From contig OZ024746.1 in assembly GCA_964016885.1 (NCBI GenBank), forward strand, positions 49,104,001 through 49,168,000: a stretch of DNA of 64,000 nucleotides, read 5' to 3'. This document shows positions 1 to 64,000 of the stretch, one piece after another. The DNA is from Eledone cirrhosa. Its lineage: Eukaryota. Positions within the stretch are counted from its first letter, which is position 1. The number at the start of each line of letters is the position of its first letter. The position numbers and the translations under genes were made by a program. Under the pieces are notes generated by a model, which did no database searches, was not told the DNA's origin, and saw only the letters and a list, made by a program, of their open reading frames with translations.

Positions 1-40
1 CCCACCCCGTCGCTTCATTCTTTCTAATTTCTCATTCTCT

Positions 41-70
41 TTTCTGATGAATGTCCGAAACGTTAAGGCC
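41..70 (+). ncRNA. Degenerate minimal hammerhead motif in a probable PLE pseudo-LTR 3' remnant ending at (TA)n
   Basis: CTGATGA(44-50)-ATGTCC-GAAA-CG-TTA. Core boxes are present but the 5' strand of stem II appears deleted; (TA)n follows at ~100-181. Confidence 0.4.
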
Positions 71-96
71 CTCTTCCTCCTATTTTAAGAGTTAAA

Positions 97-184
<88 letters not shown>

Positions 185-291
185 GGAGGTGAGTTTTATT
201 GTAGCACAATAAAGCAATGCAAATATCGGATAAGTAGCTCTCAACAGTTTATAGGACTGGAGTATAAATAATATAAGATCAAAAGATGGTT

Positions 292-345
292 AAAAGAGTT
301 CCATGTATTTTATTATGCGCCTAATAAAATACATGGAACTCTTTT
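292..345. repeat. Perfect 24-bp inverted repeat with 6-nt loop
   Basis: AAAAGAGTTCCATGTATTTTATTA-tgcgcc-TAATAAAATACATGGAACTCTTTT. Confidence 0.95.
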
Positions 346-429
346 TGCCTTTCATCCTTACGGGGTCGATAAAATAAAGTACCAGTAATGCACTGGGTAA
401 TTTGCTGGCCTTGTGCCTAAAATAGAAAC

Positions 430-434
<5 letters not shown>
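345..434 (+). mobile_element. 5'-truncated SINE (3' half)
   Basis: TTGCCTTTCATCCTTACGGGGTCGATAAAATAAAGTACCAG...GGCCTTGTGCCTAAAATAGAAACAATT matches the reverse complement of the full copy at 9148-9335. Confidence 0.9.
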
Positions 435-504
<70 letters not shown>

Positions 505-2474
505 CTGGTCATGGGTCTAAATTAAAACTCATAATTTTAATTTTGTATAATAATATACCAAATGTTAGGGCAAGATATAACATACATATGGAAAATAACA
601 CTTAAGAACATTACCTTTAATGTTGTATGTTATGAAAATCACAATGACAGGGAGAACAGATCGGCCCTTGGCCCATGGTCACTGTCAGATAATTCTCTTA
701 TAGACTGATGCTTCTCTAATTCAGATTCACTGCTACATTAAGATCTAGTAATACATAACGAAAACTAGTCAATCAGCTCTGACAAAAGAAATAGCATTTT
801 GTTATAAAAAAAAAAGATATTGGAAAGAAAATCAATATATCCATTTGAGTAGATATTTTCCCATTCACTCGGCTTGTCACTACTACTTTTGCGTTCATCG
901 CTTAATTTTGCCAGTCTATTTAGTAATACCAACTATGTATATGCAGTAGCGTAACAAATATCCATTGTATTTCAATGAATGAACGTCACGTGCAAGCCGT
1001 CTTGAAACATTTACATACTGGTAATTCAATCTCACTTGAAAGATTTCCGTTCATTTGCACTACTGGCGCCATGAGCAAAAGTGAAATATTTAGTCAATTT
1101 TACCACACACTTCTCCACCGCTATAACCACCATGCCATGCCTCCTTGATCACTATCATTCTTACTAGCTAAATCTGAATGACTACCATATCGAACTTCTA
1201 GAATATCCCTCCTCCTTTCACAATCTATCATTTGTACACTACTACTAACATCACTACTATTATTGCATTATGCCTAGCTTTTTCTAGTCCTATCAATAAC
1301 ATCAAATATATTTACAGAGAGAGAGGGGGGGGGGGGGAGGGGGCGAGAGAGAGTCTACGATGCTTACACTACTATTAGAATGACCACTACTAAACCTACC
1401 GTTAAAACATCACCACCACAACTATTCCATCTCAACTACCAGACTAAAGTTACTATCATTGCCGACTCTATTGCTGCTACTGTCTCCCACCACTAACACT
1501 AATACCAGCACCAAAATCGATACCAGAATGATAACATCAATGCTTCTAATATTCTATCAGCAACACCGGTATGCCATAAACTGCTAAGTTCTCCAGCTGT
1601 TTCACATTGATATTCTCATAAATTATATAATATTAAGCTTCCAGATTTGTTGAAACATCGAGGTTAGTTTGACTGTTAGTAGAAAGAGAATGACTGGAAG
1701 GAAATATACGTAGATATCTTCTACATAAAAAACAAATAGCCATCGCCTGGCAAAAAATACTACTTAATGAAAAGTGTGGAAAATAAATCATTTGCTCTAT
1801 GATACATTCTGACCAAGAAAGGCAGAAAAACAATCACATAATTTTAATTAATACAATTACTGAAACTATAGTGTTCCAGCATAGTGTTGGTAGAGGGCTC
1901 ATGTGTTACAGTGTCAGTACAGTGACTACTCTGGATATGTTTCGCCCTCCTCAACAACATAATATAACCGAGAGTTAGTTAATTTTTTTAGAGAGTTAGT
2001 GGTTATGGAACTGGGCTAATGCTCATAAGGACGTGATTTTAATTACGAAACTAATCGCAGCGTTATATCATTGTACAAATCAATTTATCTAACATTGCCC
2101 CGATGAAAACAAATATATGCAGCATCACTAATGCCCGGTTGTGTCATCCTTTTTATTTCCCCTGGAGAACAATGGTACCATAGAAAGAAGAGTCATCTAA
2201 ATTAGCAAGTCATGCTATTCTACAAGCGTGACAACTTCAAAGAATAAGAATGGAAAATACAGAAGGACTCTTTCTGTGTGAAAACCAAATAGATAGGTCA
2301 GTGGCAATGTGCTCGTAGTGAGGAAAGGAATTGTACGTAAAATCCCAAAACATTTAAGCGATGAACGACTAACGTTCGATACGCTGAGACAGGCTGTGAA
2401 ACTAATAATAATTTGTGCAATTGTCTTGTTTCTCTTCTTTTTTAACCTTGAACAACACACATATATATATAAAT

Positions 2475-2555
<81 letters not shown>

Positions 2556-3106
2556 CGTGCGTGAGTTGTATTAAAATGAAATACAATGGATGTCAATACT
2601 GCGGTAATAATCAAGCGAATAAACACACACATATATATGTATATGCGTGATTTTTAACAGTAGCTATCGTTTTATTTTACAATGTTTATTCAGTGATTTA
2701 TCAGCAAAATTTTGACATCCATTTTATTTCATTATAATACAACAATGATTGAATAGGAAACAGGATGAACCTAACTAAATAATATTACGAATATTAGTTC
2801 TCAGGGGTTTCCAAGTCGTTTTGTTTTCTAAATTAGCTCAACAAAAATTATGAAGATGCATTCAGCTGTGTATAATTGATTTGTCCGCAAGCAATTATCT
2901 TCGGCTCAATGCATCTTCAGTTCTTTAAAATTTCAAACCAAGATTCTATCGTTATTACTCCCACTTCTCTGCGACGGATATACATTGATGAATGTGGACA
3001 TGTCATCGAATATGAAATCATTGCATAATTAAAAGGATTGACTTTACTTTAGATTTTGCATTTTAAGTAATCTTTGTCATACTTCCCAAGTCGAGCGTCG
3101 GTTTCA

Positions 3107-3109
<3 letters not shown>

Positions 3110-3170
<61 letters not shown>

Positions 3171-3245
3171 CTCTCCCTGTCAGTATCTATCTATCTATCT
3201 GTCTATCTATCTAATTATCTATTTACCTTTCTTTCTTTCTCTATT

Positions 3246-3318
<73 letters not shown>

Positions 3319-3330
3319 TATCTTTCTTTC
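3110..3330. repeat. Compound microsatellite (CT)n/(TATC)n/(CTTT)n
   Basis: Directly visible simple repeats. Confidence 0.95.
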
Positions 3331-3506
3331 TTACTCTCCCAATCTCTTTACCTCCCTCTCTCTGCCATTCACTTTCAATGATCTGCTTCTTGCATACGTG
3401 TGTGTGTGTGTGGGGGGGGGTTATATGTGAGTGTATCTGACCACCAGATGAATTTCTACTTAACTGCACCTTTGAAGGTTTGTTTATATACATGGAATAA
3501 GTGAGT

Positions 3507-3637
3507 GAAGAAGAAGAAGAAGAAGAAGAAGAAGAAGAAGAAGAAGAAGAAGAAGAAGAAGAAGAAGAAGAAGAAGAAGAAGAAGAAGAAGAAGAAGAAG
3601 AAGAAGAAGAAGAAGAAGAAGAAGAAGAAGAAGAAGA
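3507..3637. repeat. Pure (GAA)n microsatellite, ~43 units
   Basis: Uninterrupted GAA run; source of the poly-E/K/F ORFs. Confidence 0.98.
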
Positions 3638-5962
3638 TTCCTTCCAGAGGTATCAAGCGTGTGGTCGCCTCTATGATATGGCAGTGCTAAACTGCAATAT
3701 ATATTTAAATCTGTTTCAGTCCTTTAACGTATTTTGTAACACTTCCGATTACATCGCATATCTCCCTACTTTCATGTGAACCCATACTAACACGGAACAA
3801 TCCTGTGGGATTTGATTCTTTACCCAGGCTGTTAATCCGTGAAGGAGGATGGTTTTGCATAATTATTTTTATATCATCTTGCAAATGTAATGGATTTATC
3901 AAATAGGGAACAAATATCAGCCTGAATGGATTTCATTTTATTTTTATTATAAACGTTTCAAACCCATCTTGTCTATTATTGTAGTCTAGTTTAGTTCCGC
4001 ATGTTAATATTTATCTGTTATTGCTAGGTTTATAAGTTATTAATTAGGGTTTTCATGGAAGTCTAGTTGGTGATTTGTTAAGGTGATAAAAGCTAGTCGT
4101 TTAGTCAATCATTGTCTTGTCTAGTAATAAGGCTACGTATCTGAACTTCTCTAACTTTGTTATATTGCTATGTAGTACCTACCTGTAGTTAGCATTTTCA
4201 TCCGAGTGTACAAACATACGATCTAATGTTTGGTAAATTTATTTCGATAGATGTTTGAGAATTTGTAGTAGTTAATGTTATTCACTATAAAATCTGCAAG
4301 ATTTCTTAACACTAGGTGCTAATTTTCTAGATGTTATTCGATTACAATATCTATAATCTATATTCATAAATTCAAATTCTGAATGAAGTAAAAGAGCTTC
4401 ACAGCGCATATGCCCTGCCATTATCTTTCTTTTCTCAAGTAAAATGTCTTGTTTCAAAATTTGAAAATGCTTTGTTTCTAAATTTGATACATTTGTGTAA
4501 CTCTATGATATCCAAAACGCTCTAATGACAGACGTTATGACTCCTTTCCAACATGTATATGTTAATTCATATAACCTGGAATTGTTTTGTTTTGTTCTGT
4601 TTTTTGTTTTGTTGTTATTTAATCTGCAAAAGATATTTAATCATATAGGTCACTTGTTTATGGAGCTATCTTGTAGATTAGGCTTAACAATTCATTTTAT
4701 TTTCAGAAATATATATATCTAAAGCTCCAAGCATGGTTGAAATTGCATTTGTTGATGCATTTTGCATTAGTTTCCTATGACCAAAGACATGAAATTTAAA
4801 TCCTGTTTACGCTTCGTGGCTATTAATTTCACTGTTGCGATTGTAATAAAAGTTGAATAACATTTTCATTGCTTTTATACATATCCTGGCAGAATCTGTT
4901 TAGTTTTGTGTTCTAAGAATGCAGCCAACTGTTTGCTATGTGTGTTCAAATCCGGTGGTGGCCTCCTTGGGTGATAGATATAGTACCCCTCCTGGTCTAA
5001 TAAAACTACGTGGCCCTTCTATGTCTTTAGGTGAATCCACTTTGTTGTAAAGCATACAGGTTTGTTATTCAGTTTAAGGATAGCATCGTCCCCATTATTC
5101 CTACCAGTCTTCGAATCCCTGAAAAGGTTCATTATTACTGCCATTTCTCGCAAACAAACAAACAAAAATTAAATTATTTTATTCATTTGGACAACAAAAC
5201 ATACTAAGTTATATATTCATATGTGCGTGTGCACCTCTGTTTATGTATATATAAAGATGGGAAACAGTGAGACAAAGACAATAAACGTCTAGTTTACTTA
5301 TTACGAAACTGTATATTTCTCTTTTGTTCATGGTTTATATCTTCTCTTCTCATTATTAAGAAACCTCGTTTATCTTTAGTTTTACTGTACAGGAAACATT
5401 TACCTCACATTTACATTCACTTCTAAAACTTCTGTTTCAGACATGAATGAGTATTTTTTTAATCTTTCTCATTACAATATATTTTTAAAAATACGACGTA
5501 CATAAATAGACTTCTTTTTATATAATTGTAGATCACAAATTTTCTTTTTGGTATATATATATATATATTATATCAAAGCTTTCTTTCTTCATCTTTTTCG
5601 TTTCATTGCTTTTCTTCGAGTTTGGAAGATGTTTTTGCTTTTTTTTTCGTTGTTGTTGTTTTGTAGTAAGCAAAATATTCTCAGTGATACGATTAAATGG
5701 AAATCGTATTTTGATTCTGTTTTATGTTTCTTTTGACGTTCAAAAGATAGAAGAAAAAGAATGGTATTTATAAACTAAAGCATTTTTTATTCTTTTCATT
5801 TTTCTCTTTTGGCATCGCCCGGAAGAAATTAACGATGATAAATATAATTTTGTATGGGAACAGTCAAAAATAAAGAAACAAACGTTTATATAGAAGATGA
5901 AAATGAATAAATTAAGACAGTAGAGATAGACAGAAATAAAGGAAATATAGATGGAAGAAAAG

Positions 5963-5966
<4 letters not shown>

Positions 5967-6033
<67 letters not shown>

Positions 6034-6146
6034 TGATTAAAAGTAAACGAAAAACAGAAAAAAAAGAGAAAGAAAAACTTGAAGAAGAACCAAACAGAGA
6101 GAGGAAGGTGTAAAAATGTTGTAAAGAAAGAAAGAAAGAAAGACAG

Positions 6147-6208
<62 letters not shown>

Positions 6209-6250
6209 CAAGAAAGAAAGAAAGAAAGAAAGAAAGAATACAAGAAAGAA
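5967..6250. repeat. (GA)n and (GAAA)n microsatellites
   Basis: Directly visible. Confidence 0.95.
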
Positions 6251-8174
6251 ACAGGGAAAACATAAAGTAATTATTATCAAATGTAGTTAATTAGCCTTTC
6301 CAACGTTCTAATTCTCTCTATAACTATATAGAACATATATCTAGCTATAGATTTTTACTGGAAAGTAGAACATCTACCAGGTTTATTCTGGATATTTTAG
6401 CAGACGTGTTTGTCTTTTCCATAGTAAACTGTTTATAAAGGAGCCTTTATATTTCTTTATAACTTCTTAAACAGTAAACGATACACATTTCAGAGTAAAG
6501 ATGACAGTCGATATTTTATATTATGGGTCATGGAGCGTTAAAAAGTACATTCGACGCCGTAGGATTCGCATTCAAAGCGTAACGGTTATCAACTATTTAT
6601 TGATTTCCAGCATTGGTGTATGGCCAAAGATTAGGATGAAATGAAACCTAGTACTTGATTAGTACTTTATTTTATTTACCCACAGAAAAATGAAAGATAT
6701 CACCGACAACACATGTTGGGAAACGCCCTACAGTTTCTTGTAAACCATTTCAGAATTACAAGTATTCAATTGAAGTGTAGAGCCGAGGGTTCATGTCTAC
6801 ATGCCACATGGCAGAGCTTTATTTATAGTATCACAGCTCCGATTCAAGTTATTTTATCATCCGTACAATCCATTTGACTACATATTTATGAAAATATACA
6901 GATATTATCGTACAATTGGGTTTATCTTACCTTTACCCACTAATTTATATTCGCAATGCATTATAACGCTCATGATGCAGACAGAAAACTATAAAACAGG
7001 TTTATAGTTCATTAAATTGATCTTAATATAGTCACGAATTTTAGATTATCGATCCCGGAGTGAGCTAAAGCAAAACAGGCTTACTTTTGAATAGTGTTTG
7101 ATTGTTAATATTTTGTTTCCACTTTGTCCAATTCTCTATTTGCTCCATCCACTGAACTTCGGCCATGCTAGTCAATATATTCTGAAAACTGTGTTATTAA
7201 ACAAGAAAGAGATACGAAGCAGAAATCACTTCCGGTATAAATGAAGGAAACAATATGGTGTCGAAGGACCTCTGTTTTCGGAAGGCTAGTGAGTAAATTC
7301 CTGCACCCGCCGCATGTTAGTTTGTTTAATAGTCGATGACTTTGCATATTAGTTTGAATTTGTGTTTGAATTTATGTATTATAGTTTTGTTACAAAAGGT
7401 GAGATAAAAGGAATTTACATGAAACATCACATTAACTCTCTCCTCACAGCATATGAACTTATCTAAACACATACAATTCACTAAAACCTCCCCCCTACGT
7501 AGACCACAACCACTTTTCCTTTATTTCTACTCAGTATATTCTCTGCATTTCTGTGTTTGTTTGTGTAATTTTATCCTTAATTTGTTATCCTCTATCCTCC
7601 ACGCTTCAAACGTAAACCTACTTTTACTACCGCCTAAAAACCCACCAACAAGTGTATATAAACGGATCTCGGGACCTCTGTCAAGAGTTTAGACGTGCCT
7701 TTGCACATATAAGCTCGCATATCTGACGAGATGTCGAAAAAGAGTCGGGCCCTGTCACCTTGATTGTACCCTGAGCTGATCGATATCGAAACAACTGTGA
7801 TATGCAATGTACACATGCTGTACCACCGACCTCGATACTTTAAATCTCTTTACACCCTGCACTCTACAGCCGTAAATCTCTGTTTGTGTGTGTGGGGGGG
7901 GGGGGGGGCGTGTGTGTGTGTGGACATGTAAGATACAGAATTGCTAAAGTACCTCTGCCATGGGGAGAATTACTTATTTATGTGAGTTTATATCGGTAAC
8001 AGTTGAATAGAAAGAATAAAACAACATAATATGTGATGCAGAATGATATTGGTTTATATTTGTCCGACTATGTAAATATTTATATATACCTTGTAAGGAT
8101 TATGTGTACTATATATATTGTTTAACTCTTTAATATATATATATGGATATGTATATATATATATATATATATGG

Positions 8175-8217
<43 letters not shown>

Positions 8218-8225
8218 TATGCATA

Positions 8226-8256
<31 letters not shown>

Positions 8257-8907
8257 TATGTATATATATATATATATATAAAGAGAGAGAGACAGAGAAA
8301 GAGAGAGAGTGAGATGCATATGTATAAAGACTATATTTGCCTGTGTGTAATATACACACTATTTAAAGTATTTGTGGTATAGGAAGATACATATATTAAA
8401 ATAATGAAACAAAATATATTACTATCACGGCAAGTCATGGTAAGTTTCCGGAACATTAAGTGATATACGCGATCCCCTGCCCCTTACTAGGTATATGGAA
8501 CCTTATACCTACAAAGTACAAAATAAATACGTAAACGATCTCTTGGAAAATATTTAGATTGGTGTATAAAGATGACTATAATATTCACAGTCCAAACAAA
8601 AAAAACTTCATATTTCGTAACTTCTATTGAAAATATAACCGATCGTGTCTAACAGTACTCAGGTCACAGACAGATTTCTGTTTTCAGCCATGGGAATCGT
8701 ATATGTATATATATATATATATATATAGCAAACATCACGAGCGCTCTATCTCAAAATTATTTTTAAAAAGCATTAGAAATGCGCAAACCGGTAAAAACTT
8801 AAAACTAAAACTGAATACTAACCAATACTTATTACTAATTTATACTTATTCCTAATTAAACTATTTTTCACTGGGAAAAATTTGTCAGCATTTTCTTTTC
8901 ATTTTTA

Positions 8908-8942
<35 letters not shown>

Positions 8943-9147
8943 CCTCATGGATAATGCAACGATTAGACATTTCCACAAACCACGAGCGAAACTGAATTTC
9001 TACGGACTAAGAGGTAAGATTAGGTAAATTTTATCTGACTGTTCCTAATAAAGGAATATCGATAACATTTATCTGTTATTTCTTCAAAGTTACATTTTAA
9101 ACTTAGTTCCGTTTAAATGATTATTATATATATACATATATAATAAT

Positions 9148-9335
9148 AATTGTTTCTACTTTAGGCACAAGGCCAGCAAATACCCAGTGCATTACTGGTA
9201 CTTTATTTTATCGACCCCGTAAGGATGAAAGGCAAAGTCAACCTCGGCAGGATTTGAACTCAGATCGTAAAGGGACGTAACTATGCTGGAAAGCATGGCG
9301 TCCGACACTCTACCGATACTGCCAATCCACCGCCC
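9148..9335 (-). mobile_element. Full-length tRNA-derived SINE (~190 bp) with target-site duplication
   Basis: Minus strand: GGGCGGTGGAT-TGGCAGTATCGG (A box)...GAGTTCAAATCC (B box), central GCCTTTCATCCTTACGGGGTCGATAAAATAAAGTACCAG (resembles the Nin-type central domain, from memory), ATT tail. TSD TATATAATAATAAT at 9137-9150 and 9337-9350. Confidence 0.9.
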
Positions 9336-9381
9336 TTATATAATAATAATATATAATAATAATAAACGAAAGAGAGAGAGG

Positions 9382-9413
<32 letters not shown>

Positions 9414-9985
9414 CCAAAATGCAATATAACGATTGTATAAATGTGATCGCATAAATCTTCCCTTCTTCACCAGTCCTAAATATAGTAAACTAAATGCCGT
9501 TCCTTACTGTTACCATCCTATTAAAGTAATGAATACAAACTCATTTTTTTTTATTTCACCTAGTCATAAATTATAAAGTATGAAATAGACAGTGACGTCA
9601 TGGATGTTGGACAGAGACATCCGCGAGAAGCATACTATGCATCTAAGGTGCGTCATACAGCTGCGGTATGCCACAGAGCTGCGATAACTTTTCACAGGCG
9701 ACTTATCCAACTATTGTATAAATAAGATATACCAGCTTTTTATAATAAAAGCAAATAGATTTCAAATTTTCAAACTTCAAAATTCAAACCCATTTCGCAA
9801 CTGATGTGATTGCTAGCATGTATAATATTATCGCGTTGTGGTTGAGTTATGTAAACATTTTACAATGGAAAGAAATTGAAAACAATCTATAATATAGATA
9901 TTATTCATAATATTCATAAGCGAATTCTGAAATGAAATAGAACAGAATCTATTGTCGATAGACCATTTACATAGTTCATGTTTTT

Positions 9986-10054
<69 letters not shown>

Positions 10055-10837
10055 TACGCATTAATTCCCCTTAGTCATTCAGACACTTCCGGAATCTGGA
10101 CAGCATGACCTATTAATTAAGAACCGACTGGATACGGTTTATAGCTTGATTATATGCTGAACCACCGCGAATTATACGATAGACAAGTGTTCTCTATATA
10201 TATTGCGTCTCATGGATTATGTGAGTGGTGGTGTGAGCGAAGACAGTGGTACGGCTTTGCCTACGATACAATAAGGTTTATAGTATGTGGAAAGTTTTTG
10301 ATATTTTGGTGTTTCCCTGCATCCGAGACTATATATCATACAGATGTATGAGAATAAATGACTTAATAATCCAGCCCACATAATAAGATCGATTGCCTGC
10401 TTCAACTGCCTGACCCTGCAAATATCATTCTGACGCACTCTAATCATGTATAAATAAGACACGCGTGCATGCTACACGTGAGACTGTTTCATACACTGAC
10501 TACTCTAAACTTTCCTCTTGCTTTATCTTCATAGACTGCCAACGCTTCATGTTTATCTTTATTTTCATTCTTGTTTTTATTTTATTTTTATCCTGTAACC
10601 TTTATATGTAAATTGCCATGCTATACCATTTGATGAATGTCACCCCACTGTTGATCAATATGCGCATATGTTTTATGTGTCTCTTGGGTTGAAAAGGAGG
10701 TCAAGTATGTTATAGATCAGTAAATAGTTGCTCCGAAGAATCCAAACCTCGGTTTGGAGGAAACAATTGTAAGCAAATAAATGACTTAAACTGAACTTTG
10801 ATTATTGTAATCTCTCTCTCTATATATATATATATAA

Positions 10838-11537
10838 TGAAAAATTTGAACAGGGACAGAACAGAGAGGCAGTACAATAAATGTTTATTAAATTCACGCT
10901 CAGGAGAGTGGGGGTAGGTGGGGGACGACGTTTCGGGCATAAGCCCTTCCTCAGGTGAGAAGTGTGTGGGAACAGAGCTCAAAAGGTGTGTAGGGGAGTG
11001 GTGGAGAGACATATAGCGAAAGGAAACGGTGCGAATGAAAAATTAAAAATTAACAAATAAAGACAAAAAATATATAAAAAATAAAAATAAAGCATGATCA
11101 AAATACAAGGAATGAGAAAATTTAAAAATAAACGCATGATCAAAATAAACTGAAATTAAAAGGGGGGTAGACAGGTGGTGGAAGGGTGTGGGGTGAGTAG
11201 GGGTGGTGGCGGGTGGAGTGGGGAGAGGGAGACGGGGTGTCCGAGCGAGGAGGGCTGAAGGTGGTGTGTGTGTGTAGGTGTGCGTGTGCGTGTGTGTGTG
11301 TGTATGTGAAAGTGAGGGTTGGGGGAAGAACGGGGTTGCATGTTCAGGAAGAGGTGTGGGGGGGGGGGGGGGTCGGAGTGTATGTGCGTGTGTGGATAGG
11401 GGGTGGGGGGGAGAGGAATCAGGAGGCTGAGGGTGTAAATATGTGGTGGGAAGCACGTGTGTGTGGGATTTAAGCGTGTTGTGGGTGTGGGTGGCGTGTG
11501 GAGAAAAACATTTTTTTGGGGTGTGTGTGTGGGTGAG

Positions 11538-11538
<1 letters not shown>
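10838..11538 (-). mobile_element. Non-coding ~700-bp PLE pLTR/retrozyme-like element between two (TA)n tracts
   Basis: Flanked by (TA)n on both sides; carries a minimal hammerhead near its 3' end; G/T-rich body on the + strand. Confidence 0.6.
10925..10956 (-). ncRNA. Minimal type I hammerhead ribozyme motif
   Basis: Minus strand AC-CTGAGGA-A-GGGC-TTAT-GCCC-GAAA-CG-TC-GT: perfect 4-bp stem II, palindromic ACGT stem III, weak (2-bp) stem I. Confidence 0.7.
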
Positions 11539-11627
<89 letters not shown>

Positions 11628-11632
<5 letters not shown>

Positions 11633-12108
11633 CAAATATAAATTAGCGAGAATCGTATTTCAGCACAGGAATTAACGAAAATCAACATCCGATATGTGTG
11701 GCAAGCGCTCGATGATTAATGCGAATGAGAGCTACAACATACGTTAAGGGCCAAACACACTGAGATGATTGTTAAACATACCATCCGCACAGCCAAAACA
11801 AACGACCAAGTAATTCGGGTCAAACAATAAAAATATATGTGTTGATACTTTCCCGGACCCTGGACTGATGGTAAAATCCAGTATTTGGTTTCTGCGACTC
11901 CAAAATCAGGTACTGTCCGCCTCCATAAAGAATGTCTGGCTTCAGGTAAGATGATGAACAAGGAAGTCGTGTTATCAACAGGTTTAGTTCTAGGATGCTA
12001 TAGAAAGTGTGTTTATTACTGACCCCACGTGGAGTTCAGCAAGGGAGGCAACACTTCTAATTTGCGAATGATTCAGTTGTGTATAATATTGCGAGAATGC
12101 AAAATATC

Positions 12109-12111
<3 letters not shown>
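11628..12111. repeat. Dispersed repeat copy (same family as 35410-36205)
   Basis: AAATATAAATTAGCGAGAATCG...GCAAAATATCACAA aligns with 35410-35881; flanked by (TA)n on both sides. Confidence 0.9.
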
Positions 12112-12153
<42 letters not shown>

Positions 12154-12158
<5 letters not shown>

Positions 12159-13032
12159 AATTCATAGAAATTCGGACTTGACTCCTTTTTCCTCACTTTT
12201 CGTTGCTTCACCATCTTTGTTTGTTTACACTCGTGTCCCCTTTATTTACGTGTCCCAACGACTTTTTTTAGCCGTTGCTCGCACCAACCGGAGGTATATG
12301 GTCTTTAAAGCGATGAAATACCAATGATGGTTGGAAGATCACTGATGAAGGACTAACTTTATTCATATGTAACCCATTAGCAACCACGCAGCACGTTTAT
12401 TCTCATATTTACACATATTTTTTTCCCCGCTGTGACCCGTCTATTTCGTTCTTACTGCTTCCTCTTTCTCTGTATCTTTACCCTCTCTAGCAGTCACTCT
12501 CTCTGTTAGCCTCTTCCTCACCCTTCACTCACTCATTCTCTGTTACTACCTTTCCTCCTCCTCCTTCTTCCCGTTTGACCTGTGCGTAATTCTTTTCTTT
12601 CGCACTCTTGGTCTGGCAGGTCGCTTTTTTCTCTCTCTCGTCTACGATTTCACAGAACTTACGTTCACCGAATTCACAGACTAGATCCCTTCTTCCTCCC
12701 GTTAGACTGTACGGAATTCCTTCCTTGCTCACATTCCAACCAGGTTTGATGGTCTTTATTCTCTCTCGTTCACGATTTCACCGAATTTAAATTCATAGAA
12801 ATGTGGGACTTGACACCTTCTTCCTCACTTTTCGTTGCTTCACCATCTTTGTTTGTTTACACTCGTGTCCTCTTTATTTACGTGTCCCAACAACTTTTTT
12901 TAGCCGTTGCTCGCATCAACCGGAGGTATATGGTCTTTAAAGCGATGAAATACCAATGATGGTTAGAAGATCACTGATGAAGGACTAACTTTATTCATAT
13001 GTAACCCATTAGCAACCACGCAGCACGTTTAT

Positions 13033-13040
<8 letters not shown>
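12154..13040 (+). mobile_element. Terminally redundant non-coding element (255-bp direct repeats, period ~631 bp) inserted in (TA)n
   Basis: 12154-12408 and 12785-13040 are near-identical; (TA)n on both sides. Strand assigned from the CTGATGA orientation only. Confidence 0.75.
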
Positions 13041-13131
<91 letters not shown>

Positions 13132-13159
13132 TATACACACACACATATATATATATATA

Positions 13160-13400
13160 TGAATGAAAATAGACCGAGAAACAGGAATGTCCTTCATCAG
13201 TAGTCTGCTGATTATCATTGGTATTTCTTCGCATTAAAGACTAGATACATAAAATCAGTGCGAGCGATAACTAAATTAACTTATCGGGACAGAGGAAAGT
13301 AAACAAACAACCTGGTAGTAATGCAACGTAAAGAGAGGAAAAGAGAGACAAGTCAATGAATCTTGTGGGCTTAAGTCCGACAAATCAAATGACGAGAAAA
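13160..13400 (-). mobile_element. Diverged relative of the 12154-13040 family in opposite orientation
   Basis: Reverse complement shares GTTTGTTTAC, GCTCGCAC, GTCTTTAAxGCGAxGAAATACCAATGAT and CTGATGAAGGAC in the same order. Confidence 0.65.
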
Positions 13401-13839
13401 GACAGACACGTCCAAGCCACGCGAAAAGTGGGAGAGGAAAGATTTTCACACAAGTCAGACGGGAGGAAGTGAGAGAGGGGGAGTAGCAGAGAGTGAGTGA
13501 GTGAAAGTGTGAGTAAGAGGCTAGCCGAGAGTGTGTGACCAGAAGCGGGGGGTGAATGAAAGCAAGAGGTAACGGAGAGTGAAGTGGGAGAGAGAAAGAT
13601 GATAGTAGTAAGGTAGCGGAAAACCCTCCAGTTGATGGATGCGAATCCGAAATATAGGGACAATTAAATCTATCCCAAGGTAACTCTATCTCATGTTATT
13701 ATTTTTATTTTTTATGGTCTTTACTACGTTCTTCTACACACTATACATCTCATTCTACATTCCCTTACATCTCTATCTTCACCACCGGATTCTGTTACTC
13801 GGAGATTTACCCATCTGCAATGTTGAGGCTTCCAAAACG

Positions 13840-13975
<136 letters not shown>

Positions 13976-14213
13976 CAAGGTCTAGCAAATAGAGAAAAAG
14001 TTTATAAAAGAAGTTCTAAAATAATTTTAAAAAAATTCACTGTACTTATATTGTATATATAATGGGTGAAAGGCGTCAGTTAGTCGTGCTGGAGGAGATA
14101 ATACAAAAGGAAATGTAAACAATGAAAACAGAATTGAGAATAAAATGCAAAAATCGAAAATCAAAACTGAGATGGAAATTGCAATCAAAATAAATAGATA
14201 GATAATAGATATG

Positions 14214-15180
14214 TTCTTTTATTTGCCACCAGGGCATCAAAAGTGGGACAAGTACAATGGGGGGAGTTTACAAAACAAGACGTCCTCAATAAGGAGGCAA
14301 TAAAAATATATAAAAATAAAATAAAATATAACAAAAAATAAAATTTATAACAAAGTCCTCAATAGAGAGGAGGCGCCTTGGGGGGTCGCACACACCCCCG
14401 AAAAAAAGTGTGCAACCCTTTTCCTCAGGAGCACAGAGAAGGGGTGCTCCCTTAGTCTTTCATCTTCCTCACCTATAGTCTGATATAGAGTGAAGGCCCA
14501 TTCACACGGGCCATTCTCGCCACTTTCACCCATCTTTCATAAAAACGGCTGGGGTGCAGCACCTCTCTCTCCATCCTGATCCTTCTCCCGAAATGATATC
14601 GGAAGAAACGGACCAGTTGTTGGCCAGAGAGAAAGGTGTCTGACCTCAGTCCTTTCAGACGCGTCCACCATACAACCTCTTTCGCCATGGCACAGAAACA
14701 CCACCTCTTCTTCGTTTTTGAAGAGGGGAGGCGGCTTGATCGTTACAATAGACTCGGTGGTCAACCGGATCGGTCCCACCTTTGACAGCAGTAGTTCGAC
14801 ATAGCCCCACAGATCGGCAATGCTCGAGCAGTGTACCAATGCGTGTGCAACGGTTTCCTCGTCGCACACGCATCTGGGACAGATCTTTTTCGAGGGGTCC
14901 CTACCCGGGCGCCCGTATCTGTAGAGCCTTTCTCGAACAGGCAGAGCCCTTCTGTAGCATTGCCAGGCCAGGGACCTCTGAAAGTTATCCATGGGTCCCG
15001 GGCTGAATGTCCTACCGAACAGGTTGGCCAGTTCGTCTTCCTCCATGCCTAGGGCTTCTCCGAGGGCGTCGTCGCACCTGCTAACCACCAGCCCTCTATA
15101 GAATGACGAGGTGGATTCTCCACTGACAGCCGGGTCCGCCTGCCAGAGAGCCGTGAGCGCCTGGGCACATTCGGTGTGCT
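14214..15180 (-). mobile_element. 5'-truncated Tx1/L1-clade LINE 3' end (ORF2 C-terminus with CCHC zinc knuckle), frameshifted
   Basis: ORFs 14537-15088 and 14473-14688: SLAWQCYRRALPVRERL...CPRC-x5-ETVAHALVHC; highly similar to 62923-63996; bounded by GATA/GGTA repeats. Confidence 0.85.
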
Positions 15181-15412
15181 AGAATAGATAGATGGTTAGG
15201 TAGGTAGGTAGGTATGTAGGTAGGTTAGGTAGGTAGGTAGGTAGGTAGGTAGGTAGGTAGGTAGGTAGGTAGGTAGGTAGGTAGGTAGGTAGGTAGGTAG
15301 ATAGGTAGGTAGGTAGATAGGTAGGTAGAAGATAGGTAGGTAGGTAGACAAACAGATAGACAGACAGATAGATAGATTGATAGATTGATAGATATATATA
15401 GATAGATAGATA

Positions 15413-15521
15413 GATCAGGATGGAGAGAGAGGTGCTGCACCCCAGCCGTTTTTATGAAAGATGGGTGAAAGTGGCGAGAATGGCCCGTATGAATGGGCCT
15501 TCACTCTACATCAGACTATAG
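15413..15521 (+). mobile_element. 109-bp inverted copy of Tx1 ORF2 end (14473-14581)
   Basis: Reverse complement of 14473-14581 with 2 mismatches, embedded in (GATA)n. Confidence 0.9.
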
Positions 15522-15928
15522 ATAGATAGATAGATAGATTTCTTTATTTGCCACAAGGGCGCACAAGAAAAAGGGACAATACAAAAACACATGCCGGGAG
15601 GCAACGCAAAATAAATACACTTGTAAAGTTATCATTAATAGTTTTGATCTAAGTATTTTAAATATACAAACTGACCAGAATGAATATTGCCAAAGTGACC
15701 TGTCATAATTAGTTGAAATTCTGACAGATTGTGTATTGATATATCGAACCCCTTACTGACTTTTTCTTTGTATAATCAATCACCATATTTTTTTCAACTT
15801 TGTATTTTCTCTTTAACTGCATATAATTAACTTTGAAATCTGAGCAAAAAACATAAATTTTGATGTATGCTGTTATTGAATGTTTTTACAGTAATATTAT
15901 CTAACGAATTAAATGTTGCTATTGTTGA

Positions 15929-16189
15929 AGTCGGTAAAGATGATGGTAATTGTGATAATTATAATTATGGCGAAATACCTTAATCTGAACTAGAAATCTA
16001 TTGACAAACTATAATTGTTTCTACTTTAGGCACAAAGCCAGCAATTACCCAGTACATTACTGGTACTGGGTAATTGCTGGCCTTGTGCCTAAAGTAGAAA
16101 CAATTATAGTTTGTCAATAGATTTCTAGTTCAGATTAAGGTATTTCGCCATAATTATAATTATCACAATTACCATCATCTTTACCGACT
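15929..16189. repeat. 127-bp-arm inverted repeat made of host flank plus SINE 3' end
   Basis: 15929-16055 is the reverse complement of 16063-16189 (1 mismatch); loop ATTACTG. Confidence 0.95.
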
Positions 16190-16202
16190 ATTGACAAACT
16201 AT

Positions 16203-16388
16203 AATTGTTTCTACTTTTGGCACAAGGCCAGCAATTACCCAGTACATTACTGGTACTTTATTTTATCGACCCCGTAAGGATGAAAGGCAAAGTTAACCTC
16301 GGCGGGATTTGAACTCAGACCGCAAAGGGACGTAACTATGCTGGAAAGCATGGCGTCCGACTCTCTACCGATACTGCCAATCCACCGA
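16203..16388 (-). mobile_element. Near full-length SINE with 18-bp TSD
   Basis: Same family as 9148-9335; CTATTGACAAACTATAAT at 16188-16205 and 16389-16406. Confidence 0.9.
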
Positions 16389-17883
16389 CTATTGACAAAC
16401 TATAATGATGTTCAGTGATGTGGGTTTTACACAGGAAATCTATATTTTCGATTGATTTTGATATTAATCTTCAAAACTAGAGGTATTTCATTCGGTCAAG
16501 TTAATACATTAGTTTAAATGCTTATGGGATCTGATGCACCACGCAAGATGAGTCACATCTAATACAACAAATATATATATCGCTGTGTATGATTTTATTG
16601 ATTTCATGCTGGAGCTACGTCTTGATGACGATTTAGTCGATCATAGTGTTTATTTTTCAAATATGGCACATATTCCATCAAACATCAGTTTTACGAGACA
16701 TAAACAAACAGTAACCGTAAAAATAGACACACGCATACGATAAAGTAAGAAGGGGGGGGGGGTCAGGAAAGCATTGCTGTTACATGTCCAGACAGCAAAG
16801 GCCTTCCTATAGCGCTGACATGCAGCGTCTGTACAAGACTCTGCCTCAGCAAAGCTGGACTCAAAGGTCATCTTTGCAGTTATAAAGTGAGACCAGTGGT
16901 TGACTACGAGGCTCCTGTAAGAGAGGCTACTCATCATACCTGTCAAGCAGGAGGGCGCAAACGAGATGCAAATGTATATGAAGTCCACATCCGTCTATTG
17001 CCAGTGAATGTTTTTATCACGGTCGCTAACTCTGTGCTTCACATTTTCGATCATTGGCTGGGCTAAAAAGCCACATTCGATCGCAGTACCGTTAATTATT
17101 AATATATCGTAAAATGACCATACTCGATAACGAGGGGCAACCATCATGTAAGTATGTATGTTAATATATATAGGACTCCACTAATTTCCTCAGTATAGAT
17201 TATCGTCTTCAGTATTTATCCAAACTTGTAATTTTGGGCCAATGTTATAAATCATGTTGTTATATTCCGCGGAGAGTATTTTCTACCCGATATGTTTGTT
17301 TGTTTGTTTGTTTGTTTGTATATTAGCAGGAATACAGTCTATACAATGTCATTGCACAAATATAGAAATGATCTAGTATTCACAGAGGAATTGGTTAATA
17401 CTTCTTGACAATGAATTATATAATAAGCAAGGCAAACCAAATCAAAATGGACGGATAAATAAAATAAAATAAATAAATAGAAAGCTCATCAATTTCCTTT
17501 ATATAAAAGATCATTTGATATACAAACAAATATATTTATTTGTGGCCCTGTCATTCATAAACGAAACAAACATAAAATATCTGTCGTTGTTTGTATACGC
17601 TTTTATTGGCTTCATTCTTTAAACAGACGCCATAATAGAACACTGCATTCAAGTGTTTTAGTCGATTATATCAGTTCCATTACATTGTCTGGTACTTGTG
17701 TTTCCGACATCATAAGACGACGCACGTGGACCGTCTGCAAAATGAATGCTATAAAAAATTATTAGATCTTAAGTTAGTCTGCCCTCTACTGTTGCAAAAG
17801 GGATAACATTGTGACGTTGTGGATCTGGATTACGGATATATGTAAGTATGCATGCCTACTTATATATCTATATCTATCTATCG

Positions 17884-17998
<115 letters not shown>

Positions 17999-18304
17999 TA
18001 TAAACGGAGAAAGCTATTAGCGATACTCCGATCAATTTCCAACTCACTCAACAAACATTGGGAAATACCGGAGTATATTTCCAATTACACGTTTGGGGTG
18101 CTAACTATATTGTATTGTGTGGATAATTGGGTGTATTATTTTATATGAGATATATTAAATAACTCATTTCCCAAACGAATCGTTTCATTATAAGATTTCT
18201 ACATGGTGGGTGAAATTATACCAAGTTATGTAGAAGCTTGTGTAAGATCAATGAATTCTTATGCAAGAGGGCTCTTATAAATCTTCAGTTGGTGCCAAAT
18301 AATA

Positions 18305-18368
<64 letters not shown>

Positions 18369-18815
18369 TTTACTTCTCCATAGCTGTACACATATAAATG
18401 TATGTGAATTTCTAATGATATACGATATGTTTATTAAATAAACATTTTGAAAGTCCAGCTATGAATATTGAAAGCCTGACGGCCTTTCAATATTCTCAAC
18501 AGAAGGAACTAGCAGGGGAAAACTGCCTGTGCGCATTTCGAGCTTCTGTTACACATCAGGACAGTGCTTCCTCCGCTCTCTGCTGGAACTTGAAACAGGC
18601 GAAAATATAGTTACTTCGCTTCAGTAGGTGGGCTTATTAGCCTCATTTGCATATAGAGTATTCTCACATGTGTATGTATATATGTATTTATGTTTGTGTG
18701 GCCTTTGGTGCCCTATGTATGTATGTTTGTGTGGCCTTTGCCACCCTATCTCCCCATTGCCATAGGAGTCACCCTAGCTCCATATTTCCATACTGTGTCA
18801 CTGAACTCTCCAACT

Positions 18816-19012
18816 CCATAGTATGCCACCCTAACTCCACAGTTCCATAGTATGCCACCCTAACTCCACAGTTCCATAGTATGCCATCCTAGCTCCACAG
18901 TTCCATAGTGTGCCATCCTAGCTCCACAGTTCCATAGTATGCCATCCTAGCTCCACAGTTCCATAGTGTGCCACCCTAACTCCACAGTTCCATAGTATGC
19001 CATCCTAGCTCC
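18816..19012. repeat. 29-bp minisatellite, ~7 units (degenerate units extend left to ~18740)
   Basis: Unit CCATAGTATGCCAYCCTARCTCCACAGTT. Confidence 0.92.
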
Positions 19013-19179
19013 GAAATGCCGTATTTTTCCACCTTATCTCCCCATTCACATATTTTATCATCCTATGTTCCCAGTGCCTAACTGTCCCTTAATAGAATCT
19101 TAAGACGATGATGATGATGATTTTGATGGTGATGATGTTAATGATGATTTTTAATGATTATGTTGTGGATGATGACGAA

Positions 19180-19210
<31 letters not shown>

Positions 19211-19305
19211 GTGATGACAATGTTCATTCTCCTTTACAACCACATACACTCATTGAGAGCATGGTGTTTAACACCATCCCCCTTCCTCCCTTTTATACAC
19301 ACATA

Positions 19306-19365
<60 letters not shown>

Positions 19366-19379
19366 CTCATACAGAGCTT

Positions 19380-19531
19380 TGTGCAAAAGTCTCGCCGTAG
19401 AATTTTCACCATTCCCCTTCCTTCGTTTTAACTCAGACTTCTCACGAGCAGACTGACACACGGACGGACATGATTCGACTTTTATGTATATAGACTAGCA
19501 GAAAACCACCTGGTGGGCGATTTTCTGCTAG
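19380..19531 (-). mobile_element. Helitron-like termini (5' TCTATATACATAAAAG on minus at 19494, abutting CTAG and a hairpin)
   Basis: Minus strand ...TTTTCTGCTAG|TCTATATACATAAAAGTCGAATCATGTCCGTCCGTGTGTC; inverted CTAGCAGAAAA/TTTTCTGCTAG at 19495-19531. Confidence 0.5.
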
Positions 19532-20042
19532 CAAATCTAGTGTATATACTGATATTGTTGAGATTTGGATGAGAAATGTTTTCGGCACCACATGTTCACT
19601 CGGTGTGTCTCTCGGTGTGTCTTTTATGCATGTATAAATATATATATTATCTATACGGTGAAATCTTTGAAATAAATATATGTTAAAACGAAAAAGGAGA
19701 AAAAGAGATTAGTGACGGAAATATAAACGTTATGATACATAAACGTTATGATATAACGATGGAAATATATCTTCAAATGGTCCTTGGTATGGTGTCAAGT
19801 CAGAACCGCCTCGAACTGGTTACTTCTGGCTTGTGCAAGGTGTCTCTATAGCAACCAGCGATTCCCTCGGCCTCAGTGACCAAAGTCAGTGGAGAGGGGA
19901 AGGTAATGTTTCTATAGCGACAGTGTTTCTCTTGGTAGTACCAAAGTGGAGAAAGGAAGGGGAAGGTAATATTTCTGTAGCACCTACATTTGAGTTTGGA
20001 CAGACAGACAGACAGACAAACAGAGAAATGCCCATATATTTC

Positions 20043-20087
<45 letters not shown>

Positions 20088-20280
20088 TTCTGTGTGTGTA
20101 ATATATATATTATATATATATATATATATTACACACACAGAAATGTATATATATTTCTTAGATCAAAATTATTATTAATGTTTTGCTGTTCATAACAATT
20201 GGAATTGAAAAATTACTTTTGAAATTATTAGTTATTTTACTAATGCTTAGATATGTAAAAATGAAGCAATGTTTCTAATA

Positions 20281-20469
20281 ATTGTTTCTACTTTTGGCAC
20301 AAGGCCAGCAATTACCCAGTACATTACTGGTACTTTATTTTATCGACCCCGTGAGGATGAAAGGCAAAGTTAACCTCGGCGGTATTTGAACTCAGACCGT
20401 AAAGGGACGTAACTCCATGCTATGAAGCATGGTGTCCGACTCTCTACAGATTCTGCCAATCCACCGCCC
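20281..20469 (-). mobile_element. Full-length SINE
   Basis: Aligns end to end with 9148-9335. Confidence 0.9.
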
Positions 20470-21254
20470 TAATGTCTGTACGTAATGAGGGAGTGAGAGG
20501 GGAGAGAAAGAAAGGCAGAGGTGAAGTGACGAAGTGACTCTCTCCTCCTCCTCCATCTCCCCATTCGTCACAGCGATAGAGGGGAGGAATGTTAGTGTGT
20601 TACAAAGAGAAAGAGTGAGAGTGAGAGAAACAGACAGACTAAAAGAGAGGGATAGCTGGAGAGAGAGAGAGATAGCAACCACGCGCACAAGTGTTTCCAC
20701 TGTCGGACAGACAGACAGAGAAATTGCTGGTTAAATATTATAAGGAGATGACATATCCCCGCTTTCAATTACGCCATGTTATTGGGTGTTTTTGGTAGAT
20801 ATTGCCTGTCATATAATTCTGTGGGACTGGCTCTACTTACTGCCTCAGTTGTGTTATTTTTTGCAGTCTTGATTTCATCCCTGATTTTTGTGAAATATTC
20901 TGGAAGAAATTCATTTTCATGTTCGTCTCCTTGTAGCTTAATTCCGTGTACATTTGTTCGGGCTAGTTATTGTTGGTCTGCATTGGTTTGCCCTTGATTT
21001 TTATTATATTTTAGTCAACTACTTCAGGAAAAGACTTATGGAGTCCAATAATTATATTGTCTTAGGTAATGGGGCTGTTTCTTGTAGTGTTCTCAACATT
21101 TAATTTTATTTCATGCAATTCTGGTCAGGTAATCAGCTATTTCGTGTGATACCTTTGCGGACAATACATCTTAATTGCATCTGTATATGTATGTGAATGC
21201 GCGTGCTTGCTTGTGAATAAATTACTCTATTATTCCCTATATGTGTATATATAC

Positions 21255-21341
<87 letters not shown>

Positions 21342-22707
21342 TGTGTGCGTGTGTGTGCGTGTGCGTGTGCGTGCATGTGCGTGCGTGTCTGTCTGTGTGT
21401 ACATATATAGATGAATATCTGAAGAAACATTGAAAACATTTGAAATTTAGATTAATACTGTAAGTCTTGCAGCTAGCATTCATTTTCATCTGAAGTAAAT
21501 TATCTATATTTAATGCATTGTCTACATTATTTACTGGCCTCCCCTTCCAACTTTCTACGGGAGGTATGTTTGTATGTATGTATATACATGAAATATGTCG
21601 CTTTTATTAAGAATAGACACAGACATAATTGTGTGTGTGAGTATGTGTATTTGTATGTATGTGTGTGTATGTGTCCGTGTGTGTGTATCTGTCTGTGTAT
21701 ATATGTGTGTGTGTTATTCCCAAATACGGTTTAATTCCTTCTCACAAAAACATTTTCGAGTGGTCAGCAGTTCTTAAAAAATATGGTCATTGTAAAGTGT
21801 TTGGAAATTGCCGACAAAATTAATCTATATTGAATGTACTCTTTATTTTCAAATGTTTGGTTTTCTGTAGACTCGTTTCGATTTTACCATTCTCATGATT
21901 ACAGCCTTGGGAATTATTCGTATAATGGAAAACTAAATTTCCATCAATAGCGTTATATTAAAAATTATGCTATTCATAGTCAAAATTGTGTGTTGAAGGA
22001 AAAAAGATAAGGTGAAAGGTGTTATATTAGAGTGAATAATGTTACGAATTGCATTATATTATCATGCCCTAAATGACTCAGCTGTATAAACAGAGATGTC
22101 GTTAATCCTAATCTAAACAAGCTAGAAAAAAGTTGCAACAAAAAAAAGCAAAAAGAAAAAATACGGAAAGAGTCTAGAATTTGAAATTTCTTATCTGTTA
22201 CCCCTACCTTTAGGATAGAAAACTATTTTATTCTTCGTAACTTCATTTCTTTTAACTCTTCATCTCACAGTTCATGTCACTTCTATAACTGCAGAGAAAT
22301 TCCAGTATAAATAAAATTATATAAAATGTAACATACTTTTGTTAAAGATACTATTTGTCATTCTAAAAGTAACCGCTACAATTGTACTGAAAAAATATGG
22401 GGAATCATAAATTTGTCTACAGAAGCACCTTTTAGATTAATTATATATTTATTTTCAATCTGCACAACAAAAAATATTTTTATATTTTAACGTCTTGATA
22501 CACACATATCCCACCTTTATGAAAGTGTTCCACAGTCTATCATAACATGAACAAAAAGCTGAACTTGACTTTCTTATGCATATTTCAATTTCCTTGTCTA
22601 ACTTTCCATCACTAGTTACAGTTGGCCCAAGGTATGTAACATTACTGACTGTTTTCAGAATTATTGAAATTTATCCAGGAATATTTCGTAAATTCAAGAA
22701 ATAGTAA

Positions 22708-23030
22708 TCTATATATATAAAACAGAGGATGTCTGTGTGTCTGTTTCCCTAAAACTCGAGAAGTACCCAACCGATTTTTTTCAAACTTTATACATGTAAC
22801 TCGTATGACCCCGGAAGTGTTTTGATCAAAAAATGTTCAATGCCCTAGGGACCGCATTAGGCGATTTAGCGATCTCTTTCTCTTTCTCTTAGTCTTTCTC
22901 TTTTCAGATAGTACATAGATATGACGTCGCACCTTCATAATATCTGTCTGTATGCCTGACTGTCTGCATTACGTCATTATGACGCGATCAGTGTGTGTGT
23001 ATATATATTCTTATGCCAGGAAACGTCTTC
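22708..23030 (+). mobile_element. Helitron-like 5' end (3' end not located; right boundary approximate)
   Basis: A|TCTATATATATAAAACAGAGGATGTCTGTGTGTCTGT...CAACCGATTTTTTTCAAACTTT, a typical start for non-autonomous animal Helitrons. Confidence 0.5.
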
Positions 23031-24449
23031 ACTAACCAAAGTATCGTCTTCCTGTTTTCCAGATTGATTTTTTTAGTTTAAGAAGATCCCGTTAAGGTTG
23101 AAAGCAGCGATTCTTTGATTAAACATTAATATGTTATTTTAATATAGATATTCGTGTGCAGATATTTTTGCATACACAAAAACAAAATATAAACAAACAA
23201 GGCCAAAGATTACAACAATTAGTCTTAGTGTATGTACTTCATACTGCTTTTAGGTAGAATATCCCGTTAAGGGTGAAAGCAGTGATTCTTTGCTTGAACT
23301 TTAGTCTGTTATTTTAATATATATATATATATATAATTATATATTTATGGACAGATTGTTTGCATACACAATAACAAAATATAAACAAACCACGAGGTGG
23401 TAGAAGGTCATGAAATCGCTCCCGTAAGTTTTTGATTTTTAACATATTTAAATCAATTGTGAAATAACAATTCTTAGTACAAATGATGCATAAAGCACCG
23501 AATCAAGTCTCATAAAATTTCGGATCCATAATATATTGTTACATCGCTCAAATATTCAATTTTGTATTATATATTTTATATTCAAAAAAGAAAATGGTTA
23601 ATAATGGAAGAAAACCGCCTATGTCTACACTATATAGAACAGCCAAATAACAGCAATTTCACCAACACCAGAAACTTGATACACCACCTACCCCATCACC
23701 CCGCTGAGTACACTAAAGATAACAGCCAGATAACGGCAATTTCACCACCACCACCACCAGTCCCAGCATCATAATAATAATTACTATTATTATTGTCTCA
23801 AGTTTTAACAAAATGTTTAATTCCAATATTAAGGGAATATGTCAACACAATATATATTAAACATACGCGACACAAACGCATAGATACTACAGATCAAACA
23901 AAACTAGTCTATTCAACACATATATTAAACATATGCGACACAAACGCATAGATACTACATATCAAAAAACTAGTCCATTCAACAAAACTCAGTAACGACA
24001 ACGCCACCGCCGCCACCACTCCATCCATCATTGCTACCACTATCTCATCACCGCCGCCACCACTCCTTCATTGCTACCACCACTATTCCCTTGTTAACTT
24101 AAGAAATGGGAAGGTGGCGGTATCACTAGACAAGGGAGAGGCTAGCAAAAGATATAAATAGATTGACTTAGTGACTCGGCCACCGGCCAAACGTCAACAA
24201 CTATGGCACTGTTGGCTCCCCCTTCCTCACCAACAATATAAAAAGCCCCAGCACCACCACCGACATAGCCAACAACAATAACAGGCAACTTCAGCAAAAA
24301 GTATATTATATTATTGTAATGCACTGGGTGAGTGCTGGCCTTGAGCCTGGAGTGGAGACAATTATTAATAATTTCATTCTTAAGCCACGCAATGCTCACA
24401 TTAAGGAACCACTCATGATAATAACAATTTTAAAAAACAACAAAAAAGA

Positions 24450-27400
24450 AAACCCCGTGACCAAGAAATACCGGGATGGCGGCCGGCGGGGAATAGCCGT
24501 GTCTCTAGGGGAGAACGGCCCCTCTAGTCTTGGTTGACACTCGTTCTAGAAGTGGTAACACGAAATGATTACCCCTTGGCGGATAAGGATAAAACGCGAC
24601 AAAATAAAGTAAATGTCTAATGATAAAATCTCATACCGGATCGGCCGTCACCCGGGTAAAAAAGGGCCGCGTCCCTCAGAGAGGAACCAGATTGGGGTCG
24701 AAAAATCAGCTAATGGTTCAAACCTTCCCATTAATTCGGAGCTGGAGACCTCCCATAACCGGAATACTCCTACTGTTGGCCCTCCATGCTCACCACCAAG
24801 AAATCCAAAGAAAAAGAGAGAAAAATGGTCAAGGGAAGATAATAAAGAAGTCCTTGAGGCTTTCTACACTGCCATGTACAACCCATCAAATACATCGAAT
24901 ACAGAACAGACATATATCAACTGGAAAAAGAAACATCCCGAAAACAGAGGCTATGTTGACAGTAACAAACTAGCCAATATACGAAGAAATATTGTAAAAA
25001 AAAAAGATACTAACTGATATAGAAATTGATCAGATCAAGCTATTAGCACAAAGTCAGCGAAGGGAAAATGAAACATGTGTCAGTGAAAACGAGGTAAATT
25101 GTAACACTTCGAATCCCAGGGTTGGGGCGGAATCACTAGCAACAGAACAAATTAAAGAAAGAATCGAAAAAGTGGAGGGAGTGCATGCTCAAGATGAAAC
25201 TCCAAATGAAAATAATGAGATCGTAAATGATAAAGAAATGAATGAGAATGAACTTGCCAACTTGAAGGATGAAATTATGATCGAATGGATGAAAATGAAA
25301 GAATCTGACATGGGGCAACGAGACACCCTCCCTAAGATCCAGAACTCCAAACAGAACCAAAAGATAATACACAAGACTAACATAATTCTCAAAAACATTA
25401 TCATCACAAACAAACTAAACATTACTGATTTAAATCATCTCTATTATGCATCGGCTAAAGTCACCACTCACTTATGTGGAGTGAAGATGAAAAAACAAAG
25501 GAATTCCCACAAGAAATCTACTTGGCAAGAGAACATCAATCGCCAAATAAACCTTCTCCGATCTGACATAGAAATGTTAACAAACTATAATGTAGGTGAA
25601 CATGTTAAACAAACTAAACTTAGAAAATTGAAAAGAAAGTGTAGCATAAAATCAACAAGTGACATAGACATGCTGATAGAAATAATCAAGCAAAAAGTGT
25701 CGGCCAAAGCTGCTCGTATAAGGCGCTTTGAAAAACGATCTAGATTCTATAAGGACAATAATATGTTCAAAAACAACCAACGAAACTTCTACAGAAAAAT
25801 TGGTAAGTCAACAATAACTGCTAAATCAATACCACCCAAGGAGGAAGTGCAAGAACTGTGGGAAAAGATCTGGACCGAAGAAAAAGTTCAAAAACATGCA
25901 TGCCCCATGAATAGACAGACAAATGAAAGATACAGCTAGCTCACTTTGAGGAACAAATATGGGAAAATATAACAGTTGAACAGTTGCGCTTGGCTCTAAG
26001 AAAAACCAGCAAATGGAAATCCCGAGGAAAAGACAAAATACAAAATGTTTGGATAAATGCCTTCACAGAGTCTCATGAGCTGTTAGCCCAACTTTACAAT
26101 GAAATAGTTAAGGAGCCAGAAAAGATACCATCATGGCTAGTTAACGGCATTACATTCCTGCTTCCGAAGAATGATGAGACAAACAATCCCCAAAATTACA
26201 GACCGATAACTTGCTTGACCACAATGTATAAAATTTTAACATCAGTCCTAACTGAATACACATATGACCACCTGATAACAAATGACCTATTTCCCATTGA
26301 GCAGAAAGGGTGTAAACGAGGCTCATATGGCTGTAAGGATCAGCTTTTGGTTAACAAAATGATCCTGGAAGATTGTCATAATAGACACAAAAATCTATCG
26401 ATTGCTTGGATAGATTATAAAAAAGCATTCGATAGTTTGCCACACAGTTGGATTGAAAAATGTTTAGAGATTTTCAAAATATCCCCCGTTGTCAGGAGGT
26501 TTTTATCATTCAGTATGAAGACATGGAAAACGACACTCCTTTTGAATAGTGAAACAAAATCACTGGAAGCTGGAGAAGTTAATATTAATTGTGGAATTTT
26601 TCAGGGTGACTCTTTATCACCGCTTTTATTCAGGATCGCACTTATACCATTAAGTAAAATGCTCAATGAAACAAAACATGGATATAAAGTCTATGACAAA
26701 ACCATTAATCACTTGTTCTACATGGATGACCTGAAACTATTTGCAAAAAATGATGAACAATTGCAAGGGCTATTATCCACTGTGGAGCAGTTCAGTGATG
26801 ACATTAAAATGGAGTTTGGACTAGATAAATGCGCCAAAGCAACGTTCACCAGAGGAAAGCTGCTGAAGAGTTCAGACATTAATCTTGATCGGGGGAACGT
26901 GATAAGAGAACTTGATCATGAAAAAACTTACAAATATCTAGGTGTTTGTGAAGGAGACGGAATCAAGCACTCGACAATGAGGGAAAGGATAAGGAAGGAA
27001 TGTTACCGCAGAGTAAGAGCAATCTTAAGAACGGAATTGAATGCAAGGAATAGGATCGATGCCATAAACACGCTTGCCATACCAGTAGTAACCTACAGTT
27101 ACAATGTCATCAACTGGTCAAGCACAGAGATCCGTAGGCTCGATACAAAAATTCGAAAATTCTTAACCATGCACAGAATGCATCACCCTAAGGCAGATAC
27201 AGATAGAATATATCTCCCTAGGAAAGAAGGAGGACGTGGGTTAATCCAGTTAGACATTGCGTTGAAAACTGCAACAATTGGATTATCTACATATCTAAGG
27301 GAATCACATGATTGGATGATCAAACTCGTTTTGAAACACGAAAGCATCAAAAGATCATATTCCATTACAAAAGATGCACAAAGATACAGTAATGGACTAC

Positions 27401-28440
27401 AAATTTCAGAAGTCCCATTTACTGCTGAAATGGAAAACACAGAAAAAGCAAAGCAGGTAAAAGTAACTGCAAAGAAAGAACTGCTACAGAAACTGGCAGA
27501 AAAGAAATGGCAAGAAAAGCCTCTGTATGGAAAATAGCCAGAACGAGCTAACAATCCTGATGTTGACAAAACTTTAACCCATCAGTGGTTGGCATCCTCT
27601 GGACTGAAATCGGAGACTGAAGGATTGATTATATCAGCACAAGATCAGTGTCTGCCAACAAAAAAGTACCAAGCCAACATAATAAAAAATGGATGCAGCC
27701 CATTATGCCGTGTATGCAAAAAGCAACCAGAGACCATTGACCATATAATTTCAATGTGCAGTCCTATAGCTCCAATCGAATGCCTAAACAGGCATGACAG
27801 AGCTGCACAATACATACATTGGATAATGTGTAAGCATTTTGACCTGCCCCATCAAAAGAATTGGTGGGAGCATCAACCATCTCCTATACTTGAAAAAGAT
27901 CACATCTCAATCTTGTGGAACTTTAGCATCCAAACAGACCGAAAAATAGATGCAAATAGACCTGATATAATATTGAAGGACTTTAAAAAGAGGGTATGCC
28001 TGCTAATTGATATGTCCGTTCCAATAGACAAGAATGTAACTATAAAAACATTTGAAAAATTGAACAAGTATAAGGACCTGGAGATAGAAATTGGAAAAAT
28101 GTGGAAATTGAGAACTAAAACAATACCAGTGGTTGTAGGCGCTCTGGGATGATACCTAAGGGGTCTAATGATTACTTATCGCAAATCTCAGGAAATCCGC
28201 GTATAGGAGAAATACAAAAGATAGTACTAATGGGAACTGCCCATATACTAAGGAAGATTCTGTCAATATAAGTACATCACAAGTCTAAACACTAAAGATG
28301 CATGTGTGAGTGTGTATGTTCTTTCTTGAACATGGCGGACCTTGTTGTCTCTTGAGGTCACTGGTTGTGACTTGGTGATAACTCGTATGAACATAAAGCA
28401 AGATAAATGCAACTGGAATAATAATAATAATAATAATTAT
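24450..28440 (+). mobile_element. Near full-length R4/Dong-type non-LTR retrotransposon (family A) with (TAA)n tail
   Basis: GC-rich 5' region, single long decayed ORF, 3' UTR ending in (AAT)n at ~28417. Confidence 0.88.
24613..28271 (+). pseudogene. Decayed RT + CCHC + restriction-like endonuclease ORF
   Basis: Pieces 24613-25017, 25172-25939, 25984-27537, 27589-28152: NYRPITCL, WIDYKKAFDS, GIFQGDSLSP, HLFYMDDLK, CRVC..ETIDHIISMC, NRPDI..IDMSVP..KY; frameshifts and a premature TAG at 27535-27537. Confidence 0.92.
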
Positions 28441-28459
28441 TATTATTATTATTATTATT

Positions 28460-29163
28460 ATCAGCATAGAGGAAAACAACCTACACAAATACGTGACTGA
28501 TAGTAAGGAGCCAATACTCAGAACTGTACTGAAGGAGACTGTGGCCCACATTGTATCCGAGTGTAAACACCTAGCCCAGACTCACTATAAGGGCTGGAGA
28601 CATGATGTGATGGGCAGGGTGATCCACTGGCACCTATGCAAAGTAAACAATTTACCACATTCTGAGAAATGGTATGAGCATAAGCCAGAGTCGGTTATAG
28701 AAAACGATCAGGTGAAGGTGCTGTGGGATTTTAGGATACAGACGGACAAGAAACTGGAACACAATAGACCTGACCTGGTGGTTGTGGACAAAGAAAAAAG
28801 ATCGTGCCTGATTGTGGATGTGGCCTGCCCATTCGACGCGAGAGTGCAAGAGAAGGAGAGGGAGAAAATTAACCGATACCAGCACTTAAAGTGGTAGGTA
28901 AAAAGGATTTGGAACTGCCATGATGTCAAAGTGATCCCGATTGTCATAGGCACCCTCGGGACTATCTCAAAAGGTTTCCAGGGATGGTTAAAGAAAATTG
29001 GCCCCTTCACGCTTTTTGGAACGCTTCAAAAGGCATGCTTGCTGGGAACTGCAAGAACCCTCCGATACGTCCTGAATATCTGAGGCTGCAGGTAGTGGCT
29101 TGATATTCATTTCAACAAACTTTCCAGTTAACTAACATCAATGACTGAGACTCGAAGAACAAC

Positions 29164-29222
<59 letters not shown>

Positions 29223-29230
29223 TAATAATA
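28460..29230 (+). mobile_element. 3' fragment of R4/Dong family B with internal deletions and (TAA)n tail
   Basis: Closely matches 32678-33490 and continues to stop TGA 29081-29083, 3' UTR and (AAT)n at ~29165-29230. Confidence 0.9.
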
Positions 29231-29631
29231 GGGAAGAAAACGCACATGGTGGATATATATCGTTATGGAATCGCTCCCGTAAATTTTTGATTTTTACTTA
29301 TTTAAAACAACTGTGATAGAATAATTCTTATTACAAATGAAGTATAAGATTACAGTTTTAACGCTCAGCAAGCCATAACGCATTACTTTACGACATATGG
29401 CCCCAATATTTAATATTTAATTTTGGATCAGAAATGTTATATTCGAAAAGGAGGAAAATGGCAAAATGGCTAAATAGCTAAGTAGCTAAGCGGACAGAGA
29501 GGCAAATAATTTCACCACCAACACCACCACCGCCACCATCACAACTACCACGCCAAAAACTCTACTCAAGTTACCTTAACTTCTATTTCTACTTCAACTT
29601 CAACGCCATCACTACAGTACTACGATCACAT

Positions 29632-29772
29632 CACCACCACCACTGCCTCATTATCGCTACCGCCGCTATTCTCTCCCACTACCTCCTGCTAAGTACTACT
29701 AGCATATCACCACCACCACCACTGCCTCATTATCGCTACCGCCGCTATTCTCTCCCACTACCTCCTGCTAAG
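29632..29772. repeat. 62-bp direct duplication (offset 79)
   Basis: CACCACCACCACTGCCTCATTATCGCTACCGCCGCTATTCTCTCCCACTACCTCCTGCTAAG twice. Confidence 0.9.
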
Positions 29773-30176
29773 ACATGCATCCTAGTGTCCCCACTAAAAG
29801 AGGAAGCCAACGAAAGATATAAATAGACTGATTTGATGACCCGGTCAAAAAATAAAAAAAACAAAAATAAAAATCAAAACAGCACAGCAACAACGAAAAA
29901 CGTAAAGAAAAAAAAATGAAAAGAATAACAAACAGACAGACAGAGAAGGAAAAAAAAAAAAAAAACTAAGTCAGACATTCAAACATTACATTACAATGAA
30001 ACTTATGCTTATTCTTTTTTTTTTTTTTACCTATTTGTTTGTTTGTTTATTTATGTTCGTCTACAGCGTGATAGTGCCACACTAAAATCACCGGGGGTGA
30101 TGACATCACCGGAGGTGATGAAATCACCGGTGGTTATGTAACCATACATTCGCCAATCCTCGATAAGAGTGTTTAA

Positions 30177-33100
30177 ATGTCGAACCTAAACAGTTCGAAT
30201 AACGGTGAAGTGGAGACTGGAATGTCAAGTGACAGACTCTCACCCAGCAGGTGCTCCCTGGCTCAGCAGCAGGGACCTGGCTGTCAAACAAATACTGCTG
30301 GTGTCGGAGGAAGAAGAAGAAGTAAAGGGACCAGAACCAACTGGACGAAAGAATTGAATAGAACTGTTATGCAATGTTACCTGAAGAGTAACCCCAAGGA
30401 GAAAGGCTATAGGAAACGGATTCATAACTTCTGGAACGAGATTGGTCTATTTAAATTAGATGAACAAAAATTGGCCAGGCAGGCTCGGGTAATAAGAACT
30501 AATGGGTGGATAAGCGAGCTGGAACTGGAGGAACTGAGCAGAGAGATTAGGTTGGAAATGGAGAGTGCAGTATGCCAGTCAAACGAGCCAGTGGGAAATG
30601 AAGGTGAAGAGGTTGAGAGAACGGAGGAACCATTCGAAGCAGACAATGATCTGAATGCTGAGATAAATAATACCTGGGACAAAGATACGGCCATTGAGGA
30701 GATGAATGCTGACGGGCAAGGACAAGATTTTGTTGATATCCTAAACTTAGTGGTAGAGGAATTGAACAATGATAGTGGGAAACCTATGAACCTAAGATTT
30801 GTAGACAGGAAAAAGTTAAAAAAAACAACAGCTCAGGTAAACAAAGTCATCCCATACCTTGAGGCGAGGAGCCTTCACCAGTGCAACAATATCCTCAAAG
30901 TAACAGAAAATGCGGTGAGGAAATTACTTGGCATAAAAGCGAGAGGAAACAACAAACAAGAAAGATCAGAACCTTGGTGGAAGAAACGACTGAATGGTCA
31001 AATCAGGGAAATGAGAAATGACATTGGAAAGCTTGAGTCCCTACTGAATGGGACACTAAAAAACATAGACACTAAAAATAGACTGGAAATAAAGTACAAA
31101 ACTAGGAGGAAAAAGCTAAATATTATCATAGAGGAACTGAAGCAACGCATTGTAGCAAAGAGTGCACAAATTAGGCGATACGAGAGCAGAGTCAGTATAG
31201 ACAGAACCGCATGTTTGACAACAACCAGAAGATGAAGGGAAAGAATGAAGCAACGACTTGATCCCTGAGGCGGAACAAACTAAGACATTCTGGAGAGGAA
31301 TCTGGGAGCAGGATGTTAAACATAATGACCAGGAAGAGTGGATTGAGACAGTACAAAAGGAGATTAGTGAACAGGCACACCAACAAACTGATTTGAGTAT
31401 CACAGTTGAAACTCTTAAGGGGCAGGCCAAAAAACTAACCAACTGGAAATCACCAGGCCCAGATGGTGTGCAGGGGTATTGGATTAAAAATATAACATCC
31501 TTCCACCCGAAACTGACAACCATGTTCAATGACTGCTTGATGTCAGGTGAGGTACCAGAGTGGTTGACAAAAAGTACCACAGTTGTGGTAATGAAAGACC
31601 GAATCAAGGGTAATGATGTTACCAACTATAGACCTATCACATGTCTGTCCGTAATGTGGAAACTGTTGACAAGCATTATGTTTGAAGAAATCTACCATCA
31701 CCTCCACACAAACAACTTGTTACCGGACGAACAGAAAGGATGCCGAAAGAAGTCCCGTGGTACAAAGGACCAGTTACTTATTGATAAGATGGTAATGAGG
31801 AATTGCAAGAGGAGACACACTGGTCTTGCCATGGGATGGATAGACTACAAAAAGGCATTTGACATGGTGCCTCATTCTTGGATCACCAAAAGCCTTGAGA
31901 TCTTCAAGGTGGCAGATAACATCAGACAGTTGTTGGGCAAAAGTATGAAGTCCTGGAAAACAGAGTGAACATCAGCTGGAGAATCCTTGGGAGGCGTGAA
32001 GATCAAGAGAGGTATCTTCCAGGTAGATAGTCTGTCCCCTCTGTTGTTTGTCCTTGCCCTGATGGCCCTGACCATTATACTGCGAAAGGTGAGAGCAGGA
32101 TACAAGTTGGGAGAGGGAGAGCTTACCATCAATCACCTCCTCTTCATGGACGATCTTAAGCTCTTCGGGAAGAGTGAGAAGGAGTTGGATGTGCTTTTTG
32201 ACACTGTCCGTATTTTCAGCAATGATATATGTATGCAATTTGGTATTAGTAAGTGTGGAGTCCTTGTGATGAAGAGGGGGTAAATTGAGCAGAAGCAACG
32301 GAATCCAGGTACCAACAGGTGAGATGATAAAGGAAATTGACACTGAAGAAGAATACAAGTATTTGGGTGTTCTGGAGGCTGATCACATCAAGAACAAAAA
32401 AATGAAGGAATTGATAAGATCTGAATACATTCGGAGAGTAAGTAGCATATTAAAGTCACATCTGAACAGTAGGAATGCCATAAGTGCAGTAAATTAGTAA
32501 ATTCCCGAGCTGTGTCTATTATTAGGTACAGTGCGGGAATTCTGAGATGGAATGTTGCTGAACAAAAAGAAATGGATAGGAAGACTAGGAAGCTATTGAC
32601 TATCTACAACATGTTCCACAAGAGAAGTGATGTCGATAGACTCTACTTGAGGAGATCTGAAGGTGGAAGAGGTCTTATCGGCATAGAGGACTGTGTTCAG
32701 ATGGAGAAAAACAACCTACACAAATAGGTGACCGATAGTAAGGAGCCAATGCTCAGAATTGTACTGAAGGAGAGGACAATAGACCAGGGGATGCCCAGGG
32801 AGGAAATAACAACTAGGAGAAAGAGCAGCCTTCAGGAAAAATCCCTTCATAGTACCTTCTTTGAGAAAACTGAATTCAGAGATCCACAGATATGGAACTG
32901 GTTGAAAAGAGGAGACCTTAAAAAGGCTACAGAAGGAATGCTAATGGCTGCGCAAGAGCAGGCCCTCAAAACGAAGTGGTTGAAACACCATATTGACAAG
33001 GAGAACGCTAGCCCACTGTGCAGGATCTGTGGAGAGAGAGAGGAGACTGTGGATCACATTGTATCCGAGTGTAAACACCTAGCCCAGACTCACTATAAGG

Positions 33101-33490
33101 GCTGGAGACATGATGTGATGGGCAGGGTGATCTACTGGCACCTATGCAAAGTAAACAATTTACCACATTCTGAGAAGTGGTATGCGCATAAGCCAGGGTC
33201 GGTGATAGAAAACGATCAGGTGAAGGTGCTGTGGGATTTTAGGATACAGACGGACAAGAAACTGGAACACAATAGACCTGACCTGGTGGTTTTGGACAAG
33301 GAAAAAAGATCGTGCCTGATTGTGGATGTGGCCTACCCATTCGACTCGAGAGTGCAAGAGAAGGAGAGGGAGAAAATTAACCGATACGAGGACTTAAAGT
33401 GGTAGGTAAAAAGGATTTGGAACTGCCATGAAGTCAAAGTGGTCCCGATTGGCACACTAGGTACTATCTCAAAAAGTTTCCAGGGATGGA
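30177..33490 (+). pseudogene. Decayed R4/Dong-type LINE ORF (family B), 3' end lost
   Basis: Pieces 30177-31235, 31258-31968, 31987-32283, 32285-32497, 32512-32727, 32728-33405: WKSPGPDG, NYRPITCL, HLLFMDDLK, CRIC..ETVDHIVSEC, NRPDLVV..VDVAYP; ends abruptly in (TAG)n/(CAG)n. Confidence 0.92.
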
Positions 33491-33500
33491 TGATTATTTT

Positions 33501-33620
33501 TAGTAGTAGTAGTAGTAGTAGTAGTAGCAGCAAAGCAGCAGCGGTAGCAGTAGTAGTAGTAGTAGTAGCAGCAGCAGCAGCACCAACAGCCGCCGCCGCA
33601 GCAGCAGCAGCAACAGCAAC

Positions 33621-33682
<62 letters not shown>
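33501..33682. repeat. (TAG)n/(CAG)n compound trinucleotide repeat
   Basis: Directly visible. Confidence 0.95.
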
Positions 33683-33683
<1 letters not shown>

Positions 33684-35409
33684 TTTATCTTTCCTTTCCA
33701 TCCATGATATTGAAATAGGAAATAATATTCTGATTCATGCGTTGGAAAAATTCTGTAATTTGAGGAATTATATGCAGAACAAGTGTTGGAAATCGTCTGA
33801 TATACAATAGATAAGATGTTGATGTTGTTGCGGATTAAAGGAATAATCAATATCCTAGAGGAAGAAGGAAAAGCCAGGAAGGACAAAGAAAGTATTGAAG
33901 GAGAGAACACACAAAATTTCATGATTAAATGAGAGTATTGGGTAATATATTGTATTCGGCTGCAAAGGCTCGAGTGCGATTTCACAAAGAATACAATCAC
34001 AAGAGATAGCAGTAGATAAAATTGAAAAAATGATAAGAGCACAAGCGAAAGTGAAGCTATATCTTAACGGTCTTTTGTTCAAAAATAAACTTAAAAGCGT
34101 AATGATTTCGTTTGAAAGCACTTTGTAAAATGTGTTTGATTTTTGTTGCCCAGTAGACAAGATATTTTACTGAAAATAAAACAAAATCGATTCTTACATC
34201 ACCCATAATCGATATGGTTGCTTGAAAGTTTTTCGCCTGGCTTCAACTCTCAATCACTGCACTATTCACAATGCCTATGCACAAATACATATTTTGCTGA
34301 TTGTATTGAATTTTGTGAATAGAACATTTTCTGCTATAAAAGAAAGTCCGTTGCCGAAAACAATATCAACTTACTAGAGTTTACAAAACGAAGGATATAG
34401 ATACATGAAGCATTGCTGTAAAGGTTTGTTAGTTCACACGAATTTAACTCAACATATATCATATGACGTAAACATTTTAGCTACGCGAATCGTAATTTAT
34501 GTTTAGCATATGAATACAACCGGAAACAGCTATGTAAATATCTTACAACATTTACATTATATTCACTGACACACGGAGACCTATTCATATTGTATACATC
34601 CTACCAAGATAGTAAGATATATTATAGATGTCTCGATTCTCATATAATACGATTCAAATTTGATGTATAATTACATTGCTGGAAGCACATTCTATGTAAT
34701 TCAATTGTACAATATATCAAAGATATAATGGTCATGCAAAAGGAAATAAACAGATAGACCTGTATTTTGATGGTGTACACATCGGCAATGATAACACGAG
34801 CATCCAGACATCAATTATTTAGTTTAAACCTCGAAATTCTTTTCAAATTCTGAAGATTTCCAGCATGGATCGATACATATGTTTAGATTATATATCCGAA
34901 AAGATGATAAGGAATTCACAATGGAAAATGAAAAGTAATGTCTCTCTTTTCTTTCATTCTGTCTTCATTTTCTTCGTGCCAGGATCCTGAGACAGAACGT
35001 GAGAGAGGAAAATATATATGTATTACTACCTCTAATTGTTACACTTTTTCACGTATAGAGAGAGAGTGAGGGGGAGACAGAGAGACAGAGAGAAAGGTTC
35101 CTAAGGGACCAGATTTAAATAAGATGCTCAATACATTATGTAGTAAACATACATAGTTTATTTCAGATAGAAATTACATATGTAGGGCTGAAATTATTTC
35201 ATTCGTTTAAAGTCCTAATGAGTTTAAACTAATGTAACTCTCCTAGTCATGCACAAGTCATTCCTGTCTGAAATAAATTACATATAAGTGTGTGTATGAA
35301 TGTATATATGTGCATATGGGCGTATATATATATATATATATATAAATATAAATATAAATATAAATATAAATACAAATATAAATACAAATATAAATATAAA
35401 TATAAATAT

Positions 35410-36205
35410 AAATATAAATTAGCGAGAATCGTTTTCAGCTCAGGAATTAACGAAAATCAACGTCCGATATGTGTGGCAAGCGCTCGATGAATCATATGAA
35501 TCAGAGCTACAACATACGTTAAGGGCCAAACACACTGAGATGATGGTTAAACATATCCGCACAGCCAAAACAAAACGACCAAGTAATTCGGGTCAAACAA
35601 TAAAAATATATGTGTTGATACTTTCCCGGACCCTGGACTGATGGTAAAATCCAGTATTGGTTTCTGCGACTCCAAATCAGGTACTGTCCGCCTACATAAA
35701 GAATGTTGGGCTTCTGGTGAGATGATGAACAAGGCAGTCGTGTTATCAACGGGTTTTGCTCCAAGATGCTATAGATAGTGTGGCTATTACTGACCCCTCG
35801 TGGGATTCAGCAAGGGATGTAACACCTCTATTAAGCGAATGATTCAGTTGTGTATTATTGCGAGAATGCAAAATATCACAAATCGAATAAAGCTCTCGAC
35901 AGAATGGTTAAATATAACAGAGCAATTCAACAGTCAATATAAGTAACTGAAAAAATCAATAAAATTAACTGCTCAATAGCTAGACTCTGGAGATTAATAC
36001 AAATATAAATTAGCGAGAAACGTTTTCAGCTCAGGAATTAACGAAAATCAACGTCCGATATGTGTGGCAAGCGCTCGATGAATCATATGAATCAGAGCTA
36101 CAACATACGTTAAGAGCCAAACACACTGAGATGATGGTTAAACATATCATCCGCACAGCCAAAACAAAACGACCAAGTAATTCGGGTCAAACAATAAAAA
36201 TATAT
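35410..36205. repeat. ~1.35 tandem copies of a 591-bp unit
   Basis: AGCGAG unit start at 35421 recurs at 36012; a third copy lies at 11628-12111. Confidence 0.9.
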
Positions 36206-37002
36206 ATACGCCCATATGCACATATATACATTCATACACATTTTTCATATATATATATGTTTTCATATATATATATATATATGAAAACAGGGAGAAAGAG
36301 ACGATTATTAGGAAGAAAAATATATTTGTTTCCCTTTTTATTTATTTCTCTCTTTTTTTCTGGGTTAGAAAATGATTAAATTATATATATGAAAATATTC
36401 AGGTCCCCGAGGGCTGAGCTCCGGCAGTTCGATAGCTAGATTCGAACTCAATTTGCATATATATATGTGTGTATGTGTGTGTGTGTGACTGTGTGTGCGT
36501 GTGTGTGTGTGTGTGTGTGTGCAAATGTGCGTGCGCCTGTTTGTGTATATATTTGTGTATTTGTATGGTTGTCTACATATCGTGTGCACGTTTCTGATGT
36601 TTCTGAGGTCTATCTTCCTTTTAACTGGATATATCCATCATGTATAAGTTCTTATTTGAGTCACAGCCCACACCTTATTGGGTCTTGTTAGGTCTTGTAT
36701 TGATATTAATATATATCCTATAAGTTATCTACATATACCAACTACATCATACCACCGTGCATAAAAAAAAACCTACATCCAATCAGATTCCTTTAATTTT
36801 ATCGGTAAAGTTCCACTAAGATGATTCACTAGAAGCTGACTGAAAGATCAATAAGGAAAAAATTACTCACAATAAAATCAGAACTGACCATTGAACGTGT
36901 TGAATGGATTTTTCATGCAAATATCACGACTGCCGTCCATAACATCAAAGTCTGGATGACACACTGCGCCTAACTGATTAACAATTATAATGTATTGATA
37001 AT

Positions 37003-37336
37003 AATTGTTTCTACTTTAGGCACAAGGCCAGCAAATACCCAGTGCATTACTGGTACTTTATTTTATCGACCCCGTAAGGATGAAAGGCAAAGTCAACCTC
37101 GGCGGGATTTGAACTCAGATCGTAAAGGGACGTATTGATAATAATTGTTTCTATTTTAGGCACAAAGCCAGCAATTTGAAAGGGAGGGTAAAGACGATTA
37201 AATCGACCCCAGTGCATTACTGGTGCTTTATTTATTCAACCCGTAATGATGAAAGGAAAAGCAAACCTCGGCGGGATTTGAACTCAGAACGTAAAGAGTA
37301 ATAACTTTATGCCGCGAAGCATCGTGTCCAATCCAC
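37003..37336 (-). mobile_element. Two tandem SINEs: 5'-truncated young copy (37003-37133) inserted at the tail of an older subfamily copy (37143-37336)
   Basis: GTATTGATAATAATTGTTTCTA repeated at 36992-37013 and 37132-37153; the second copy has an extra TTGAAAGGGAGGG..GATTAAATCGACC segment. Confidence 0.85.
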
Positions 37337-37339
37337 CAC

Positions 37340-40300
37340 TCTTTTCTCCCTACCCTACTTACTCTCCCTTTCTCTCTGCTCTCCTTTTCTCCTTACACTG
37401 CCTGCTCACTTTCCCTCTGCTTCTTTATTCTCCTTTTCTCCTTGCTCTCCTTTTCTCCTTACTCTCCTTTAGCTTTACTTTCCTTTTCTCCTTGCTCTAT
37501 TTTCTCCTTGCTCTCCTTTCTCCGTTCTCTCCTTTCTGCTTGCTCTCCTTTCCCCTTGCTCTCCTTTCTCCTTACTCTCCTTTCTCCTTGCTCTCCTTTC
37601 TCATTACTCTCCTTTTATCCTCGCTCTTCTTTTCTCATTGCTCTCATTTCTCCGTGCTCTCCTTTCTCCTTGCTCTCATTTCTCCTTGTTCTCATTTCTC
37701 ATTACTCTCCTTTCTGCTTACTCTGCTTTCCCCTTGCTCTCGTTTCTCCTTGCTCTCCTTTCTCCTTGCTCTCCTTTTATCCTCGCTCTTCTTTTCTCAT
37801 TGCTCTCCTTTTCTCCTTGCTCTCCTTTCTGATTACTCTCCTTTCTTCTTGCTCTCCTTTCTCCTTGCTCTCCTTTCTCCTTGCTCTCCTTTCTCATTAC
37901 TCTCCTTTTCTCCTTCCTCTCCTTTTCTCATTGCTCTCCTTTTCTCATTGCTCTCCTTTCTCCGTTCTCTCCTTTCTGCTTGCTCTCCTTTCTCCTTGCT
38001 CTCCTTTCTCCTTGCTCTCCTTTCTCATTACTCTCCTTTCTGCTTACACTGCTTTCCCCTTGCTCTCCTTTCTCCTTACTCTCCTTTCTCCTTGCTCTCC
38101 TTTCTCATTACTCTCCTTTTATCCTCGCTCTTCTTTTCTCATTGCTCTCATTTCTCCGTGCTCTCCTTTATCCTTGCTCTCCTTTCTCCTTGTTCTCATT
38201 TCTCATTACTCTCCTTTCTGCTTACTCTGCTTTCCCCTTGCTCTGCTTTCTCCTTGCTCTCCTTTCTCCTTGCTCTCCTTTCTCCTTGCTCTCCTTTTAT
38301 CCTCGCTCTTCTTTTCTCATTGCTCTCCTTTTCTCCTTGCTCTCCTTTCTCATTAATCTCCTTTCTTCTTGCTCTCCTTTCTCCTTGCTCTCCTTTCTCC
38401 TTGCTCTCCTTTCTCATTACTCTCCTTTTCTCCTTTCTCTCCTTTTCTCATTGCTATCCCTTTCTCATTGCTCTCCTTTCTCCGTGCTCTCCTTTCTCCT
38501 CGCTCTCATTTCTCTCCTTGCTCTCCTTTCTCCTTGCTCTCCTTTTATCCTCGCTCTTCTTTTCTCATTGCTCTCCTTTTCTCCTTGCTCTCCTTTCTCA
38601 TTAATCTCCTTTCTTCTTGCTCTCCTTTCTCCTTGCTCTCCTTTCTCATTACTCTCCTTTTCTCCTTCCTCTCCTTTTCTCATTGCTCTCCTTTTCTCAT
38701 TGCTCTCCTTTCTCCGTTCTCTCCTTTCTGCTTGCTCTCCTTTCTCCTTGCTCTCCTTTCTCCTTGCTCTCCTTTCTCATTACTCTCCTTTCTGCTTACA
38801 CTGCTTTCCCCTTGCTCTCCTCTCTCCTTACTCTCCTTTCTCCTTGCTCTCCTTTCTCATTACTCTCCCTTTATCCTCGCTCTTCTTTTCTCATTGCTCT
38901 CATTTCTCCGTGCTCTCCTTTATCCTTGCTCTCCTTTCTCCTTGTTCTCATTTCTCATTACTCTCCTTTCTGCTTACTCTGCTTTCCCCTTGCTCTGCTT
39001 TCTCCTTGCTCTCCTTTCTCCTTGCTCTCCTTTCTCCTTGCTCTCCTTTTATCCTCGCTCTTCTTTTCTCATTGCTCTCCTTTTCTCCTTGCTCTCCTTT
39101 CTCATTAATCTCCTTTCTTCTTGCTCTCCTTTCTCCTTGCTCTCCTTTCTCCTTGCTCTCCTTTCTCATTACTCTCCTTTTCTCCTTTCTCTCCTTTTCT
39201 CATTGCTATCCTTTTCTCATTGCTCTCCTTTCTCCGTGCTCTCCTTTCTCCTCGCTCTCATTTCTCTCCTTGCTCTCCTTTCTCCTTGCTCTCCTTTTAT
39301 CCTCGCTCTTCTTTTCTCATTGCTCTCCTTTTCTCCTTGCTCTCCTTTCTCATTAATCTCCTTTCTTCTTGCTCTCCTTTCTCCTTGCTCTCCTTTCTCC
39401 TTGCTCTCCTTTCTCATTACTCTCCTTTTCTCCTTCCTCTCCTTTTCTCATTGCTATCCTTTTCTCATTGCTCTCCTTTCTCCGTGCTCTCCTTTCTCCT
39501 TGCTCTCATTTCTCTCCTTGCTCTCCTTTCTCCTTGCTCTCCTTTCCTCATTGCTCTCCTTTCAACTTACTATCCTTTTCTCCTTGCTCTCTTTTTCCCC
39601 CTTGGTCTCCTTTCTCTTTGCTCTCCTTTCTCCTTACTCTCCTTTTCTCCTTACGCTCCTTTTCTCCTTGCTCTCCTTTCTCTCCTTTCTCCTTGCTCTC
39701 CTTTCTCATTACTCTCCTTTTATCCTCGTTCTTCTTTTCTCATTGCTCTCCTTTCTCCTTGCTCTCCTTTCTCCTTGCTCTCCTTTCCTCATTGCTCTCC
39801 TTTCAACTTACTATCCTTTTCTCCTTGCTCTCTTTTCCCCCTTTCTCCCCTTTCTCTTTGCTCTCCTTTTTCCTTACTCTCCTTTTCTCCTTACGCTCTT
39901 TTCTCCTTGCTCTCCTTACTCCTTGCTATCCTTTCTCATTACTCTCCTTTTATCCTCGTTCTTCTTTTCTCATTGCTCTCCTTTCTGCGTGCTCTCCTTT
40001 CTCCTTGCTCTCCTTTCTCCTTGTTCTCATTTCTCATTACTCTCCTTTCTGCTTACTCTGCTTTCCCCTTGCTCTCCTTTCTCCTTGCTCTCCTTTCTCC
40101 TTGCTCTACTTTCTCATTACTCTCCTTTTATCCTGACTCTTCTTTTCTCATTGCTCTCCTTTCTCCGTGCTCTCCTTTCTCATTACTCTCCTTTTCTCCT
40201 TGCTCTCCTTTTCTCCTTACTCTCCTTTCTCATTACTCTCCTTTCTTCTTGCTCTCCTTTTTCCTTGCTCTCCTCTCTCATTACTCTCCTTTTCTTCTTC

Positions 40301-40750
40301 CTCTCCTTTTCTCATTGCTCTCCTTTTCTCATTGCTCTCCTTTCTCCGTGCTCTCCTTTCTCCTTGCTCTCATTTCTCTCCTTGCTCTCCTTTCTCCTTG
40401 CTCTCCTTTCTCCTTGCTCTCATTTCTCTCCTTGCTCTCCTTTCTCCTTGCTCTCATTTCTCTTCTTGCTCTCCTTTCTCCTTGCTCTCCTTTTCTCATT
40501 GCTCTCCTTTCAACTTACTATCCTTTTCTCCTTGCTCACTTTTTACCCCTTGCTCTCCTTTCTCTTTGCTCTCCTTTCTCCTTACTCTCCTTTTCTCCTT
40601 ACTCTCCTTTTCTCCTTGCTCTCATTTTCTCCTTGCTCTCCTGTTCTCCTTACTCTCCATGCTATCCTTGCTCTCCCTGGGCTCTTTATTCTCCTTTTTC
40701 TCCCTACTGTCCTGCTCTCCTTTTCTGCCCGTTTTCCTTGTTTTCCTTTT
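37340..40750. repeat. 3.4-kb pyrimidine-rich satellite, ~16-17-bp unit (TTGCTCTCCTTTCTCC) with higher-order repeats
   Basis: Rare variant TCCGTTCT at 37521, 37961 and 38713; matching ORF translations offset by 752 bp (38196/38948, 38369/39121). Confidence 0.95.
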
Positions 40751-41344
40751 AGCGTCTACTTTTCACCTCATATTCTTTTCCCCTCTTTACGAAAAATGGC
40801 TTTACTCAAGAACAAAAAGATTTTACTCAAGAACAAAGAGGATTTCTCGCCACCCCCACCCAAACTGTAGATAATAATAATAATACATCACTCTATGTAC
40901 AGTTCTGTGCGGGCCGGTTGCTTTTAATCGATGTATATGTACAACATATGGGAAACTTAATTTGGTTGTACGCTATATTCCTCGGTAAAGGACGTCTCAT
41001 TTGGGACGTCGCAGTTAGGGACATTTTGTTCCTTCCCATATCCTGGATGTTACGGTAAATATGATGATCCTGCTCATGTAGTTGAACAGAATAAAAAAAA
41101 AAGCTATTTTTCCTGTTTATAGCGTTCCAGACCTTTGGGAGAGCCAGTCAGCTGACAACGAAGTGAAAAATACCAGCAGTAATACGGCGAGTGTGTTGAC
41201 TTGCCTATAAAAGTATTAGAGGGAAACTCAAGCACCCATTGTGGTGTCTGACCGATTAACACATATAGTGTTGAATTAATATTTTCTTTTGGTTTGATTC
41301 TATAATTTTATGTGAGATACTTGCATACTTGTATATATTATTTG

Positions 41345-41406
41345 AATAAAGTACCAGTAATGCACTGGGTAATTGCTGGCCTTGTGCCTAAAGTAGAAAC
41401 AATTAT
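41345..41406 (+). mobile_element. SINE 3'-terminal fragment
   Basis: AATAAAGTACCAGTAATGCACTGGGTAATTGCTGGCCTTGTGCCTAAAGTAGAAACAATT. Confidence 0.85.
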
Positions 41407-41817
41407 TTGAATATATATTTTCACTCTATAAGAATTATAAATAATATAATTTTGATAGCAAAAAGAAAAAAAAACAACATAATTAGATAAATATTCAGCA
41501 TATACTTAAAAATAATATACAAGATTACATGTATGGATATTTGGGGCAAATGTAGTGCGAGAATCCAGGAGCTTGTGGTTGGAAAGTAAACTTCATATAT
41601 TCTAGCCACACGATTGATATATACATACATATATACATATACAAACACACACACACATTGTTTACTGATTGAGTGTTGCATACGCAACCCAAGTAGAGTC
41701 AATATCTAATAACACACGCATATATATAAATATATAACAAAGGAATTGTGGTAAGGAACCAGATGGACCATAACGCATCAGAGTACTCAATACTTAGGAT
41801 AATAGAGTGGGAAATAG

Positions 41818-41859
41818 GAAAAAGTATGACCTCGATGGCCGTCGGGGTCATACTTTTTC
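41818..41859. repeat. 42-bp near-perfect palindrome
   Basis: GAAAAAGTATGACCTCGATGG|CCGTCGGGGTCATACTTTTTC (2 C>T differences). Confidence 0.92.
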
Positions 41860-41865
41860 ATATAA

Positions 41866-41898
<33 letters not shown>

Positions 41899-42548
41899 TA
41901 ATATAATAAATAACAAAGAACGCTTATAGCATATGCATATCTTTACTTGCTAACATTGTTTCATCCGCACTATAAGTGGGACTCATCAGAGCATAAAGGT
42001 TAATTACATACCATACAAGCAATAACAAATCCAAGACATTGAAGAATGAAAGGTAATAATAGACGATAAATGATAAGAATAAAAATAAAAGTAAAAATAA
42101 AAATAAAAATAAGGGGTGCTATCAGTCACAGTTGGGCGGGGTGCTGTCAACATATAGTTACATACAAGCATACACATGGATAAGAGAACATACAAGAGTA
42201 GACACATGGATAAGAGAACAGACAAGAGTAGATAAGATAGATGGGATTAGGTAAGAGTAGGTAAAAATAGGTAAAAAATAGGTGAAAAACAGACTTATAA
42301 TATATATAAATAAGAAAATATAAAGAAATACAAAGAAATACATAACAAACTTACATATAAAATATAGGGTAAGGAATGAGATAAAATAATATAAAATTAA
42401 AATTAAAAATTATATACATAGAACATAATATAATATAATCGTAAAATAAGATAAAATAAGGTAAACTAAAATCAAATAACATAGACTAAATTAAAATAAT
42501 ATAATATAAGATATAATTAAATGTATAATTAAATGTAATTAAATGTAA

Positions 42549-42588
<40 letters not shown>

Positions 42589-43701
42589 AAATTAAATAAA
42601 TAAATAAAATTTAAATTTAAATTTTTAAATTTAAATTTAAATTTAAATTTAAATAAATAAATAAATAAATAAATGGAGTCAAGTAAGTAAATAAATAAAA
42701 TTAGATAACATGAAATGAAATAAAGTAAAATAAAATGAAATAAAATAATGAAATAATGTAAATTGAGATAAGATATATATTTTTTTAGAATATATCTCTT
42801 GAATATATCAGGGGCCCACGAAGGCACTAAGTGTCACAGTTATGTGTATCACTTGACCATTTTTTAAAAATATATTTCTTGAAAACATCAGGGGCCCACG
42901 AAGGCACTAAGTGTCACAGTCACCAGTATCACTTGACCATTGCAAGGCAATGGAGGCGTCCCAGGTTGGGCAGTCTCGAAAGTTCACTCGAAAGTCATGG
43001 GTGTGCATTCACACAGTTGAGCGGTGGGGTAATCACAAACCGGTTCACACCCGGGCAGGAGTCCAATGGTCAGAGAGAGGTGCATCGAAGGAGGTAGAAG
43101 AATTCACGTGCATTAGCAAGCGAGGTGCAGGCGGGTTAAAGCAAGCAGACACAGTTGTAGCGCATACAAAAGATATATAAAAAGACAGAAGATATATAAA
43201 AAATAGCTTCAAGAGCCATTAAGTCACCGCATTGGGACATCACAAGATTGTACACATCAATATGTTCAGCACGTATATGCACGTATACACACCACATGCA
43301 TATGCAGAGACGGTATACATATATATATATATATATTTTTTTATATATACAGACACATACAACCACCTACAACCATACACATATAAATGTATACACGGAC
43401 ACACACGCACACACACACAGCGTAGGACACCCGGGTCAAAGCTGATATTAAACACCGAAATACCACATTAGACCAGACCCACCACCACAGGTAATACATT
43501 CAAAATAAATACATACGATGGGATGTAGTAAAATAAAGTTGAAATCCTACGGAGATATTCATGTCCGCACGTGCCATTGACCGATTCGAGTGTACACAGA
43601 CCGTTAGTAACTACGGAGGGCTATCGGGGCCAAAACGTTACTTTCGGGATCATAACAACGACCGTCAATATATGGAAGGCCGATCGTGCTAGAAAGACTA
43701 C
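41899..43701 (-). mobile_element. PLE-1 solo 3' UTR/pLTR copy A
   Basis: Direct repeat of 44256-46074; 3' end merges with (TA)n. Confidence 0.92.
41948..41993 (-). ncRNA. Minimal type I hammerhead, PLE-1 copy A
   Basis: Reverse complement of 53198-53243. Confidence 0.8.
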
Positions 43702-44079
43702 TGTCATCCTCCTTATCGATTTGTAAAATGAATTACTATTTAGTAATGCTCTCTGATTTATGTCTTGATTTATTCGTACTTTACATTTCTTCGTCATATC
43801 CGCAGTACACCGCCTTTCTACAGTCATAATTTCCCCCACTCACACAATCTTTCTCTCTGTGAATCTCTTTCTCTCTTTCAGTCCATCTTTCTATGTCTCT
43901 ATCTCTCCTCTTCCTCCTCTCCCTCGCTTGCTCTCTTTGTAGCTTTATTTCATGTAGTCGATTTGATTTCGTTTATAGTTATGAACTATCAAAAAGAAGC
44001 AAAAGTGTCTGACACGATTCTTCGTCTATTCTGGAAATGAAATATACAACAAATGTAACTGGTTACATCATTGATTATA

Positions 44080-44155
<76 letters not shown>

Positions 44156-44304
44156 TATATATATATAGTATGCTAGGGAAAGGATCAGGGGTGTATAACA
44201 CTCCACTTATCCAGCAGGCAGTATGAGGTTAGCTCAATGTCTGAGGACAGAGCCGTAATATAATAAATAACAAAGAACGCTTATAGCATATGCATATCTT
44301 TACT

Positions 44305-44350
44305 TGCTAACATTGTTTCATCCGCACTATAAGTGGGACTCATCAGAGCA
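44305..44350 (-). ncRNA. Minimal type I hammerhead, PLE-1 copy B
   Basis: Reverse complement of 53198-53243. Confidence 0.8.
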
Positions 44351-44905
44351 TAAAGGTTAATTACATACCATACAAGCAATAACAAATCCAAGACATTGAA
44401 GAATGAAAGGTAATAATAGACGATAAATGATAAGAATAAAAATAAAAGTAAAAATAAAAATAAAAATAAGGGGTGCTATCAGTCACAGTTGGGCGGGGTG
44501 CTGTCAACATATAGTTACATACAAGCATACACATGGATAAGAGAACAGACAAGAGTAGACACATGGATAAGAGAACAGACAAGAGTAGATAAGATAGATG
44601 GGATTAGGTAAGAGTAGGTAAAAATAGGTAAAAAATAGGTGAAAAACAGACTTATAATATATATAAATAAGAAAATATAAAGAAATACAAAGAAATACAT
44701 AACAAACTTACATATAAAATATAGGGTAAGGAATGAGATAAAATAATATAAAATTAAAATTAAAAATTATATACATAGAACATAATATAATATAATCGTA
44801 AAATAAGATAAAATAAGGTAAACTAAAATCAAATAACATAGACTAAATTAAAATAATATAATATAAGATATAATTAAATGTATAATTAAATGTAATTAAA
44901 TGTAA

Positions 44906-44953
<48 letters not shown>

Positions 44954-46552
44954 AAATTAAATAAATAAATAAAATTTAAATTTAAATTTTAAAATTTAAA
45001 TTTAAATTTAAATTTAAATTTAAATAAATAAATAAATAAATAAATGGAGTCAAGTAAGTAAATAAATAAAATTAGATAACATGAAATGAAATAAAGTAAA
45101 ATAAAATGAAATAAAATAATGAAATAAAGTAAATTGAGATAAGATATATATTTTTTTAGAATATATCTCTTGAATATATCAGGGGCCCACGAAGGCACTA
45201 AGTGTCACAGTTATGTGTATCACTTGACCATTTTTTTTAAATATATTTCTTGAAAACATCAAGGGCCCACGAAGGCACTAAGTGTCACAGTCACCAGTAT
45301 CACTTGACCATTGCAAGGCAATGGAGGCGTCCCAGGTTGGGCAGTCTCGAAAGTTCACTCGAAAGTCATGGGTGTGCATTCACACAGTTGAGCGGTGGGG
45401 TAATCACAAACCGGTTCACACCCGGGCAGGAGTCCAATGGTCAGAGAGAGGTGCATCGAAGGAGGTAGAAGAATTCACGTGCATTAGCAAGCGAGGTGCA
45501 GGCGGGTTAAAGCAAGCAGACACAGTTGTAGGGCATACAAAAGATATATAAAAAGACAGAAGATATATAAAAAATAGCTTCAAGAGCCATTAAGTCACCG
45601 CATTGGGACATCACAAGATTGTACACATCAATATGTTCAGCACGTATATGCACGTATACACACCACATGCATATGCAGAGACGGTATACATATATATATA
45701 TATATATATTTTTTTATATATACAGACACATACAACCACCTACACCCATACACATATAAATGTATACACGGACACACACGCACACACACACAGCGTAGGA
45801 CACCCGGGTCAAAGCTGATATTAAACACCGAAATACCACATTAGACCAGACCCACCACCACAGGTAATACATTCAAAATAAATATATACGATGGGATGTA
45901 GTAAAATAAAGTTGAAATCCTACGGAGATATTCATGTCCGCACGTGCCATTGACCGATTCGAGTGTACACAGACCGTTAGTAACTACGGAGGGCTATCGG
46001 GGCCAAAACGTTACTTTCGGGATCATAACAACGACCGTCAATATATGGAAGGCCGATCGTGCTAGAAAGACTACAACCCCGGGTAAGAGCTCCCAGAGGT
46101 CAGCCTGTAGATCTTGAACCACAGAATATGAGGGCAACACGTATATGCGCCGCGTATCCACTGCTTACGGCGGGATGGCACGGGTCCGCCCACAGTTACA
46201 GGCTAAATTTCTACTAGTGCAGCCTAAATCGCAGTACACGCTTTACATAAATACATTACATCACAACTCATGCGCATACAGAGGTACAGATCAACAAGAT
46301 ATACGTCAGGATAGGTCCACCAATGCACCAATGGTGGGTAGGCCAGCGTGGATGGGTTACATCCACTGTGCCAAACAGGGGTGCTTATTAACATACACTC
46401 CCCTGCACACCCCGATATCCAGATCAATATCCTCCCACAGGCATACGTATACATTCACCGACTCGTATACATAGACGACCAACAATAGGAGACAGTTACA
46501 CACAGTCAGAGACAGTTACACAAGACAGCCCAACTGGAGGAATAAGGAAGTG

Positions 46553-49037
46553 CTAGCTAACAGGTTTAAAGTAGAAGAAAGAGCTTAATATTCGGTGGGG
46601 GCAAGAGGAAAAAATTTCAGACTTTCTATTTAGTAGAGGGCATTTAGCAAATATAATAGAGTGGGATTCGGCAAGGCACAGGTTACATACTCTACTATGA
46701 GGAGTATATGGATGGGATTTAGCAACCTGCCGCCAAGTAAGTGTGTAACGTGTTCGTGCATTTTTTAAATTATGGACGTACGCTGCCAAGGAGGTGGAGT
46801 TCCTCAGTTTATTATGTCTAAAAGTGCATTGATGAGAGTTAAACCTGGTCTTAAAGGGGGTGGAGGTTGATCCTATATAGGTCCTAGTGGACGCCGTAGT
46901 TACCACATCACACGCATAAACTATGTTTCTAACAAGGCAGAAACCATTCAGGGGGCAGCCTGAAGCCCTTCTACAGTTACAACCTCTGGTGATGCTATTC
47001 TCAGAAAGATCACCACCAGTGTTTCTGCCCACTCTATCCACTACCGTGTTTTCCCCTAGGCTTAGGTTGTCCAGGCCTTCCTTTATTTTCTTATTATTAG
47101 TGATGGCCAGATGAGAGGCCAGATTTTGGGTTGTAGAATACGAAAGTTTAACAACATTCTTATTGAGGATAGAGTGGTACCTATTACCAGGAGGGAAGTT
47201 CCGTTCTAGCACAGAGAAGAAGGCCCTAGGAATATTTATAGCCACTTCAGAATTAAAAGGGGGGTTGAAGTATGTATTCAATCTTCTTCTATTCTTTTTA
47301 TTCTTTCTATTTCCATCAGTATTATTAGCATTATTATTTCTACGGTTCCTATGCTCACCTAGTCTATGCGGGGAGCTGCGAGGCCTACCATTGCTTTTAC
47401 TTAGACTAATGGTGCCCTGCTGGTTCATTCCACCGGCATCTAGAAACCTCCCGCTCACGACACCTCTATTGTTATTACTTAGACTAATGGTGCCCTGCTG
47501 TTTCATTCCACCGGCATTTAGAACCCTCCCATTCGCGACACCTCGATTACCAATGGACATATTATGTGTTATAACAACACTGGTAGAGCTACTATTAGGA
47601 CCATTATTTCCCTTTGGTGTAATACAATTTGTCCCTAAAGCCGGATCTAGCTAAGGCGTCGTTATAGTAATCAGCCTGCGAGTCAAACGCCTCCTCACTA
47701 TGTGAGAGTGAACTTATTCTGTTAGATACGCCCTTCAGTATACCGCTGATGACAGACCTAGGGTGGTTGGAGTTGACGTAAGTCAGCAATTCATTGGGCT
47801 TATGGTACGGTGTGTACGTATGGTTATCCAAGTCCAGTGTAACATCTAGGAAGTTCACAGTTCTATCATTTACATCCATAGTAATGGATAGGTTAAATGT
47901 TTTAAAAAAGCTATGCAGCTTTTTCCTAATGCGCACTATATTATACTTACTAGTATCTATGGAGAGTAGGGCGTCATCCCGGTACAACCCGCCCCTAAGG
48001 AAAGGGAAGTTACTATGCAGTTCATTGAGGAGGTATAGTCCAACTAAGTCGGTGACTTGAGCAGAGTCACTCGACCCCATAGTAATGTCAAAATTATCAG
48101 GTGTGTTTTTTCTCGTCCATAGATTATCCTCAAACATGATAATGGTTTTACGTGCAGCGAGAACAATATCTATCTGTGGCCTAGTAATTGCCCCCCTCTG
48201 CATGGTTAGGATGAGGGCCTTATTGAGGATAATAGGAGATATAGATGTATAATAAGCATCAATATCAAATTGGATGAATTTTAGTGAGTCACGACCACAA
48301 TCCGTAGAGAACCACGTAATGACCTCACTAGTGTTACCCCAAGCTCAAGGAAAGTTTTTTCTCTAACCAGGGGAATAACGCTATCCAAGATTCCCTTACT
48401 AATAATCCCCAGGTCAGACTTGGAGGGGCAGATAAGCCTAACTGAGGGTCTGCTAATAAAATCTTCCTTGTAGTCCTTGAGGGTGAATCTAGGCTGCTTG
48501 GGGTAATAAGGCTGAGTGTGTTTATCCAGACCTAATTTTACCACTATGTTATACCCCTCCAGATTAATATTATCTAAATTACTCTGCGTTGTTTTTTTGT
48601 AGTTCCTATGCAGTTCATTATAAATGAAGCCTCGATAGGTTTTATAATCCATACTATATAAGTTTTTAGTTTTGTCAGAGGGGACCAGAATGGATTTATT
48701 ATCCCTAAAGTCCCTAACGATTGAACTTAGTTTACTCTGAAATTTATTGGTACATCTAGATTTTTTATATCTAATATTCCTAACAAGGGATAATAGCTCA
48801 CTTTCGAAGTTATCCAACAGGCTATTATGCGGGGGGCTCCTATAGGTCTTAAATCCATAATTATTAAAACTACGCCTCTCCTCAGGGCTATCATACCTCC
48901 TATCAAAGTGGAACGCACGCCACCGAACACGTTTTACGAATGAGTTTATGCTAGTTATCAATGATTTCTCATATGAGATTTTAGGGGGGGGTGGGAATAT
49001 TCTTCAAGGAAATGGGTAAGTATGTCTTTGTTAGCAT
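46553..49037 (-). pseudogene. PLE-1 RT + GIY-YIG polyprotein (~827 aa reconstructed; three 1-nt indels)
   Basis: MLTKTYLPISLKNIPTP..FVKRVRWRA..PSDKTKNLY..KFIQFDIDAYYTSI..ITMGSSDSAQVTDLVG..GLYRDDAL..VNFLDVTLDL..YFNPPF..CNCRRASGCPLNGFCL..NIVY..TYIGST..FKTRFNSH..CNLCLAE; indels near 48985, 48340 and 47610. Confidence 0.9.
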
Positions 49038-49246
49038 ACTGCCTGATAATATACAAGGACACAAATCCGCGTATATCAAAGTTTAAGCTCAACCAGTGGG
49101 AGCCGTATAGTATGCTAGGGAAAGGATCAGGGGTGTATAACACTCCACTTATCCAGCAGGCAGTATGAGGTTAGCTCAATGTCTGAGGACAGAGCCGTAA
49201 TATAATAAATAACAAAGAACGCTTATAGCATATGCATATCTTTACT

Positions 49247-49292
49247 TGCTAACATTGTTTCATCCGCACTATAAGTGGGACTCATCAGAGCA
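49247..49292 (-). ncRNA. Minimal type I hammerhead, PLE-1 copy C (upstream of ORF)
   Basis: Reverse complement of 53198-53243. Confidence 0.8.
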
Positions 49293-50392
49293 TAAAGGTT
49301 AATTACATACCATACAAGCAATAACAAATCCAAGACATTGAAGAATGAAAGGTAATAATAGACGATAAATGATAAGAATAAAAATAAAAGTAAAAATAAA
49401 AATAAAAATAAGGGGTGCTATCAGTCACAGTTGGGCGGGGTGCTGTCAACATATAGTTACATACAAGCATACACATGGATAAGAGAACAGACAAGAGTAG
49501 ACACATGGATAAGAGAACAGACAAGAGTAGATAAGATAGATGGGATTAGGTAAGAGTAGGTAAAAATAGGTAAAAAATAGGTGAAAAACAGACTTATAAT
49601 ATATATAAATAAGAAAATATAAAGAAATACAAAGAAATACATAACAAACTTACATATAAAATATAGGGTAAGGAATGAGATAAAATAATATAAAATTAAA
49701 ATTAAAAATTATATACATAGAACACAATATAATATAATCGTAAAATAAGATAAAATAAGGTAAACTAAAATCAAATAACATAGACTAAATTAAAATAATA
49801 TAATATAAGATATAATTAAATGTATAATTAAATGTAATTAAATGTAATTAAATAAATAAATAAATAAATAAAAATTAAATAAATAAATAAAATTTAAATT
49901 TAAATTTTAAAATTAAAATTAAAATTTAAATTTAAATAAATAAATAAATAAATAAATGGAGTCAAGTAAGTAAATAAATAAAATTAGATAACATGAAATG
50001 AAATAAAGTAAAATAAAATGAAATAAAATAATGAAATAAAGTAAATAGAGATAAGATATATATTTTTTTAGAATATATCTCTTGAATATATCAGGGGCCC
50101 ACGAAGGCACTAAGTGTCACAGTTATGTGTATCACTAGACCATTTTTTAAAAATATATTTCTTGAAAACATCAGGGGCCCACGAAGGCACTAAGTGTCAC
50201 AGTCACCAGTATCACTTGACCATTGCAAGGCAATGGAGGCGTCCCAGGTTGGGCAGTCTCGAAAGTTCACTCGAAAGTCATGGGTGTGCATTCACACAGT
50301 TGAGCGGTGGGGTAATCACAAACCGGTTCACACCCGGGCAGGAGTCCAATGGTCAGAGAGAGGTGCATCGAAGGAGGTAGAAGAATTCACGT

Positions 50393-50995
50393 GTTGTTAA
50401 ACTTTCGTATTCTACAACCCAAAATCTGGCCTCTCATCTGGCCATCACTAATAATAAGAAAATAAAGGAAGGCCTGGACAACCTAAGCCTAGGGGAAAAC
50501 ACGGTAGTGGATAGAGTGGGCAGAAACACTGGTGGTGATCTTTCTGAGAATAGCATCACCAGAGGTTGTAACTGTAGAAGGGCTTCAGGCTGCCCCCTGA
50601 ATGGTTTCTGCCTTGTTAGAAACATAGTTTATGCGTGTGATGTGGTAACTACGGCGTCCACTAGGACCTATATAGGATCAACCTCCACCCCCTTTAAGAC
50701 CAGGTTTAACTCTCATCAATGCACTTTTAGACATAATAAACTGAGGAACTCCACCTCCTTGGCAGCGTACGTCCATAATTTAAAAAATGCACGAACACGT
50801 TACACACTTACTTGGCGGCAGGTTGCTAAATCCCATCCATATACTCCTCATAGTAGAGTATGTAACCTGTGCCTTGCCGAATCCCACTCTATTATATTTG
50901 CTAAATGCCCTCTACTAAATAGAAAGTCTGAAATTTTTTCCTCTTGCCCCCACCGAATATTAAGCTCTTTCTTCTACTTTAAACCTGTTAGCTAG
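50393..50995 (+). pseudogene. 5'-truncated GIY-YIG endonuclease portion of PLE-1
   Basis: Same translation as the C-terminus of 46553-47560. Confidence 0.9.
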
Positions 50996-52594
50996 CACTT
51001 CCTTATTCCTCCAGTTGGGCTGTCTTGTGTAACTGTCTCTGACTGTGTGTAACTGTCTCCTATTGTTGGTCGTCTATGTATACGAGTCGGTGAATGTATA
51101 CGTATGCCTGTGGGAGGATATTGATCTGGATATCGGGGTGTGCAGGGGAGTGTATGTTAATAAGCACCCCTGTTTGGCACAGTGGATGTAACCCATCCAC
51201 GCTGGCCTACCCACCATTGGTGCATTGGTGGACCTATCCTGACGTATATCTTGTTGATCTGTACCTCTGTATGCGCATGAGTTGTGATGTAATGTATTTA
51301 TGTAAAGCGTGTACTGCGATTTAGGCTGCACTAGTAGAAATTTAGCCTGTAACTGTGGGCGGACCCGTGCCATCCCGCCGTAAGCAGTGGATACGCGGCG
51401 CATATACGTGTTGCCCTCATATTCTGTGGTTCAAGATCTACAGGCTGACCTCTGGGAGCTCTTACCCGGGGTTGTAGTCTTTCTAGCACGATCGGCCTTC
51501 CATATATTGACGGTCGTTGTTATGATCCCGAAAGTAACGTTTTGGCCCCGATAGCCCTCCGTAGTTACTAACGGTCTGTGTACACTCGAATCGGTCAATG
51601 GCACGTGCGGACATGAATATCTCCGTAGGATTTCAACTTTATTTTACTACATCCCATCGTATATATTTATTTTGAATGTATTACCTGTGGTGGTGGGTCT
51701 GGTCTAATGTGGTATTTCGGTGTTTAATATCAGCTTTGACCCGGGTGTCCTACGCTGTGTGTGTGTGCGTGTGTGTCCGTGTATACATTTATATGTGTAT
51801 GGGTGTAGGTGGTTGTATGTGTCTGTATATATAAAAAAATATATATATATATATATATGTATACCGTCTCTGCATATGCATGTGGTGTGTATACGTGCAT
51901 ATACGTGCTGAACATATTGATGTGTACAATCTTGTGATGTCCCAATGCGGTGACTTAATGGCTCTTGAAGCTATTTTTTATATATCTTCTGTCTTTTTAT
52001 ATATCTTTTGTATGCCCTACAACTGTGTCTGCTTGCTTTAACCCGCCTGCACCTCGCTTGCTAATGCACGTGAATTCTTCTACCTCCTTCGATGCACCTC
52101 TCTCTGACCATTGGACTCCTGCCCGGGTGTGAACCGGTTTGTGATTACCCCACCGCTCAACTGTGTGAATGCACACCCATGACTTTCGAGTGAACTTTCG
52201 AGACTGCCCAACCTGGGACGCCTCCATTGCCTTGCAATGGTCAAGTGATACTGGTGACTGTGACACTTAGTGCCTTCGTGGGCCCTTGATGTTTTCAAGA
52301 AATATATTTAAAAAAAATGGTCAAGTGATACACATAACTGTGACACTTAGTGCCTTCGTGGGCCCCTGATATATTCAAGAGATATATTCTAAAAAAATAT
52401 ATATCTTATCTCAATTTACTTTATTTCATTATTTTATTTCATTTTATTTTACTTTATTTCATTTCATGTTATCTAATTTTATTTATTTACTTACTTGACT
52501 CCATTTATTTATTTATTTATTTATTTAAATTTAAATTTAAATTTAAATTTAAATTTTAAAATTTAAATTTAAATTTTATTTATTTATTTAATTT

Positions 52595-52642
<48 letters not shown>

Positions 52643-53197
52643 TTACATTTAATTACATTTAATTATACATTTAATTATATCTTATATTATATTATTTTAA
52701 TTTAGTCTATGTTATTTGATTTTAGTTTACCTTATTTTATCTTATTTTACGATTATATTATATTATGTTCTATGTATATAATTTTTAATTTTAATTTTAT
52801 ATTATTTTATCTCATTCCTTACCCTATATTTTATATGTAAGTTTGTTATGTATTTCTTTGTATTTCTTTATATTTTCTTATTTATATATATTATAAGTCT
52901 GTTTTTCACCTATTTTTTACCTATTTTTACCTACTCTTACCTAATCCCATCTATCTTATCTACTCTTGTCTGTTCTCTTATCCATGTGTCTACTCTTGTC
53001 TGTTCTCTTATCCATGTGTATGCTTGTATGTAACTATATGTTGACAGCACCCCGCCCAACTGTGACTGATAGCACCCCTTATTTTTATTTTTATTTTTAC
53101 TTTTATTTTTATTCTTATCATTTATCGTCTATTATTACCTTTCATTCTTCAATGTCTTGGATTTGTTATTGCTTGTATGGTATGTAATTAACCTTTA

Positions 53198-53243
53198 TGC
53201 TCTGATGAGTCCCACTTATAGTGCGGATGAAACAATGTTAGCA
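53198..53243 (+). ncRNA. Minimal type I hammerhead, PLE-1 copy D
   Basis: TGCT-CTGATGA-GTCC-CACTTATAGTG-C-GGAT-GAAA-CAATG-TT^AGCA: stem I TGCT/AGCA, stem II GTCC/GGAT extended by CACT/AGTG, predicted cleavage after GUU. Confidence 0.8.
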
Positions 53244-53392
53244 AGTAAAGATATGCATATGCTATAAGCGTTCTTTGTTATTTATTATATTACGGCTCTG
53301 TCCTCAGACATTGAGCTAACCTCATACTGCCTGCTGGATAAGTGGAGTGTTATACACCCCTGATCCTTTCCCTAGCATACTATATATATATA

Positions 53393-53484
<92 letters not shown>

Positions 53485-54159
53485 TATAATCAATGATGTA
53501 ACCAGTTACATTTGTTGTATATTTCATTTCCAGAATAGACGAAGAATCGTGTCAGACACTTTTGCTTCTTTTTGATAGTTCATAACTATAAACGAAATCA
53601 AATCGACTACATGAAATAAAGCTACAAAGAGAGCAAGCGAGGGAGAGGAGGAAGAGGAGAGATAGAGACATAGAAAGATGGACTGAAAGAGAGAAAGAGA
53701 TTCACAGAGAGAAAGATTGTGTGAGTGGGGGAAATTATGACTGTAGAAAGGCGGTGTACTGCGGATATGACGAAGAAATGTAAAGTACGAATAAATCAAG
53801 ACATAAATCAGAGAGCATTACTAAATAGTAATTCATTTTACAAATCGATAAGGAGGATGACAAAAAAGAAAAAAAGACTGGATCGAGAAACGAGATCAGT
53901 GGGAGGACGAACGAATAAAATAGAGAGAGAGACAGGCATAGATAGAGAGACAAATAGAACGAGAGAGGGAGCGAGAGGGAGAGGAGTAGAGACAGAGAGA
54001 GAGAAAGTGAACGAGAGAGTGAGGGGGAGAGAGAGAGAGAAAGAGAGGGAGAGAGAGAGAGAAAGAGAACGAGAGAGAAAGGGATAGAGAGAGATAGAGA
54101 GAGAGAGAAAGAGAACGAGAGAGAGAGGGAGAGAGAGAGAGAAAGAGAACGAGAGAGAA

Positions 54160-54203
<44 letters not shown>

Positions 54204-54708
54204 GAATATGAATTCATGAATGAAGTAAAATAGGGAATCAGCTAAAGTGAATAAGAAATATTGATTTGTAAAATAGAAGAAAAAGGACATAAACTTTAAG
54301 GATAAGTTATAGTCGATTACATCGCTTGCAGTACTTAATGTTATCGACCTCTGAAGACTGAAAAGCAAAGCAGGGACAATCTCATAGCAATACAGTATTT
54401 GACGGTATACATGTATGTATAATTTGCTAATTCTTGGCGGAGTCGTAGGAGCACCGTAGTAAAATACGACGTGTCTTAGGCATTTTAATCCTAGCAGAGA
54501 CCATCATCTCACCAAGTATGACCACAGCTGGTTTCTTCTAGAGAAGGGAAGAGAGAGATATAGATATATATCTTTCTTTATTTACAACAAGGGCGTACAA
54601 AAAAATGGGAAATTTCAAGACGTGAACGCGGGGATTTTACATAAAATCATATAACTTTAACATTAATAAATAACAATAAACTATATATAAAATAAAATAT
54701 AATATATA

Positions 54709-54740
<32 letters not shown>

Positions 54741-55170
54741 AGAGAGAGAGAGAGAGAGACCGAGAGAGAGAGGGAGAGAGAGAGAGAGAGACAGAGAGAG
54801 ATGGAGAGAGAGAGATGAAAAGAAGTGGAAAACAAGATAGTGTAAAACAGAACAAAACAGAGACACAAAGTAACAATAAACATAGTCACTGAGGAGGTCA
54901 TACAATGTGTGAAGTAAAAAGTTTTGACAATCAACAATTAAACAACCATATTTCTTGCATATCTCCTAGATAGTTGTCCAGCCTTCTCTGTAAATGTAAC
55001 AGCTCTACTCTTTCACGATACTCTAAAAGCCAGGAATATTTAAGCACCCCCTCGCATATATGCACTTCGTATTGCGGGTCACCAGATTAATATTTTTATT
55101 AAAGCGAAAATTGAATCTAGATGAATTGGAATTTATATATATATGTATATATATATATAGAGAGAGAGAG

Positions 55171-55887
55171 GTAGAACACTGGAAGGTAATATCCGTAGTG
55201 GTAGAGCACTCAGTCCATGGGACGAGTTAGGTAGAGGTGGTTACACAACAGTTAGTTCACCATATCGAGAACAATTGTTTCACCTTAGCTGATCCTCAGC
55301 TCGTAATGGACATGGTTATATGGAACAGGAAGGACAACCCTATGAAAATGCATGCGCAGAAACGGTCACTTCACCCAGGCAATACAAAATTGCGTGCGAG
55401 GTGTAAGGGAGATAAATGCGAAAGTCCGAAAATTTCTAGTTGATAAGAAAATTAGGATGTTGTTGTAATTCAATCCCAAGCTTTGTAGTTATGTAAGAGG
55501 TGTTTCCAGACGTGTAGACAACGTGTGAAGAATTCATTCCTTGAGTTTAGGCAAATTGCCTAAACTCAAGAAATGAATTCTACACGTCTCGAAACACCTC
55601 TTACATAACTACAAAGCTCCGGATTGAATTACAACAACATCCTAATTTTCTTATCAACTAGAAACTTTCGGACTTTCGCAGTTAAATCCCTTACACCTCT
55701 CGCACGCAATTTTGTATTGCCTGGGAGAAGTGACCGTTTTGCGCATGCGCGTTCATACGGTTGTCCTCCCTGTTCCGTATAACCATGTCCATTACGAGCT
55801 GAGGATCCGATAAGGTGAAACAAGTGTTCTCGGTATGGTGAACTAACTATTGTGTAATCACTTCTATATATATATATATATATATAT

Positions 55888-55925
<38 letters not shown>

Positions 55926-55990
55926 AGCGGTAGAACACTGGAAGGTAATATCCGTAGTGGTAGAGCACTCAGTCCATCGGACGAGTTAGG
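55171..55990. repeat. 61-bp direct repeats (55171-55231, 55930-55990) bracketing the foldback element
   Basis: GTAGAACACTGGAAGGTAATATCCGTAGTGGTAGAGCACTCAGTCCATSGGACGAGTTAGG. Confidence 0.92.
55232..55866. mobile_element. ~635-bp foldback (almost wholly palindromic) MITE-like element
   Basis: Left arm TAGAGGTGGTTACACAACAGTTAGTTCACC... mirrors right arm ...GGTGAACTAACTATTGTGTAATCACTTCTA; centre AGGCAAATTGCCT at 55549-55561; arms moderately diverged. Confidence 0.85.
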
Positions 55991-56013
55991 AGGATCCGTA
56001 AGCTGAAACAATT

Positions 56014-56095
<82 letters not shown>

Positions 56096-56096
<1 letters not shown>

Positions 56097-56591
56097 CTTT
56101 AGGTTTGTTGGTTCACCACTGGATAGAACTGGTCATACCGTATGGTCAATCTTAGTGTATTGAAGAGAGTACTCAACGTAGTGCAGTTCACCTGTCTTCG
56201 TTTGTGTAGTTGGTGGTGCGAATATGGAGTGTGACCCTTACGCTGACTTCTTTCTTCCTTTTTTTCTTCTTTCTTCGTTTCTTTCTTTCTTCCCTTTTTT
56301 CTTTGACGGAGGGGTGGTAGTGCATTATAAGCCTTCGCCCCCTCACCAGATGGTCATTAGTAGATTCAGTTGCCATCACTTTGAGGGCGACTGGTCGAGG
56401 TGAAGGCAGCTAGTTGGTCAGTCGTCCTCTTTGTCTGTCTCTGATTTTTCGGACTCATGGTTTTTTATACATTTCTTTGTTACATTCCAATACCTGATGA
56501 TATCACCGGATTCATATGGAACCCGGTCATTGAAATGATCATAGTATAATAAACCTTTCAAGGATTTACACCAGTCAAGCCTCCTGTTATT

Positions 56592-56598
<7 letters not shown>
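56096..56598 (+). mobile_element. Non-coding ~500-bp hammerhead-bearing element between (TA)n tracts
   Basis: (TA)n on both sides; hammerhead plus AATAAA near the 3' end. Confidence 0.65.
56490..56547 (+). ncRNA. Type I hammerhead ribozyme motif
   Basis: ATAC-CTGATGA-TATC-ACCGG..CCGGT-CATT-GAAA-TGATCA-TA^GTAT: stem I ATAC/GTAT, palindromic stem III ATGATCAT. Confidence 0.75.
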
Positions 56599-56663
<65 letters not shown>

Positions 56664-57077
56664 AGTGTAATTTTCTACACAAAACGAAGGTTATAGAGAA
56701 AATTGAGGTTGGTAATGGCACATGGAATATATAAGAGACAGAATACTTTTTTGTGAAAAAACATAATTTTATAAGGTAAGGAAATAATAAAGGGTATAAA
56801 AAATGACCGGTTTCGATGGGTCTGCAAAAGCCATCTTTTCAAATGTTGATTAATATTAAGAAAAATTAATAATACGAAGAGTTAAAATTTGAGACTTGAA
56901 AATTCAAGTATAAAATTCATTGTGGGATTTCATAGCAGTTTTCATCTAGGTAGCAACAACAGGTTGACTGCTGTGTCCCTTTCTGGTAGTGAATGAGAAG
57001 TTATTTGGGGTGTGGGTTATTTTATAAAGGTCAGATTTAGCAATAGCCAGCTGCTGGTCAGTGAGGGGGTGGAAGCA

Positions 57078-57752
<675 letters not shown>

Positions 57753-57977
57753 TATATTTTTTCCATAATATAAGAAGTTGGGGCAGTGAAATTAAAATAA
57801 TTCTGTGTGCGCATATATATATAGATATACGTGTGTGCACGTGCAGGGTTTAACATGGATGTGTTGGTCACACAAAGGCATGGTCTGTCAATGAATAAAC
57901 CTGATTCTACAGAATTGGTCTCTGGTCTTTAATAGTAGTGATTCCGTGCGTATGTGTGTTTATATTTTATGACAATT

Positions 57978-59720
57978 CTATTGGGGTGATAACCCGTTTA
58001 GTTTTGGTTTAAATTTGTTAAGGAATAGATTTTCTTTGTTTATTCTTTGTTGTTGTGTGAACGAATCTGAGCACTTGTAGAAGGGGAAGATTTTAAAGTT
58101 GGGTAGTGTCATTCCTGCGCAGTTCGCAATATGGCTGCTCAAGGGGATTTTTCTTGTGTTAGCGTCCCGGATTTGTTGGCGGTGGATGGTCATTCTTTTG
58201 CGTAATGAGGTGCCCGTCTGTCCTATGTAGTTGTGTTTGCACCCACCGCAAGTTATTGCGTAAATCAAGTTCTCCGAGTTGCAGGTGAAATTGTTTTTTA
58301 CTGTAAATGTTTGGCCATCTTTGAATGTAAATGTTTGTCCTTCAGTGAGGTAGAGGCACGTTCCACAGTTTGTTCTACCACATTTGGTAACTGTAGGGTT
58401 GAGGATTGGTTTGGGTATATTTGGTCCAGTGAGAATGCGTTTAAGTGATTTGGGTTGTCTTTTACTTTTAAGGATCTTGTGTGTTTCAAGAATAGACTTC
58501 ATTTTTACATCTTTAAGTAGGATGGGGAGGTTTTTGTGTAGGTGATCAAACATTTCGGTATTTCTGGGGTTGAAAGTGGATACATATGGCAGGGTGTTGA
58601 GTGTGGTTTTCTGTTTTGGATTGTTAAGTTGATGGGGATTTAGGTGTTTTGCCCTGTCTATTCCATTGTTGATTATTTCAAGTGGAAAGGCTCTTAAGAT
58701 AAGGGTGTCTTTTAGTTCCTTTAGTCTTTGCTCCCGTTTAGGTGGATCTGATACTATGGTACATATACGTTTGGCCAAATTGTAAGGAATGTTAAGTTTT
58801 GTATGTTTTGGGTGACTTGATGTGAAAAAGAGGTATTGCTTGGAATCTGTGGGTTTATAGAATATATCTGTATCTAATTTCCCGTCTATTACAGAGATGA
58901 GAATATCCAAGAAGGCTAATTCCTTAGGATTGGATTCCATTGTGAATTGTATGTTATTATCTATGTTGTTTATCATGTTTTTAAACGTAGTAAGTGAGTT
59001 CATGTCTTCTTGCCATAGGATAAAGCAGTCGTCTAGATATCTTTTCCAATTGGCTTTGAGGTGTGTGTGGAAAGAGTCTCCAAATAAGAGAAGGGACTGA
59101 CTGTATATTTGTTGTTCATGGAATCCCATGACTAGGTTGGCATATGTGGGTGCTACTTTCGTGCCCATTGCCGTACCTGATACTTGTCTGTATGTTGAAC
59201 CATTGAATGTGAAGTAGTTATTTTGTAGGATAAAGCGGAGTCCGTCAGTGATAAAATCTGTGTTGATGCGTGTCGGTATTTCTGATGGGTGTGTGTTAAG
59301 CCAGTATTGGACTGCTGTTATTCCATAGTTGTGAGGTATGTTTGTGTAGAGGTTTATTACGTCAAAGGAGACAAGAATTGTATTTGCACTTACTGTTTTA
59401 GGGAGGTGTTTCAGCATGTCAAGGTCATCTCGTATGTAGCTCTGTATATGTTGTAGAAAGGGTTTCAGTAGGATGTCCAGAAAGTTGCTAAGTCTGTGGG
59501 TTTCACATGTAGGGCCTGCTATAATTGGCCTGAGTTTTAGGTCTTCTGGTGGTGTTAGTTCAATGTAATTGTTGGTTGAGGTGTCACATGCATCGTTTAT
59601 GGGTTTACATTTGTGAAGTTTCGGTAAGCCGTAAAAAGAGCTTGTATTGCATTTGAAGTGGCTTATATAGTTAAACTCTTTTGTGGTTAAGCTGTTGCGG
59701 TATTTATTCAGTAAGGTCAA
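57978..59720 (-). CDS. PLE-2 reverse transcriptase + Cys-linker + GIY-YIG endonuclease (Neptune-type), N-terminally truncated
   Basis: 580 aa without stops: FYGLPKLHK, LRPII, SFDVINLYTNIP, GTAMGTKVAPTYANL, WKRYLDDCF, FLDI, YKPTD, KCGRTNCGTC, NLIYAITCGGC..YIGQT..RKRMTIH. Confidence 0.93.
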   Translation of the reverse strand: MTLLNKYRNSLTTKEFNYISHFKCNTSSFYGLPKLHKCKPINDACDTSTNNYIELTPPEDLKLRPIIAGPTCETHRLSNFLDILLKPFLQHIQSYIRDDLDMLKHLPKTVSANTILVSFDVINLYTNIPHNYGITAVQYWLNTHPSEIPTRINTDFITDGLRFILQNNYFTFNGSTYRQVSGTAMGTKVAPTYANLVMGFHEQQIYSQSLLLFGDSFHTHLKANWKRYLDDCFILWQEDMNSLTTFKNMINNIDNNIQFTMESNPKELAFLDILISVIDGKLDTDIFYKPTDSKQYLFFTSSHPKHTKLNIPYNLAKRICTIVSDPPKREQRLKELKDTLILRAFPLEIINNGIDRAKHLNPHQLNNPKQKTTLNTLPYVSTFNPRNTEMFDHLHKNLPILLKDVKMKSILETHKILKSKRQPKSLKRILTGPNIPKPILNPTVTKCGRTNCGTCLYLTEGQTFTFKDGQTFTVKNNFTCNSENLIYAITCGGCKHNYIGQTGTSLRKRMTIHRQQIRDANTRKIPLSSHIANCAGMTLPNFKIFPFYKCSDSFTQQQRINKENLFLNKFKPKLNGLSPQ

Positions 59721-59926
59721 AAGGTTTGCTAAATCTGACCTTTATAAAATAACCCACACCCCAAATAACTTCTCATTCACTACCAGAAAGGGACACAGCA
59801 GTCAACCTGTTGTTGCTACCTAGATGAAAACTGCTATGAAATCCCACAATGAATTTTATACTTGAATTTTCAAGTCTCAAATTTTAACTCTTCGTATTAT
59901 TAATTTTTCTTAATATTAATCAACAT

Positions 59927-59964
59927 TTGAAAAGATGGCTTTTGCAGACCCATCGAAACCGGTC
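59927..59964 (+). ncRNA. Core-mutated hammerhead motif in PLE-2 pLTR (mirror copy 56805-56842, minus)
   Basis: TTGAAAA-GATGG-CTTTTGCAGAC-CCATC-GAAA-CCGG-TC: stems II and III intact, CUGANGA box altered. Confidence 0.55.
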
Positions 59965-60974
59965 ATTTTTTATACCCTTTATTATTTCCTTACCTTATAA
60001 AATTATGTTTTTTCACAAAAAAGTATTCTGTCTCTTATATATTCCATGTGCCATTACCAACCTCAATTTTCTCTATATATATATATATATATAATTACTC
60101 CATCTGTAAGCTTATTGTAATAACAATGCAAATATATTCATAATAGACTATATACAGAACCAATTTCGCCCATTACACCATACAAATCTCCAGCATCATC
60201 ATTGACACAACTACCAATAGTTATATCGCTTTTCTTACCACTATTTATTTATATTTCCACTAACACCATATGTAACATTAACCGGACCACCATCACCACC
60301 AAAACTACAAAACAACAAAAACAAAAACACACTCATCGCTATTTTCTTAAATGGTTTCATATATATTATTCGTAATTGCTTCATACTTCAACATTTCTGT
60401 TATTTTCCAGAAAATATATTTTCCTGGCGTAATTCATTGCCAATTATCAACTTTATCATCTTTTACGACAAAACATTGTCCAGCCAATTAAGACACTCTA
60501 ACGCTGTATCTCAACCTATTAAAATAGCAGCCAAATCACCCACAAACCACATCTACCGTCTCTCATTATAATTCTGTCGGACTGGTGCGAAATAATAACA
60601 CATTATACAATGGAACTCCTCTACACAGTGATTTCAACAGCTACAAATATAGTAGTCTTATCTTCAATTATCAGATTTAAAAGATGGACACATGATTCGA
60701 ACGTCTTTCATCATTAGTCCCTTGGGATGTGCCGTACCTAAGTTTAAGCAACGCACACGACACATCATTCAATGAGGGATTCTCAATGGAGAGCGTCGTC
60801 ATCCTAGAAATAGCAGACGAATATCTCTCAAAACACACCATACCAGCTTTAAAAAGAAATGGAGGGCGCTAGATGGACTATAGCCAATCTTAGAATGATT
60901 TTACTCGGTAAGAGCTGACTAAATATTAAACAACTGCAACTAAAACTGCGAATAATAATGGTTCCCCTTTATTT

Positions 60975-61310
60975 AATGTTTTCTAACCTAGGTCCAAGGC
61001 CTGCAATTTGTGGCAAGGGATAAGACAATCATAACGACACCAGTACGTTATTGATACTTTATTTTATTGGCCCCTAAAGGGCGAAAGGTAAAGTTGGCAT
61101 CGGCGTGATTTGAACTTACAATTCTGCCAATTCGCCGTCTTTAGAAATGGTTTCTGATTTAGGCACGATGTCAACCATTTTGGGGAAGGGTAAAGTCGGT
61201 TGAATTAACCCTAGCACATTACTAACATTTTATTTTATCGACCTATAAGGATGAAAGGTAAATCTAACCTCGGTGGGATTTGAACTCAGTACTTAAAGGG
61301 TTGTGGTTAA
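60975..61310 (-). mobile_element. Two older tandem SINE copies
   Basis: Diverged matches to TTTTATCGACC..AAGGATGAAAGG..GGATTTGAACT at ~60975-61140 and ~61146-61310. Confidence 0.75.
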
Positions 61311-61409
61311 AACATACAGATTCTGTGCTATCTTATTTGGTTCATCACTGGAACTACTCCTTTCTTGTATTATATTGTAAGTGGGTGAGAATTCCACAGA
61401 TACTTATAT

Positions 61410-61611
61410 AATATTTAGGCTGTGTCCCGTGGCAGTGGAGACTTCTAGTGTCATTGGCCCTAGGGTTACCTCCCTATTCACCACCATAGGCGCTGAGCTT
61501 GTCAGCCACAGGTGTGAGCCTCGCGAGCTGGAATGTCTCTTCCAGCGCATCTCTCTTACCATCCTCCGGGGAAGCGCCTTCTCCATTATGTGCACCAGGG
61601 CATCAATATGA
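61410..61611 (+). pseudogene. 3' fragment of a CRE-clade-like RLE LINE ORF
   Basis: CPVAVETSSVIGP..EPRELECLFQRISLTILRGSAFSI resembles the P-x-x-x-ET-x-G-x-x-G...QR-x-S-x-x-x-x-RGNA C-terminus recalled for CRE-type endonuclease domains. Confidence 0.6.
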
Positions 61612-62579
61612 TTACTTAACCCTTTCATTTCCATATTTCTAATCCTATACCTACACACAGTGTTTTATGTCTCAGTACTATCATATATTTTGGTTTCTAT
61701 TAATTCCCGTATATATGAATATATATATATAGGGAGAGAGAGAGAGGGAGGATGGGTGGATGGATGGATGGATACAGGATTACATAAATTCCACACACTT
61801 TGAAAGCAGGATCACTAGCTATAACTAGTACAACCAAATCCTGGGAACAATAGCATGAGGTAAAAATATTCACATCGTGTCAGATCTATTTATTTCATAT
61901 ATATTCTTTCAAATTAATCGTATTTACAATGAATTGTTGTTCACTTACTGTTGCTATTGTTTATCTGTCAATATATACTGTAGTAAAGGTTTGGTAGAAA
62001 TTTCCAAGGGTGAGAGCACTCAGTCCGTAGGACGAGTTTAGTTGCAACAGTGACAGGCTGAATGAGTTGGGGTCCAGAACCCAACGAAACTTAAGTACCT
62101 GTATATCTCACTGTTGTAACTACATATATATATATACATATATGTGTGTGTGTGTGCGTGTGTGTGCGTGTGTGTGTGTGTGTAGTTAATAAATGAAACA
62201 AACAAAACACATATATTTACCTGATTGTGATCTCGTGTTACGAACGAAAACGAATGAGATCTCGATATAAACAGATGGTTGATATATATGTTTTCATGTA
62301 TGGTATTAGTAATACACTCAAACCACTGCAAGTGTCATATACATTGTTAACAGAATTACGTCCATTATCAAAATTGATGGTTAGACTTGATAAAATATAA
62401 GTAAATGTTCTGAAAATGGAGAATAAGTTCTGTTTGCCAATAATGTCAATGACACCGGAAGATGTTTCAGGGTATTACAAATATTATGTGTTAGAATATA
62501 TATATATATTATTAAAATAACAGATTAAAGTTTAAGCAAAGAATCGCTGCTTTGGATTAAACTTCAAATTTATTATTAT

Positions 62580-62632
<53 letters not shown>

Positions 62633-62635
62633 TAT

Positions 62636-62684
<49 letters not shown>

Positions 62685-62685
<1 letters not shown>

Positions 62686-64000
62686 TTCTTTATTAGCCAC
62701 AGGGGCACAAAAGAAGGGGACAAATACAAAGGGGGAAGTTTCCATACAATAAAAACGTGTAAAATGTTATCACAAATGGAATTTAAAAATTAGTCGATTT
62801 TCCCCAATAGAGGGAGACAGTTTATATGGGTAACACATACCCCCGAAAAAAAATGTGAAACCCTCATCTCCAGGAGTACGAAGAGCTTGTACTCCTTTCC
62901 TCTCCTCCTCCTTTTCCTCAACCTACAGGCTGATATAGAGAGAAGGCCCATTTACTCGGGCCATTCTCGCCACTTTCACCCACCTTTCATAAAACTTGCT
63001 GGGGTACAGCACCTCTCTCTCCATCCTGATTCTTCTTCCAAAGTGGTATTTGAAAAAAAGAATCAGTTGTTGGCCGGAGAGAAAGGTGTCTGACCTCAGT
63101 CCTTTCAACCTTGTCCACCATACAACCTCTTTCGCCATAGCTATCACACAAAGGAAAACCGCCTCTCCTTCGTTTTTGAAGGAGGGTGGCGGTTTGATCA
63201 TGATAATGGACTCGGTGGTCAACTGGATTGGTCCCACCCGCGACAATAGTCGTTCTACATAGCCCCACAGGTCAGTGACGCCCGGGCAGTGTATGAATGC
63301 GTGCGCGACGGTTTCTTCGTCTCGCACGCACCTCGGACAGATCTTTTTTGCAGGGTCCCTGCCCGGGCGCCCATGTCTGTAGAGCTTGTCTCGAACTGGT
63401 AGAGCTCCTCGGTAGCACTGCCAGGCCAGGGACTTTTGGAAGTTGTCCATCGGTCCCGGGCGGAAGGTCCTACCGAACAGACTGGCCAGTTCATCTTCCT
63501 CTACGCCTAGAGTTTCACCGAGCGCGTCGTCGCACTTGCTGCGGACCAACCCTCTATAGAATGACGAAGTGGAGTCTCCACTGATCGCCGGGTCCGCCTG
63601 CCAGAGGGCTGTGAGCGGCTGAGCACATTTGATGTGCCAGTCGCCCAGTTTCCTCGGTCTTTGCTTGACCCAGGACTGCAGCTCGGTCAGCGAGACGAGT
63701 CGTGGGAAGGCTCGCCTCACGAACGGGGCCCACACCGGTTGTCCGGTGAGGAATACGTAGAGATGCCGCAGCCTGAGCGCGTGTTTGCGCATCGTCAACC
63801 ACGGCATCCCCAGCACCTTAGAAGGGTGTTGGCAGCAGATGGATCTTCTCACCAAAGGAGCCCGCCTCTTCCAAAAGAATCGGAAGAGCGCGCGCTCCAT
63901 TTTGGCGAGCGTTTTGGCTGGACAAGGCACGACGGTCAAGCGGTAGTAGATGGCGGACGCTATAAAAGTGTTCGCCACCTCCGCTCGACCTTTCAAGGAT
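62685..64000 (-). mobile_element. Tx1/L1-clade LINE 3' portion (runs off the window end), 3' end abutting (GATA)n
   Basis: Same family as 14214-15180; terminal GTGGCTAATAAAGAAA(TCTA)n on minus. Confidence 0.88.
62923..63996 (-). CDS. Tx1-type ORF2 C-terminal region (post-RT plus CCHC zinc knuckle), partial
   Basis: KGRAEVANTFIASAIYY..LFRFFW..LGMP..LAWQCYRGALPV..CPRC..ETVAHAFIHC; 357 aa open. Confidence 0.85.
   Translation of the reverse strand: MKGRAEVANTFIASAIYYRLTVVPCPAKTLAKMERALFRFFWKRRAPLVRRSICCQHPSKVLGMPWLTMRKHALRLRHLYVFLTGQPVWAPFVRRAFPRLVSLTELQSWVKQRPRKLGDWHIKCAQPLTALWQADPAISGDSTSSFYRGLVRSKCDDALGETLGVEEDELASLFGRTFRPGPMDNFQKSLAWQCYRGALPVRDKLYRHGRPGRDPAKKICPRCVRDEETVAHAFIHCPGVTDLWGYVERLLSRVGPIQLTTESIIMIKPPPSFKNEGEAVFLCVIAMAKEVVWWTRLKGLRSDTFLSGQQLILFFKYHFGRRIRMEREVLYPSKFYERWVKVARMARVNGPSLYISL

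Follow-up and report, generated by a model that had tools for sequence, protein, structure and literature searches.

The locus described here lies in the genome assembly of Eledone cirrhosa (GCA_964016885.1, contig OZ024746.1), and all coordinates are given as positions in the window, i.e., the whole 64,000-nt stretch that was analyzed. It harbors a Penelope-like element (PLE) complex flanked on both outer sides by TA tracts, each with a G interruption at a similar, non-identical place, which may represent a target-site duplication. An element 3' part (A) is followed by the segment T' (462 bp, comprising 382 bp of unique sequence and (TA)n at 44084-44167) and by a block spanning 44164-50393, which contains a second 3' region (B), the ORF, and a tandem pseudo-LTR (pLTR, C); an inverted copy (D) and the flank segment T complete the complex (Table 1). 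These segment boundaries, their order, and the presence of inverted arms had been proposed in a first-pass annotation of the sequence, and all of them hold. The two arms, 43702-47156 (3,455 bp) and 50392-53862 (3,471 bp), are inverted copies of each other without any substitution over the 3,371 non-TA bases compared, their sole difference being one 16-bp length change in (TA)n. This arrangement is far beyond chance.

Table 1. Features of the PLE complex, with positions in the window and the observations on which each row is based.
Feature	Position	Strand	Observation
Left half of (TA)n target tract	41860..41899	.	134 of 138 non-tandem 3' ends of the family lie on TA-rich tracts
A: element 3' part up to the tail-less end site; left outer end of the original insertion	41899..43701	-	own derived alleles 42191T, 42757T, 43372A
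A/T' novel blunt junction	43701..43702	.	neither microhomology (0 bp) nor inserted bases; site is no TA target
T': putative inverted right-flank copy with TA tract and 382 bp of unique sequence	43702..44163	-	
B: element 3' region, 92-bp tail (44164-44255) and 3' part of the ORF	44164..47156	-	identical to D
Predicted interval of a hidden homologous switch between D-type and original sequence	45886..47156	-	last B/D-specific allele at 45885; end of D homology at 47156
Broken ORF region, predicted RT and GIY-YIG	46553..49105	-	three frameshifts, one 6-bp gap
C: tandem 5' pLTR with tail	49106..50393	-	own derived alleles 49725C, 50047A, 50137A
D: inverted 5'-truncated copy with tail; right outer end of the original insertion	50392..53384	+	outer-end rule of the family
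Hammerhead-like motif CUGAUGA...GAAA, within D	53185..53260	+	
T: right half of (TA)n target tract and 382 bp unique flank	53385..53862	+	478 bp

Compared with an intact sister copy, the ORF in the window carries single-base frameshifts near 47613, 48340, and 48984 as well as a 6-bp in-frame gap near 47775. Intact sister copies have an ORF of approximately 844 aa, and 13 of 19 sister loci retain an open frame of at least 780 aa. RT- and GIY-YIG-like motifs, which we take to be the corresponding domains, were read by eye in the intact 844-aa copy. In Atlas clusters at 0.95-0.98, GIY-YIG was present in 26-50% of members (five rows) and RVT_1 in 18% (one row), and GIY-YIG was found in only 2 of 40 aligned proteins. 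Neither the three ORF pieces of the window nor the intact sister copy had a match in Pfam, and a PDB search with the family ORF returned none. From these sequence features, we classify the family as an EN+ PLE with a single predicted ORF encoding RT and, at its C-terminus, a GIY-YIG endonuclease. The N-terminus of the ORF and its cysteine pattern presumably point to the Penelope/Poseidon clade, which is distinguished by RT phylogeny, the presence of a CCHH motif, and the absence of the linker zinc finger of Neptune/Nematis.

The arrangement of the copies follows that of the family, for which candidate copies number roughly 700-2,900. A partial tandem forms the pLTR, with C meeting the unit start at 49105/49106 and the same junction recurring at 23 places in sister loci, and an inverted 5'-truncated copy adjoins the 5' pLTR, as D does here and as in the inverted complexes found at 52 of 90 sister loci. 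Two 3' end sites lie 92 bp apart, which results in an optional tail: one outer end is tail-less and the other tailed in 46 of the 52 inverted complexes (6 unresolved), and none of the 52 has two tailed or two tail-less outer ends. A (no tail) and D (92-bp tail) fit this rule. Besides the motif in D, the hammerhead-like sequence recurs at minus-strand positions 41983, 44340, and 49282; core boxes and stem II are present, the fold z is -1.3, and Rfam gave no match at E<=0.1. PMC8557442, PMC3846280, and PMC11167929 describe canonical EN+ insertions that share the tandem pLTR, the head-to-head inverted copy, the tail at one outer end, the two 3' end sites, the TA/AT-rich target, and the hammerhead-like pLTR motif, whereas the tail there is 30-40 bp instead of 92 bp and the pLTR region is unlike the long, AT-rich one found here. 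What sets the window apart from its 90 sister loci is the extra 2.37-kb inverted copy with unique flank, which none of them has.

The history of the four copies can be read from their alleles. Locus-private alleles are present in all copies covering the respective positions (44428T, 1 of 152 other copies; 45894G, 0 of 93), and A, B, C, and D therefore go back to a single insertion. B and D share 4 derived changes without counterpart in A or C that are absent or rare among 93-113 other copies (45532G, 0 of 99; 45885T, 0 of 93; 45262A, 3 of 111; 45238T, 4 of 113), and A and C have at least 3 changes of their own each. The variants reported by the first-pass annotation agree with this pattern: AAGGGCCC at 45261 occurs in B and D and is absent from A and C, while GGGCATAC at 45531 occurs in B and D, is absent from A, and lies beyond the point where C stops. 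A aligns to B (44256-46074) with 8 substitutions and 3 microsatellite indels, and differs from the B/D pair by 7 events in 1,803 bases. A, C, and the B/D pair have each accumulated own mutations (approximately 0.2% per copy), and those of B and D are fully shared between the two. If B and D were as old as A, approximately 13 differences would be expected between them, but 0 were observed (Fisher P 6e-4; Poisson P ~2e-6). Therefore, the split between B and D is much younger than the insertion, and by the allele phylogeny the event that produced it postdates the repeats on which it took place.

Two general explanations of this pattern were rejected. At young sister loci, the copies differ from each other by 0-2 changes in about 4 kb, and RT error therefore cannot explain the divergence of A and B (P 6e-7) or, more widely, the differences among A, C, and B, with the qualification that the siblings at those loci might be DNA copies themselves. 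General gene conversion of inverted arms is not apparent either, since inverted arms at other loci diverge by 0.32% (17 pairs) and direct pairs by 0.27% (16 pairs); this pool was drawn from the first 50 loci, excluding pairs with <300 columns, AT-rich columns, the window, and locus C1002. These data also bear on the model of the first-pass annotation, in which DNA synthesis by the Penelope machinery copied the flank during the original insertion. The proposed origin of the composite through DNA copying with a template switch between flank and element sequence stands, but its placement at insertion is at odds with the much younger split of B and D. It could be retained if a single whole-arm gene conversion had later made B and D identical, and the source alleles common to all four copies and the host spacers between ORF and 3' pLTR in Pen1_Av (PMC3846280) would fit. 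However, this history, which we consider very unlikely, requires an additional, recent, end-to-end conversion of 3.4 kb that left A and C untouched, although both are inverted partners of D as well and C is the closer one; it also has to contend with the lack of homogenization in inverted arms at other loci and with the lack of flank capture in all 90 other insertions.

In an assembly-wide search, the 382-bp unique part, which contains no ORF of note, matched with 100% identity only at T and T'; the other 47 matches had 73-83% identity and were confined to its CT-rich part. The assembly contains no third copy of T, no homologue spanning 53862/53863 or the left flank, and no second haplotype of the locus. 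Element copies carrying the 460-bp segment, for which the first-pass annotation had suggested a genome search, were found at none of the 90 other loci; no sister locus holds its own unique flank internally, and internal gaps at these loci correspond to element sequence or large unrelated inserts. The segment is thus non-element host DNA, as had been proposed, and its restriction to two places together with the result for the 90 loci rules out both a normal part of the element and a flank transduced from another locus. With T confined to the locus and the A/T' junction off the TA tract, the hallmarks of retrotransposon 3' transduction are lacking. The further suggestion of a unit that spreads captured host sequence was not borne out, since nothing shows movement and T is found nowhere else in the assembly.

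Several apparently similar cases were discarded. At C3:257.09 Mb, a 1.06-kb pair in inverted orientation next to the 5' end of a PLE proved to be a high-copy repeat, the pair at C3:7.9 Mb also matched further loci among the matches listed, and TA microsatellites account for the "co-duplications" at C1398, C2:170 Mb, and C9:10 Mb; base-by-base inspection covered the apparent co-duplications except three shorter ones (C12, C1030, and C1:249 Mb).

The purine-rich composition of T runs on into the sequence from 53863 onward, and this composition, albeit a weak indicator, suggests that 53385-53862 is likely the native place of the flank. B was likely copied from D, and segment A likely represents the remaining stump of the original full-length copy. 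The opposite direction, with T' and B original, A a separate insertion, and D and T the later copy, appears highly improbable. Arm identity by itself gives no direction and no homologue extends across 53862/53863, but such a copy would need to stop exactly at the truncation point of A, which carries locus-private alleles; moreover, A and D follow the outer-end rule, the C/D junction with its 2-bp overlap resembles other inversion junctions of the family, and the composition of T continues into the right flank.

Taken together, we consider it probable that an ordinary inverted Penelope-type insertion in (TA)n was later broken at 43701, repaired by copying D and its flank, and closed by a blunt join, so that B and T' likely represent a much younger inverted copy of D and T generated by host break repair on the inverted arm. 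A single insertion first produced, on the minus strand, a tail-less full-length copy with C as its tandem pLTR and, on the plus strand, the inverted, tailed D, a layout that follows from the shared alleles and the end rule of the family and that matches the sister locus G000:C1:337.65 Mb. The copies then aged to the observed ~0.2% each. After a break in the full-length copy at 43701, the right-hand end may have invaded D, about 5 kb away, copied it to its end, continued through (TA)n and the 382-bp flank, and been end-joined to stump A on the left. A net 2,373 bp (43702-46074) would have been gained, 46075-47156 would have taken on D sequence by conversion or replacement, and no transposon enzyme would be required for the repair. 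Because the last B/D-specific allele is at 45885 and D homology ends at 47156, the interval 45886-47156 would have to contain the switch, and sequence identity hides the homologous junction. Approximately 5 B/D differences would be expected in this interval, and 0 were found; on this reading, the original copy must either have lost up to about 1 kb or have undergone heteroduplex conversion.

Zero divergence between the arms is also what an assembly artefact would predict. In that case, a chimeric read would have connected 43701 with position 53862 on the opposite strand, and the homology of A and D would have led the assembler back onto the true path. The blunt A/T' junction, the identity of the arms apart from (TA)n length, and the absence of the pattern at the 90 other loci would all be consistent with such an artefact, which is nevertheless unlikely: a single chimeric read would need to outvote all normal reads, and the open frames of at least 780 aa at 13 of the 19 sister loci indicate accurate long reads. 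According to PMC8557442, such insertions are known to trouble assemblies. Foldback artefacts, however, are by definition confined to 200 bp and were hardly seen in HiFi data (PMC12870357), whereas the junction here is not a foldback and connects two points about 7.8 kb apart on the predicted earlier allele.

The second event could also have been transposon-driven, with the Penelope endonuclease cutting the neighboring full-length copy, RT copying either read-through RNA or flank DNA from D and its flank, and homology resolving the product, a history that we regard as distinctly unlikely. Less probable still is its narrower form, a self-homing 3' transduction in which read-through RNA from D was reverse transcribed into the cut. 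The orientation would fit target-primed synthesis from the end of A, the timing is compatible, T ends where an A6-G-A7 tract begins, and an anole PLE cleaves the junction between its own ORF and pLTR and primes weakly from the RNA 3' end in vitro (PMC11167929). On the other hand, the A/T' site has 2 TA steps in 16 nt compared with at least 5 at 134 of 138 family ends, the junction lacks poly(T) and the nearest AATAAA lies ~70 nt upstream, the 5' truncation of D would require an RNA start >1.7 kb inside D, and no transduced T is present elsewhere in the assembly.

Host repair, the reading that we prefer, is templated repair of an already known kind, seen once here. Long-tract gene conversion ended by end joining provides a precedent (PMC5104497), in which kilobases are likewise copied from a homologous donor past the end of homology and joined to the second end; here, however, the donor is the inverted arm of the same transposon insertion. 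All 9 cloned termination junctions of that study had microhomology or added bases and none was blunt, whereas neither feature is present on either side of A/T'. Two-switch events at inverted repeats, with one switch hidden in identical sequence, are a second precedent (PMC11293582; 1 of 24 junctions blunt). DUP-TRP/INV-DUP rearrangements (PMC11293582), defined by an inverted triplication with duplications on its flanks, share the inverted-repeat pair, one hidden switch, and one non-homologous junction, but unique sequence is not triplicated at the locus, the duplicated unique DNA amounts to only 382 bp, and the scale is that of kilobases. With unique DNA present only twice, the event therefore works like DUP-TRP/INV-DUP without being a member of this class. 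Read in the sense direction, the resulting structure runs from ORF through 3' region and unique host spacer to terminal pLTR, as in Pen1_Av of Adineta vaga, for which spacer capture and pLTR-framed host genes, one of them moved with a TSD, have been described (PMC3846280). Pen1_Av spacers recur and differ among copies, whereas the present spacer is restricted to a single locus, was derived from the flank next to it, arose after the insertion, and has stayed in place; none of the 90 sister loci has recurrent spacers between ORF and 3' pLTR. Among the hits listed in literature searches, none described a PLE whose inverted arm had duplicated the element's own flank after insertion, which by itself does not prove that there is no such case.

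If the preferred reading is true, the locus would be a clean, datable natural case of Penelope inverted arms serving as a substrate for templated repair that duplicates host DNA, and host DNA inside a PLE array would not necessarily have been captured by the transposon. The effect is local: one of the 91 loci examined is affected, and the unique sequence involved amounts to 382 bp. If instead the Penelope machinery made the second event, inverted arrays would be units that edit themselves by drawing neighboring host DNA into the space between ORF and terminal pLTR, and the locus would provide a visible route to spacer capture of the Pen1_Av type. For specialists, the pairing of one tailed with one tail-less outer end in 46 of 46 resolvable inverted insertions may be more useful than the event at this locus. 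From the sequences compared, it suggests that use of the two RT start sites is coupled between the two strand-priming events, which would be testable in the in vitro system of PMC11167929.

The layout put forward in the first-pass annotation, a Penelope-like element (PLE) complex at 41899-53862 with an inverted arm that carries flanking DNA, was borne out by self-comparison and pairwise alignments. The element lies on the minus strand, and its copies (A to D) are placed on a single unit in which U1 corresponds to 49105 and U4942 to 44164. The two arms (43702-47156 and 50392-53862) show no substitutions and are distinguished solely by one 16-bp difference within (TA)n. Across 1803 bp, 8 positions separate A from B and D; across 1288 bp, 8 positions separate C from B. 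The C/D junction, with its 2-bp overlap, is akin to other inversion junctions of the family. If 43702-46074 is left out, the remaining layout is that of another family locus (G000:C1:337.65 Mb).

Element copies, flank segments and further repeats in the window
Feature	Position	Strand	Remarks
A	41899-43701		U3032-4850
T' (inverted copy of T)	43702-44163
B plus ORF			U1-4942
C	49106-50393		U3625-4942
D	50392-53384	plus	U1950-4942
T (right flank)	53385-53862		382 bp unique plus (TA)n
Second PLE, frame	57978-59741	minus	587 aa, RVT_1 + GIY-YIG
Broken RT-type non-LTR retrotransposon copy	24600-28200	plus	stops, frameshifts
Broken RT-type non-LTR retrotransposon copy	30177-33405	minus	stops, frameshifts
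Palindromic segment	55232-55866		about 635 bp, 88%
Palindromic segment	15929-16189		260 bp, 98%

The 460-bp segment (T and T') had been described as non-element DNA, and the own-genome search agrees: the 382 unique bases of T gave 100% matches at these two window places only, so that T has not moved. The remaining 47 of 49 matches (73-83%) were confined to its CT-rich part. A query spanning 53862/53863 matched the window alone, and a left-flank query matched, besides the window, a short high-copy repeat, with no second haplotype of the locus among its matches. A short high-copy repeat at 41720-41862 (3197 candidates) has a terminal hairpin adjoining the TA tract into which the PLE inserted, and a 3.3-kb CT-rich minisatellite (37339-40750, period ~16, ~198 copies) lies immediately left of the complex.

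Each own-genome search for the family returned 716-2907 first-look candidates, about 40 of which were scored; the sample of 90 other loci (6-30 kb each) consists of best matches and is therefore biased towards close, young copies. The ORF of an intact copy spans 844 aa, and frames of at least 780 aa are open in 13 of the first 19 loci; the window ORF is broken by three frameshifts and a 6-bp gap. Neither ORF matched Pfam. Atlas neighbours of the ORF were clusters with GIY-YIG and HTH_animal, with RVT_1 in one row, and 1191 of 8000 scored candidates were homologues at E<=1e-20, almost all unnamed. The architecture is that described for endonuclease-bearing (EN+) PLEs (PMC8557442, PMC3846280). 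The linker between RT and endonuclease is N/G-rich, reminiscent of N-rich inserts in rotifer Penelope, and contains an in-frame 78-bp tandem duplication (47390-47548) that is also present in the intact sister copy. At G000:C15:42.26 Mb (L062-L064), three tandem family copies are free of substitutions across as many as 4165 compared columns, and both long copies carry an identical shortened frame of 661 aa.

Further repeats include a second PLE, unrelated to the main complex, at 56692-60077, whose 352-bp inverted ends (56692-57043 and 59726-60077) are 100% identical, with TA tracts outside. In the non-LTR retrotransposon region, 28533-28987 and 33041-33489 match at 94.5%. At G000:C1:331.445-331.454 Mb (L067-L068), a 2.75-kb unit in at least 3 tandem repeats (99.9% identity) sits directly at a family copy's 5' end. 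Another PLE 5' end (G000:C3:257.09 Mb, L074:5488-8182) is adjoined by a TA-bounded high-copy repeat that forms an inverted pair (about 1.06 kb, 94%); with 2859 candidates genome-wide and frequent inverted pairs, it is possibly another PLE or foldback family.

TA-rich tracts underlie 134 of 138 non-tandem 3' ends of the family; the four exceptions include one mutated tandem junction. These ends fall at two sites, U4848-4850 (tail-less) and U4936-4942 (with a 92-bp tail), in line with an anole PLE whose tail is set by its two RT start sites (PMC11167929). At 92 bp, the tail exceeds the usual 30-40. In 46 of 52 head-to-head inverted complexes, a tail-less outer end is paired with a tailed one. 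Two like ends occur in none, the other 6 being interrupted or truncated by the edge of the stretch. A tail query supplied part of the sample, which ensures one tailed end, not a tail-less partner. At both end sites a similar predicted hairpin (GGCUC...UUGAGCU, preceded by TA) follows one base downstream, in the window at 44255/44256 and 49105/49106 (minus strand) and family-wide across loci L051-L182; the short folds have z of -2.6 and -0.5. This pairing and the hairpins at both sites suggest that the two strand-priming events use two RT start sites in a coupled way. Within the window's complex, the tail is missing from A and present in D; the two therefore form the outer ends of a single insertion, so that T most likely has its native place on the right. 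We give very little credence to copying in the opposite direction. None of the 90 other loci has unique flank inside the array, internal gaps being element sequence or large unrelated inserts.

At each site, 84-152 other copies served to polarise the alleles. Three alleles, 44428T (1/152 others), 45894G (0/93) and 45096G (5/116), are common to all window copies that cover them, and these copies therefore go back to one source. Three derived alleles are confined to A (44548, 45128 and 45745 in B coordinates; 0 others each) and three to C (44783, 1 other; 45135 and 45225, 0 others), which also has changes within a slippage tract. Four alleles common to B and D are missing from A, and from C where covered: 45238T (4/113 others), 45262A (3/111), 45532G (0/99) and 45885T (0/93). 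Their arms show 0 differences in 3371 non-TA bases, with ~13 expected at the A-versus-B rate (Poisson P about 2e-6, Fisher P 6e-4, upper 95% bound 0.09%). RT error is an unlikely source of differences, since within-locus copies at young loci differ at 0/4165 and 2/4061 columns. Ongoing inverted-arm conversion was not seen in the first 50 loci, where, with AT-rich columns removed and neither the window nor C1002 counted, inverted arms diverge by 0.32% (17 pairs) versus 0.27% for direct ones (16 pairs); moreover, A and C are inverted partners of D too, yet unconverted. That T was captured at insertion and one whole arm converted later strikes us as highly improbable. Taken together, the identical arms, the unlikelihood of RT error and the lack of ongoing conversion date the B/D split to approximately the final quarter of the time since insertion, or later still.

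Two junctions suffice to account for the structure. The visible one, 43701/43702, is blunt and off any TA target; the second is probably hidden in identical sequence at 45886-47156. We infer that the full-length copy probably broke, whereupon its right-hand end would have invaded D at a distance of about 5 kb, copied past D's end through (TA)n and the 382-bp flank, and finally been end-joined to A. Two known processes are analogous: long-tract gene conversion that finishes with end joining (PMC5104497), and rearrangements at inverted repeats that involve two switches (PMC11293582). The window event would work like both but lacks their strict features, with no triplication and no microhomology. 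Two findings count against break repair: blunt junctions are rare in both analogue sets (0/9 in that of PMC5104497, 1/24 in that of PMC11293582), and 45886-47156 holds 0 differences where about 5 are expected, which requires that up to 1 kb was lost or converted. The blunt junction and zero arm divergence would also fit an assembly artefact, but the geometry differs from a foldback in the sense of PMC12870357 and the assembly of sister ORFs looks accurate, and we regard an artefact as unlikely. Retro-insertion of a read-through RNA into the element's own copy would agree with the orientation, but the target site is not TA and poly(T) is absent, making this route very unlikely. That the element's own enzymes carried out the second step is rather improbable.

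A lacks downstream sequence of the hairpin type found at both end sites; initiation there, a prerequisite for carrying T', therefore looks unlikely. Host-DNA capture between pseudo-LTRs (pLTRs) has already been described (PMC3846280); an identical PLE case was not among the papers listed by our literature searches. The structure looks real and reads as a one-off inverted duplication of recent date, attributable to a known kind of repair, within an ordinary PLE insertion.
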